Positions 1-64,000 of a stretch of 64,000 nt of DNA are shown in pieces. Position 1 is the first letter of the stretch, and each line of letters opens with the position of its first letter. The stretch is from Haliotis cracherodii (lineage: Eukaryota), in contig NW_027266308.1 in the NCBI RefSeq assembly GCF_022045235.1, positions 22,010,001-22,074,000 on the forward strand, given 5' to 3'. Position numbers and translations under genes: made by a program. A model generated the notes under the pieces. It was not told the DNA's origin. It made no database searches and saw nothing but the letters and a program-made list of their open reading frames with translations.

Positions 1-365
1 CAGAGAATGTGATTGTGTGGAAAATCAAATCAGAGTTATCAACAAGTATAGATGTGTTTGGAGAAGATTAAGAGACCCCAGGCAAGCATCAGTGTCTGGA
101 CAGAGGGAGAACAGTGAATATTAGTAGAGAATGAGTTTGTGCACTGGTGTTTTACTATCTGTGTGCATGCTGGTAGTTTGAAGAGCAGATCACAAAACCA
201 ACATAAGCAGTTTTTTTCAGAATCCTAACCTCATATCTTAACTGACCAAAGACTTAGTGGCTGGAAAGATGGAGTGCAGTGAAATGTGAAAGGATGGGTT
301 GATTAGGGTATTGGCTTTTGTAGCTCACTTTTACATAATTGTAATTGTCGTGATTTACCTTGCAG

Positions 366-483
366 GTCCCCGACCCATGCTGGAGGCCTGTTTGCCATGG
401 ACCGGAAGTACTTCTTTGAGATTGGAGCGTACGACCCCGGGATGCAGATCTGGGGTGGAGAGAACTTTGAACTTTCCTTCAAG
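366..483 (+). CDS. GALNT7: GALNT7-like exon ([10 protein letters not shown]...ELSFK)
   Basis: ttgcag acceptor, AAG|gtaaac donor; WGGEN motif. Confidence 0.93.
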
Positions 484-3400
484 GTAAACATTGTGATTAG
501 TTGGCATTAACAGTTTTACTTTGTCAGAACATATTCATTACATTAAAAAATAGCAATTTGCTTCTATTTTGATGGCAGAAATTGACAGATGTGTTGAGTA
601 GAAGGCTATCACAGTTATCTCCCTTTTTGCCAGTTACCATTTTCCAATGTGAACACTTTTAAGATTCTTATTGGCTTTTACATTCCTCAGATTTGGCAGT
701 GTGGAGGCTCCATAGAGTGGGTGCCATGCTCTAGAGTGGGACATGTCTACAGGAACCATATGCCCTACTCATTTGGCAAGATCAGTCACAAGATACCTGT
801 CATCAACTTGGTAAGTCTGTTGTATACTGAAAACATTCCAATATTTGTCATGGTCTGTTAACATCCCACTCCTGGTATCAAGACCTTGGTTTGGAAGACT
901 GAAGTCAATTAGTTATATTGTACCTCTATTATGAGTGACCGTGTGGGATTGCAGGCAGAATGGAGCCCCAGTATTTGAGTGGTGAAAATGTGTGTGATTG
1001 CTGATTGTGTATTTCACCATTAGTCTGCCTGGTCAGATGTAATTATTTACAACCTGTAGGGCTTCTGGGTCAGAACAGGTCACATACATTTGTCTGTTGT
1101 GTGCAGTGGTGACCATAATATCAGGCACTGGTTTGTCTAGCCCCGATATTGTCAGTGTACCAAGATAATGATGAAATATGTTTGACTGATGTAAAACAAA
1201 ATTCACTCTTTAATGAGTTACTTAAAGCTTGTTAATGTTACGTCACTGTTTTCACATCATGTTATCTTGAGGCTTGTATTGCTGCTGACAAAGTGTTCCT
1301 ATCATGTGCAGAACTACATGCGTGTGGTGGAAGTGTGGCTTGACCCAGAGTTCCGTGAGTACTTCTACACGCGGGAGCCCACTATCCGTGGCTATCCGGT
1401 TGGCGACCTCACCAAGCAGGTGGCGTTCAAGAAGGAGAAGAAATGTAGGAGCTTCAAGTGGTTCATGGAAAACGTGGCCTATGAGGTGTATGACAGATTC
1501 CCTCCACCGCCACCAAACAAAGCCTGGGGAGAGGTAGGATGTCGTCAAAATAACTCTTGTTACCATTGTTACATCTCTCTTCTTTTACATCGGCCAACCT
1601 CATCTAATATCATTGTTTAAATCATGGAAATTGTATGCTGACATATAATCAGGATAACGAATATGCATGTTAGGGTAATGTGCAGTAATGTCCTATAACA
1701 TGAATCCTTCCTGTACAGTTCAAGGAGAAGCAGGGGACCCGATGCTGGGACACAGTGGGCCAGGGTGTGAATGGAGGTCCCATCGGGGTCTACTACTGCC
1801 ACCACGGAGGGGGCAACCAGGTAGGAACACTCACAGCTGGAACACATACATTAGCGTGAAGTAGGAAGGGCCAAATGCCATGACAACCTGTGGTGCTACT
1901 AGTTTCGTATATGGACACAGAAAACAGAAGCACAAAAGGAATATATTTAATTTCCTTGTAGCCATTATCCACTTTCATTGACATATTTAGTATGATTGTG
2001 TAGTATGGATCTAAGTAGCTTACCTTGTTGCTGAATAGAACAAATGTTTCAACACAATCAATCCATCCTAAAATATTGGTATGTCAGTGTGGTGTGTGTA
2101 TGTTATTATGAGGAACACAACATTCACCTAATGAAGGAGTAAGTATATATACTATGTTGTGTTGCTCATAATAAAGAAGTTGACATCCATAAATTCTCTT
2201 CCTCATATTATGTATATTGACTGCAGTGAATTTCAACATCATTGGCTTAAACAATACTTCTACACTCACTTGTCCCACTGGCACCACTATAATTAGCTTG
2301 CGCCATCACCAGATGCCTGAACATATCAAACCAGTCAAGATTATAGTCCATGAGAAACAATTTTTAATCTGTGAGGAAAAATCCCATTCATATTTCTATA
2401 TTTTCAAAGTTGAAGTGTTCTTCAACCCCAAATCAAAATTGTATTGTTCAAGTTTGAAACCCAAAAATATTTTAGTGTCTCTAGATTTTCTCAAGATCGG
2501 CAACATTTTGTTTTGTTTTCAGCAGTGTCAGCTTATTATAAACTATGTTCATGATATCAGTAGTTATGTCATGAGTACACCTGAATGTTTTCACTGTTTG
2601 TTCACAGCTGTATCGCCTGAACACGAAGGGGCAGATCGGTTATGGAGAGCGGTGTATTGAGTCTCCGAATGGTGACACCCTCCACATACATTACTGTGAT
2701 GTACAGCCTACCGGACCCTGGGACTATGATGAGGTAGGCCACTCCATTTAGGGGACAACTGCTTCAGCAAATCATCTTTCAGATCACATGACACATATGA
2801 TAAAACAATACTCAACCAAGCCACAAAAATGATAAAATTGAGTAAGGGGTGTAATCTCATGATTGACGACTCTTTGCTTTACCCTAACCTATCATTAGGT
2901 TTTAAGGGGCACAAATGTTAATATGATTGGCAAAAACTCCAACCTATTAATGAGTGTCATTAATATACTACTCAAAAGAAGTTAAGGATCACCTGATTCT
3001 TTCATATTACTATAGTTAATCTCTCATGTCATGACAGATTTACTTTACCATTATGAAAGAATCGGGTGATCCTTAACTTCTTTTGAGTAGAATAATAGCT
3101 TTAGACCACAGAGCACCATACCATCGACTGATATGTGTGTGCAAGTATGTGCAAGTATGTGCAAGTATGTCCATCTGAGTGCACCTGACATGCTGTGTGG
3201 TTTGCTCAACATGATGTCTCACCGTGATTGGATGAGGGAAAGGAAAATGTCCAAAGTCTCAAACTCACTTTGTTGTTGTTTGGTTTGTTATGGCATCAAG
3301 GTTTCTTTTTGTGACCTTGCAGCAGTCAGGACCATCAACAAATGTCATCGTTTGGACGATAGGAACAAATTACTTCAACTGATATAAATTAACAAACATT

Positions 3401-5181
3401 ATTTCCAACCCTGATCTGACAGATCTTTTCAATAAGCAAGGCTGAATAAAGACATGACTAAGCACTGTGGACAAATGCAGTGACATTTAGTATGGCTACC
3501 ACTGTAAGATTTCTACTTGCCCTAATTGCTACTTCAGGACATGGACCTGTAGGATTCTCCCACTGAAATCTGCCTTTACAAGGGATATAACCTTGGTGTT
3601 GACAAGTCAACAGTGGCCATTTAGGCGTTGATGCACGTCACACCATGTTGGCTCATGACCTTTTTCCATGAATGTCCAGCCATGAATTGTGTCAGAGCAT
3701 CCTGAAGCTAACATTAAGCCATGAACACTGTTAGAAAGAGATTAAGGATTTAGACCTGCTTGTCTGTATCTGAACACATAACAGTAAAACCACAAGCACT
3801 TATCATGTATAGAGACGCCAATAATAAATTTGACTAAATTTATCAGTAGTTTAGATGTTGTGGCTATTGAAATTTAATTTGAAGTATTTCTTGGTAATGA
3901 TGTGGTCTTTTATGTTATCAATTAAAAAAATAGCTTCCTAATATTGCGTTTGCCCTGATAATCGTTTTTGGTTTGTCAGCACTGTATTCATGGGGGGGCT
4001 CGGGTGACCCATCGTCAAAGGCGCCCTGATTTGCTGTGCAGAGTTGCATCTCTTGGGCACACCAGGAAGCTATGATTGTGGGTTTGAATCCCGGTTCGCC
4101 CCGATTATGTTTCTAGCTTTGTCACCACCATAGCTGTGCTCACTGCTGTGGTAAACCTCTGAGACCTGCATCACTCCAAGCTGACATGCTGTGATATAAC
4201 TGGAATACTGTTATTAAAGCGGAGTTAAACCCAACTCACTCACTGTACTCATGGGTTTCATCAAAGTGATAAATATCCAACAACCGCATCACTTCGGCTT
4301 TCGCCCTACATCCGACTGATACGCTGTGATATAACTGAAATACTGTTCACTCACAATATTGGGCTTGCCATGCTTATTGAGATTGCACGACTTCCCAACG
4401 CCTTCGACTTCACCACTAGGCTACCCCACTGTCCCATAGAATGGTGAAGTAGAAAGGTTATGTACATGTGGATAATTGATGTTTATACAAGGTTAAGGGA
4501 TGACAGATTAATGTTTACACAACAGATAAGGTTGGAGTACAAAGCCTGATAGAAGTACATATTAAACTTGGATCAACGAGGCACGTTTCAGTAAAACAAT
4601 ACAGTGATTAATATAGGCAAGGGATTGGAAGCCAGTATTAAGAAGAGAAGGATTAAGATATATATGTTATCTACATGTGTATAACCTTCCTTGGCTTGAT
4701 AATGGTGTTAGTATCTACACCGAAATGTCTCACTTATTGTGATAAAAAAAGCTGTATATCCACACAATTATCTCCCTTGGTCGCTCGTCACAATGAATGC
4801 CCGGGTTCGATTCCCCACATAGGTAGAATGTGTGAAGCTCATTTCTGGTGTCCACTGCCCTCATATTGCTGAAATATTGCTGAAAGCAGCACGAAATCCA
4901 ACTCACACGAAAGACGTTGACTCTTGGTTGCCTATCTCCAGGTCCATGATATAGCTGGAATCTTGCTGACGATGCTGCCATGACATGCTGTAGATTCACC
5001 CTAGGTATCTGTATCTCCTTCTTTTTTCTTTCAGAACTCGTATCTTATTAAAAATATCCTGCTCAGCAAATGTGTGGAGATCGGCAAAGATGAGAGATTG
5101 CATTTACAGCCATGCGACCCTGCATCGAAGAGCCAGCAATTTATTGTCAATGAAATATTCCCTTGGAAGGACAAGAGGTGA
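366..5181 (+). CDS. GALNT7: Polypeptide N-acetylgalactosaminyltransferase 7-like, 3' part; join(366..483,691..810,1312..1533,1719..1820,2608..2733,5035..5181); 5' exons lie upstream of the window
   Basis: All introns are GT..AG with continuous frame. Translation [60 protein letters not shown] (Gal/GalNAc-T motif) is followed by a ricin-B lectin domain ([14 protein letters not shown]) and a TGA stop at 5179-5181. The SPTHAGG and [16 protein letters not shown] wording matches invertebrate pgant7/gly-7 as I recall it. Confidence 0.9.
691..810 (+). CDS. GALNT7: GALNT7-like exon (IWQCGG...PVINL)
   Basis: cctcag acceptor, gtaagt donor; PCSRVGH motif. Confidence 0.93.
1312..1533 (+). CDS. GALNT7: GALNT7-like exon (NYMRVVEVW...AWGE)
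   Basis: gtgcag acceptor, gtagga donor; [11 protein letters not shown] motif. Confidence 0.92.
1719..1820 (+). CDS. GALNT7: GALNT7-like exon, lectin alpha repeat ([11 protein letters not shown]...GGNQ)
   Basis: gtacag acceptor, gtagga donor; CWD/CH..GGNQ ricin motif. Confidence 0.9.
2608..2733 (+). CDS. GALNT7: GALNT7-like exon, lectin beta repeat ([11 protein letters not shown]...WDYDE)
   Basis: tcacag acceptor, gtaggc donor; phase 0. Confidence 0.9.
2968..3090. mobile_element. Palindromic MITE (Tc1/mariner-type ends); relatives at ~10943-11060 and ~19795-19906
   Basis: ~38-bp near-perfect TIR ctactcaaaagaagttaaggatcac(c/t)gattctttcat; TA on the left flank. Confidence 0.75.
3992..4243 (+). 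mobile_element. tRNA-derived SINE family C; other copies at ~35035-35280(+), 52381-52545(-), 60667-60865(+), fragments at 38170-38250, 50420-50520, 53270-53400
   Basis: B-box ggtttgaatccc, shared body gagacctgcatcacttcgggctttcctcccac, tail ggaatactgttaaaagcggcgttaaacccaa(ctca)n. Confidence 0.75.
5035..5181 (+). CDS. GALNT7: GALNT7-like terminal coding exon (NSYLIKN...PWKDKR*)
   Basis: Strong polypyrimidine tract then tcag acceptor; KCVE..QPCD..SQQF ricin gamma repeat; TGA stop. Confidence 0.88.
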   Translation, partial: NSYLIKNILLSKCVEIGKDERLHLQPCDPASKSQQFIVNEIFPWKDKR

Positions 5182-5925
5182 CGAACTCATGCCGAGCTCA
5201 TCCTGTTGCTGTACATAGCCGTCAGTAGCATCGTCAGTCATCTGTCAACTTTCATCTTCTCAGGGAGAGGGGTATATTCACCATTAGTAGCTGCAACACT
5301 GTAGCCTGCATTTCAAGGTTATCAAACATCATACTTCAATAATGGTTTCAATAATTCTTTTGTGCATAAGACCAATGTCAGAACTTTGAATTTTGATTTT
5401 TGAAGGTTTTGAAATGAAATTATAGCTCTGAAGAAATTCAGATTCTGTCACTTATAATTAAGAGGAAGCATAATGATGTCCTTACCTTTACATCACCAAC
5501 ACTTGGTCTTGCATGTCTTTTTTCTTTTGACTGACTGTTGTTTCTTATTACGCTCTTATTTCTTTAATTGTTATAAGCCAAGATCCTTTAGACAAGCTAG
5601 GCTTTTATATAGGCTAAGCGCCCTTGGCAGGCAACTTGGAAAACTATTTTGTTCCAAGTTGGTAATTTCTTTGAGTTTTTGTCTTACATTCAGATGCAAC
5701 ATTGCAATGCTGTTGATCTCAGCATTAATGCCTCTCCCCTGATATTAGTCCTGATGTCACTGAAATACACGTCAACTCAACAAGCCATGGCATTAGTTAT
5801 AATTTCAATATCATGAATTTGTGACTTGTATTTCCAATCTGGGAATTTTTACTGACATTTGCTCAGACTCTGTAGAAAATCGGTCTCTGAGCATGTCCAG
5901 ATGAATTCATGATAAGGCCATCTTC

Positions 5926-6350
5926 CCCTGGCAAGGGAGTTTACAGACTTTAATAGTTTAGTTTCCATCCTTGTCGAACTAGGCTGGAAATAATGGAGTT
6001 ATAATTTGGACTAAAGAGTCTATGCATAGTCCAATCAAAACCCCGAAAACAAAATCAAAAACAAAATAGACATCCGGTTCATAAACAAATGTTCTTAATC
6101 AAGGTGCTCAAGTGTTTTGATGCACTTTGCAAGGTAAAAAAGATCTTTATTATTGATAAGATCGTCTTGACTTGGCGTCAGCATTTTGTTTAAAGCAAAT
6201 GCAAGTGATATTAGAGGTGGAATCTGATTAGTCAATATGGGGGACAAAGAAGGGATGTAACTCTTGTGGCACTAGATCGAGCTCAGTAATTCCATCCTAG
6301 TTCAGCAAGGGTGGAATAGACATTTAAAGTCAGTTTGCCCTTGCCAGAGA
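5926..6350. mobile_element. ~420-bp MITE with ~60-bp imperfect TIRs; further copies at ~23447-23870 (inverted, one end truncated) and ~50545-50980
   Basis: TIR core gtttccatccttgtcgaactaggctggaa / ttccatcctagttcagcaagggtggaa; shared internal aagcaaatgcaagtgatat..gtggaatctgatt.gtcaat. Confidence 0.75.
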
Positions 6351-8476
6351 CAGTTCACTGTTGTAGGTTCAAGGGTAGGGAAAAAAAAACTTGTATCCCT
6401 GATAATATGAAAATATTGCCATGGACAAAACATGTTGCTATCTGTTTGATTCAGATGATATATCAAGTCTTGACAGAAGATTTCTTAAAGTGTATAATCA
6501 TGAAAAATTGGCATCAAAACAATATGCATTGCTATGTTATCTGATTGTTATCAGGCAATGGCATTCAGTGGTCATGTTTTGTATAAAAAGGTTTTCCTTC
6601 TCTTACATACAGAAGTACTAAGAATGTTATATCAATCTTGGGAACATGTCAGGCGCAGTGTTAAGTACCTTCACAGAGTCCATCTTTGTATCTTGGTGTT
6701 AGAATCTGTTGCTATGAGAAATGTACGCAACAACGAGGGCTGTGCGACTCTGTAATCAAAATGCAAGTACTTTATATGCAACTGTGAGATGGTAGTGTAT
6801 ATTCATCGCTACATACTGTGTACATGACCAGTGACAACGAAACATTTGCTGTGGTAATCAGAAGCTCACATGTTTCTCCTTACCTAAATCCATTTTCATC
6901 ACCAGTCCATTTTGTTATTTGGAGATATTACCTAAAACACATGTTAAACCAATTACTGTAAATAATAATTTATTGATCGTCATATTTATTTGGCAGAATA
7001 TGTATCCATTTATATTAGCACTGGCATCAGTATTACTGGTTGTTCAGTCATCAAAAGACCAATGTTTATTTTTGTCTCATTGTGTACCTGTTTCTATTTT
7101 TGCAACAGAATTATAACAGATAGGTTCGTTATTCAGTTGAAATATGGTCACACTCCACACTCCAAAGTATATGATAGGATGTATTAATTGGTATTGTGTC
7201 CATTCATTTATGTGTTTATCATAGTTTACATACTAAGTCATGTGTTGTGGGAAAATACTTGTGATAACTATAAAAATATATAGCAGTGTTCATTTCAGAA
7301 GAAGAGGGGACATTTGAGGTGACCAGGCGACACACAAATATTCAAAACATTGGAATAAGCATGGCCCCTACATTTGCTTTCATTTCTCGGATACCATGAC
7401 AAGTTTATGGCCACATGTGACAGTGATATAAGACCGAGAAATGAAAGCCAGTTCGGCCAAGTAAATGAACCAGCCAATCAAAACACTTGTAAAATTGCAG
7501 TGGTCAATTCATTCAGGAGGTGTAACCTATTATTACTGAAAGCTGACTGTAGAGTTTCGAGGTTAAGATAAATGCTTAATGTATTCCAATTGCTTAAAGT
7601 TAATGATAAAAAGTTTTAGTGTTTGGATATTATGTTACACCCTTTGGGTGTGGAGATATTTATTTTTTGCACCTTTAAGGAATATTGTGTGTAAATGCCC
7701 CCATGGCCGGATTTGGAAATGAACACACTATATATATATATAACTGCCAACTATCTGAAGATGTTTCATGCGTTCTGAATTCTGTTCACCATATAATCTT
7801 AGGACAGACAGAGCCCATGTTTTTACTTGTGACGTGACTCCAAAGTTGAGATTTGAAACTGAATGTTGAAACCTTCGTTTCACTTGTAGTGCTATGAATG
7901 CCTTATTGAACTGCTGCAGCAGCTTGTCTGGGGGTGATGGAGGGGGTGCAGCCTTGTGGATGGGGCTGGTTCAGGGACCCCTTGTCAGTCAGAACTCCAT
8001 AGTCGTGTCCTAATCTTGGTATTGCACACTGTGGAATATTGCTAAAAGCAAAGCTTAGTTGCTCATCTGCACCTTGGCACTGGGATACACAGCAATGACC
8101 ATAGCTCCTGTTGTTGTACACGTTCATTTCCCGGCTGCGCTTGGGTTTCTTCAGTGTCTGTGTCTAATGGTCTGTCATTATTGTTAAGTGATTGTCAACT
8201 TATTATCACTGATGTATATCAATTGTAGGTAGGATTTGTTTTCTTTATTGAGATAGTGATTATGTCGTAATGGCGATTGCTCCCTTTCCTGTACTTTGAT
8301 GCACAGTTGACCATGTGAAACTCTACATGAAGGCGTTTGTTGCTGACATTTGAAGATGGAAAGTAATCAGAAAATGTGAATTATTATTGCTTGCCATGTC
8401 TGGTCGGTTTTTCTAATGTCATTATATTTTATTTCATTTTGCATGATATGTCAATGGGTGTTTAGTTATTGATTAT

Positions 8477-9127
8477 CAGGGCTCGATTTAGCTTTATAAA
8501 ACATGCACCAGTGCAACCAGTTATTGAAAAATGGAACCTAATATGTATGTCAACATGCACCAGATGCATGTTAAAAAAATTCAAGTTTGCGTCTGCCTAA
8601 CCCTTTTTGCCAATATACTCAATACCTCTAGCGTTTATTAACCATACTACATTTATTTCATCTCTGTCTTAGGTGATTATTGGTTATGCTTCATCAAACT
8701 GAATTTCATCAAGGGTAATTAAAGATTATACGCACATGTTCCTATTACGTTTTATAGCAGCAGGTCATAATTAATGTGACACTGGCAGCAGACGGAATAT
8801 GTTTCAGCTTTGATATATTTATGGGACCAGGGTGCAACCTGGTTTTGTCTGTTGAGGGTGCAACTCGGTTTTGTCTGGTGAGAGTGCAACCTGGCTTTGT
8901 CTGGTGAGAGTGCTACCTGGTTTTGTCTGGCGAGGGTGCAACCTGGCTTTGTCTGGCGAGGGTGCAACCTGGCTTTGTCTGGCGAGGGTGCAACCTGGTT
9001 TTGTCTGGCGAGGGTGCAACCTGGCTTTGTCTGGCGAGGGTGCAACCTGGTTTTGTCTGGTGCAAATAGGTTTTTGTATCACCATGCACCTGGTGCAAGT
9101 TAAACAAGAGCCTTAGATCGAGCCCTG
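8477..9127. mobile_element. Non-autonomous DNA transposon (hAT-like CAGGG ends) with internal minisatellite
   Basis: TIR cagggctcgat(t/c)ta...tagatcgagccctg; subterminal tgcacc/ggtgca motifs; no clear TSD. Confidence 0.7.
8828..9063. repeat. 26-bp minisatellite, ~9 copies
   Basis: Unit gagggtgcaacctgg(c/t)tttgtctggc. Confidence 0.95.
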
Positions 9128-11705
9128 TTACCTAGTGCATGAATGTAGACAGCATGGGGTATTGTGTGTGTACATCTACACCAGGTCGTTCTGTGTTTCG
9201 TCTTCTTCATGTTGGCCCAGGAAATACACATGGCATTCTTTCATAGAAGTGAACTAATTCAGCAGATGAAGTCAGTTAGACCATGTGAAAGGGACATGGA
9301 CGTACCTGTAATCTTCCAGAAACTGTTTAAGAAATTTTGGCCAACTAGGTACAGAAGTCAATCTTTGACATCCTGACCATGAATTCCACTGCTCATTGGT
9401 AGACTATGAGCATAAGACATTTACTATATCATTGAATTTGGAGGCCAAAACTACTGTGCTTATGATATAGAGGTTTCTAACATTGATGTTATCCATATTT
9501 GCCTGAAACCAACCACATCAGCCTGAGGTATCAAATTTGAAAGAATTATGAACACTGTCGTTCTTTCTATTTCCTCCTGATATGATTTACCTTACGCACT
9601 TTAACTATTTTAGGCCTCACAAATGTTTATCTGGTAAATCAGTAAATGAAATTGCCTCCCTGTCTGGATTATGAATGACTGCTTTGGAATAAGTATGATA
9701 TTTCGCTGCCATGCGTTCCTCAGTAAAACCATGGTCTAACATAAATTTGATCCTGCTAAAATATGACGTTAGAATGTCAATTCCAGGGTTGTCAGAATGT
9801 CAGTTGTTGTCTTATGGAAGAGGTTGCTGAAGCAAGGGCAGTGAAGGACGAGGGAATGTGGAAATCACCTGATGAGATAGAGGCAGCTTAATTATTAGTT
9901 AGTGATTTGTGTTTGGATGGGGAATATTTACCTTGTATATGTATATATTTCTATAGCCACCATGCTCACTGTATTTTCATAGGGTCTTTTCTTCAGACAG
10001 CTTCTGAACTTCCCTAATAACTTACTCTGAAATCATTTGAGATTTTTTAGCTGTTGTCACAAATCAACCTTTCTTTTGACAGCTATGTCCCATGTTTTCT
10101 CTAAAGAAGCTGTGGTCAGTATTTTTCCTGCTCCTGACTGATACATGGAATCTTTAGTTCTCAGTAAACATATTCAGCTTCCTACAGCTTACAGCGTACC
10201 CTTCATGAGCTTTTTAGCATCTTCTTTATCAAACATAGTTTGCTAGAGAATAAATCAAAACAAAAACTGCAGGTCCTTGTGTCAGTTGTGAATTTGAGAT
10301 GTGCTGTACCTTGCTTACCTGTTTAGAATATGTGAAAATGGTACTGAATATTTGATATGTTACAATACTGCTGTTTGAGCTCTTTGAAGATGTACTGATA
10401 TATCTGCCATCCACTTGTGTGGAGGGATTTGTATGAATGTAGTCTCTGTGTCCATTATGTTATTCAAATCATGTTACTCTTCTACTTGAGTGCCATAATT
10501 CAAGATGTTGATCAAATAATCAATCAAATCATATATTATGCTTATGGGAAATTTCATATTAATATTTACAAATGTCACAAGGGCTTAATTTTATTTAAGA
10601 TTCTTTAATAACCCTAAGGGTAAAGATACTTGAGTTCATAAAAGTCAAATGAAGCATTTGAAGTTTATTTTTGTGCTGTTATAACTTCATTGTTGACACA
10701 AGATGTTACCTGTAGCCACGATGATGATGATGATGATGATGATGTCATGCTACTGTCCTTATGACACCTCAAATTTGCTCATACCGTTTTCTACACAGTG
10801 TTCTATTTCTATCAAATAAGTGCTTTCAGTAGGCATAGAATGTGGCTTGTTTGTACATTAAGGAGCTATGCCTTATTGAAGTTTGTGTTTTGTCTCTAGT
10901 TTTTTTCAGACTGTGCCAGCTATGATGACCAATCAAATATACTGAACTAAAACAGTTAGGGATCATGAATAGGATTTTATGAAACTGGGTGCTCAGTCTT
11001 CACTACCAAAAAACTTCCCCCAAAATATTCATGTTCCCTAACTTCTTTTGTTCAGACTGTATGTATAATTTAGTGCTGTTTTTACCCTGAATAACACATC
11101 ATTTTTGATTATTATTATATTAAATCAAGCCAGTTAAGACAGATCAGATATTTGTTGAACAGTTTATAGTTTAAAGGGAAGCTTTTGGTTTTATATAATG
11201 TTATGGTATGTAACATTAGTACAACATTATTTATTACATAACAGTGTAACTTTTGTTTGAAGTTTGTCATGTGCAAGCAAACCTCCTCTTGAACCAACTT
11301 TGGGGTCAGATTAGAACTTTATAGATATCTGGACATTGCGGATTATAGAGGACTAGCAATGTCCAGTCTTCCCGTATGTGGAGAGTGAAAAATAACTATA
11401 GGTTAAATGAGTTGTCATAGTTTAATATATGTTCATTGGTTTCCAATGTGTGCCATGAAATAGATTTAAAGAAATATTATACTCAAATATTAATAGACTA
11501 TTTATCGAGAATACTCTGATCAATTGCTGCTGTTATCACTATTTATTAGTAGTAAATATCAGTTTAACTAGTCAGTGCTTGTGTGATAGTCCATTACATT
11601 TATGTGTGTGCAGGTGAATGCCTTCTATTGACAGTAACAATACTGCATTCTTTGCATATGTGGCCCATTGTATGGTCTTGCTGTTCATTGTACATGCAAA
11701 TTATA

Positions 11706-11950
11706 CCCTTGCAGATCCGGGGTAGAAGGTCTTCAGCAACCCATGCTATGCTTGTCGTTAGAGGTGACTAACGGGATCGGATGGTCAGGCTCTGACTTGG
11801 TGGATGCATTTCATCGTATCCCAATTGCGTAGATTGATGCTCATGATATCAATCACTGAATTGTCTTGTCCTTACTCGATTATTTACAGACCACCGTCAT
11901 ATAGCTTTAATATTGCTGAGTGCGGCATCAAACAATAAACCAACAAGCAA
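11706..11950 (+). mobile_element. SINE-like family A (~240 bp, no tRNA head seen); copies at ~12974-13265, 14898-15112, 19972-20205, 22851-23090, 48935-49145, 60022-60285 (+); 31115-31402, 38435-38668, 63760-63912 (-)
   Basis: Consensus gacccgtgaagatccgggttagaataggtcttcagcaacccatgcttgtcgtaagaggcgactaacgggatcgggtggtcag...gctggaatattgctgagtgcggcgttaaacaacaaac. Confidence 0.85.
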
Positions 11951-12411
11951 ACATACAAATTGGAGTGATAATAGTCAGGCTCACTTGGACTGTGTATGTC
12001 ATGTTCATTTGGAGATGAATATACAGGTTCATTTGAAGCAGTGTACATCATCTTCATTCAAACCTTGTATATCCATTTCATTTGAAGCAGTGTATATAAA
12101 TATCCGTTTGACCTGTGTATATCATATTCATTAAGAATTATATACCCATGTTCATATAAACTGTATGCCATATTCATTTGGAGTTTGTATGTCATATTCA
12201 ATTGAAACATTTTTTAAAAAGAATTTTGATGTCTAGCTTCAATTGAAATAGGATCTTTGAGTTGTCTAACAAGTTGGACAAGTAACGAATAACAGTCTAG
12301 TTTCATCAACTTGATTACAATCGTATAGATTCTTTCACCATTGTCAAAGTGATTGAAGCCATTTGAATCATGTTTGGAATCAGGTACATTGGGAACTTTC
12401 TATATATCCAG

Positions 12412-12570
12412 GGGGGTGGAGTAGCCTAGTGGTTAGGCGTTGGCTCGTAACACCAAGACCTGGGTTCAATTTCCCACATTGGTACAATGTGTGGAGCCCA
12501 TTTCTGGTGTCCCCGTGCGATATTTCTGGAATACTGCTAAAATGCGGGGTAAAAACATACTCACTCCCAC
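12412..12570 (+). mobile_element. tRNA-derived SINE family B (~160 bp); copies at ~4775-4905, 27965-28110, 51418-51577 (+); 36562-36724, 38855-38990 (-)
   Basis: A-box tagcctagtggtt, B-box gggttcgattccc, tail gctggaatattgctaaaagcggcgtaaaac..(ctca)n similar to family A tail. Confidence 0.85.
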
Positions 12571-14400
12571 ATATATGTCAAGGCGAATTTAAGACTGGGG
12601 ACAATGTATGTGCTATTCACTGGAGCCTATGTACATCATGGTCACTTAAAGCATGTACATCTTGTTTACTGGTAAAGCTTTGTATATCTGCCTCATTCAA
12701 TTGCAGTTGAGGGAATTTTGTGGGCAATGGTTTGTATGTGTTTATATGAAAGTATCCAAGTACTTTTGGGTAAATATTAGGGTTTTGTTTCTTTTTTAAT
12801 GTGTACCCTGACAGTTGTTATGACAATGTTTTTATTTGTTGCATACCTTGCATTGTTCTGCCAGTTCCAAAAATAAGATCAGAAAAGTAGTGTTTTCTTC
12901 AATGTGGAGTAAAGAGATGTCTCTGTTTATCTCCTTACATGTAATGACATTTGTCCTCATTTTTCTAAATTTGACCCGTGAAGACCCGGGTTAGAATAGG
13001 TCTTCAGTAACCCATGCTTGTCTCCCCTTGAAGATGGGGGTTAGAATAGGTCTTCAGCAACCCATGCTTGCCGTATGAGGCGACTAACAGGATTGGGTGG
13101 TCAGACTCGTTGACTTGGTTGATGCATGTCATCGCATCCCAATTGGGTAGATTGATGCTCATGATGTAAGTCACTAGACTGTCTGCTCCACACTTGATTA
13201 TTTACAGACGGCCGTCATATAGCTGGAATAGTGCTGATTGTGGCGGTAAACAACATACAAACAAAACATTAGATTTTCTCATTATTGATATTCTGACAGA
13301 TAACTTACATGTGTATATTTGCCATCTTTTGGCCTTTTCTCACAGATCATAATACCAGGTACTGTCTTGGTGTTAGATTGTGATGATGTACAATGTTGAT
13401 TAACATAGCTGTATGTAGGACATGGTAAAAGTCATAACAGTGTTGGTGGACAGCATGGAATGGTTCAGTGGTTGGTTACATTATGTATTGGGAAAACAGG
13501 TGATGGCTTCTTTGAATGAAAAGAAATGCTCAAGTTGTTTGACAGGGAAGCGTTCATGGTACATATATGTCATAAATATGTTTATTCAAAAAAGACTGAG
13601 GGCTTTCAGATCTTTTACTCTGATACAGTACCTCTCTGTATGAACAGAACAAACCTGTATAGGTCACATCAGGGGAGCTTTGTAATCACATTGCGAACAT
13701 AAACGGTCAGTTCTGCATGGAAAAAAATAAAAGCCATGTTCAAAATGTTGTGCAGATTTTAAGCACCATGGCATCTATATCCAGTAGCATGTAATATCAA
13801 GGGAGAATCTGTTCTGTTTTGTCTCAAGATCCTGCACATCCTGTATTTTGATTGAGCTGTCAAAGTTCAGTCAAGGTTTAACTGATGCGACCTCTGATGG
13901 GGGCCACACAGAGGTATTGTATCTAGAGTAAAAAATATGACTTTAATTAACTTGATTCTCACATCAGTCAACACAATGGTCAATATTTGTTAAAAAATAT
14001 TCAATAGAATATCTGTGATGGGTTTGTACCTGGGAGACATGAACAATGTCAGCGGAACTTGCAAAATCTATCTTTGACATGAAATAACTGAAATAATGTT
14101 AAAAGCAGTGCTAAACCCAATTCACACAAAACCCAGTCAAACTCACTCAATCAGTCATCATTTAGCCAATTCTGGTTGCTGCTCCCCAAATCATGACTTT
14201 GTAAAGATCCTTTAAGGATACTTATGGATTTCAAAATTACATGAGGTATTTTCAGCTTGTGCATGTGAATGTACTGATGGCACAAATGACAGATGTTTAT
14301 ATAGCATGTATAATGTGGGATATATGTATTATGGATGTGTCCAGTTTAAGAGTGATGTGTACACAAAGTGTATGTCTTTTTTTATGAGGATATATTTGTA

Positions 14401-14406
14401 AATAAA
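14401..14406 (+). terminator. Candidate distal polyadenylation signal (GALNT7 long 3' UTR?)
   Basis: TGTA immediately before AATAAA, then ATTAAA and GT-rich ctgatgtgttcc. Confidence 0.3.
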
Positions 14407-16356
14407 AGAAATTAAACACTGTCTGATGTGTTCCTTCCCCTGACTACATGGATAATATATCACTCCTAATTGCCCAGTCATAGATCAGTGTCAATATGGT
14501 AACAGCAGTGTAGTATACTGCTGACAGCAGAAGGAACCTGATTGACCTGCTTATTGAATACGTTTCCTATAGACATTTACCTCTAGAACTCATTTCAGTG
14601 ACACACCAGGACCACCAGCTAAGTAGTATTCACCAGTCATTGCTGGGCTTTTAGAAACAAAAGCAATCAATTTGAGACTGTGAAAGTTTATAATTTGAAG
14701 ATATTTTATTGACAATAATCAGTAATTCACCAGCAATATTGCTTCAGATTTCATGCTCCATGACTTTCATTTATGAAAACCTGAAAAAATGATGTTGCAC
14801 TAAAGCACTTGAGTTACATATCAGCTTCAGAAACATTTTTTTTCCTTAAAGAATGACTTCATTTCAAATATTTTCTAAGCTACTAAATGTGCAGAGATTC
14901 CGGAGTAGAATAGGTCTTCAGCAACCCATGCTTGCCGTAAAAGGCGACTATGCTTGTCGTAAAAGGCGACTGACGGGATCGGGTGGTCAGACTCGCTGAC
15001 TTGGTTGATACATGTCATCGATCCCAATTGCGCGGATCGATGCTCATGATGTCAATCACTGGATTGTCTGGTCCAGACTTGATTATTTACAGACCGCCGT
15101 CATATAGCTGGAAGGATGAAGGGCATTTATTTAGTCTCTTAATGACCAATATGTACTCAGTGTCAATTCTATGAAATACTGTTACCCCTTCAACATAAAT
15201 ATTATGATTTCTAAATTTTCAAGATTTCTTGGAGGTTTTTTATTTGATAAACAAAGATAAACTGTGATCAACTTATGTCTCATTGCGGAAACTAAAGACA
15301 TATTAAGATATATATATTTTTTAAATGAGTGCGTTATAGGAAAGACATGCATGTTACAGGATTGACTATATTTGTTACAGAAAAGACATTGCAAATTCAT
15401 ATCATCAATATGAAAAGAGTGGTAAAGATTATCTTAAATGTTTCTCATGTTCATAATAATGCTTGCAAAAGTAATACCAGTCATTATCTTTTTCAGTTAT
15501 ATTGATAAATTTATTCCAACTTTTTAAAGGATAAATTCTAAAATATGTTACAGTAAGGACAAAGGTTTGTTACATGACAGAACAAATTACCATACAATGA
15601 CATTTTAGATCGCCAAGCAGTTTCCGCATTTTTACTGTAATAGCAAATGTGTTACTTTGAATAACAATGCACATGTTAGTTATATTTATATTTTTAAATG
15701 ATTAATATGAAGAATGTTACCTATGACCTACATTATAACTGTTACAGGAAAGACCTAAGACGTTACAGTACTGACAATGTGAAACAAAGTTTTGGTCAGC
15801 CTAGTTAGTTCACTATCATAAGTAAACAAAGGTTTACCAAACAGGGGTGCCACTAGATATAGTTATTGTTATATTTCCATCTCATTGTGAAATCTCCAGA
15901 CTGATGTGATAGAAGACAGTTATGGTGAAGACAACATTTTGTTACATGAAAGACATTTAGAGAATAGTTTTCATGTCTTTTTATGGTTTCTATGATCAAC
16001 AATCAAATCCAAAGTTTTTGAGGTTGAGTATTTTTACTAATATTGTGAAACACTGAAAGTATTTGGTAAAAGAATTGTGGTATACTTGAGACAATAAAGA
16101 CTTGGTCAACTTGTAGAATGAACAATTCAGAAAATGTCAGAAAACACATGACCTACAATTAGAACACAACTTTCAACTGCAAGTAAGAATCTAAACTACA
16201 ACCTGGAATGCAACATCTAAGAAGAAAGTTGAAAGATTATAACTGTCTTCCCAAGACATTATACCCCTTCATAGTGGCTTTTAACTGTAGACCAAATGTT
16301 ATTGTCAACCTCACAATGAGATGATTCTGGAGTCTTCTGTAACTTTGGGATGATTG

Positions 16357-16780
16357 TCTCCATCACTAGCCTCCTCATCTTCAGCCTTCACCTTCTCTCC
16401 ATCACTAGCCCCCTCATCTTCAGCCTTCACCTTCTCTCCATCACTAGCCCCCTCATCTTCAGCCTTCACCTTCTCTCCTTCACTAGCCTCCTCATCTTCG
16501 GCCTTCACCTTCTTTCCATCTCTAGCCTCCTCATCTTCAGCCTTCACCTTCTCTCTTTCACTAGCCTCATCTTCAACCTACACTTTCTCTCCATGACTAG
16601 CCTTCTCATCTTCAGCCTTCACCTTCTTTCCATCACTATAGTTTCCTCATCTTCAGCCTTCACCTTCTCTCTATCACTAGCCTCATCTTCAGCCTTCACC
16701 TTTTCTCCATCACTAGCCTCTTCATCTTCACTTTCTCTCTATCTCTAACAGCATCTTCAGCCTTCACCTTCTCTCCTTCA
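16357..16780 (-). repeat. 39-bp tandem repeat, ~11 copies, reading EKVKAEDEEASDG on the minus strand
   Basis: Unit tctccatcactagcctcctcatcttcagccttcaccttc. Confidence 0.92.
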
Positions 16781-17198
16781 CTAACCACGTTTGGGGTAGA
16801 TTGTGTGTAGTGGTCTGTTCAAAACATTGGCTAAAGTGTGAATTTGCCAGATTCCCATAAAAGACTTGTCCCTCTTCACTTTGAGGGTTTTGAGTCGAAA
16901 TATGCTTTGGACTATGTTGTCTGTGAGACAAGTTCCTGGAACATATATGTCAGAATACTGAGCATAATGACGTGGCAAGTTATGTCCCTTTACACTGACA
17001 TCCTTCCTTTATGCCTTGAGACTGGAAATTTCCATCAAGATCTTTGGCTTCATTGGCAACAAGTTCAGAGACTACTTTCACTGTCATTTCTGCTGCTCTG
17101 TCACTTGTCCCAAAAGCAAGTACACTGCCACATGATGGTGAGCAGTTACCATTTGATAACATAGTACAAGGATACAGCTCGCCATTTGTCATTGCCAT
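16781..17198 (-). pseudogene. Vertnin-like (OTU-fold) coding remnant, frameshifted and truncated
   Basis: YPCTMLSNGNCSPSCGSVLAFG..AAEMTVKVVSELVANE / IFRLKTLKVKRDKSFMGIWQIHTLANVLNRPLHTIYP resembles vertnin (ASMLLWG..LELRARTVVEML / SFSNVWHLYALASVLQRNIYSIYP as I recall it); frameshift near 16980. Confidence 0.7.
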
Positions 17199-17599
17199 GG
17201 TTAATTTAGTTGTACAGTTCCACTTTGGAGTTGCTTTGTATTCCAGTCAAGCAAACATTGCTATTCAGTAAACCTTCATGAAATCAGCATTAGTGAATTT
17301 CAAATTATTTTGATGATGTAATGAAATCTATACATTGTCATACTTGAGTGTTTGTCTTTGCCAACAAAGCCTTTTTCAGAAAATAAAGAAGCGTAGAGAG
17401 TTGAATTTTAGTGCAGTGAAGAAATGTTTTTCTCCAAAACTCGTATTCTAAAACTTGTTTGACCTTTAACAATAGAAAATACCCATAAGCTGATAGGTAC
17501 TTCATGATCACTGCCATGATTCTATATTAAATGTAAAGTTTGTCTTTTCTATAACCATGGTACCATATTAACACTTATTTTAGCAAGCTTAGGAACAAG

Positions 17600-18120
17600 T
17601 AACTAAAATCTCATTGATCCCTTTAGTACAATATATCATCAAACATAACAGAGAGTAGTTACTTTGATTCTGATTGTCTTATGGAAATGTAGAATGTCAT
17701 TACTGAAGCAAAACTGTCTTTGCTGTAACACATTTCTTATAACAATTAGATGTTTCAATAATTTGGCATAAAATGATGAAGTGCAAGTTTATCCTACAAA
17801 CTGCTTGATTGAAATAATTAATTAGAATATTGAAAAAGAACAGAGTAATTTACTTTGCTTCTTTATAACTTTTCAATTGCAAAATGTCATTACAATAACA
17901 AAATATGTCTTTACTGTAACACATTTCTTATAAAAACCATATGTTCTGACAATGTTGCTCAAAATGATAAAATACAGCTTTGTCTTTCAAACTGCTGAAT
18001 TAAAAATATTCAGTTGGAATGTTGTAAAAGAACAGAAAGTAAGAGTTTTCTTACTTTATAGCTTATTAAGTGAAGAAAGTCATTACCATAACAAAATCTG
18101 TCTTAGCTGTAACAGAATTT
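17600..18120. repeat. Diverged ~190-bp tandem repeat, ~3 copies
   Basis: gtcattac..aacaaaa.(a)tgtcttt.ctgtaaca recurs at ~17695, ~17885 and ~18078. Confidence 0.7.
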
Positions 18121-19226
18121 AGTGTTACAGGAAAGACTGTTACAGGAAAGACAAATCATTAGATAAAAAATTTTATTGACTAATTAATGGTCCCTTCATG
18201 AAGCTGAATGTTCACACAATTTTCTGTTCATGAATCGGCACATAAACTTGGATCTTGAAATAACTATTTTGCATCTGTTCCATTGAATTATAGCGTTATG
18301 GGAAAGACATGAAATGAAAATACTCATCATTTCCTTACCTTTTTGGTTAACTTTTAGTGCTTATTTGTCTCCTGGTGCACATGGCACATCACACTCCTAT
18401 TGTATAGGAAATGGTACTAGGCATGACAGAAAGTACTGATATCCTTGTATTGGGGATCATTGATTATTCCAAAGTTTTATTAAGTGTTACAGGAAAGACA
18501 CAAAATCTAAGGACGGTGTTATATATGATTATTATTCAGGAATTATATCAGTTAGATTGAAATCATACACTGAAATTCCTAAATGAATCTCGTTTTTATA
18601 AGATAACCACAGTCATATTATATATATGCCAATATTTATAAAATGACAGTTTCTCAAATTTGAAGCTAAATACAATGGGACAGCCAAAAATGCACTTTTT
18701 ACCCATTTAAAAAGCATCAAAAACACATAATATGACACAATGATTGAAAATAACCATTTTACTAGATGCATTACTTTGCAGGTGATAATCTATACAAATT
18801 GCAATGTCAATATATGTTTAAAAAAATTTTTAATGGGTTCGGACAGAAATAGTGACATCTTTTGAAAATGACTCATATATTAGCTCTCCAATGTTCAGAC
18901 ATAACATTCATGAGTTAACAAGAACAATGAGTGAGTGAGTGAGTTAATATTTAACATCACATTAGCAATATTTCAGCCATATTGTGACTAACAACAACAA
19001 TGTTCTACTGTGAGTAAAATCCACACCATTTTTCCCCCGTGACTGTTCACTCCAGAACAATATTAGGAGAGGGTACATTTTTGTTTCATAGTGAAAAATT
19101 CAAATTTAACCAGAAAATAAAAATTCAACAAAAAATCTATCATTGAAAATACTGGCTTTGCCCTTTCACTCCAGAGGTAGAAGTTTGACCTTGTTTGGTC
19201 TCCTTGTCTGGGTCTTTGAAACAATG

Positions 19227-19616
19227 TCACTCCAGAGGCAGAGGTTTAATCTTGTTTGATCTCCACCACCTATTCCGCCGCACAACCCTTTCTTGAGGCA
19301 GTGGTAAGGTATACAGAACCTCCTCCCCTCTTGTCAACCTCAGACGCCAGTCCAAGAAGTGTTCGTCCACAGAGTCCACCCACGTGGTGTCCAGACTGTT
19401 GGTGGACATCTGTTTGCTCCACTGTCTCCAGTCATGTCTGACCAACCAGAACTCCAGCAGATTGCCCTGCTTCTTGCACTGCTGGACACACGCTATGAGA
19501 TATGACCTTGCGGATGTCACCTTGCCCAGGAGGAGAGAGAAGTAAGCTCTGAGGTGATACGCACGAGGTTTCAAACCAGGGCTCTTCTTCAGTAGTTTCT
19601 TTAGGGAGTAGAATTC
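19227..19616 (-). CDS. ADCY10: ADCY10-like terminal exon w30 (…PRAYHLRAY…LPLE*)
   Basis: ctccag acceptor; PRxYHLxAY motif; TGA at 19229-19227. Confidence 0.88.
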   Translation of the reverse strand, partial: EFYSLKKLLKKSPGLKPRAYHLRAYFSLLLGKVTSARSYLIACVQQCKKQGNLLEFWLVRHDWRQWSKQMSTNSLDTTWVDSVDEHFLDWRLRLTRGEEVLYTLPLPQERVVRRNRWWRSNKIKPLPLE

Positions 19617-22600
19617 CTGGAGATATAATTCACGAAATTTTTAACACTTTGCAAAGGACTAAATCAGTATACATATACACAATAAACATGGAGGAGACCA
19701 TTCACATATATACTTCTCTTCAAAAGTTGCTTTCACTAAGTACCATAAACAAAATATATTTATATGCCGTTTGCATCAACACGTTTGCATAATATACTAC
19801 TCAAAACACGTTGAAGAACACCTGATTTTTGTTAATCCGCATGACCATGACACAAACTATAGTCGTATGAAACAATCACCTGTTCCTTAACTTCCCTTGA
19901 GAAGTATATTTCTCAGTGACAATTATGTTTGACTTGTGCATGTTTTCCTGTAGATATACTTGTAACATGATTCCCGCGAAGATCCGGGTTAGAATAGGTC
20001 TTCAGTAACCCATGTTTGTCGTAAGAGGAGACTAACAGGTGTTAAGGCTCACTGACTTGGTTGATGCATGTCATTGTATCCTAATTGCGTAGATCGATGC
20101 CCATGATGTCAATCACTGGATTGTCTGGACCAGACTCGAGTATTACTGACTGCTGTCATATAGCTGGAATATTGCTTAGAGCAGCGTTAAACGACAAACA
20201 ACAATTTATAACATGATCATCTCAAGAACATCTCAAGGGTCACAGCAGGCTTTCAGATGTTTTCATTAGCTAACAAGCCAAGGTTATCAAAAGGGTATAT
20301 GTCAACATCACACATTTTCAATAACTAATTGAAAAGTCGCAATCTTTAAGGGATTATATATACATAAGTTACACGCTAGGCAAATCACTTCGTTGGGCAT
20401 ATTACGAAGCTGTGAATGATGGTTAATGAAGTGCTGATAAATGTGCAGTCATTCGACTTACGTAAGGAAGACATCTCACCTTGACAACATCTGTCTTGAT
20501 CCTATCGTATGCCCTGTCCGTCCCCCTCTGAATGGCCCTACACATTGCTAGAAGCATACACTCCACCTTCTTGCATCGGGCACTCAGAGTGATGTAGTTG
20601 TGTTCGCCCAGGTCGTAATGTTCCCAGTAGTCGAACCAGCCCTGGGCGGTCTGCCACTGGCCTCGGCGACTGTACCTGTAGATGACCAGTATGGGGCATC
20701 AATCAAAAACCAACACTGATCGGGATCAAATTTTCACAGTTGTTGCTACAAAAAGTCCAACTTTCACAGAAATTCATCATAGATTCTGAGTGGAAGCAGA
20801 ATTTAATTCATTTCATTTTAGATTTTTGCTCTTGTCACATGCCTTTGTCGCATTGTTAAAAGCTGTCCAGCTTGTTTATAGTGCTGACAGACCAATGTCA
20901 TAATCGTAGATCTTGGATTTCAACCTACGACCACAAGGCTGAAAGTAACTAGACTGGGGTAACTGATTGCGTGTCATTGTGCCCTCGTCCCTGTTCCAGA
21001 ACTCATTTGGAGCTCCAAAGAATAGGTCTCCGTTATCCCATTCCTATTGTTGGACACCTGGCTGATATATGGCTAAAATGCTACATCTAGTGTACGGCTC
21101 TTTGCTTTCTCTGATTTAAGAGTTTGGCTTTTTCTATCGCCACTATTATAAGTTATGCATGGGGTTTTATGTATCCCTCGTTAGATTATATATTGTGATC
21201 CTGCTACAACGAATTGATCTTACCGACATTGTTAAAGAAATTTTTTTAAATCAAAATTGATAGAAAACAGCCGTTCGACTTAGCTGAGGTTAACTTGTGT
21301 TATGCCCCGTGGCTTTCATTGATTCGGAAAATGCGTTCTGCCTCTCAGAAATCCACGTGCAGCCTAACTTGTTCGTGGGGTATAAGGGTTTTATTCTCCC
21401 GCTGAGAAATGTGTTTCTCTCAAAGGCGGGATACATCGTATTTTTCAAAATCACGTTGACCAATCAGATCTCATCATTCTGACATGGAGGTATGATGAAG
21501 CTCGATAATCTCTTTGCTCTTATTCGAACGTGAAGTAAGCTGTACTAGGAATGGAGAATAAGGCGCAAACTTCACAGATCTTTAATCTAAGTCGTGCCTT
21601 CTATGAATAATTCTCTTGAAGAACCTTCGCCAACTACCAGACATCACTCACCAAACCGCTATACACATCGCAATGTAGTAGCGTGCCACGCTGCCGTCAA
21701 TGACGGCGTCATAGTTCTTCAGGTAGACGCTTGCCTTCTGCAGACACATGAAGAATGTTTGTGTGGGGATGCCTGAAAGGTGGAGGGTAACAGGGGAATG
21801 TTGAGCTCTACTGACGAATACTTTCCATGAGAATATTCCTGACTACTTCTAGCATGTTAATATGAACGGAATACAGCATTACTTGCGGGAGAATAATGAC
21901 TACAACACAACATAGTGAATGCGAACACCACTGAAAGAGCATGATGATATATTTCTCTTTTTATCTTGATTACATTTCAAGGGGAGGGGGTGGGATGTGT
22001 GTGCTGGGATTTTATCGCAAAAAATAAATTGTCCCATAAAAGTATTGAAAAGTAGTTATGCTTCAGACTGTTGAAATGTTTTAACAAACAAAATTGACTG
22101 CCATAAAAAACAACAACATTGTTTTAAATGATTTAAAAAAGTATTAAGGCTCAAAGTCTTAATTAAAATAATCTGGTTTTGCAGGTGTAGCTGAAAGAAA
22201 TATTAAGTCTGTATACAAAATCCCCCCTCCGAATATCCAATGGTCCTAATTTGCACTGAATTCCAATGTTCCTGTGTACACTATTTGGTGGTTGACGTCA
22301 TCACCTGGTGAGATCATGAGCTCCAGGGCGAGGATGGTCCCCCAGGTGTCAACCCCCCACCCTTCGAGGTCCGCGTAGATCTCATTCAGCTTATCCAGGA
22401 GGTCCTGACAGTCCTGCGGTCTGTCGAGACACAACATGTAGAATGTGGCCAGTGTGTCAGTGATACCAACTTTACATGTACACAAATACAATTATTAAAT
22501 TATAAATTAACAATTTGATAAAAACTTATCTGAACAAGCCTGTTAATCACCATGGCATTGTTTAAAAGCACAAGGTTAGCCAACATTCGATCTAGTGAGC

Positions 22601-25600
22601 GTTTGAGAAAATTATCTTAATATCTATGTTTTAATACTTCTATAAATTGCGGAATAATTGGGAAATCGTGCTTACGTACGGTCAACCCTAGCAACATTAG
22701 GTTAACATAAATTGAACTTTAAAAAATATACAATATTAATATAACTTTAAAAAATATACAATATAAAAATGTATACGAGTAAGTATTATCAATTTTGAAA
22801 GGTTTTGATGCAACACTCATACACCTTTATTACATCCTCATAAAATATCAGACCCGTGAAGATCCGGGTTATAATAGGTCTTCAGCAACCAATGAAGGTG
22901 ACTATGCTTGTCGTAAAAGGCGACTGACGAGATCGGGTGGTCAGACTCGTTGATGCATGTCATCGTTTCCCAATTGCGTGGATCGATGATCATGATATCA
23001 ATCACTGGATTGTCTGGTCAAACACGATAATTTACAGACCGCCGTCATATATCTGGAATATTGCGGCGTTAAACAACCAACAAAAAAACATAATAAAATA
23101 TCAACCCGTTTTGAACGAACTTTCGTCAGAGAACAACACTTTTAGGGAACCAACAACACAATTTCCCACAGCACATCTATTGTGTAAAATCAGAGGCAAA
23201 TATGTTTCCGTAATTTCAGAAACAAATTCTTTTTTTCAAAACATTCCTTGGAGAAAATTGCATGGTTGGTGCCTCACCTGTTTGCGGCGAGATAGGCCAT
23301 GGCCAATATTGGGTAGATTCTCACTGTCAAGCGAGTGTGACTCATGTGCCCTACGATCTTTGCTGCTACTTCTCCTGTAAAGAGTTTAACAATTATCAAA
23401 TCTTTAAACACAACATGGATGTAATGTACAGTTTGCATCTTGACGCACTAGGATGGAATTTCTTGACTCGATCGTAGCGCCACCAGTGGTTATTACCAGA
23501 GATGTCTCCTCTATGTCCCTCCTATTGACCAGTCCCATTCCACATTTCATATCACTTGCATTTGCTTCAAACACAATGGCGGCGGCCAGTGAAGACGATC
23601 TGATCGATAATCAAGATCAATATTGAAATAAAAATTAAGTGAGCACCCTGATTAAAAACATGACAAGATTTGGAAAATAGTTGACGGAATAGTTTGCAAA
23701 TCCTGCAATCGAACGAAATCTGCACGGCAGTTTACGAACTGGATGTTACGTTATGCGATTTTGATTGGACTATGCATAGCCTCGTTAGTACACCGCCATA
23801 ATTCCAGCCTAGTTCGGCAAGGGCAGAAACTGGACTTTTATAGACAGTTAACTTCCTTGTTTCGGGAAAAAGCTGTTAAGCAAGCCGTTCCCCGTTAAAC
23901 CGGTCGCACTTCCCGACCACCCAGCTGCCCGGGCGGGTATTGTCAGGAACGTACAGCAAAGGATATTAATGCGCAACAATTATTCATTTGTATATATTTC
24001 ACTGGGAACCTTAACATCCTGCTTAATGTACGGTTTCAATATATTGACACTGCACCTAAAATAAAAATTGTGTTTCTGTTACTCATTGGTTGTGAATGGA
24101 CACGTATTACACAGAACGAAATTCTTTGTCCTTTTATGAAATGAACCCTGCGTTCAATCACTAGACTCACTGCAACGTGCACTCAAACATCTGATAGCAT
24201 ACACTAAGAGTTGCTGAATTATTATGATCATTCAAGAGAAGTGTTTTAAGTGTAGTGTTGTGTACATGTGTACAAAAATGTACATTTTCTATTGCCTTCG
24301 GACAGAGAATATTGCATGAACGTTGGTCATAAAAATCAACGAAACGAGCTCCAGAAGCCTCACGAACAGTTCAAATGACACTGGTGTCAGCAAGACATTT
24401 AGATTCTTCTTACCCCTGTCTGTGGCCTGAGCGACGTTTCCTGCCGAGAGACAGTGCAAGGCACCCTCCCCTAGTGTCGTAGCCAGCGCCTTGACGTCAT
24501 CATACAAGAGTTCGTGACTTCGTGCACAGCATCTGAACAACAGCACATCAGAACAACTATTGCACATCTCGTAACGTACCCTCTGTTACTACATAACATG
24601 TAGTTATATGTGGAAGCTTAAAAGTATCTGTTGTTGTTTACTTGGAAACATGCCAATGTTTGTTGTTGTATTATGGAAACATGCATGTCTGTTGTATTGG
24701 TGAAAAGTCCGCCTCCGTGGTGTAGTGGTAGAGCATCCGCCCGGAGAGCGGAAGGTTGGGGGTTCGATCCACGGGCGGGTTTATACCGGAGAGCGGAAGG
24801 TTGGGGGTTCGATCCACGGGCGGGTCATACCAAAAGACGTTGAAAGATGGTACTTGTTGTTACCCTTCCTGGCGTTCAAGTTTAATGTGCTACTGAGTCT
24901 GAGTGGGGTATTCGTGTTAAACTGCGGTATGGTATTTCAGTGGGCTAGCACTTATANNNNNNNNNNNNNNNNNNNNNNNNNNNNNNNNNNNNNNNNNNNN
25001 NNNNNNNNNNNNNNNNNNNNNNNNNNNNNNNNNNNNNNNNNNNNNNNNNNNNNNNNNNNNNNNNNNNNNNNNNNNNNNNNNNNNNNNNNNGATATAAGTG
25101 CACTTATCTTGGACGCAACGATAAAACCCCATTTCACTTCACTTCACTACACTGCGTGAAAACATGCACTCTTTCCAGAGTGTGTGAAGATAAGCAACAT
25201 GCGCATCATATAATATGCCTTCCCTTGTCATGAAGCAAGTTACAATGCGAAGCATATTTTTGTCTTAAAATACATCACATCCTTACTTTTGTATCTTGCG
25301 AAACATGCACACCTGTATCTTCAACACTTCAACTTAAACACTGCGCGCTGCCATTTGTCCGTCACTCGCGTTAAAGCAAAACACGTTTTCATTTTATCAC
25401 CCCGTATGTTCAGCAGATGAGTTTGTCATGTACTTACGTGGCGTACAGTTCACTCTCGAGTCTGTGGGCTCTGCTGGACCAGCCACGCGTCCTACACGCC
25501 TGGATAATGTGTATGTAACTCTCCAGCACCTGTAGTCACCATATTAAACATATTAAACATAGTATACATCGACATAAACATAATGTACACGAAATACAAT

Positions 25601-28600
25601 GATATCAGTAATATGTCCAAGGAATCAAACATAAAGACGCTTTCTCTGATGCTTCAATTATCTACGTCAGTCAAGTACATCTTCAGTACACTGTTGCGAG
25701 TCTATGCTAAGATGTGGTACAAGGCTCACTGTGCTAAGGTCGTACTGTGGAGCGAGGTCTATTGACCGTCCCGCTGGGAATGCCTTCTAACGCCGCGACA
25801 ATTACCATGCTTCAGACAAAATATATTTTGTCTATGGAAACTCAAATGAAATATATCAACACACCACAGAATTCGTTGGTTGTCAATGTCGACAGCAGGA
25901 TCATCACCACCGAATCTGTTGAGTGTATTCATGGGTTAAACCCATGGTTTCAATGTCAGTGGTGACCGGGGATGGAACGAACCTGGTGGATATGGACCTC
26001 CCTGCCCACGATGTTAGCCGAGTGTCTCCAGGCGTCCAGGATGAGGAGGTCCTTGTTTCCCTGTTCCTTGTGAAGCCGACACAGATCCCCCAGAAGGTGT
26101 CCCCGTTCTACCGTCCTCCGGCTGGCCGGCCTGAGTAACAGAAAAGCTGCGAGTTTCATTCTTACAGTTCGTGCCGTGCAGCCGATGCTCAAAACGACGT
26201 GTGCATGGAACATAACTGCCGCATCAGTACAATATTTGGCAGTCAGCTGTGGTTCATGCATCGCATTTAAATCTTTTTCTGGAATAATGTTTAAGGCTTT
26301 CCAGAATTGGTTACATAGATAATACCCGAGTCTTCATTTATAAGTTAGATAACACCATCAGTGACGTAGAGTAAATACTTGTCAATCCATCCTTTGGACG
26401 AGGAACACGTTTTTCAAAGATGCTCGGTGCAGAGCCTGGACTGCTACAGACTCTGAAGGTGGGCGACAGCCAGAGCTAGGCTTGTCATGTTGAAAGAAAT
26501 CCTTCCCCAAGATTATACTGTTCCTGAGAATGGCGTGAATGTAAGAAAACTCTGAAACACTACCGTAGCTAGTGTAATAGAAGACACGTACTTGAGGTGT
26601 CTGACTGATCCACCTTTGGTGAAGTAGATGAACCGTGGGAAGGGCGAGAGACGGAGTTTGAACATCTGGAACCGAGTGTCTGTCTTGCTGGAGGGTTCGG
26701 TCATGTCCAGGAGACCCGCGGCCTCCGTCAGGTATTGCCTTGCTTCGGGCAGCTGGCCGAGCTGAAGGAAAGACTGCAAAGAAATAGTCATTATTTAGGG
26801 CAGTTCTGAACAACATTTCAGTTACAACAGGTCGGGTAAGTTTCGTATGAGAGAAGAGCCCAAAATGATGAGGGTTCTAAACGTTTACAATTTCGATGAA
26901 TCCCACCAACGTTCATAGTGCTGACAAACTTCAGAGCGAATCTATGATTCGAACCCTGAGTCACTCATGCTCAATGTTCCCGAGACAAGCGTGTCTACCA
27001 GCGATATATCACTTTCATACGAAGGTTACCAGTCGTGGATGTTGATTTTGTGAAATGTTCTCTGATTGGACTATCCACATTTGCGATAGTCCAATGAAAA
27101 ATGGGCTTGATGTGTCAAGGTTTGAAACACAACTTTGATAATAAGGCTATTGGTAGCTCTTGCCTCAGGACGATGCTCATACCCAAGGGAAGAAGCAATG
27201 AGGGAGTTAGTCATCAGCGTGACATCGGCAATATTCCAGCCCAATATGGAAGCATTTGAAGGCTTTGTCTGTAACAGTGCGTTAGCTTCCTATTGGTATC
27301 AAATAACAAATATTTCTTTGTCAGTTAGCCCTAAATATGAGTACAACGCACAATATATACAGTCAAACACCTTTGTGTCGAAGTTGAAGAGACCTGCGTA
27401 AATATCCGAGGTTCGACACAACCGAAAAGGACGACTAAAGAAAGAACATGCAGGGAAGTTTTTACTTCGAGATAACCGTAAGTTGGTCACAACGGTGTTT
27501 GACTGTATACTTTGTTTGAAGTCATACGAAGAAACTAGAAAATATCATTTATCCAGAAATTATGCGTGTGTGCTCGTTTGCGTAACCAGCGTCTTCTGAG
27601 TGACAGTGCATGAAGAGTGTAACCTGTTACAAAGTAACACATTCAACATCTCCAAATAGTACTGTGAATAAGATAGGACTGTATGTCAGGTTGTCGAATC
27701 TTATGAGGGTCTCACCTTCCCAATCAGTCGCTTCAGGCCTGCCTGGATATTCTTGTATTTTCTGACGACCTCTGAGGGCTGGTTCGACACTGCCAGTTTC
27801 CTGAACGGTATTGTTGTTTCCTCTAGCCAAGACATTGCCTACAGAGATGGCAAACAGACTCAACAGTATATATACGTCAATAGATACTGCTGTGATAATT
27901 ATTTGTATTACAGAAACGGATTAGATAAGATGTCATCACAATCGCTTTCATCATCTGCAATGATGACGGGGTAGCCCAGTGATTAAAGTGTTCGTTCGTC
28001 ATCCCGAAAACTTTGTTTCGATACCGCAAATCTTACAATGTCTGCAGCACATTCCTGGTGTACAATGTCGTAACATTTCATAGAATGGTGTAATGCAATA
28101 CTCACTCCGGATCTCACCTGGACAAAGAACCAAACTCTTTGAGTCATTAACGATCATTAAAGAGTTGATTTGAGTAGCTTTCTTAAGTGAATATGTTTCA
28201 AAACACAGTACGTTATCCAGATGCTGAGCTAAACAGCACCAGTGAATCCATAATATGTTTACCTGTCCATTCCTTTTCAGCACAATACAAACAAGTCCTG
28301 CTTCCGTCTGTGTGTCAAGCAGGCTGTACATGTCGTCCGCGGCGTTGTAATGGAAGGCCATTCTATCATACACAGGAAGTAACTGTTCAAGAAGAGAGTT
28401 CCGGCGTTTGTCAATCACAGCGCCCTCTAGGATCAGATGCAGGTGTGGTAACATCTCACTAAGCAGACAACAATGGAAGAGACAATGAAACAGATACTCC
28501 CACAAGTGCCCTTGATTCTTCTTTTTAAGGACCATATCCATGCCTCATGGGTTCACATAAATGTTCAAGGCTTCACTATCAGTGTTCAGGGATTCACCAT

Positions 28601-31600
28601 CAATGTTCAAGGGTTCACATCAATGTTCGTGGGTTCACCATCAATGTTCGTGGGTTCATCATCAATGTTCAAGGGTTCACCATCAATGTTCAAGGGTTCA
28701 CCATCAATGTCTAAGGGTTCACCATCAATGTTCAAGGGTTCACATCAATGTTCGTGGGTTCACCATCAATGTTCGTGGGTTCATCATCAATGTTCAAGGG
28801 TTCACCATCAATGTTCAAGGGTTCACCATCAATGTCTAAGGGTTCACCATCAATGTTCAAGGGTTCACCATCAATGTTCAAGGGTTCACCATCAATGTTC
28901 AAGGGTTCATCATCAATGTTCTTGGGTTCTCCATCAATGTTCAAGGGTTCGCCATCAATGTTCATGGGTCCAAGGGTTCATCGTCAATGTTCAATGGTCC
29001 AAGGGTTCATCATCAATGTTCAAGGGTCCACCATCAATGTTCAAGGGTTCATCAACAATGTTCATGGATTCACCATCAATATTCAAGGGTTCACCATCAA
29101 TGTTCATGGGTCCAAGGGTTCACCATCAATGTCCAAGGGTTCACCATCAATGTTCAAGGGTTCATCATCAATGTTCAAGGGTTCACCATCAATGTTCAAG
29201 GGTTCACCATCAATGTCAAGGGTTCACCATCAGTGTTCAAGGGTTCATCATCAACGTTCAAAGGTTCACCATCAATGTTCAAGGGTTCATCATCAATGTT
29301 CTTGGGTTCTCCATCAATGTTCAAGGGTTCGCCATCAATGTTCATGGGTCCAAGGGTTCATCGTCAATGTTCAATGGTCCAAGGGTTCATCATCAATGTT
29401 CAAGGGTTCACCATCAATGTTCAAGGGTCCATCATCAATGTTCAAGGGTTCATCATCAATGTTCATGGGTTCACCATCAATATTCAAGGGTTCACCATCA
29501 ATGTTCGTGGGTTCACCATCAATGTTCATGGGTCCAAGGGTTGATCATCAATGTTCAAGGGTCCACCATCAATGTTCAAGGGTTCATCATCAATGTTCAT
29601 GGGTCCAAGGGTTCATCATCAATGTTCATGGGTTCACCATCAATATTCAAGGGTTCACCATCAATGTTCATGGGTCCAAGGGTTCATCATCAATATTCAA
29701 GGGTTCACCATCAATGTTCATGGGTCCAAGGGTTCATCATCAATGGTCAAGGGTCCACCATCAATGTTCAAGGGTTCATCATCAATGTTCAAGGGTTCAT
29801 CATCAATGTTCAAGGGTTCACCATCAATGTTCAAGGGTTCATCATCAATGTTCAAGGGTTCACCATCTATGTTCAAGGGTCAATCGTGAATGTTCAAGGG
29901 TTCATCATCAATGTTCAAGGGTTCGCCATCAATGTTCAAGGGTTCACCATCAATGTTCAAGGGTTCATCATCAATGTTCATGGGTCCAAGGGTTCATCAT
30001 CAATGTTCAAGGGTTCATCGTCAATGTTCAAGGGTTCCCCATCAATGTCCATGGGTTCATCATCAATGTTCATGAGTCTTAGGGTTCACGATCAATGTTC
30101 AAGGGTTCACAATCAATGTTCATGGGTTCATCATCAATATTCATGGTTTCACCGTCAATGTAAACCCAAGCCACATGCGCCACTTCAGTATTTCCACTAA
30201 CATTTAGCAACGATCATGATAAAATAATGCTTAAAACGGCGTGAAACCCAGCTTACGCGTACCGTGTACCAATAATTCAAAGTGTCTTTTTGTGGATGCA
30301 CAAACGTGACATTGTGACACATTAATAATATTTCATAGATATTTCATGTTTTATCTTCAGAAAAAAGATAATCGCTAACGTTTATCTATAATAGAAATAC
30401 ACTAACCCCGATTTTAAAATTGTCCGAAACCTTTTTGACGTCTCTTCATCAGTCAACGCATTCTCTTCGTGTGTGTCTGAAACAACACCAAGATCATTGT
30501 CACACCGGCACTGTCAAGAAGCAGAAAGAGCAACCTTTAAGCCATTGCATATTTCAGGTACCTTGAGAAAACCATTTAAATTAAATAAGAACATGAATAA
30601 ATCCCAACAAAATCACACGTACGTATTTTTTCAGCTTCAGATTCCTTCCGGTTTTGGACGAACAACTGATACGGTACATTGCCCCTGATGTCCTTGACCC
30701 CCCGTGCAATAAACTCAGCAGCCTTCAGATGCAGATGCTGCTTCTGCTTGCCCATCAGCATTTCCTGAGCAGTGTCTTTAAGCAGCTTATGTCGGAACAT
30801 AAGCGAGTTGCACATGACCTCTCCCTCCTCGTGGTCCCCCCTGGGGCAGCAGCACTCCCCTCTGGCTCTCCCGACGTCCTCTCTACGACGTGACGACGAC
30901 AGACGAGAGGAGACGCTGCTGCACGTAAACGTCCCGTTCTCATACAGCCTCTTGAGGGAAGTGCTGACTTTGAAGGTGTTGGCCTGGGGAAGGACCTCCT
31001 CCACGCTCTGCCTCGTGAAGGGAGGCTCAAGAACAGCCGCACACTTCACGATCAGCTGTTCTGTGGCACGCATAGAATCTATTCTTGCTACAACCAAATC
31101 TGCAAAAGAACCAGTTTGTTTGTTTGTAGTTTAAAGCCGCACTAAGCAATATTCCATGTTTATTTGACGGCGTTCTGTAAATAATCGAATCTGGACCAGA
31201 CAATCCTGTGATTGACATCATGAGCATCGGTCTATGCAGTTGGAATACGATGACAAGCATAAACTAAGTCCGCGAGCCTGACCACCCGATCCCATCAGTC
31301 GCCTCTTACGACAAGCGTAGTCGCCTCTTACGACAAGCATAATCGCCTTTAGCGCAAGTATGGGTTGTTGAAGACGTGTTCTCTACCCAAATCTTCACGG
31401 TCGCGTGCTAAAACTGTTAGTAAGATCGTGATATCGGTCAGTGATACTAAATGTACTGGATTGGTTCATCGCATCAATAACATCTTCTCTTTTTATGGTA
31501 AGTAGTTTGATGAATTATGAAATATAATGAATCATTCAATTGGAGTAAAACCGAGATTTCATCCACTCAGTACTGCGATCAGACAGAGAACATGCTCTGG

Positions 31601-34600
31601 TGAAGGCGTCTTCAGATGACGCGGTTCATACTTATCTGGACTTTCACACAAGACAACATTTAACTGAAGTCCATGTTCTCATTGGATAGGGACATGGATG
31701 TCCTGGTCATCGAAGTCAACGCATTTCTCTGTGCCGAGTTACACGCCACTGGGTGTATGTATCCACGGGTCCTGATAATGGCCCTTGGTTTGTCAGCACG
31801 ATTTCCCCTGTATGTTTTGTCAGCACGATTTCCCCTGTATGTTTTGTCAGCACGATTGCCCCTGTATGTTTTGTCAGCACGATTTGCCATGTATGTTTTG
31901 TCAGCACGATTGTCCCTGTATGTTTTGTCAGCACGATTGCCCCTGTATGTTTTGTCAGCACGATTGCCCCTGTATGTTTTGTCAGCACGATTGCCCCTGT
32001 ATGTTTTGTCAGCACGATTGCCCCTGTATGTTTTGTCAGCACGAATGCCCTTGTATGTTTTGTCAGCACGACTGCCCCTGTATGTTTTGTCAATACACCA
32101 ACACATCTTACAAACTGCGTGTGCTGGTTAGCGGCCTAAACCTCAACGGTTCCCCCTTTCCATGTGTACTTTCATTTCACACGAACCCTGAACACTGTTA
32201 AAGTCATTACTTACATGAAACAGACAACCGGCATACCTTTCATGGCCCCAGGAACTTGAATGTCCTCGGCAGTTTTACCAGGCGCCATGACGCATGTTCT
32301 CAATTCGAACGTTCCCCTCACCTTGCTCTGAGTAGTGAATTTAAAGCCAAGGTCAGCAAGCATGGCTTCGGGACTTGCCTCAGGTGTTATGGAGTCCTGG
32401 GTATATTAAAAAGACACAAGTATATCAAGAACACCATGTTGGCCTAGTAGTCTACCTCACAACTTTCAACAAGGACCGATACGATTTTGTACTGAGTGAG
32501 TGAAAACATCGTTTCATGTTTAATTGATCACTAATATTGCCTAGTGTCTGGGGAAAGATCGAATCACCTACATACGATCCAGAAGTTTGAGATACAATAT
32601 CGTTTAGCCAAATCAAAAAGTAACAATGTCCCAATTTTATAACAAGGCGAATTTTATGTTTTTAAACAAAATATAATAATGTTTGTATTGAGGGCTATGG
32701 TTGTTTCAGAAGTTACGTTCCAAGGTTTATTTCCAGTGATTGATGATTGATACCCATTATGTGAGTACACACACACAGAGCAGAGTTTAATGACTTGAAT
32801 CAAACACGGAGTACTGCCAGCATAGTTTTTTAACTTGAATGAAACTTGAACTATTGACAGCAGAATTTAAGGACTTAAATCAAACATGGAGTACTGCCTG
32901 CAGACTCTAATGACTTAAATCAAACATGGAGTACTGCCTGCAGACTCTAATGACTTAAATCAAACATGGAGTACTGCCTGCAGACTCTAATGACTTAAAT
33001 CAAACTTGGAAGGATTGCCAACTGACCCCTGCTAAGTTCGCCGTTAATGGGGGACAATTTCCCCGCGATCAGATGCCCATTTTCGAGCTAGGTCTAAACA
33101 TTGCAATCTGTGACTTGTATCAAACTTTGACATCGTGTATATGGACATGTGGTTATCATAAACGTCTACATAATCAAATAGATTTGAGTTTACAGACAAA
33201 GTGGGTTTACTTCTATAATTTGCACAATGACTGCCAGTTGACCGGAGCCTAGTCTCCGTTTAATACTGGCACGCCACACTTACGATGTCGGAAAATCTCC
33301 TGGCCGTTCTGGGACGCCTCCGCTCGGTGGCCTTCCCGATATTGGTCAACTTGGTAATGAAAGTCTGTTTAGGGACCACGACAGACGCCCTGAAGGTAGT
33401 GGGGACGAGGTCAGTGTAGCGGATGAGGATCTGGCGTTTGTCGTACATGTCCCGGAGTAGCTGTTCCACCCATGACGGAACCCCTTGACTCATGTCCCGT
33501 AACACACTGTAGATGAATGATGATGATGATGATGATGATAATCATCATCATCATTATCATCATGTGGTTTTTTTCTCTACTACTGGACGGTACAGAAATG
33601 AGTGTCAACCAAGCGAGAAGTGCCATATCAAGTCGGCTCTGAAAGACCACTGCATCGAGTTTGTGTGCAGTGTGTTGAGAAGATAAGCAATCCTGCAGAG
33701 TCATTCGCTTGGATGAAGTCGTCTGACCTAAAAAGTGAAACTGAAGGCTTTCTGTTGGCTGCTCAGGACCTTCCCACTCAAAACCGTCAATGTGTGATTT
33801 TACATCAAAATGAAAACATGAAATGTAGATTATGTAATGCATTTAATGAGATGGATGACCAGCCTTGGCACAAACACAGTATCTTAAACGACATGATGGT
33901 GTAGCTCGATCATTTTATTACCGTCTTCACCATGCTTGTGGTTTTGACACAGAGGTCCACCCATGGTACGAGCCGGATTATGTAGAGGGCATCACGAAAA
34001 ATGATAAATACCAAATTCTTTGGAATAGGCCCATTTACAGCCCAATACGTATCCAGGCCAACAAACCTGATCTTGTCCTTTTTGATAAATCCAATGAAAT
34101 CATTTATATCATTGAATTTTCTGTCCCCTTTGACACTAATGTGATTGACAAGATTTAGGAAAAACATGGCAATAATGCGGACCTCGCTTTCGAAATGTCG
34201 CGCTTGCATGCCAAGTACCAAGTTGTCCGACTCCCCATTGATCTCGGTGTCTTAGGTTTGGTACCTCCCAATCTGTTGACTGACATTGGAAGAGAACCCG
34301 GGTTTTCTACCGGGAATACAGCCCTTAAGACAAACTGGGTAATGCAGAAGGCTGCAGTTTTGGCGAGTCCTCACATTCTCCGAAAAGTTCTGGATGGGTT
34401 TGACTTGGCAGCGATTCCAGGGAGAGGTCCCATTCGCTGTCTGGGCTGCGTGTCGAGGAGGCAAGGGCCCTGAGCTTATCAACTTATCAACATTGAATTC
34501 CTTGAACACATTTGACCAGAACGACTTTTTCAATGCACGAGAAGACGAAAAAAGATGATGACAATATTTGAAAAATGTTTGTTTAAAGAAAGTTATCGAA

Positions 34601-37600
34601 GATGAAGAACATTTTCTGTTGATCTGTCCCTTGTATGAGAATTTGAGGAGTCAGTATTCTAGCGTTGTGAAAGGACATTTTAACGTCATCAATATCATGA
34701 AACTTTGTGACAACCAGCATGCATGGAAACGAGGTGCAAACATATTTTATGGTGTCAATGTGAGAAAACAATGGATTGAAAAACACTATGATATGAATTA
34801 ATATCATTTGTAGGTGATTTATATTTATAGTAATGTATTGAACGTATAAAGGCGAACCTTTCATCAATATATTGTTTGTGAATTACGGGTCGGGTGGCCT
34901 ACATTTCCGAGAAGAAAAAACATACCATACTAAAAAAGAGGTCATAAATAACTGAGAAGGTCCGTTTATGACTACTTCCAGACTTAGTGCAGCAACATTT
35001 ATTACCAATGAGGGGGGTGGGGGTGGGGGTGGGGGTGGGGGTGTGGGTCACTTGTCTAAGGCGACGCGATTCGCTGTGCAGTTGCGTCCATTGGGCACAC
35101 AAGAAACCTATGATTGTGGGTTTGAATCACGTTTCTAGGTTTGTCAGCATCATACCCGTGCTCGTGGGTTTCACCGAAGTGATAATCGTCTGAGACCTGC
35201 ATCACTTCGGGCTTTCCTCCCACATTCAGCTGACACGTCGTGATATAACTAGAATACTGTTAAAAGCTAAGAGCGGCGTGATGTTTTTAAGTCCTTTTTG
35301 GAAATTGAAATATTTTTGGGTTGCATAAATGTACATTTCAGTCATTTTACACATTGACTGATTTTACACACTAACTGTAACATGTAGCTAGTTTATGCCA
35401 ACTGACCATTGTCTGTGAAGTGACTCATAGCAACGGGACGTCATATGGACGCAACGTCACAAATAATTGTCTATATCGTCAACCATTGATCATCACGTTT
35501 CAGACGATTCCAACAAAAGACTGAGCTGCAGACTCCACTTGAGATCAAGGAACCCACATTTATCTACATCTTCTCAGAAAAAAACACCGATGATTTATAT
35601 AAAGAATACACTAATTAGTCGCAACTCTCTCGTGAATTAATGTCGAAAAACCCTCTTCGAATCTTGGAACTTTCAAAAGTACTTCACTCGAGACAGGTCA
35701 TAGGTAACTTCCCTATAGGTTAAGTACTTCATGTTCAACATCATACAGGCGTTCGGTAGCTCACCTATATAATTAGCCATTACACATTATCTTATGGTTA
35801 CAAGTAAATTATCTTGTCTGGCGACTCACTTATCCAAATCCTTGGGGATACTGACGACTTCTAACACCTGACACGCCAATGCTGACACGAGAGAAAGGTC
35901 AAGGCCGTACACATCCGTCACAATGGACGTCTTCACGTTAAATAAACTGTAGGCTTCTGGGCACGGAGGGTTCTCTATGGCGTTTGGTCTGGTGGCCAGG
36001 GCAAGGAGACAATGAGGATGTTCGCTCAGTGCCTTGACACATGACCATGACTCCTTGTCACTGAAGTGCATGTCGTCTACGATGACGGCGGTGGGACCCA
36101 TGGAGTCAAGGCACTGAAAATTGAAACGTCATGGTTATGAGTGAGTTTGTCTTATGGCATCTTGGCAGAGAGGCTTTAAGTAGTAGCTGTGTCCAGTAAT
36201 ATCCGAGGTATATGTTATTAGTGTATCGGTATTAGTGTATTCCGAATGCATCAAAACCTCTTTAATGATTAAAAGTGTTCAGATTTGTTTCTTCTCGTCA
36301 CGGGTGAGTTTGGACTCAATTAGAAAACTAGAAACAGAGACACAACGTTACAAAGACTTTTTCTAACATAAAAAAACATATTATTTGTTTGTTTACGTGT
36401 TTAAGGTTATGTCCTATGTGCAAATTACTGGGAATTGCAGTGACGCCTCACGAGGGCACCGATTGAGGGCTTGGCGGTTCAGAGGACCGAGAACAACAGC
36501 TGTTGTCCTGTCTCACGTGAGTACAATAACCAGACTCACCCGTCCCCCCGACATAGCATTCAGAGTGAGTATTGTTTTACACCGCTTTTAGCAACATTCC
36601 AGCAATATCACGGCGGGGGACACCAGAAGTGGGCTTCACACATCGTACCCATGTGGGGAATCGAACCAGGGTCTTCGGTGTGACGAGCGAACGCTTTAAC
36701 CAGTAGGTTACCCCACCGCCCCCGTATCATTCAGAGGTTACTTATGGTCAATCATAGCAAGTTTTGTTTCTCGGACAAATATGCTGCAAGAAGCATACTT
36801 GCCGTAAAATTCAATTTTATACATTTTGAATCTCAATTCTAAATCGAACGGCTTCTAATTAGCTGGATGATGAAGTTACGTAATGGTTATTGCATGTAAC
36901 GGACAATGCATCGCATCGATCTCCGACATGTGAGCGAATCATGAAGCCCATTAAAGGTCTTCCATGCCGTGATATGTAGGCTGAAACGCCAAAAGCGTCT
37001 TAAAGCCCTACGTTTCTATTTTCACACGCAAAGTAAGGCGGCGTTACTTATTTCCAGTAACATCCAAGTAAGTATCAGGGTCGTGAAGGTCCTTGTGATC
37101 AAAGCATCATTATGACGTAGATACATCTGCTGTGGTAACTCATACACTGAGCACGCAAGCATAAACATGCAACAATAATCATGATAATATTAGGATCTTA
37201 TTCATCAGGTATTGGTTATCATAGATGAGGTGAGGTGGCGCTTAACGTCGCGTTCTAGATTATTGCACTTAGATAGCGACGTGCATGCACGTGTGTGCGT
37301 GCGTGTGGTGGCTTGTGCTGGTCCGGAATAGTGCCGATTTTATAGTGCTGGCCCACTAAGATACCATGCCGCTGTTTAACATGAATTCCCCACTCAGACA
37401 CAGTATACTGACTCCGAGTTGACCAGTCCTTGTTTTAGCACCTTAATGCATGCCAAGTACCGTCGTTTAACGTCTTTTGGTATGACGCGGTCGGGGAACC
37501 TACCATTAGAGTTTAATTGAGCAGAAGATTGACCCCCATGGGCTTTGAAAATCGAGTTCTTCTTAATTATTAAAAATGTCAAAATCTTTAAAATATGTCA

Positions 37601-40600
37601 AGTCTTTTAAGGTTAATATGATGAACAGTCTTCAGTTTTTTCATGTCTATCAGCTTGAAAGGGAAAGGCAGTGTAAGGTGTGACTTTCTCTTTATATTAG
37701 TAAATGACAAAGACGCATTTTCATCAGATATATGGTTGTATAGGGGCAGCTCATGTAGGCATCCAGATTCTCCCTCATTGTAGACCGCCTCCGTGGTGTA
37801 GTGGATAGAATGTCTGCCCGGATAGCGTAAGGTCCGGGGTTTGATCTCCGGCCACGTCATACCAAAAGACGTAAAACTGTTAAAAGATGGCACTTGTTAT
37901 TACCCTTCCTGGCGTTCGGCAATAAGGGGCTAAAACAAGGACTGGTCGGCTCAGTGTCAGTATACTGTGTCTAAGTGACGTAGTCATGTCAAACTGCGGT
38001 ATGGTATCTCAGTGGACAAGCACTGTCGATCCCCGGGGCCGTCACAGTTAGCATTAAGGTGCTGAAACAAGGACTGGTCAACTTGAAGCTATTATACTGT
38101 GTCTGAGTGGGGTATTCATGTTAAACTCCACTTCACCTCCCCACCACCTTCTCCTTCATTATGATCCGTTGTTTGTCAGCATCATGCGTGTTTGGTTTCA
38201 CCAAAGATTCACTGCATCACGTCGGGCTTTCCTCCCACATGAAGCTGACACGCCGTCATACAACTTACAACAGTACAGAGTCGCGTGAGCCCAACACACA
38301 CACGCAGTCGTTGTGAAGACACTCACCATATGCGTGAGGAACTCAAAGACCTGCGTCCGAGCTGTTACAGATGCTTGGTTCATATGTGAGGGTGGTATGG
38401 GCTGCAAGAAAGGGATCAGGGTCAGATTAACAAGTCTGTTTGTTTGTTGTTTAACGCGCACTCAGCAATATTCCAGCTATATGCCGGCGGTCTGTAAATA
38501 ATCAAGACTGGAGCAGACAATTCAGTGATTGACATTATGAACATCGATCTAAACAATTGGAATGCGATGACATGCATCAACCAAGTCAGCGAGCCTTACC
38601 ACCCAGTCCCGCCTCCTACGACAAGCATGGGTTGCTGAAGACAATTCCAAACCGCATCTCCACAGGTCGAACAAGGCACCCCAAGCGCCCCTTCAGGGCA
38701 GTGTGACCGATATGCAATGTCTTAAATCATTTCCAAGCTCACCAAAGATCAAGTCAATAACGCTTACCATGAATACCAAATTACTTTCCTGATTGTGTTG
38801 ATATATCAATTAAGAAACATTTGCTTACACTGACAATAAAATACAACAAGGACAGGTCAGTGAGTAAGTAGCCGCTTTTAGTAATATTCCACCAATATCA
38901 CGCCGGGGTGGCACCAGAGATTGTACTCATAATGGGAATCGAACAACAGTGACAAGGCGGGGTGATCGTGATGACGCTGAGGAGTGAACGACACCACCAT
39001 ACCTTTGTGGACAGTAGGTCGACAACTGCTGCAATGTGCTGGTCCATGCCACACAACCTCATGGTTTCCAATACAGCAGGCTCCTTCTCCACCTCCTGCG
39101 AGTAGCCGCAACTCGACAGCAACATCCGGAGAAGATGTCTGGCCAGAAAGTACGCCGTGTTGACATTCAGGAGGTTCAGGCTGCAGCTGATCACTCTGTG
39201 GTGGAAATAAGCTGTATTGGTGTATGGCAAACAAAGAAATCCCATATCAATACACGAAGATGGAGGCACTCACTCACTCACTCACTCACGTACGTACGCA
39301 CGTACGCACGCACGCACGCATGTATGTAAGGTTCTCTTGTGACATCAGGACATGACATTGACATACTTCAGGTTCTCCTGGGCAGCTATATAACACAGAG
39401 CATCCAGCAGTCTAGTCTTGCCCATTCCAGCGGACCCCACGAATACAAGATGGCGGTGTTTGCCGTTGTCCAGGAGGTTGTGGATTTCACCTAGGAACAT
39501 GTTCTTCTCCTCGTTCCGTCCTGCAGTGGAAGAACTTAAAAAAATACACCACGGTTTTCGCTAGTTTGATTTGTCGGAACACCAGTTGGACACCAATGAG
39601 AAGTACAAGAGGATGCACTGGTTTCTGTTTCTTAACACTAACAGTCAAAAGCTTTTCCTCATATATAGATTGGTAAATGGTGCTGATACGTGAATCTTAG
39701 GGGCCGACCATTTGATATTCTTGGCGTTTAGGTAGAGGGGCGGTTGCTCGAAACTTGACAAAATAATTATGTTTCAGGCTGTTGAAACCAGAAGAAATGG
39801 GCTGCCACAAAAACTTAATTGTTGCAAGATGTTTTACCTTTCAAAACATCAGGCCCCTAGTTATAAATAAAAAGATACCTGGATTTGAAGCTGAGGGAAA
39901 TATCTAATCTCCATACAAAATCCTAGCATCCGACCATCCCATCACACACCCTCCATCCTGAATATCAAGGTCGGTCCCTTACATTAAAACGAGTATTACA
40001 GCATATTTAATATCTCTCACCTAACAAGGGGTACTCGAAGTACGGAAGGCTGTTCTCAATTCCTGAGCTGTCTTTGTTTACATCGGGGAGGCTGAATTCA
40101 CGGATGAGTCCTATATTCTGGAGACCTTTCATTCGTTTGGTAACCAAGACAACGAAGTTTTCGGGTGGCAGACGACACGACTGGAAAGTATCGTCATCAC
40201 ACGTGACCTTGTTAGGGTATTGCATCATCAGCCTGGCCGCCATATTGACTTTCCGTCCTATCACTGTACAGACAAAGCGAGAAGACAATGAGTTGTTATC
40301 ACCCAACTGATAAGTTGTATCCACACATGTACCTATTCAACCCAACCTTGAAGTTGTGTCTAAATGTATTTACCTATTCATGTTATCAACCCTGCCTAGA
40401 AGTTGTCTCTAAAGATGTACCTATTCATGTTATCAACACTGTCTAGAAGTTGGTCCCTAAATGTATTTACCAATTCATGTTATCAACCCAACCTAGAAGT
40501 CGTCTCTACACATGTACCTATTCATGTTATCAACACTGCCTAGAAGTTGTCACTAAATGTATTTACCTATTCATGTTATCAACCCTGCTTAGAGGTTGTC

Positions 40601-43600
40601 CCTACAGATGTACCTATTCGTGTTATCAACCCAACCTAGAGGTTGTCTCTAAATGTATTTACCTATTCGTGTTATCAACCCTGCCTAGAGGTTGTCTCTA
40701 CAGATTTACCTATTCACGTTATCAACCCAACCTTGAAGTTGTCTCTAAATGTATTTACCTATTCATGTTATCAACCCTACCTAGAGGTTGTCTCTAAAGA
40801 TGTACCTATTCATGTTATCAACCCTGCCGAGTTGTCTCTAAATATATTTACCTATTCATGTTATCAACCCTGCCTAGAGGTTGTCTCTAAAGATGTACCT
40901 TTTCGTTTTATCAACCCAACCTTGAAGTTGTCTCTAAATGTATTTACCTATTCATGTTATCAACCCTGCCTTGAAGTTGTCCCTAAATGTATTTACCTAT
41001 TCATGTTATCATCCCAACCTAGAATGTGTCTCTACAGATGTTCATATTCATGTTATCAACCCTGCCTAGAAGTTGTCTCTAAATGTATTTACCAATTCAT
41101 GTTATCAACCCAACCTAGAAGTTGTCTCTAATTGTATTTACCTATTCATGTTATCAACCCAGCCTTGAAGTTGTCCCTAAATGTATTTACCTATTCATGT
41201 TATCATCCCAACCTAGAATGTGTCTCTACAGATGTTCATATTCATGTTATCAACCCAACCTTGAAGTTGTCTCTAAATGTATTTACCAATTCATGTTATC
41301 AACCCAACCTAGAAGTTGTCTCTAATTGTATTTACCTATTCATGTTATCAACCCTGCCTTGAAGTTGTCCCTAAATGTATTTACCTATTCATGTTATCAT
41401 CCCAACCTAGAATGTGTCTCTACAGATGTTCATATTCATGTTATCAACCCTGCCTAGAAGTTGTCTCTAAATGTATTTACCTATTCATGTTATCATCCCA
41501 ACCTAGAATGTGTCTCTACAGATGTTCATATTCATGTTATCAACCCTGCCTAGAAGTTGTCTCTAAATGTATTTACCAATTCATGTTATCAACCCAACCT
41601 AGAAGTTGTCTCTAATTGTATTTACCTATTCATGTTATCAACCCTGCCTTGAAGTTGTCCCTAAATGTATTTACCTATTCATGTTATCATCCCAACCTAG
41701 AATGTGTCTCTACAGATGTTCATATTCATGTTATCAACCCAACTTTGAAGTTGTCTCTAAATGTATTTACCAATTCATGTTATCAACCCAACCTAGAAGT
41801 TGTCTCTAATTGTATTTACCTATTCATGTTATCAACCCTGCCTTGAAGTTGTCCCTAAATGTATTTACCTATTCATGTTATCATCCCAACCTAGAATGTG
41901 TCTCTACAGATGTTCATATTCATGTTATCAACCCTGCCTAGAAGTTGTCTCTAAATGTATTTACCTATTCATGTTATCAACCCAACCTAGAAGTTATCTC
42001 TAATTGTATTTACCTATTCATGTTATCAACCCTGCCTTGAAGTTGTCCCTAAATGTATTTACCTATTCATGTTATCAACCCAACCTAGAAGTTATCTCTA
42101 ATTGTATTTACCTATTCATGTTATCAACCCTGCCTTGAAGTTGTCCCTAAATGTATTTACCTATTCATGTTATCATCCCAACCTAGAATGTGTCTCTACA
42201 GATGTTCATATTCATGTTATCAACCCTGCCTAGAAGTTGTCTCTAAATGTATTTACCAATTCATGTTATCAACCCAACCTAGAAGTTGTCTCTAATTGTA
42301 TTTACCTATTCATGTTATCAACCCTGCCTAGAAGTTATCTCTAGAGATGTGCCTATTCGTCTTATCCAATATGCCTAGAAGTTGTCTCTAAAGATGTACC
42401 TATCCATGTCATGCCTTGAAACTACTATATTACCCCGTTGGCAGTTAACAATTACAAACAAAGATATATGGTTTACATATTCGCTTTGGTCTTTACTGAC
42501 CACAAAACTAGTCTGACTAATCACGTTGAAAGAGATGCCACAGTTCCGGATTCCGGCGACAACACCGGTTGTGATATGTCAGTGTGACACGGTTATACAC
42601 TGAGCAGGACTAACAACTACATGACACTAATTTCCCTTACACCAGTGTCCAGTTACACTTGAAAGGCGGACGTAATATTAATACAAAATCTTCCTCCAAC
42701 ATTTAACGGAATGCATAGAAACATTTTATCTCACGTGAATGATGACACAAGCCGACTTGATACACATGTTCAGTGAACGCTCGATAATCCAGACCCTGTT
42801 ACTCGGGAAAAGCCATCTTCCGTGTGGTTACTGTTGGGACGGACCTTATCATGTTGAAATCATTAGTTAATCCGGACGATTTTACTAGAAACGATTTGGT
42901 CCGGATCAATAAGGTTTCATTGTATGGGGAGACATACAATTAACGCCACTCCATGTTTACTCTCATATATCCTGAAACACTGACACATGATATTGATCTC
43001 ATTGGTAAAATTAAACAAAATTTGAAATAGGACGGTATTATTCTAGATGGGCGTGAGTACAAGTGCACATCAGATGATACACAGATGCAGATAAAACAAT
43101 TGAAAGGGGACTTAGAAACTATTGTCATGGACCATGTTATTAGATAAAAACAGGATACGATTTTTAAAAATGGCTATTTCATGGAAACAGGTAGTCAGCT
43201 GTGCTTAACTTTTTTCTATGGTTATATAAGACCTGTTTGACAAGTGTTTCTGCATGCGTGCAATACATACTACACATATATGAAGAAAGATGCTGTTTTA
43301 AATGTGAAGACTGTATTGAACATGTTTTACCTTTATGACCAATATATAACGACTAGAGGGCAACCCTTCCTACTTCCTGTAGCTTTACTCTTCCCTACTT
43401 TAACGCTATTCTAATTTAACGTATATTAGCAAACCCAGATCTTGTCGATTGTGTTGCCAAAACCTGCTATGGAATTTTAATTAATCATTAACCTCCGACA
43501 GATGTTATATATGGATAATGTATGTGCACGTTTATGTATATAAATACATTAGAGTATTTATGTTAGATATACTGTGCATGAGCAGCAATTTTAGTCTCCT

Positions 43601-46600
43601 TATAAAATGACATTTTATGTACATTTACCAACTTTGTTGTATTCTCTCTCATAGATCTCGGACCGCCTTCTTGGTCTGCGGCATGGTATCTTACTTACTT
43701 AAATTGGGAATTTAACGTGCGCTTTCCGACATTTCGCGCACGGGCCCGCCAGGCCATTTAGTGTTTGGTTGAAAAGGGTATGTCTGGAAAGGTGAGGCAA
43801 CCTAGGTGTTTTTTTTAGGGTTGCTTACTTAATTTGGGGAACAAATTTGGAATTTTGAAATATGCCATGCAAAAGGTGGAGGGGTGAGGACTAAAATGGA
43901 GTTTGTGTGTTTTTATAGGTTTAAAATTGTAGGGTTTAATGGCAGCTTGTTTGTTGTACTTTTTATAATTGCAGCCAAGTAGGCCTGGATTTGGAGTGTT
44001 GTTCTGTGTAGCTGGTAATGTCTGCAATATAGTATTATGTGTTCAGGCGTTTCTTTTAAGTTGCAGTGGGGGCATTTACCGGTTTGGTGTTTTTTAATTT
44101 GGTGTGGGTGGGAGTTTAACTTAGTGTGGCCTCTTTGTAGTTTAGTTATTAATCTGTCAATGTTTTTGGTTTTATGATGGATTTTTGTTTTTGGAGTGGC
44201 ATTTGTAGCAGGTGTTTTAGTTTGCAATCAGATTTCTGATAGTTATTTTGCCTCTTTTTGGAAGATTTTCTCCTTTGTGATATGTTAAATTCGGTTGTTT
44301 TTTATATATTGGTAGGTTGATTCATGGTATCTCACCGAGCTAGCACTACATATCGGCATCAGTCCGGACTGGTACAAACAGCCACACACACGTGCATGCA
44401 CGTCGCTATATAAGTGCAATAATCTTGGACGCGACGTTAAACCCAATTTCACCTCACCTCATAAATCTGTGCGATTGGTCGTAGATGTTGTTGTCATGCA
44501 TGTATATAATCTCGCTTTTTACCGACAGACAGACGGGACATGAAAAACCCGTCTGTCTGTCTGTCTGTCTGTCTGTATAAATATGGCACAATATATGTGT
44601 TTGTTTGGGCGGTGGTGGAGGGGGGGGGGGGACTTACCGGAGTATTCATGGCGTCGTGCATGGCCGATCACGCCGCAGAAAGTCGTCCCCGTTGTTACCC
44701 CAATTGACACTCTTCTGAAAGAGACAAAAGAACGCCGCCCTTTACAAGGTGTCACGCGGTCAAATTAACACAAAACCACAGCTTTATTGTCTTCAGCTAT
44801 GTTTATTTAACGGTAAAATATTGACAGTGTGTTGTAAAAACATCGCAGTTTTGAGAGACTGGGAACGTAGTATCGTTTAAATGTAAAATTAAACTGACTA
44901 TTTCTTCGTTTCCTTGTCGAATGTACATGCCAATTAGACATAGGTTGTAAGCACATCAATCCATATGTAACCTACAGCCGTTTGATTTAATGTTTGGACA
45001 AAACGTACTAAAGTTCGTTATGGATAAGAAAGTAGTGACAATTTATGCATATCAACTTGCTGTAAAGCCGACGTTTCGGTATAGATCCTTGACAACGGTA
45101 TAAGGATCTATACCGAAACGCCGCCTTTACAGTAAATAAAGAAGTTGTTATCCATAAATTGTCTCTTCTGAGTCATCCGTCAACTTCTAAGTAATGCCTA
45201 TCAAACAATTCGTGTTGGATACGTAGGAAATAATTCAACACATACTTGTATATCAAAACATGTGGTCACGTTATGTGTATAACATTATTTAACATACGAC
45301 ATAAATAAACCTCAGCGTTATCAAGTCCCGTGACCAATGTACTTATATAATTATCCTTCTATGTATGGTCAGGGCCGGTGACACGGTGATCGAGTTAGCA
45401 TGGAGACCCCCTGACACGAAGTGTGAGGCTCTGTTTGAGTGGATGTTGCTATTTTGTTTAATTACACAATTCAAGAACGAAGCACAAATTGTGCTGTTTT
45501 AAAGGAGGGTTTATTTTATGATTTGGTAATTCGTGTTCAGTCGTGTAATTTTGTGTAAAATACACTACCAGATAGAGTCGTAATACTTTACTTTTAGTAT
45601 TCCAATCAGCGTGACCCGGACGATGTGTATGCATAATACAGATGTGTGTGGATATGGGGTGGGGGCGGAGTTCTAGCCTGCACCCGCACCCCAACCACCT
45701 CTGGTCCCGTGCATGTGAACCTCAATTTAACTCCGTTATCGATTACTGAGAACGCATTAAAAATACCGCGTTAAAAAATACGCCGAGAGGGCAATATTTA
45801 GTCAAAATTAAGACAGCATTCGGTTGAGACACTCGCTCAGCTGAGCTACTTGTCATGCAAATAGTTTTTTATTCATTTTTAGTTAAGGTTAATGGTGACC
45901 TGTTCTATCTCGCAACCTTACTGGTTTTTTTCACTTAATTCTTTGGTGAAAAGACACACTTTTCATACTAACATATCCCGTCAATTAATGCAGAATTGTA
46001 ATTAAAGCAAGTTATTCATAGTATACACACTATACAAATAAGGACATTTTATTGCGTTGCTGTTGTAGGGAAGTATTGGGTTATCAGTAAGGTCATTTTT
46101 CTAAACCTGTGTTTACACACGTGTCACCACCGGCAATTGTTGGTGTTGTACAAACTCACAAAGGGCAGTTCGACCAATCTAAGATGTCTTTCATAAACGT
46201 CCATTCAGAGGAGCTTATAGTCCGCCTCAAAGCGGTCACACGGTATATAGTTGGGCGCACATACCCCTTCTTTACTTAACTAAGGATCGATAAAGTCACC
46301 ACAGCACGATGAAGTCGTGACGGGAGATCTTAGTTTGACACGCTACCCAGAACCCAGCGGTGCCCTGTGTTGTTTGTGATTAGTCCAAGCTATGCCGCTG
46401 ATTAGTGTCAGGTTTTAATACACGCTAAACCGGTAATGGTTTAATCTTGTGTAATTCTAGAACATCTGGGAAGAAGGGATTTATCGCGACCCACTGACCC
46501 GCTGGCAACGAGTTGAGACAGGAGGCATGGCTATGCAGAAGAGTGCAGTAACGGGGCCATCTTGACAAAGGACACTTAAATATATACCTGACGGATATGT

Positions 46601-49600
46601 TGCGCTCCAGTGATTTTTAGAAGGACGTGCATGGTTGGATTACATGTTCCTGTTTTGAGCTTTCAGTGGGAAGGCTCAGTGTTGTTTTTCTCTGCTGGGA
46701 AGTTGTTGTGCCTAGCGACCACTGCTCCTGTGCAAGTCCAGGTTTCATTATGAGTAGTATTGATAACCGCGCCACAGGTGAAGCGAGTCCGATAGATGAC
46801 GACGAGTGGTTCAGGACTCCGCCCACCTCGCGCTACCAGTCGTCTGCTAGCCTCGCCAGCAGCGCGAAGAGTGTGTACCTGTCCGCTTTGGATCTGTTAG
46901 ACGGGGCAAGCGAGATGGATATACCAGAAGACGACGACGTTGAGAGGGGAGGGCCGTCCCAGAACGGGGAGGCGGGTAAGACTGAGATTTACTACTCCCC
47001 CCTGGGAGGAAGCGACGAAGATGAGAGACACGACGCGAATGACGATCCGTACCACGTGTCTGAAACAGCCCCCCTCACGAAAGCCGAGGTCGTAGAGGAC
47101 GCCGTAGGAAAAGTTGCCGCCCCCGAGGTTGGTAGTAATGAGGGTGTATGTGATTGTTGTTGTCTCATGTGCAATCTTCACCATAGAGCAAAACAGGTGA
47201 TCGATTCAAAGTGGACGTATCTTATTTGTGCACTGAAGTGCAGTGACCTGAATTGTCCCAACTATGACAAGCTCGGTCAGGATGAACTGTTTTCCTGGTT
47301 GGAAAACCACAAAGAGGGGGACAACAACATAGAATTCGTGCAGAGGTGTTATCGGAGGGACAAGCCTTGGTGTAATACTATTCAAAAGGAGCAGAGTCAG
47401 CTATTTTTCTTCTTCTTTCTGTTAGTGAGAGACATTTACAAACTGTCGGCCTGCGATAACGGACAGAACATCAAACATGAAACCTACCCGCACCACGACT
47501 CCTTCTTGAAGTGGATGCAAGAACTGGAACACGTCCTTGAAATCCTCCTCCAAGCTTCATTCACTCATGTAGATTCATCAGATTCCGATTTGGAAAAAGT
47601 AGAACGACCGTACAGCGTGCTTCTGGCGATCAAAGAGACGCATAAAAAGAAGGACTACATCGGTATCTCCTTCGAGGACAGTGGTCTGGACCCAGCGGTG
47701 GATGAAATCAAAATTCTTCAAAGAAAGTTAGCCGGAACGCCGACAACTCTGCAGAAGGTGTTTGCCACGGGAGCCATCATTATGTTTTTGGCCGACATTG
47801 GCACCGATGTCTTCCAAGTGGTGACGTTTTACAAAGAAGGTATATCGATGTGGCCACTAATGCTGTTCTTTGTCATCGCCCCATCTCTTCTGAGCAGCGT
47901 GTTGTGTTTTTTCCAGATTTGTAAAGAGAAGACGACTACAAAAAAGGACAAGAATCTTAGAAGACTGGGAATGGTCCTGGTATCGCTACAACTGGGGCAG
48001 GTCTGGAGGAACATCTGTGAGATCTGTGACCGCTACCCCATCGTGGACAGTTACATCGTCCTCAGTCTCCTCATCATCAAGATGATAGAGGGTCTTCTCG
48101 AAGGAGGACCACAGTCCTTGATACAGACGTACGTCCTCCTAGACCATCCCGTGGAAACGTTAACGTTTACAAATATCCTAAAAATTTTGTCTCCATTTCT
48201 GTCCTCCATTAGCATGGCAGCTGCTTTAACAGATCTTGATCTGGGTAGAGCAGGATACTGCATGCCAACGAAAGCTAGAATTCTATCAGTGTTGTGCCGC
48301 TTGGGTGAAGTGTGGGGGCGATTTTTAGCCTATGCCGTGTGTTTCTCGGCTTTCGGGTATTATGGATTTATATTGTTTGGTGTCCAGTGTCTTTTTCTTA
48401 CCATCCCAACCTACATAGCATTGAGGAGAGACCATACTGAGAACAGCAGCCAGCAGGTGAACTGTGTGTACCTTCGTTGCAGGTACGGCGGATTTTACCA
48501 GGAGAAACCCACCAAGTTGTTCACTGCCAAGCTGCCCCGTCTCATAGTGTGGCTGTGTATAACCATGGTGTATTCATTCGTACCAATCCAAAGGTTCGAA
48601 CTGGACATGGAATTCAATCTGACCCAATCGAGCCGTCCGCCGTTCTGGAAGTGTAGCAGATTATACGGTCTATACAATGTCATTTATGCCCTGCACATGC
48701 TTGTGAACATTATTGCGTTTACCCTGTGGGTTACTATTGGCGGGGGACCATCTCAGCAACTGTTTATTCCAATCTGTGTCATGTTCATACTGGGAACCGT
48801 TGTCTCGACAGCCTTTAGGATGCAATCCTGGATGGGGAGAACCTACAAGATTGCGCTCAGACCAGGATTTGGGCCTCCTGTGTGAAAGTACGGGCTCTCA
48901 ATCGTACGTCAGCCTTCGTTACGAAAATGTATGGACCCGTGAATATCCAGGTCTTCACCAACCAATGCTTGCCGTAAGTGGCGACTAACGGAATCGGGTG
49001 GTCAGGGTTGCTGACTTGCTGGTTGATGCATGTCATCGATCCCACTTGCGCAGATTGATGATCATGATGTCAGGCACTGCAATGTATGCCCCAGACTCGA
49101 TTAATTTACAGCGTCAAAACAAAGTCAACAAACAAGAACAAGTATGATTTAACTCCTTATAATCCGAAGATCGGCATAGCAACTGTCGGGAACACGGCTG
49201 GCCAGACGGTGCACCTGAAATGGGCTCCACACGTGGGGAATCGAACCCTTGGCTCGATAGGTAACCTAAGTTATATTACCAATATACGGAAGTATGAAGT
49301 ATGTTAGTAAATGATGGACGCATGGATACCCTGTAATGTGAATACGTGTTTGACCTCTCTAGTATTACTCAATGCTGTGATAAAATAGTAAATCGAGTAT
49401 ATTATAGGGAACACTTGCATTGGTTGGCACTGACATGTACAGTGCCTGAACCAGTCGTGTAGATCACGGAATAGACGCATTGTAGTTTTAAACTGGTGAC
49501 GAATGTGTCAAACTATTAGGTTACACATAAAATGTCTTTCGTATTTACAAGCCGTATTCTTTCATCGTACGAAATGTATCTTATGTACTGGAGATACAAG

Positions 49601-52600
49601 ACCGACACGGACAGAAGTTTACCTGCAGATTTATATCTATGATAAATATATAGAAAATCCAAGAATATAATTATTTTCATCTAAACAATATAAGTATTGA
49701 ATATCATCAACTTCTCAACCTCAAAAATGAGGTATTTGTGACCACTGAATAAGTTCCGCGAATGAAAGAGAAAACAGCTGTTCACAGTCGATCAACCAAT
49801 ATCACGTGTGCATGTTAAGGGCCAGGTATTCCACGTGATTAGCCCTAACCGGGAGCATGGCACATATATTGTTGTTGAGAAACTATATCACGTCACACCG
49901 GAGCTTTACAGGTCGATTCTATGTTTTAATCAATGAAATCGATCGTTTTGTTAGCGCTTTTCATCTGTAACTCAACACAGGAAGTGTTTTGTTCACCCGA
50001 CATGAATAAAGATTGTGAAAGAATGTCATTGTTTTGTATGTTTCGATCAGTTATAATTTTAAGCATGTCCTGGTGGTGTGAAAACTATGATTAAATCGAT
50101 TTTCCGTCCTGCTGACTCCGCTGAAATGAACCAGCCTACTCGATACGAGGTAAATGGGCAATTCATTAGATAATGGTTTGAGAAATGATTATTACAAAAC
50201 GAATTATCGGAATTCCAAGGCAACCACAGTGCAGTGGGTCCCAAACAAGGTTTTGATTCACTTGATCAGATTACATTTATGAATTGCCATGGTAACCTTT
50301 ATATAAGTTTATACCGGTTTCAGATAACCTTCTTAGGTCGTTACGAAACTTTAACAACCACCATGGTAATATGATGAGAAGTAAGTTGTCTGAAGGCCGC
50401 GTTGATCATTATTGAACAGTATTTCAGGCCTGTCAGCTTCGCGTGGGAGGAAAGCCTGGAGTGAGTGTCTCTGACCTCGACCACCGCCACACCCAGCATG
50501 AGTGTGGTACTAACAACCCAAGAATCTCAACATTCAAACCATCTTCCTAAGCAAAGGAATGAACTGACTTTATACGTCCAGTTTCCACCCTTGCCTAACT
50601 AACTGACTTGAATTATGGAGTTAAATTTTGGCTAGATAGCATTTGTACCGCCACCTCGGCGTCAACATATTTTCCAAATTTTTTCATGTTTCATCAAGGT
50701 GTTCTCGTGATTTGATGCAGTTCGCGAATTAAGACACGTTTTATTACAATATGGATCTTGATCATCAATCTGACCGTTTGACTGGGCGCCGCCATTTTGA
50801 TTGAAGCAAATGCAAGTGATATGAGAGGTGGAATCTGATTGGTCAATGGGAGGGGCATAGAAGGGACATAAATCGTAAATAGCCACTGGTGGCATAATGA
50901 TCGAGCCCAGATTTTCCAGCCTAGTTCGACAAGAATGGAAACTGGAATTTTACAGTCAGTTAACTCCCATTCCTCGAGAAGACGCATTCCTACGTGTCCG
51001 TTATCGCGGCGCCATAGACCTCTGGACCACTCAGTCGCCCGTCATCAGAGAAAGTTGGATGGGGATAATGAAGAGAGGGGGGACTTGGTTCTGAGGGAAG
51101 GATCTGATGATCAGGCTCGGTGACCTGGTTGATTGCCTGTCATCGCACCAGGACTTCACCTATTGTGTGATGCACCGTATCCGGATTAGTGTGTACAAAA
51201 TCAAACATTGCTGTCGACTTACTGTATCCCTGGTAGCTTGTCAATGACCGTCTTCATCTTGACGGAGTTCTCGAGCGCATGCGCACAGTCCCGCTCGTGT
51301 TTAAAGCCAGGTAGACCAAATATCACCAGAAATGTACATCCCTGGAAACAGATGCCCATGCTGTAAAGGTGTACCTGGTTCTATTTCAATGCACCATTCA
51401 TGTTGATCTAAGTCGCGTTTGGGTATCCTAGTGGTTAAAGCGTTCGCTCGTCACGCCGAAGGCCCGGGTTCGATTCTCCACATGGGTATAAAATGTGAAG
51501 CCCATTGCTGGTGTTCACCGCCGTGATATTGCTGGAATATTGCTAAAAGGGGGCGTAAAACCATACTCACTCACTCATGTTGATCTACACTTCGAATTAG
51601 CTTTGCCTCGCTACACATGTCGTTTTCCCATAAGTATGGACATCGATATGTTTTCTTCTACCCTATTAAGCATCACTTGTAAGTTAATGTTATCTGGGGT
51701 GTATCTATCTTGTCATAAAAAAAAGGTACAGCTTTGATTGTCCGTGTTCTCAGATCTGTCAATTTCAACAGTCAGTTTCAAAATGAAACATCTGAAACTA
51801 AATATAAATATATATATCGTCACGGTATGTTTCTACGAACGTCATAACAGGTCATTTATAATACTGCTGCCGTCTACAGAGGGGGAATTCCAGTGTAACA
51901 CATTTAGGTCAAGAGCCTTTTTTATCGGTCGATAGACCCCTTTAAACGAACAAGAGTCAGTTTATAAGTCAGTTGATTGATTGATTGTAGAGGTAAATGC
52001 CAGTGACTGATCATTGTTAAACTTCCTTTTTATCAATATTACAATGGGACGCTAAACATTGGCCCTACACATTGTGCCTGTACACTCACTTATAATGTTA
52101 CAACCCGGAACTGTAGGTGGTAGATTGTGTCTCCCATCCCTATCCCTAAGGGCATGTTTGTGACCTGATTCAGATTCCCACCTTATCAAACAGGAAGATC
52201 TTGTTAAGGGAGCCATGGACGACTTTGATGTGACTGAAGACGACGTCGAAGATCTTCTGGAGTTGTTCCGTGCTGTTGACGTTGTCATCCAGTACCAGGT
52301 TCATGAAGACGATGGACACCTGCCTCATCTCAGACAGGAACTCCAGTGGCTGGTTGTCATCGATCTGCGGGGGATCACAATGAGTGAGTGAGTGAGTTGG
52401 GTTTAACGCCGCTTTTAACAGTATTCCAGTTATATCACGGCATGTCAGCTTAATGTGGGAGGAAAGCCCGAAGTGATGCAGGTCTCAGACGTTTACCGCT
52501 TCGGTGAAACCCACGAGCACGGGTATGGTGCTGACAAAGGGGGATCACAGAGTTTCAAGACAGTGATGAGTATGCATTGAGATTATTACACATGTGAATG

Positions 52601-55600
52601 TGTCGTTCTGCCTGTACGACACAGGATGAATTCTGACATAAGTGCCGTACATTTAGCAAGGTACAAATGCAATACCTTATTCACTATCCACACTTCATTA
52701 GTAGTCTCATATATTGAGCGAACATCATGTCACTAGTGATGTCACATTTTAGTTTGACATCACATATTAGCGTGGATGACATCACTGGGAGGTGACTGCA
52801 TGTGGGGTGAGTGGTCAGGCTCGGTGATGTGAATGAATGGGTACCCCTTTGGTCATAATATCAATCACAGGTTTGTCTGATCCAGGTTCGATTTTTTTCA
52901 GGCTAGCGTGATATAACAAGAATATTGCCTTAAACAGAAAATAAAAACAAACAATCTCAAGGAGCAACAATAACCGTGGCCTACCTTCTTCAGGACGGGA
53001 GAGAGCACGTACAGCCGCAACGTCTCCTCCAACCGCATCGCCTTCACCGTCTGCACGACGTTACGTACTGCAACGTCACAATATAAGACCGCTATAAACT
53101 TTCTATCTGTGGCAAATGCATTGTTTAAAATCCATCATAAAACGAGTTTTGAAAATAATTTCTCAATCAGTGTCATGAAAGTTAAGAATATATATAATAT
53201 GTGTTTGATCAAAAAGAAATAACTGATTATTATTAACTGATTTGGTAGCCTTGTCATTTAATGATCCTCAATTAGCGGAGCAGAGTCACGTCATTGGGGC
53301 GTTCGAATCCCAGGTGTGCTCAGGTTCCCCAGCTCGTGATTTTCACCAACGTGGAAAACGACCAAGAGCCGCAGCATGATCACTTCGGTTTTTCCTCAGA
53401 TCATTAAGCATTTATTTTGAGAGCGGAAGTGCAGCGGTTCGGACACGTGGCCGCGTCATAGCAAAAGACGTTAAAATGTTGTTCTTGTTACTCTGCCAGG
53501 CGCTCGGCATTAAAGGGATAAAACAAGGACTTCAAGGCTTGTGTCTGAGTGTGGTGAAAACAAGGACTGCAAGGCTTGTGTCTGTGTGTGGTGAAAACAA
53601 GGACTACAAGGCATGTGTCTGAGTGGGGTGAAAACAAGGACTTCAAGGCTTGTGTCTGTGTGTGGTGAAAACAAGAACTGCAAGGCTTGTGTCTGTGTGT
53701 GGTGAAAACAAGGACTACAAGGCATGTGTCTGTGTGTGGTGAAAACAAGGACTACAAGGCTTGTGTCTGTGTGGGGTGAAAACAAGGACTTCAAGGCTTG
53801 TGTCTGTGTGTGGTGAAAACAAGGACTTCAAGGCTTGTGTCTGTGTGTGGTGAAAACAAGGACTGCAAGGCTTGTGCCTGAGTGGGGTGAAAACAAGGAC
53901 TACAAGGCATGTGTCTGAGTGGGGTGAAAACAAGGACTGCAAGGCTTGTGTCTGAGTGTGGTGAAAACAAGGACTACAAGGCTTGTGCCTGAGTGGGGTG
54001 AAAAACAGGACTTCAAGGCTTCTGTCTGTGTGTGGTGAAAACAAGGACTACAAGGCTTGTGTCTGTGTGTGGTGAAAACAAGGACTACAAGGCTTGTGTC
54101 TGTGTGTGGTGAAAACAAGGACTTCAAGGCTTGTGTCTGTGTGTGGTGAAAACAAGGACTGCAAGGCTTGTGTCTGTGTGTGGTGAAAACAAGGACTTCA
54201 AGGCTTGTGTCTGTGTGTGGTGAAAACAAGGACTGCAAGGCTTGTGCCTGAGTGGGGTAAAAACAAGGACTACAAGGCATGTGTCTCTGTGTGGTGAAAA
54301 CAAGGACTACAAGGCATGTGTCTGTGTGTGGTGAAAACAAGGACTACAAGGCTTGTGTCTGTGTGTGGTGAAAACAAGGACTTCAAGGCTTGTGTCTGTG
54401 TGTGGTGAAAACAAGGACTGCAAGGCTTGTGCCTGAGTGGGGTGAAAACAAGGACTACAAGGCATGTGTCTGAGTGGGGTGAAAACAAGGACTGCAAGGC
54501 TTGTGTCTGAGTGTGGTGAAAACAAGGACTACAAAGCTTGTGCCTGAGTGGGGTGAAAACAAGGACTTCAAGGTTTGTGTCTGTGTGTGGTGAAAACAAG
54601 GACTACAAGGCTTGTGTCTGAGTGGGGTGAAAACAAGGACTGCAAGGCTTGTGTCTGAGTATGGTGAAAACAAGGACTTCAAGGCTTGTGTCTGTGTGTG
54701 GTGAAAACAAGGACAACAAGGCTTGTGTCTGTGTGTGGTGAAAACAATGACTGCAAGGCTTGTGCCTGAGTGGGGTGAAAACAAGGACTACAAGGCTTGT
54801 GTCTGTGTGTGGTGAAAACAAGGACTGCAAGGCTTGTGCCTGAGTGGGGTAAAAACAAGGACTACAAGGCATGTGTCTGTGTGTGGTGAAAACAAGGACT
54901 ACAAGGCATGTGTCTGAGTGGGGTAAAAACAAGGACTGCAAGGCTTGTGTCTTAAAGGGGTGAAAACAAGGACTACAAGGCTTGTGCCTGAGTGGGGTGA
55001 AAACAAGGACTACAAGGCTTGTGTCTGAGTGGGGTGAAAACAATGACTACAAGGCTTGAGTCTGAGTGGGGTGAAAACAAGGACTACAAGGCATGTGTCT
55101 GAGTGGGGTGAAAACAAGGACTGCAAGGCTTGTGTCTGAGTGGGGTGAAAACAAGGACTGCAAGGCTTGTGCCTGAGTGGGGTGAAAACAAGGACTACAA
55201 GGCATGTGTCTGAGTGGGGTGAAAACAATGACTACAAGGCATGTGTCTGGGTGGGGTGAAAACAAGGACTACAAGGCTTGTGCCTGAGTGGGGTGAAAAC
55301 AAGGACTACAAGGCTTGTGTCTGAGTGGGGTGAAAACAAGGACTACAAGGCATGTGTCTGAGTGGGGTGAAAACAAGGACTGCAAGGCTTGTGTCTGAGT
55401 GGGGTGAAAACAAGGACTGCAAGGTTTGTGTCTGAGTGTGGTGAAAACAAGGACTGCAAGGTTTGTGCCTGAGTGGGGTGAAAACAAGGACTACAAGGCT
55501 TGTGTCTGAGTGGGGTTAAAACAAGGACTACAAGGCTTGTGTCTCATTGGGGTGAAAACAAGGACTGCAAGGCTTGTGTCTCATTGGGGTGAAAACAAGG

Positions 55601-58600
55601 ACTGCAAGGCATGTGTCTAAATGGGGTGAAAACAAGGACTACAAGGCGTGGTCTGAGTGGGGTGAAAACAAGGACTGCAAGGCTTGTGTCTGAGTGGGGT
55701 GAAAACAAGGACTACAAGGCTTGTGCCTGAGTGGGGTGAAAACAAGGACTACAAGGCTTGTGCCTGAGTGGGGTGAAAACAAGGACTACAAGGCTTGTGC
55801 CTGAGTGGGGTGAAAACAAGGACTACAAGGCTTGTGTCTGAGTGGGGTGAAAACAAGGACTGCAAGGCTTGTGTCTCATTGGGGTGAAAACAAGGACTAC
55901 AAGGCTTGTCTGAGTGGGGTGAAAACAAGGACTACAAGGTGTGGTCTGAGTGGGGTGAAAACAAGGACTGCAAGGCTTGTGTCTGAGTGGGGTGAAAACA
56001 AGGACTACAAGGCTTGTGTCTGAGTGGGGTGAAAACAAGGACTGCAAGGCTTGTGCCTGAGTGGGGTGAAAACAAGGATTACAAGGCATGTGTCTGAGTG
56101 GGGTGAAAACAATGACTGCAAGGCATGTGTCTGGGTGGGGTGAAAACAAGGACTACAAGGCTTGTGCCTGAGTGGGGTGAAAACAAGGACTACAAGGCAT
56201 GTGTCTGAGTGGGGTGAAAACAAGGACTACAAGGCTTGTGCCTGAGTGGGGTGAAAACAAGGACTACAAGGCATGTGTCTGAGTGGGGTGAAAACAAGGA
56301 CTGCAAGGCTTGTGTCTGAGTGGGGTGAAAACAAGGACTACAAGGCGTGGTCTGAGTGGGGTGAAAACAAGGACTGCAAGGCTTGTGTCTGAGTGGGGTG
56401 AAAACAAGGACTACAAGGCGTGGTCTGAGTGGGGTGAAAACAATGACTACAAGGCATGTGTCTGAGTGGGGTGAAAACAAGGACTACAAGGCTTGTGCCT
56501 GAGTGGGGTGAAAACAAGGACTACAAGGTTTGTGTCTGAGTGGGGTGAAAACAAGGACTACAAGGCGTGGTCTGAGTGGGGTGAAAACAAGGACTGCAAG
56601 GCTTGTGTCTGAGTGGGGTGAAAACAAGGACTACAAGGCGTGGTCTGAGTGGGGTGAAAACAAGGACTACAAGGCATGTGTCTGAGTTGGGTGAAAACAA
56701 GGACTACAAGGCTTGTGCCTGAGTGGGGTGAAAACAAGGACTACAAGGCTTGTGTCTGAGTGGGGTGAAAACAAGGACTACAAGGCATGTGTCTGAGTGG
56801 GGTGAAAACAAAGACTGCAAGGCTTGTGTCTGAGTGGGGTGAAAACAAGGACTGCAAGGTTTGTGTCTGAGTGTGGTGAAAACAAGGACTGCAAGGTTTG
56901 TGCCTGAGTGGGGTGAAAACAAGGACTACAAGGCTTGTGTCTGAGTGGGGTTAAAACAAGGACTACAAGGCTTGTGTCTCATTGGGGTGAAAACAAGGAC
57001 TGCAAGGCTTGTGTCTCATTGGGGTGAAAACAAGGACTGCAAGGCATGTGTCTAAATGGGGTGAAAACAAGGACTACAAGGCATGGTCTGAGTGGGGTGA
57101 AAACAAGGACTGCAAGGCTTGTGTCTGAGTGGGGTGAAAACAAGGACTACAAGGCTTGTGCCTGAGTGGGGTGAAAACAAGGACTACAAGGCTTGTGCCT
57201 GAGTGGGGTGAAAACAAGGACTACAAGGCTTGTGCCTGAGTGGGGTGAAAACAAGGACTACAAGGCTTGTGTCTGAGTGGGGTGAAAACAAGGACTGCAA
57301 GGCTTGTGTCTCATTGGGGTGAAAACAAGGACTACAAGGCTTGTCTGAGTGGGGTGAAAACAAGGACTACAAGGCGTGGTCTGAGTGGGGTGAAAACAAG
57401 GACTGCAAGGCTTGTGTCTGAGTGGGGTGAAAACAAGGACTACAAGGCGTGGTCTGAGTGGGGTGAAAACAAGGACTACAAGGCATGTGTCTGAGTGGGG
57501 TGAAAACAAGGACTACAAGGCTTGTGCCTGAGTGGGGTGAAAACAAGGACTACAAGGCTTGTGTCTGAGTGGGGTGAAAACAAGGACTACAAGGCATGTG
57601 TCTGAGTGGGGTGAAAACAAGGACTGCAAGGCTTGTGTCTGAGTGGGGTGAAAACAAGGACTACAAGGCTTGTGCCTGAGTGGGGTGAAAACAAGGACTG
57701 CAAGGCTTGTGTCTGAGTGGGGTGAAAACAAGGACTGCAAGGTTTGTGTCTGAGTGGGGTGAAAACAAGGACTGCAAGGTTTGTGCCTGAGTGGGGTGAA
57801 AACAAGGACTACAAGGCTTGTGTCTGAGTGGGGTGAAAACAAGGACTACAAGGCTTGTGTCTCATTGGGGTGAAAACAAGGACTGCAAGGCTTGTGTCTA
57901 AATGGGGTGAAAACAAGGACTACAAGGCTTGTGCCTGAGTGGGGTGAAAACAAGGACTACAAGGCTTGTGCCTAAGTGGGGTGAAAACAAGGACTGCAAG
58001 GCTTGTGTCTAAATGGGGTGAAAACAAGGACTACAAGGCTTGTGCCTGAGTGGGGTGAAAACAAGGACTACAAGGCTTGTGTCTGAGTGGGGTGAAAACA
58101 AGGACTACAAGGCTTGTGCCTGAGTGGGGTGAAAACAAGGACTGCAAGGCTTGTGCCTGAGTGGGGTGAAAACAAGGACTACAAGGCTTGTGCCTGAGTG
58201 GGGTGAAAACAAGGACTGCAAGGCATGTGTCTAAATGGGGTGAAAACAAGGACTACAAGGCTTGTGCCTGAGTGGGGTGAAAACAAGGACTACAAGGCTT
58301 GTGCCTGAGTGGGGTGAAAACAAGGACTACAAGGCTTGTGTCTGAGTGGGGTGAAAACAAGGACTGCAAGGCTTGTGTCTCATTGGGGTGAAAACAAGGA
58401 CTGCAAGGCATGTGTCTAAATGGAGTGAAAACAAGGACTACAAGGCTTGTGCCTGAGTGGGGTGAAAACAAGGACTACAAGGCTTGTGCCTGAGTGGGGT
58501 GAAAACAAGGACTACAAGGCATGTGTCTGAGTGGGGTGAAAACAAGGACTACAAGGCTTGTGCCTGAGTGGGGTGAAAACAAGGACTACAAGGTTTGTGT

Positions 58601-61600
58601 CTGAGTGGGGTGAAAACAAGGACTACAAGGCTTGAGTCTGAGTGGGGTGAAAACAAGGACTACAAGGCTTGTGCCTGAGTGGGGTGAAAACAAGGACTAC
58701 AAGGTTTGTGTCTGAGTGGGGTGAAAACAAGGACTACAAGGCTTGTGCCTGAGTGGGGCATACGTAGCCATGTTAAGGTAAGGAAAGGTATTTCAGTGGC
58801 CTAGCACTATAAAACCGGCATTAACCCGGACTAGTACAATCCACACACCCACGTGCATTGCATCAGGTGTACGTAAACACAATGAACAACCTCAAGGGTC
58901 CAGGGGGAGGGGGTGACACCGCCCCCACCCACCCACTACCCTCTTTTGAAAACCATATGTAGTATGTTGTAAACAGTAAAATTATCTGAGAGAGTATTTT
59001 CATATTTATGACTCCTCCTTTTTAAAATGACGGATCCGCCCTTGAATAAGACATTTTTTGAAGTTGGAAAATACGCACAACAATCATAGGACCATGGTAG
59101 CTTAAACACAGAGACCCATGGAATGATGAATGACGTACGTTTCAGCACCCCTGTCATCGTTTTGGAAGAGAAGCCGGTCTTCCTGGCTGACGCTTCCGCC
59201 ACGGTGTCCTCTAAATCCAGACTGTTGCGGGTCCCTACCAGGGGCCGGCCGGGGGGTGAGGACACATTGTCCTCGTGGACAGTGCTCGTGGCGAGGGACA
59301 TACGCCGCCCTTGGGACTGCATGAAATGTGGAGCACCATCCGTGAGGGAGAAACGACGCTCTGGGTGAAAATGAAGTGTTTTAATCAACAGGCCATATAT
59401 CCATGTTATATATAATATGTGGGAGGCATTGTTTTTAGACCGATATTTTTTTTTCAGTCGAGGATTTAAACCAAACACGTTTTTATTCCAGAAAGTCTAG
59501 TTACTCCCGCCCCTCACATCAATGCAACGGTATTACGATAAAAATGACACCACTGAAACAACACTGTGAAAACTGTGTGATTTAAACCAAACACGTTTTT
59601 TTACTCCAGAAAGTCCAGCTACTCCGGCCCCTCACATCAATGCAACGGTATTACGATAAAAGTGCCACCACTGCAACAACACTGTGAAAACAGTGACTCC
59701 ATTGTCACAATACTGCGACAGCAGTGCCAACATCGCTGCAGTAATATAACAGTGCCACCTTTGCAGCATTATTGTGGCAGTAGTGCAATTCATGTAGCTA
59801 CACTCGTATGATAACGTACATTCTATGTACAGCTAGATGTGTAGATGACCAGTCTTGTCTTCATTTCGTTTCATCTGTCGATACGACCTATTGATACTTG
59901 TATACTACCTTGTCGTCGATACATTGCCATCAGGACAGGTTTACTTGCAATGCATCGATAGTTCTGTTGACCGTTACATCCCAAATGCTTACTGTGCCAA
60001 ATGTATATCAGCATAAATGATACCCGTGAAGATGCGGGTTTGAATAGGTCTTCAGCAACCTTGACTTATCATTAGGGACTATGTTTTTCGTAAGATGCGA
60101 CTAACGGGATCGCGTGGTCCGGTTCGCTGACTTGGTTGATGCATGTCATCGTATCCAAATTGCGTAGATTGATGCTCATGACATCTATCATTGGAATGCC
60201 TGCTCCAAACTCGATTATTACAGGCAGCCGTCACATAGCTGGAATATTGCTGAGTGAGGCGTTGAACAACCAGAAAAACAAAAACGTATGATGTAACACC
60301 ATAGCTACTGATGGTGATAACTGAGGCCCTGTTCAGTACATAATACCTCGGTGTTTCACAACTTCAGAGCTTGACGTCCGAGCAACCACTGGTTCAGGTT
60401 TCATTTCCAATACCTGGAACAAAGAACGATGTTCAACCCTTCAGCTGACACAGCTCCGTTAATCCCACAGTACTCAAAGCCAGTCATGTAAATATATAAT
60501 TATAAATATAATCAACTGATTGAATTTTCTTATAATCAGTTTTGTCTACTTTCTTTTCTCAACAAAAGTATACCATAACATGTATTACCTACAATCACAG
60601 TAAAACCGAGAAGATATATTTGCAGGCAATACGTCAAAAAAAAAATTCCGTTAAAATCCACTAGTGTGGGGCAAAGATGGCCAAGTCGTCTAAATTGCGT
60701 CCCTTGGGCACCCCAGAAACCTATGATTTTGCGTTCGAATCCCGGTTCGCTCCGATTATGTTTCTAGGTTTGTCAGTACCGTGCTCATGGGTTTCACCAA
60801 AGTGGTAAACGTCAGAAACCTGCATCACTTCGGACTTTCCTCCCACATGAAGCTGTACGGTGTGAGTGAGTGAATTGGGTTTAACGCCGCTTCAAACAGT
60901 ATTCCAGTAAGATGTTTTAAAGCGGCGTTAACACCAATTCACTCATTCACCCATTTAAGTCCCAACTTGACACCTAGCGACGAAGAACGTACCCTGATGT
61001 GTGCACCATCTTCCATGACCTCGTACTCATACCGGCCGCAGTTGCAGAGCTCCCAGGCGCTAGGGGACATGACGACATAGCCCGACTTACAGAAGCTCTC
61101 CGCCTTGTTGACGTCTGACACAACCTGCCCCAGCTCCACGTAATGGCGGAACTCGTCGTTGCCAAGGAAGGTCATGGTCATATCTCCAGCGGCAATACCT
61201 AGTTTGGTCGCGAAGTTTAATATTCATAAATCTCAAGGTTACTTTAACGTTTGGTAATTCGAGGTAAAATAATTACTCATAAGTGTAAAGACACGTGCAT
61301 GGTAAAATATGACTACATCAACTTAAAAGATTATGTATACCCAAATCAAACATTCTTCTATGAGCGTGTGTGACCAATAACTAATGGAGAGAGTCCAATA
61401 CCTGGGATGTAAATGTTATCTTGTTACGGAACAAACAACACGCCAGATGTAAGGGCTTCAGGTGAATGTGGCCGGTACCATCTCTCCTGTAACAGTGCTC
61501 ATAACAAAGTTCTCATTAAATCCAGTTAAAACTATTTTTGTTTCTTTAACGCAGCACATTCCATTCTGGGTTTTTGTATGGAGAAAAGATATTTTTTCAG

Positions 61601-63482
61601 CTTCAGGGCAAAACCAGATAATGTTTGTTTGAGTCTGAATATTTTTAAAGAAAATCATCGTGCACATTGTACATTTTGTGGTAGACAATTTCCCTTTTTC
61701 AACAGTCTGAAGCAAATGTTTTTTTCAAGAATTCTCTGTGGCAATATCTTTTTTCCGATCAACCCCCTCCACTATGGCCATTGCTACATTAAACGGCGTC
61801 TCTTGATGTTGTTCATTGTAGGCCTGAAACTGAATTCCAGAAACTGTAACGAAGGTCATTAGGATGAATTGACGTAACACTGTTAGTTACCTACCCATTT
61901 TGACGGTGAGTTTGACCCCTATGTCCGTGTCCCACTCTCCACAATGCCTTTGTATGTCCAGGCAACACTGGATGACTCGGTCTAACGCGGCAGGGAGCTC
62001 CGACTCGACATTCACCCGCCATAAAGCAAGGATGGCATCCCCTGTAGCACACAAGGAAACCAGTACAATAGGAAACCCCTATTCAGATGCTAACTGAATA
62101 CGATCAAGCCGCCAAGTAATTTTTCAAAACAAGGTCATCAGTTCAGGTGAGTGATGCCATTCCGTTTTGAATTCAGTTCATCTGAAAATTTAATTTTTGT
62201 ATTGTTTTTTTAATTCTATACCACTTTTTGTATTTGTTTCATCGATAAGCGTATGTTAACCGCAACAAACTGATTTTGTACCGGCGTATTTGAGCACGTC
62301 CCCGTCCGAGGAGAGAATGCCGTCGACGATGGCGCCCATGTAGGCGTTGAGGGTGCTGGTAAGTTCGTCGATGCCGCTCTTCTCCATTGCGCTATACTGC
62401 TCACATAAGGATGTAAATCCTGGGGACAGACATAATGCATGGTTATGACATTGATGAACACGATAGGGTGAAGGTTGAATGTGAAGTGCCATTGTCTCTG
62501 GTCGGACTTGCCAATTTGTTATCATAACACTGCAAAATAAATCCAATAATTTTGCTCTCACAATTTATCATTTTATGAAAAGGAGTGACGTCTACGATGC
62601 TGTCAGAAACATTCACCCATACTACCCAGGAAATAGGCTTGGCAAAACGTAACCATGTAGAGATTCGAACTTTGGTCTCCGGGACTACGTCTTGTTCAAT
62701 TGGCTTTTCAGATGCAAAACAATACAAATATCATAAGTATCTAATTTATTTTATTTATAAGTTCGGTTCATATTTCTCACATTTACCGAGAGTTCTATTT
62801 CCATAATAAACACATCATGGCTTATGCCCCTTGCAATATGACGTCATTGGTGCCAACTAATTTGCGATTTCTTGACGGGTTAGGCAGTGTATCGGATGCC
62901 ATGTTGTCTCACCATAAACTGGTACTTGATATCTTTTGCGTTGTGACAAGACAGGGACCCAGTTAAATTGGCACCAATTACGTCATAATCTAAGGGGGAT
63001 AATTCAGGCCTGTTTAGCTCGGAAAACGAAGGCCTCATAACGGCATGACACTTTCACACTTATTGCGAGCTTCCAATGAGAAAAATGAGGGTATATTTTC
63101 AAACACTGATACTAACTAATTCGAAAATTGCGTTTTGTTTAAAATGAGAAAGAATGTGATGTTCGCGTGTAAACCTCCCCTATTAGGAACAGTCTCCTAA
63201 TTACTTGAAATGGGGGTAGTGGTTATATTTAACACATGCTCGGGGGTCTGTAAGAGAGACTACCCACGCCATAGCTGTTCGAAGTCCGAAGTTCGAACTG
63301 ACCTGATATGTCGGCAAACATCAAGACAGAGTGGTACTCTGTGCTCCATGGCAAGGCTCTGGTATGGTCAGCGAAAGTGACCAGGCCTGGCACGTGCGGC
63401 GTTAGGGCCTGCACTTTTTGGTTCTGCTCCGCGCGCCCGTGTTTCTTCCGGAAGAGCGTAAGGGCTAAATCCGTGAAGTTTG
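19227..63482 (-). CDS. ADCY10: Soluble adenylyl cyclase (ADCY10/sAC-like), 30 exons in window, 5' end not found
   Basis: complement(join(19227..19616,20480..20675,21652..21772,22305..22420,23278..23374,24414..24532,25438..25529,25983..26130,26592..26773,27716..27838,28263..28458,30407..30476,30623..31099,32237..32396,33284..33506,35830..36113,38327..38401,39003..39195,39367..39520,40021..40263,44638..44714,51223..51341,52182..52364,52985..53067,59139..59360,60347..60413,60993..61198,61895..62041,62282..62419,63303..63482)); 5081 nt, all GT-AG, phases compatible, no internal stop. Motifs: VLMFADISGFT, DVLKYAGDA, LSEMRQVSIVFMNL, LFDKGCTFL, GHARRHEYSVIGRKVNMAARLM, Walker A GSAGMGKT, Walker B VIVDD, SQGVP..VEQL, ARIDSM..EQL.VKCAAV. 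Confidence 0.9.
20480..20675 (-). CDS. ADCY10: ADCY10-like exon w29 (WYSRRGQWQTAQGWF)
   Basis: GT-AG; WYxRxxxW motif of the sAC C-terminus. Confidence 0.85.
21652..21772 (-). CDS. ADCY10: ADCY10-like exon w28
   Basis: GT-AG; phase 1/2. Confidence 0.8.
22305..22420 (-). CDS. ADCY10: ADCY10-like exon w27
   Basis: GT-AG; phase 2/1. Confidence 0.8.
23278..23374 (-). CDS. ADCY10: ADCY10-like exon w26
   Basis: GT-AG; phase 1/2. Confidence 0.8.
24414..24532 (-). CDS. ADCY10: ADCY10-like exon w25
   Basis: GT-AG; phase 2/1. Confidence 0.8.
24710..25150 (+). mobile_element. tRNA-derived SINE family D (Meta/MESC-like central domain) spanning an assembly gap; copies at ~37225-37500(-), 37785-38140(+), 44320-44460 (3' part), 53415-58880
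   Basis: Head gcctccgtggtgtagtggtagag..gggttcgatcc; body gtcataccaaaagacgt..gatggtacttgt..ctggcgttc..aaaacaaggact..tgtgtctgagtgggg..cagtgggctagcact. Confidence 0.78.
24957..25090. other. Assembly gap (N run)
   Basis: Run of n. Confidence 0.99.
25438..25529 (-). CDS. ADCY10: ADCY10-like exon w24
   Basis: GT-AG; phase 0/2. Confidence 0.8.
25983..26130 (-). CDS. ADCY10: ADCY10-like exon w23
   Basis: GT-AG; phase 2/0. Confidence 0.8.
26592..26773 (-). CDS. ADCY10: ADCY10-like exon w22 (TPR-like LGQLPEARQYLTEA)
   Basis: GT-AG; phase 0/2. Confidence 0.83.
27360..27505. mobile_element. 146-bp Tc1/mariner (pogo-like) MITE
   Basis: TIR cagtcaaacacc(t/g)ttgtg; TA on both flanks. Confidence 0.8.
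27716..27838 (-). CDS. ADCY10: ADCY10-like exon w21
   Basis: GT-AG; phase 0/0. Confidence 0.8.
28263..28458 (-). CDS. ADCY10: ADCY10-like exon w20
   Basis: GT-AG; MAFHY motif. Confidence 0.82.
28545..30160. repeat. 21-bp minisatellite, ~75 copies with 29-bp variants
   Basis: Unit tcaatgttcaagggttcacca. Confidence 0.97.
30407..30476 (-). CDS. ADCY10: ADCY10-like exon w19
   Basis: tttcag acceptor, gttagt donor; phase 1/2 restores frame between w18 and w20. Confidence 0.7.
30623..31099 (-). CDS. ADCY10: ADCY10-like exon w18 (ARIDSMRATEQLIVKCAAVL...LHLKAA)
   Basis: GT-AG; conserved post-NTPase helical region. Confidence 0.9.
31790..32093. repeat. 27-bp minisatellite, ~11 copies
   Basis: Unit tgtcagcacgattgcccctgtatgttt. 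Confidence 0.96.
32237..32396 (-). CDS. ADCY10: ADCY10-like exon w17 (DSITPE...DIQVPGAMK)
   Basis: GT-AG; phase 0/1 required by the next exon. Confidence 0.82.
32780..33010. repeat. 40-bp minisatellite, ~6 copies
   Basis: Unit gactctaatgacttaaatcaaacatggagtactgcctgca. Confidence 0.9.
33284..33506 (-). CDS. ADCY10: ADCY10-like exon w16 (SQGVPSWVEQLL)
   Basis: GT-AG; STAND GxP motif. Confidence 0.9.
33512..33562. repeat. (GAT)n-(ATC)n inverted microsatellite
   Basis: atgatgatgatgatgatgatgataatcatcatcatcattatcatcat. Confidence 0.9.
33600..34420 (+). mobile_element. Decayed RLE-type non-LTR retrotransposon fragment (R4/Dong-like C-terminus)
   Basis: SFAWM..LKSETEGFLLAAQD, CRLC zinc knuckle, YLKRHDGVA, ILWN..I.ANKPDLV..YIIEFSVP (PD-(D/E)xK), QKAAVL...ILRKVL; frameshifts and stops. 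Confidence 0.85.
34540..34860 (+). mobile_element. 3' fragment of an APE-type LINE (CR1/L2-like)
   Basis: VIEDEEHFLLICPLYENLR, a typical LINE ORF2 C-terminal CCHC remnant. Confidence 0.65.
35830..36113 (-). CDS. ADCY10: ADCY10-like exon w15, Walker B (VIVDDMHF)
   Basis: GT-AG; LACQVLEV..IP motif. Confidence 0.92.
38327..38401 (-). CDS. ADCY10: ADCY10-like exon w14
   Basis: ttgcag acceptor, gtgagt donor; phase 0/0. Confidence 0.78.
39003..39195 (-). CDS. ADCY10: ADCY10-like exon w13
   Basis: GT-AG; phase 2/0. Confidence 0.85.
39367..39520 (-). CDS. ADCY10: ADCY10-like exon w12, P-loop (GSAGMGKT)
   Basis: GT-AG; Walker A. Confidence 0.92.
39700..39978. mobile_element. PIF/Harbinger-like MITE; diverged relative at ~21980-22245
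   Basis: TIR gggg/accgacc(at)ttgatattc, TTA on both flanks. Confidence 0.72.
40021..40263 (-). CDS. ADCY10: ADCY10-like exon w11 (VIGRKVNMAARLM...YPLLG)
   Basis: GT-AG; catalytic NxxxR. Confidence 0.93.
40325..42420. repeat. 47-49-bp minisatellite, ~43 copies, with a 194-bp higher-order period
   Basis: Unit tgtatttacctattcatgttatcaaccctgcctagaagttgtctctaaa; near-identical ORFs recur at 41122/41316/41606/41800. Confidence 0.96.
42771..42922. mobile_element. Diverged Tc1/mariner-type MITE
   Basis: cagtgaacgctcgataatccagac versus revcomp caatgaaaccttattgatccggac. Confidence 0.45.
43690..44300 (-). mobile_element. 3' fragment of an I/Nimb-group LINE
   Basis: ITKLQRGHTKLNSH..IKKH.TGKCPHCNLKETPEHIILYC (RL..GH..LN..L....C..C...ET..H....C); 3' tail ending (taag)n at ~43690-43700. 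Confidence 0.7.
44638..44714 (-). CDS. ADCY10: ADCY10-like exon w10 (RVSIGVTTG..FCGVIGHARRHEYS)
   Basis: GT-AG; phase 2/1. Confidence 0.93.
45037..45163. mobile_element. Long inverted repeat, probable Penelope-like element terminus remnant
   Basis: ctgtaaag..cgtttcggtatagatcctt / aaggatctataccgaaacg..ctttacag followed by aataaa. Confidence 0.6.
46750..48885 (+). CDS. XK-related (XKR) multi-pass membrane protein, 711 aa, intronless, nested antisense in ADCY10 intron 44715-51222
   Basis: Uninterrupted ORF (open from 46627; first ATG at 46750). The C-terminal half has about 8-10 hydrophobic segments and XK-family motifs FLADIGTDVFQVVTFY and KMIEGLLEGGPQSLIQTY (cf. D..TD and E..LE..PQ..LQ.Y). 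The N-terminal ~370 aa are acidic, then Cys/His-rich. Confidence 0.82.
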   Translation: MSSIDNRATGEASPIDDDEWFRTPPTSRYQSSASLASSAKSVYLSALDLLDGASEMDIPEDDDVERGGPSQNGEAGKTEIYYSPLGGSDEDERHDANDDPYHVSETAPLTKAEVVEDAVGKVAAPEVGSNEGVCDCCCLMCNLHHRAKQVIDSKWTYLICALKCSDLNCPNYDKLGQDELFSWLENHKEGDNNIEFVQRCYRRDKPWCNTIQKEQSQLFFFFFLLVRDIYKLSACDNGQNIKHETYPHHDSFLKWMQELEHVLEILLQASFTHVDSSDSDLEKVERPYSVLLAIKETHKKKDYIGISFEDSGLDPAVDEIKILQRKLAGTPTTLQKVFATGAIIMFLADIGTDVFQVVTFYKEGISMWPLMLFFVIAPSLLSSVLCFFQICKEKTTTKKDKNLRRLGMVLVSLQLGQVWRNICEICDRYPIVDSYIVLSLLIIKMIEGLLEGGPQSLIQTYVLLDHPVETLTFTNILKILSPFLSSISMAAALTDLDLGRAGYCMPTKARILSVLCRLGEVWGRFLAYAVCFSAFGYYGFILFGVQCLFLTIPTYIALRRDHTENSSQQVNCVYLRCRYGGFYQEKPTKLFTAKLPRLIVWLCITMVYSFVPIQRFELDMEFNLTQSSRPPFWKCSRLYGLYNVIYALHMLVNIIAFTLWVTIGGGPSQQLFIPICVMFILGTVVSTAFRMQSWMGRTYKIALRPGFGPPV
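50005..50010 (+). terminator. Candidate polyadenylation signal of the XKR gene
   Basis: AATAAA followed ~20-35 nt later by GT/T-rich tcattgttttgtatgttt, 1.1 kb after the XKR stop. Confidence 0.45.
51223..51341 (-). CDS. ADCY10: ADCY10-like exon w9 (GCTFLVIFGLPGFKHE...)
   Basis: GT-AG; phase 0/2. Confidence 0.93.
52182..52364 (-). CDS. ADCY10: ADCY10-like exon w8 (IDDNQPLEFLSEMR...LFDK)
   Basis: GT-AG; start of C2 domain. Confidence 0.93.
52985..53067 (-). CDS. ADCY10: ADCY10-like exon w7 (LRNVVQ...LYVLSPVLKK)
   Basis: GT-AG; phase 1/0. Confidence 0.88.
53518..58758. repeat. 37-bp satellite array, ~140 copies, inside a family D SINE
   Basis: Unit gtgaaaacaaggact(a/g)caaggcttgtgtctgagtggg. 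Confidence 0.98.
59139..59360 (-). CDS. ADCY10: ADCY10-like exon w6, Ser/Arg-rich interdomain linker (ERRFSL...GVLK)
   Basis: cacccag acceptor, gtacgt donor, GC-rich, phase 1/1. Confidence 0.75.
59464..59700. repeat. ~116-bp tandem duplication
   Basis: atttaaaccaaacacgttttt...cacatcaatgcaacggtattacgataaaa...caacactgtgaaaac occurs twice. Confidence 0.88.
60347..60413 (-). CDS. ADCY10: ADCY10-like exon w5 (VLEMKPEP...)
   Basis: GT-AG; phase 0/1 bridges w4 and w6. Confidence 0.75.
60993..61198 (-). CDS. ADCY10: ADCY10-like exon w4 (IAAGDM...GAHIR)
   Basis: GT-AG; VVMSPSAWELC motif. Confidence 0.92.
61895..62041 (-). CDS. ADCY10: ADCY10-like exon w3 (DAILALWR...LTVKMG)
   Basis: GT-AG; second catalytic Asp (GDA). 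Confidence 0.92.
62282..62419 (-). CDS. ADCY10: ADCY10-like exon w2 (GFTSLCEQY...DVLKYAG)
   Basis: GT-AG, phase 1/1. Confidence 0.92.
62822..63003. mobile_element. MITE-like inverted repeat
   Basis: ttatgccccttgcaatatgacgtcattggtgccaa versus revcomp ttatcccccttagattatgacgtaattggtgccaa. Confidence 0.65.
63303..63482 (-). CDS. ADCY10: ADCY10-like exon w1 (…VLMFADISG)
   Basis: ttccccag acceptor, gtcagt donor; first catalytic Asp. Confidence 0.9.
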
Positions 63483-64000
63483 CTGGGGAAAAAATAGACA
63501 TACAATAAATAAATATACTGTCTTACAAAACTATACGTCTAGTTTAATACCTGACTTCTCCATAGTTCAAAACACGTCTGGGTTTTTTCATACAGAACAC
63601 GCGTTTAAATTTAAGATACCCTAGTTAGATATTAAATCTGTTTTCATCTGATATATGATTTTTGTTCGTTGTTTAAGTTCAAAACGATAGCTACATTCAC
63701 ACAATTGATTCACTTATTTTTTGTCGCTAGTACATTACATCCAGTCTAAAGTATTTTTGTTTGTTTAACGCAGCACAATATTCCAGCTATATGACGCGGG
63801 CATGTAAATAATTGAGTCTGGACCAGATAATCCAGGGATCGACACCTAGAGAATCTAATTGTGATACAATTACATATATTCAACTAAGTCAGCGAGCCTG
63901 GCCAGCCGACCCACATAATTCTATTGAGTGAGTGAGGTAAAAGTTAAAGTCGCATTAGCATTATTTCAGTCATGTAGCAACGAGAACAATTTGACATGTA

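Follow-up and report, generated by a model that had tools for sequence, protein, structure and literature searches.

A conserved single-exon XK-family gene nested antisense in an intron of the soluble adenylyl cyclase gene of Haliotis cracherodii

We analyzed a window of 64,000 nucleotides from the abalone Haliotis cracherodii (NCBI RefSeq assembly GCF_022045235.1, contig NW_027266308.1, positions 22,010,001 to 22,074,000); all positions below are counted from its first nucleotide. The window holds an open reading frame (ORF) for a divergent XK-family membrane protein, nested within a soluble adenylyl cyclase (sAC) gene on the opposite strand. The reading that we prefer, at a probability of roughly 60%, is that of a conserved single-exon XK gene whose product is likely a scramblase, with control probably exerted through phosphorylation in the N-terminal arm and not through a caspase-cut tail, and whose position within sAC is probably incidental. 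What is new here is that the C-terminal plug of the XKR8/9 type is replaced by an N-terminal arm of 330 residues. Where literature is cited, the statements refer to the portions of those papers that were available.

Identification of the nested gene and its host

The stop-free frame on the plus strand (46621-48885) comprises 754 codons, and its first ATG, at 46750, yields a protein of 711 residues. The Pfam model XK-related (PF09815) matched residues 339-689 with 77.5 bits (E 1.2e-21) against a gathering cut-off of 24.8 bits, covering model positions 3-327 of 337; no other family matched. The gene has no intron: the frame is open throughout, and contigs over the locus show no splice. Thus, an intact single-exon ORF between sAC exons w9 and w10 and its membership in the XK family, both proposed in an initial annotation made from the sequence alone, are upheld by its position, the Pfam profile, and the predicted fold.

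Matches to human ADCY10 identify the host as the ADCY10/sAC gene, encoding the bicarbonate-sensing soluble adenylyl cyclase, with an intron that interrupts its second catalytic domain (C2). Exons w8, w9, and w10 are consecutive C2 exons, in frame and colinear with the human protein (Table 1), which bears out the antisense nesting that had been claimed for this region. The reading frame continues from 51341-51223 into 44714-44638 across intron 44715-51222, a joint placed by the GT-AG borders and the frame. When the small exon at 60413-60347 is counted, the exons flanking the intron are the ninth and tenth sAC exons of the window, in agreement with their earlier numbering; exon w11 is single-copy in a genome search. 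The whole transcript unit of the nested gene (46290-50021) is contained in this one intron.

Table 1. Features of the nested gene and of the surrounding part of its host
Feature	Position	Strand	Basis
sAC exon w10, matching human ADCY10 382-405 (E 3.2e-5)	44638..44714	-	Protein match
sAC host intron in the C2 catalytic domain, 6,508 nt, phase 2, with GT-AG borders	44715..51222	-	AG/GT borders and frame
TATATA, candidate TATA box (weak)	46244..46249	+	About 45 nt upstream of where the main contigs reach furthest 5'
Putative transcript unit without splicing, about 3.7 kb including both UTRs	46290..50021	+ (assigned from ORF and AATAAA)	Contig pieces
XK-family ORF, single exon, 711 aa	46750..48885	+	Pfam, fold match, orthologue
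Ser/Thr block, residues 17-50, with phospho-FFAT-like cores at residues 20-26 and 42-48, the first overlapping a TPPxS Fbw7/GSK3 degron consensus	46798..46899	+	Identity to P0002, matrix scores
Predicted helical cytosolic domain, residues ~136-330	47155..47739	+	Identity to P0002 at 42 of 195 positions; no Pfam, Atlas, or clear fold match
XK transmembrane domain with D349, D353, W368, K444, E447, E451, Q455, and R524	47764..48816	+	Pfam, predicted model, residue mapping
AATAAA polyadenylation signal	50005..50010	+	3' contig ends at 49971, 50010, and 50021
sAC exon w9, matching human ADCY10 341-367 and following (E 0.05)	51223..51341	-	Protein match
sAC exon w8, matching human ADCY10 278-340 (E 2.7e-7)	52182..52364	-	Protein match

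Transcription of the nested gene

Contigs were mapped from four of the 22 runs listed (X1, X3, X10, and X13, representing four organism codes); all four, which a tool guessed to be RNA, have contigs along the transcript unit with no splice, although contigs carry no readable strand. At their longest, single contigs extend over 46290-48952 (X3), 46304-48903 (X13), and 46483-48946 (X10), whereas X1 is present in six pieces that end at 49708. The protein of a congener (P0001) is encoded on a contig of 3,750 nt. Contig cover was found in each run, and its assignment to the plus strand follows from the ORF and the AATAAA. This signal, already singled out in the initial annotation, is the only AATAAA between the ORF stop and the end of the intron (one ATTAAA lies at 50090), and contig cover terminates around or just beyond it.

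The nested gene would use its own promoter near 46250. In X10, low-depth contigs at 45962-46425 lie upstream of the main unit. They are compatible with a purely transcriptional link, in which the nested promoter would hinder sAC elongation, or would fire backwards and give a short sAC transcript that starts from w10 and lacks the catalytic core. A precedent is the nested gene ceh-10, through which a short form of the host gene polq-1 is induced (PMC12274878, in part). However, among the 15 joints listed (372 more lie outside the list), neither a start on the minus strand nor a splice into w10 was found, and the contigs are strandless; we consider such a link quite unlikely. Depth in the bin with sAC exon w10 was 3.23, 0, 0.48, and 0 in X1, X3, X10, and X13, versus ~7-42 over the XK ORF, but gaps in contigs are no proof of absence, and we draw nothing from these depths.

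Conservation and origin

An orthologue (P0002/P0010) is 39% identical to the ORF protein over its full length and ~50% identical in the transmembrane domain. The orthologous genes appear to be single-exon as well, judging from proteins that run complete from start to stop within ENA contigs of 36.8 and 699 kb. Because this orthologue is full-length at such a distance, we regard the gene as old and conserved under selection. Between P0001 and the ORF protein, the transmembrane region differs at 4 of 381 positions and the N-terminal part at 16 of 330 (P 0.005). For X3, the listed differences in codons 1-156 (163 further rows lie outside the list) comprise eight synonymous and seven nonsynonymous ones (pN/pS ~0.24). 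This ratio, together with the orthologue, supports purifying selection, in line with the selection that had been proposed for the ORF. Word-indexed searches returned P0001 only and missed P0002, so they provide no measure of absence from other molluscs. Two metagenome scans gave no relative, with none among 169 pattern matches and 10 of 10 loci alike in little but the motif (best E 0.005 within this set of ten).

The initial annotation had also suggested that the gene is a retroposed copy of an XKR paralogue. Three of the six XK loci in the genome, namely the ORF and two other XK genes, have an unbroken XK domain. Best matches to four of the five paralogues reach 17-25% identity, and the fifth gave no significant match. 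In a quick tree built with 27 of 133 other XK proteins, in which long branches meet, the ORF clade groups with no paralogue and has a very long stem, at 4.6 changes per column; no parent lineage is seen there. An intron-bearing parent, sought by identity and in the tree among the five genome paralogues, was not found. Neither a poly(A) remnant nor a target-site duplication stood out above chance (the longest shared word was 10 nt, as is typical of shuffles); in a gene of this age, erosion of such traces is to be expected. Since no parent was found and half of the XK loci have unbroken XK domains, retroposition is unproven. The gene probably entered the long intron in the distant past, with an RNA and a DNA route no longer distinguishable.

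Fold and lipid path of the XK domain

The ORF protein is predicted to have the XK membrane fold. In an AF2 model of residues 130-711, pLDDT is mostly 83-94 across the transmembrane helices, and the model matches XKR4 (Z 28.4, rmsd 3.3, 299 residues aligned), XKR8 (Z 25.7), and XKR9 (Z 22.8), with the next match at Z 11.2; Foldseek concurs. Scrambling by XKR8 requires D26, D30, K134, E137, E141, and R183 (PMC8500837, in part). Five of these six residues are in register in the ORF protein (D349, D353, K444, E447, and E451), and the W45 gate corresponds to W368; the R183 position is L498, with R500 two residues further, and the K134 position is Q in P0002. The predicted lipid path would be lined by the five residues in register, with W368 as the gate. 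On these residues, the protein is likely a phospholipid scramblase.

Its function may nevertheless have drifted, given the length of the stem that leads to the clade in the quick tree. Of the XKR8 salt-bridge residues, R98 and R214 are kept (R420 and R524), whereas D129 and D295 are replaced by S439 and V652, and their equivalents are absent in both orthologues; in XKR8, D129A and D295K are set apart from the mutants with normal expression and localization (PMC8500837, in part). A Cys/aromatic insert at residues ~560-640, of which 43 of 80 positions are identical to P0002, is not found in other XKRs. The lost D129, D295, and R183 equivalents, the long branch, and the conserved insert would all suit a protein that does not scramble and uses the fold as a membrane adaptor or as a carrier of another substrate, and for XKR7, no PS scrambling is reported to have been detected (PMC10938166, in part). 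On the other hand, the acidic path and the Trp gate are retained in both orthologues while being mostly lost in two other single-exon paralogues, and we find a non-scrambling role doubtful.

We looked in the ORF protein for the caspase-site tail and plug helix of the XKR4/8/9 subgroup, and both are absent: only ~10-20 residues extend beyond the last predicted helix. The DxxD pattern is confined to residues 48, 95, and 275, and none of the three is conserved in P0002; the first of them (DLLD|G) was rejected as a caspase site on this ground. For the VPS13A-binding beta-hairpin of XK (XKR1), no strands are called in the model, where the loops have low pLDDT.

The N-terminal arm

The 330-residue arm is predicted to be disordered and has no transmembrane segment (maximum KD 1.3). 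Its predicted helical domain had no Pfam or Atlas match, and fold comparison returned only generic helical-hairpin matches with Z < 10. The best-conserved block of the arm is the Ser/Thr block at residues 17-50, where 17 of 34 residues are identical to P0002, compared with 12-22% in neighboring segments. This block would mediate the probable kinase control of the protein, and two more specific readings of it can be weighed.

One, which would add to the preferred reading instead of replacing it, is self-tethering: phosphorylated FFAT-like motifs would bind VAP and place the XK protein at ER contacts without the FFAT of VPS13A, the partner with which human XK acts at ER-plasma membrane contacts (bioRxiv 10.64898/2026.01.07.698282, in part). 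On the phospho-FFAT matrix (cut-off: below 3), the two motifs score 3.0 and 3.5 in the ORF protein and 3.0 and 2.5 in P0002, and these top-scoring windows align in the conserved block. A motif pair this good arose in 17 of 3000 shuffles of residues 1-130 of the ORF protein and in 6 of 3000 for P0002, and of the 133 other XK-family proteins retrieved, just 4 have a window of 3 or better at any position. The arm that carries the motifs is, as noted, predicted to be disordered and free of transmembrane segments. MSP exons, which we take to be VAP-like and MOSPD-like, are present in the genome, where the VAP MSP domain is divided over several exons. However, the scores of the ORF protein lie at or above the cut-off, while 2,079 of 20,373 human proteins score < 3; one motif on its own reached 3 or better in 295 of 3000 shuffles; and the two-motif thresholds were chosen after the data were seen. 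The scorer is, moreover, uncalibrated on the STARD3 example, and the Table EV4 sheets differ in one sub-score conversion (PMC7705450, in part). A tether of this kind is possible but unlikely.

The other reading is a GSK3-primed Fbw7 phosphodegron that would keep the scramblase low, so that turnover, not cleavage, is in control. TPPTS at residues 23-27, identical in P0002, fits the Fbw7 (Cdc4) consensus S/TPPxS/T/E/D (PMC5069553, in part). Both proteins retain the serines at +4, +8, +11, and +14, and among the 133 other XK proteins TPPx[SDE] is present in just 2. The Fbw7 substrates known so far are mostly nuclear or cytosolic, and a degron leaves the second core (residues 42-48) unexplained; we hold it to be improbable.

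A bolder combination, which we think very unlikely, is a lineage-specific XK scramblase in which a tandem phospho-FFAT ER tether replaces the caspase plug, so that the protein builds the contact and scrambles there; it may be kept in sAC across gastropods through shared regulation in bicarbonate-sensing cells.

Relationship between the nested gene and sAC

One link, following the initial annotation, would be that sAC and the nested gene are co-expressed (for example, in sperm) and that bicarbonate, cAMP, and PKA would activate scrambling. It could draw on the physical nesting in C2, on the relatively common co-expression of opposite-nested pairs in Caenorhabditis elegans (PMC12274878, in part), and on XKR8, which can be activated by phosphorylation and whose loss can make male mice infertile (PMC10938166, in part). 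However, a PKA site of the form [RK][RK]x[ST] was found in none of the ORF protein, P0001, and P0002 (a weak argument, because 45% of shuffles also have none), fly nested pairs tend toward divergent expression (PMC5174743, in part), and in the literature we found nothing linking the XK and sAC gene families, on an XK gene nested in sAC, or on this gene. We regard this link as highly unlikely.

Instead, the position of the XK gene within sAC is probably incidental, because nothing found ties XK function to the cyclase and because of base rates, which come from flies, not molluscs: in flies, nearly 10% of all genes are nested; among the nested genes 71% are on the opposite strand, and 37% of the opposite-strand inner genes are intronless, so that an arrangement of this kind is common (PMC5174743, in part). 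The nesting is ordinary unless proven deeply conserved. Of wider interest is how XK scramblases are switched on outside apoptosis, for which a natural variant with the lipid path retained but with a phosphorylation-rich N-terminal arm in place of the plug gives a direct test. If true, an FFAT within the protein would couple scrambling to ER contacts in a new way. The orthologous proteins are nameless in the collection searched, so the gene may escape annotation.

Comparison with known systems

The ORF protein shares the XK fold with human XKR8 and XKR4 and rat XKR9 (PDB 7DCE, 8XEJ, 9BOJ, and 7P16; PMC8500837 and PMC10938166, in part) at 14-19% identity in structural alignments. It keeps equivalents of XKR8 D26, D30, K134, E137, E141, W45, Q145, and R214 and has lost those of D129, D295, and R183. 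Unlike XKR8 and XKR9, it has no caspase-cut C-terminal plug and possesses the long N-terminal arm and the conserved insert. Human XK (XKR1), a scramblase, likewise has no C-terminal caspase site, and a contact-site role like that of human XK is possible for the ORF protein; however, the beta-hairpin of XK is not evident in our model, and in the human system the FFAT is on VPS13A, whereas here it is the XK protein that bears the FFAT-like motifs (bioRxiv 10.64898/2026.01.07.698282, in part). An XK protein with its own FFAT was not found in the literature searched. As in the phospho-FFAT proteins STARD3 and Kv2.1, the motifs have an aromatic residue at position 2, S/T at position 4, and an acidic or S/T flank, in a cytosolic arm of a membrane protein predicted to be disordered, but in comparison with those proteins they are borderline and only candidates (PMC7705450, in part). 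With respect to its arrangement, the locus resembles animal opposite-strand nested genes, including ceh-10/polq-1, in its intronless antisense inner gene, long intron, and many-exon host (PMC5174743 and PMC12274878, in part). However, inner genes in flies are typically young, fast-evolving duplicates (PMC5174743, in part), whereas the inner gene of the abalone is old and has no recognizable parent.

An XK-family gene nested in a soluble adenylyl cyclase gene

The initial annotation proposed an intact single-exon XK-family gene lying antisense in the C2 region of a soluble adenylyl cyclase (sAC) gene, and this description holds. The window contains a stop-free plus-strand frame at 46621-48885 (754 codons), from which the ATG at 46750 yields a 711-aa protein; the XK-related family is its sole Pfam match, scoring 77.5 bits over residues 339-689 (cut-off 24.8). 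The minus strand carries a set of exons with AG/GT borders that translate as sAC; the reading frame continues from exon 51341-51223 into exon 44714-44638 over a phase-2 intron of 6,508 nt (44715-51222), exactly the interval first proposed. Three successive sAC exons match human ADCY10 residues 278-340, 341-367 (weakly, E 0.05) and 382-405; thus, this intron falls within catalytic domain C2.

Selection on the ORF, also proposed initially, is clear from sequence comparison. The full-length orthologues P0002 and P0010 share 39% identity with the nested XK, rising to about 50% with an orthologue in the membrane domain. Between the nested XK and the congener protein P0001, 4 of the 381 TM-region residues differ, against 16 of the 330 that form the N-terminal arm, and the differences listed for sequencing run X3 over codons 1-156 (8 synonymous, 7 non-synonymous) give a pN/pS of about 0.24. 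Nested within sAC lies a genuine gene of the XK family, one that is old and under selection.

Features of the window and XK loci elsewhere in the source genome (G000; C4 and C34 are its contigs)
Feature	Position	Strand	Remarks
sAC small exon	60413-60347	-	67 nt; closes apparent frame break upstream
sAC exon between C1 and C2	59139-59360	-	222 nt; Ser/Thr/Arg-rich linker with RRxS and RKT-type sites
Likely final sAC exon	19227-19640	-	
Long minisatellites in sAC introns	53520-58758, 40337-42409, 28545-30161		37-bp x 142, 49-bp x 43 and 21-bp units
Broken frames in later sAC intron	33602-34473	+	presumably zinc-binding and endonuclease end of a non-LTR retroelement, by resemblance
Convergent neighbour exons	1195-2660	+	neighbour resembles a polypeptide GalNAc-transferase
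Single-exon XK-domain gene	G000:C34:14806747-14809704	+	986 codons; long C-terminal tail
Single-exon XK-domain gene	G000:C34:14830425-14832866	-	814 codons; long C-terminal tail
Three-exon XK tandem pair	G000:C34:24419851-24424800 and 24436592-24439811		
XK fragment copies (L045-L047)	G000:C4:22757-22849, 60371-60463, 88653-88745		match window 48151-48243

Plus-strand ORFs of 582 and 455 codons were rejected as false products of the 21-bp array.

Transcript evidence

Part of the stretch is contained in 22 runs, none of them recorded as RNA; contigs were aligned from four of them, belonging to four organism codes, whose RNA status is a guess. All four have contigs on the nested ORF, and in three of them it is spanned by single contigs 2.5-2.7 kb long. 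The unit begins near 46290-46304 in two runs, and in three it ends at 49971-50021, around the AATAAA at 50005 that had been put forward as a candidate signal. A contig break near 48950-49020 falls on a repeat, and no splice joint within the unit is among those listed for these contigs. P0001 (97% identical) sits on a 3,750-nt contig, near the unit length of 3.7 kb. Because the contigs carry no strand, we infer plus-strand transcription.

At 46669-46671 the window has an in-frame GTG where P0001 and runs X3 and X13 have ATG, which would extend the N-terminus by about 28 residues. The 5' leader holds six short upstream ATGs as well as a single uORF of 40 codons in another frame.

Origin and paralogues

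A family search (13 matches among 13 scored candidates) gave at least six XK loci in the genome, three spliced and three with an unbroken XK domain, the nested XK included. For the suggested retroposed XKR paralogue no parent can be named: identity to four paralogues is 17-25%, and the fifth gives no significant match. In a quick tree (35 rows), a long stem carries the nested XK together with P0001 and P0002 and no other sequence, and neither a poly(A) remnant nor a target-site duplication was found above chance at the locus. Given what is generally known about nested genes, retroposition is plausible.

The single-exon genes on C34 converge and are separated by about 21 kb. At the D26/D30 positions (XKR8 numbering) they have E/N or T/gap, and at E141 S or Q; they may be non-scrambling, because most XKR8 path residues are lost. 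The three-exon pair groups together (SH-aLRT 99), also with a Batillaria protein. Near the start of C4, a larger repeat is present in three copies that are 98-99.8% identical across 3 kb, next to a 182-codon frame on the minus strand; each copy contains a 93-bp stretch of nested XK coding sequence at 89-90% identity, apparently a captured fragment of the gene.

Relationship to sAC

A module in which sAC-derived cAMP acts on the nested putative scramblase is very improbable. In C. elegans, co-expression of nested pairs is reported to be relatively common, and a short host transcript can be driven by the nested gene (PMC12274878). According to a survey of flies, nearly 10% of genes are nested, 71% of these antisense, with an intronless inner gene in 37% of antisense pairs, and expression of nested pairs tends to diverge (PMC5174743); by analogy, this base rate would argue for caution. 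The literature sampled holds nothing relevant on genes nested in sAC, on a tie between XKR and ADCY10 or on XK scramblases of molluscs, and two metagenome scans found no relative. The protein lacks a PKA site ([RK][RK]x[ST]), as do 45% of shuffles. A PKA target here, if any, is the cyclase itself, in its 222-nt linker exon.

Predicted fold and regulation

An AF2 model of residues 130-711 (74 aligned sequences, mean pLDDT 71.6) resembles XKR4 (Z 28.4, rmsd 3.3, 299 aligned), XKR8 (Z 25.7) and XKR9 (Z 22.8), the following row reaching only 11.2; these structures also top the Foldseek ranks. There is a conserved insert near residues 560-640. About the first 135 residues of the arm are predicted to be disordered; the helical domain that follows matches neither a family nor an Atlas entry, and no fold clearly.

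Within the arm, identity to P0002 is 50% over residues 17-50, against 12-22% in adjoining segments. Scored with a published phospho-FFAT matrix (PMC7705450, Table EV4), the two best windows reach 3.0 and 3.5 in the nested XK and 3.0 and 2.5 in P0002, at aligned positions inside this block. Two motifs this good occurred in 17 of 3000 and 6 of 3000 shuffles, at thresholds chosen post hoc; one motif at 3 or better occurs in about 1 in 10 shuffles, and among 133 other XK proteins, 4 attain a score of 3. As about 1 in 10 human proteins score below 3, the phospho-FFAT reading is no more than a lead. The first core also fits the Fbw7 degron consensus (PMC5069553), with a conserved serine run behind it. 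Under either reading, the block would suggest regulation by a kinase; PKA is not indicated. Such a predicted block on a plug-less putative scramblase is a more interesting lead than the cAMP connection.

Most likely (roughly 60%), the nested XK is a scramblase regulated via its N-terminal arm, its position in sAC being incidental. Scrambling by XKR8 is reported to require D26, D30, K134, E137, E141 and R183, with W45 as the gate (PMC8500837). Profile mapping places D349, D353, K444, E447, E451 and W368 at the corresponding positions, with L498 at R183 (R500 is close by). Against a scramblase role, an orthologue has Q at K134, and in place of D129 and D295, partners in two stabilising salt bridges of XKR8, the nested XK has S439 and V652. 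Finally, XKR4, XKR8 and XKR9 carry a C-terminal plug that caspases are described as removing (PMC10938166), whereas the nested XK has no plug and instead a 330-residue N-terminal arm.
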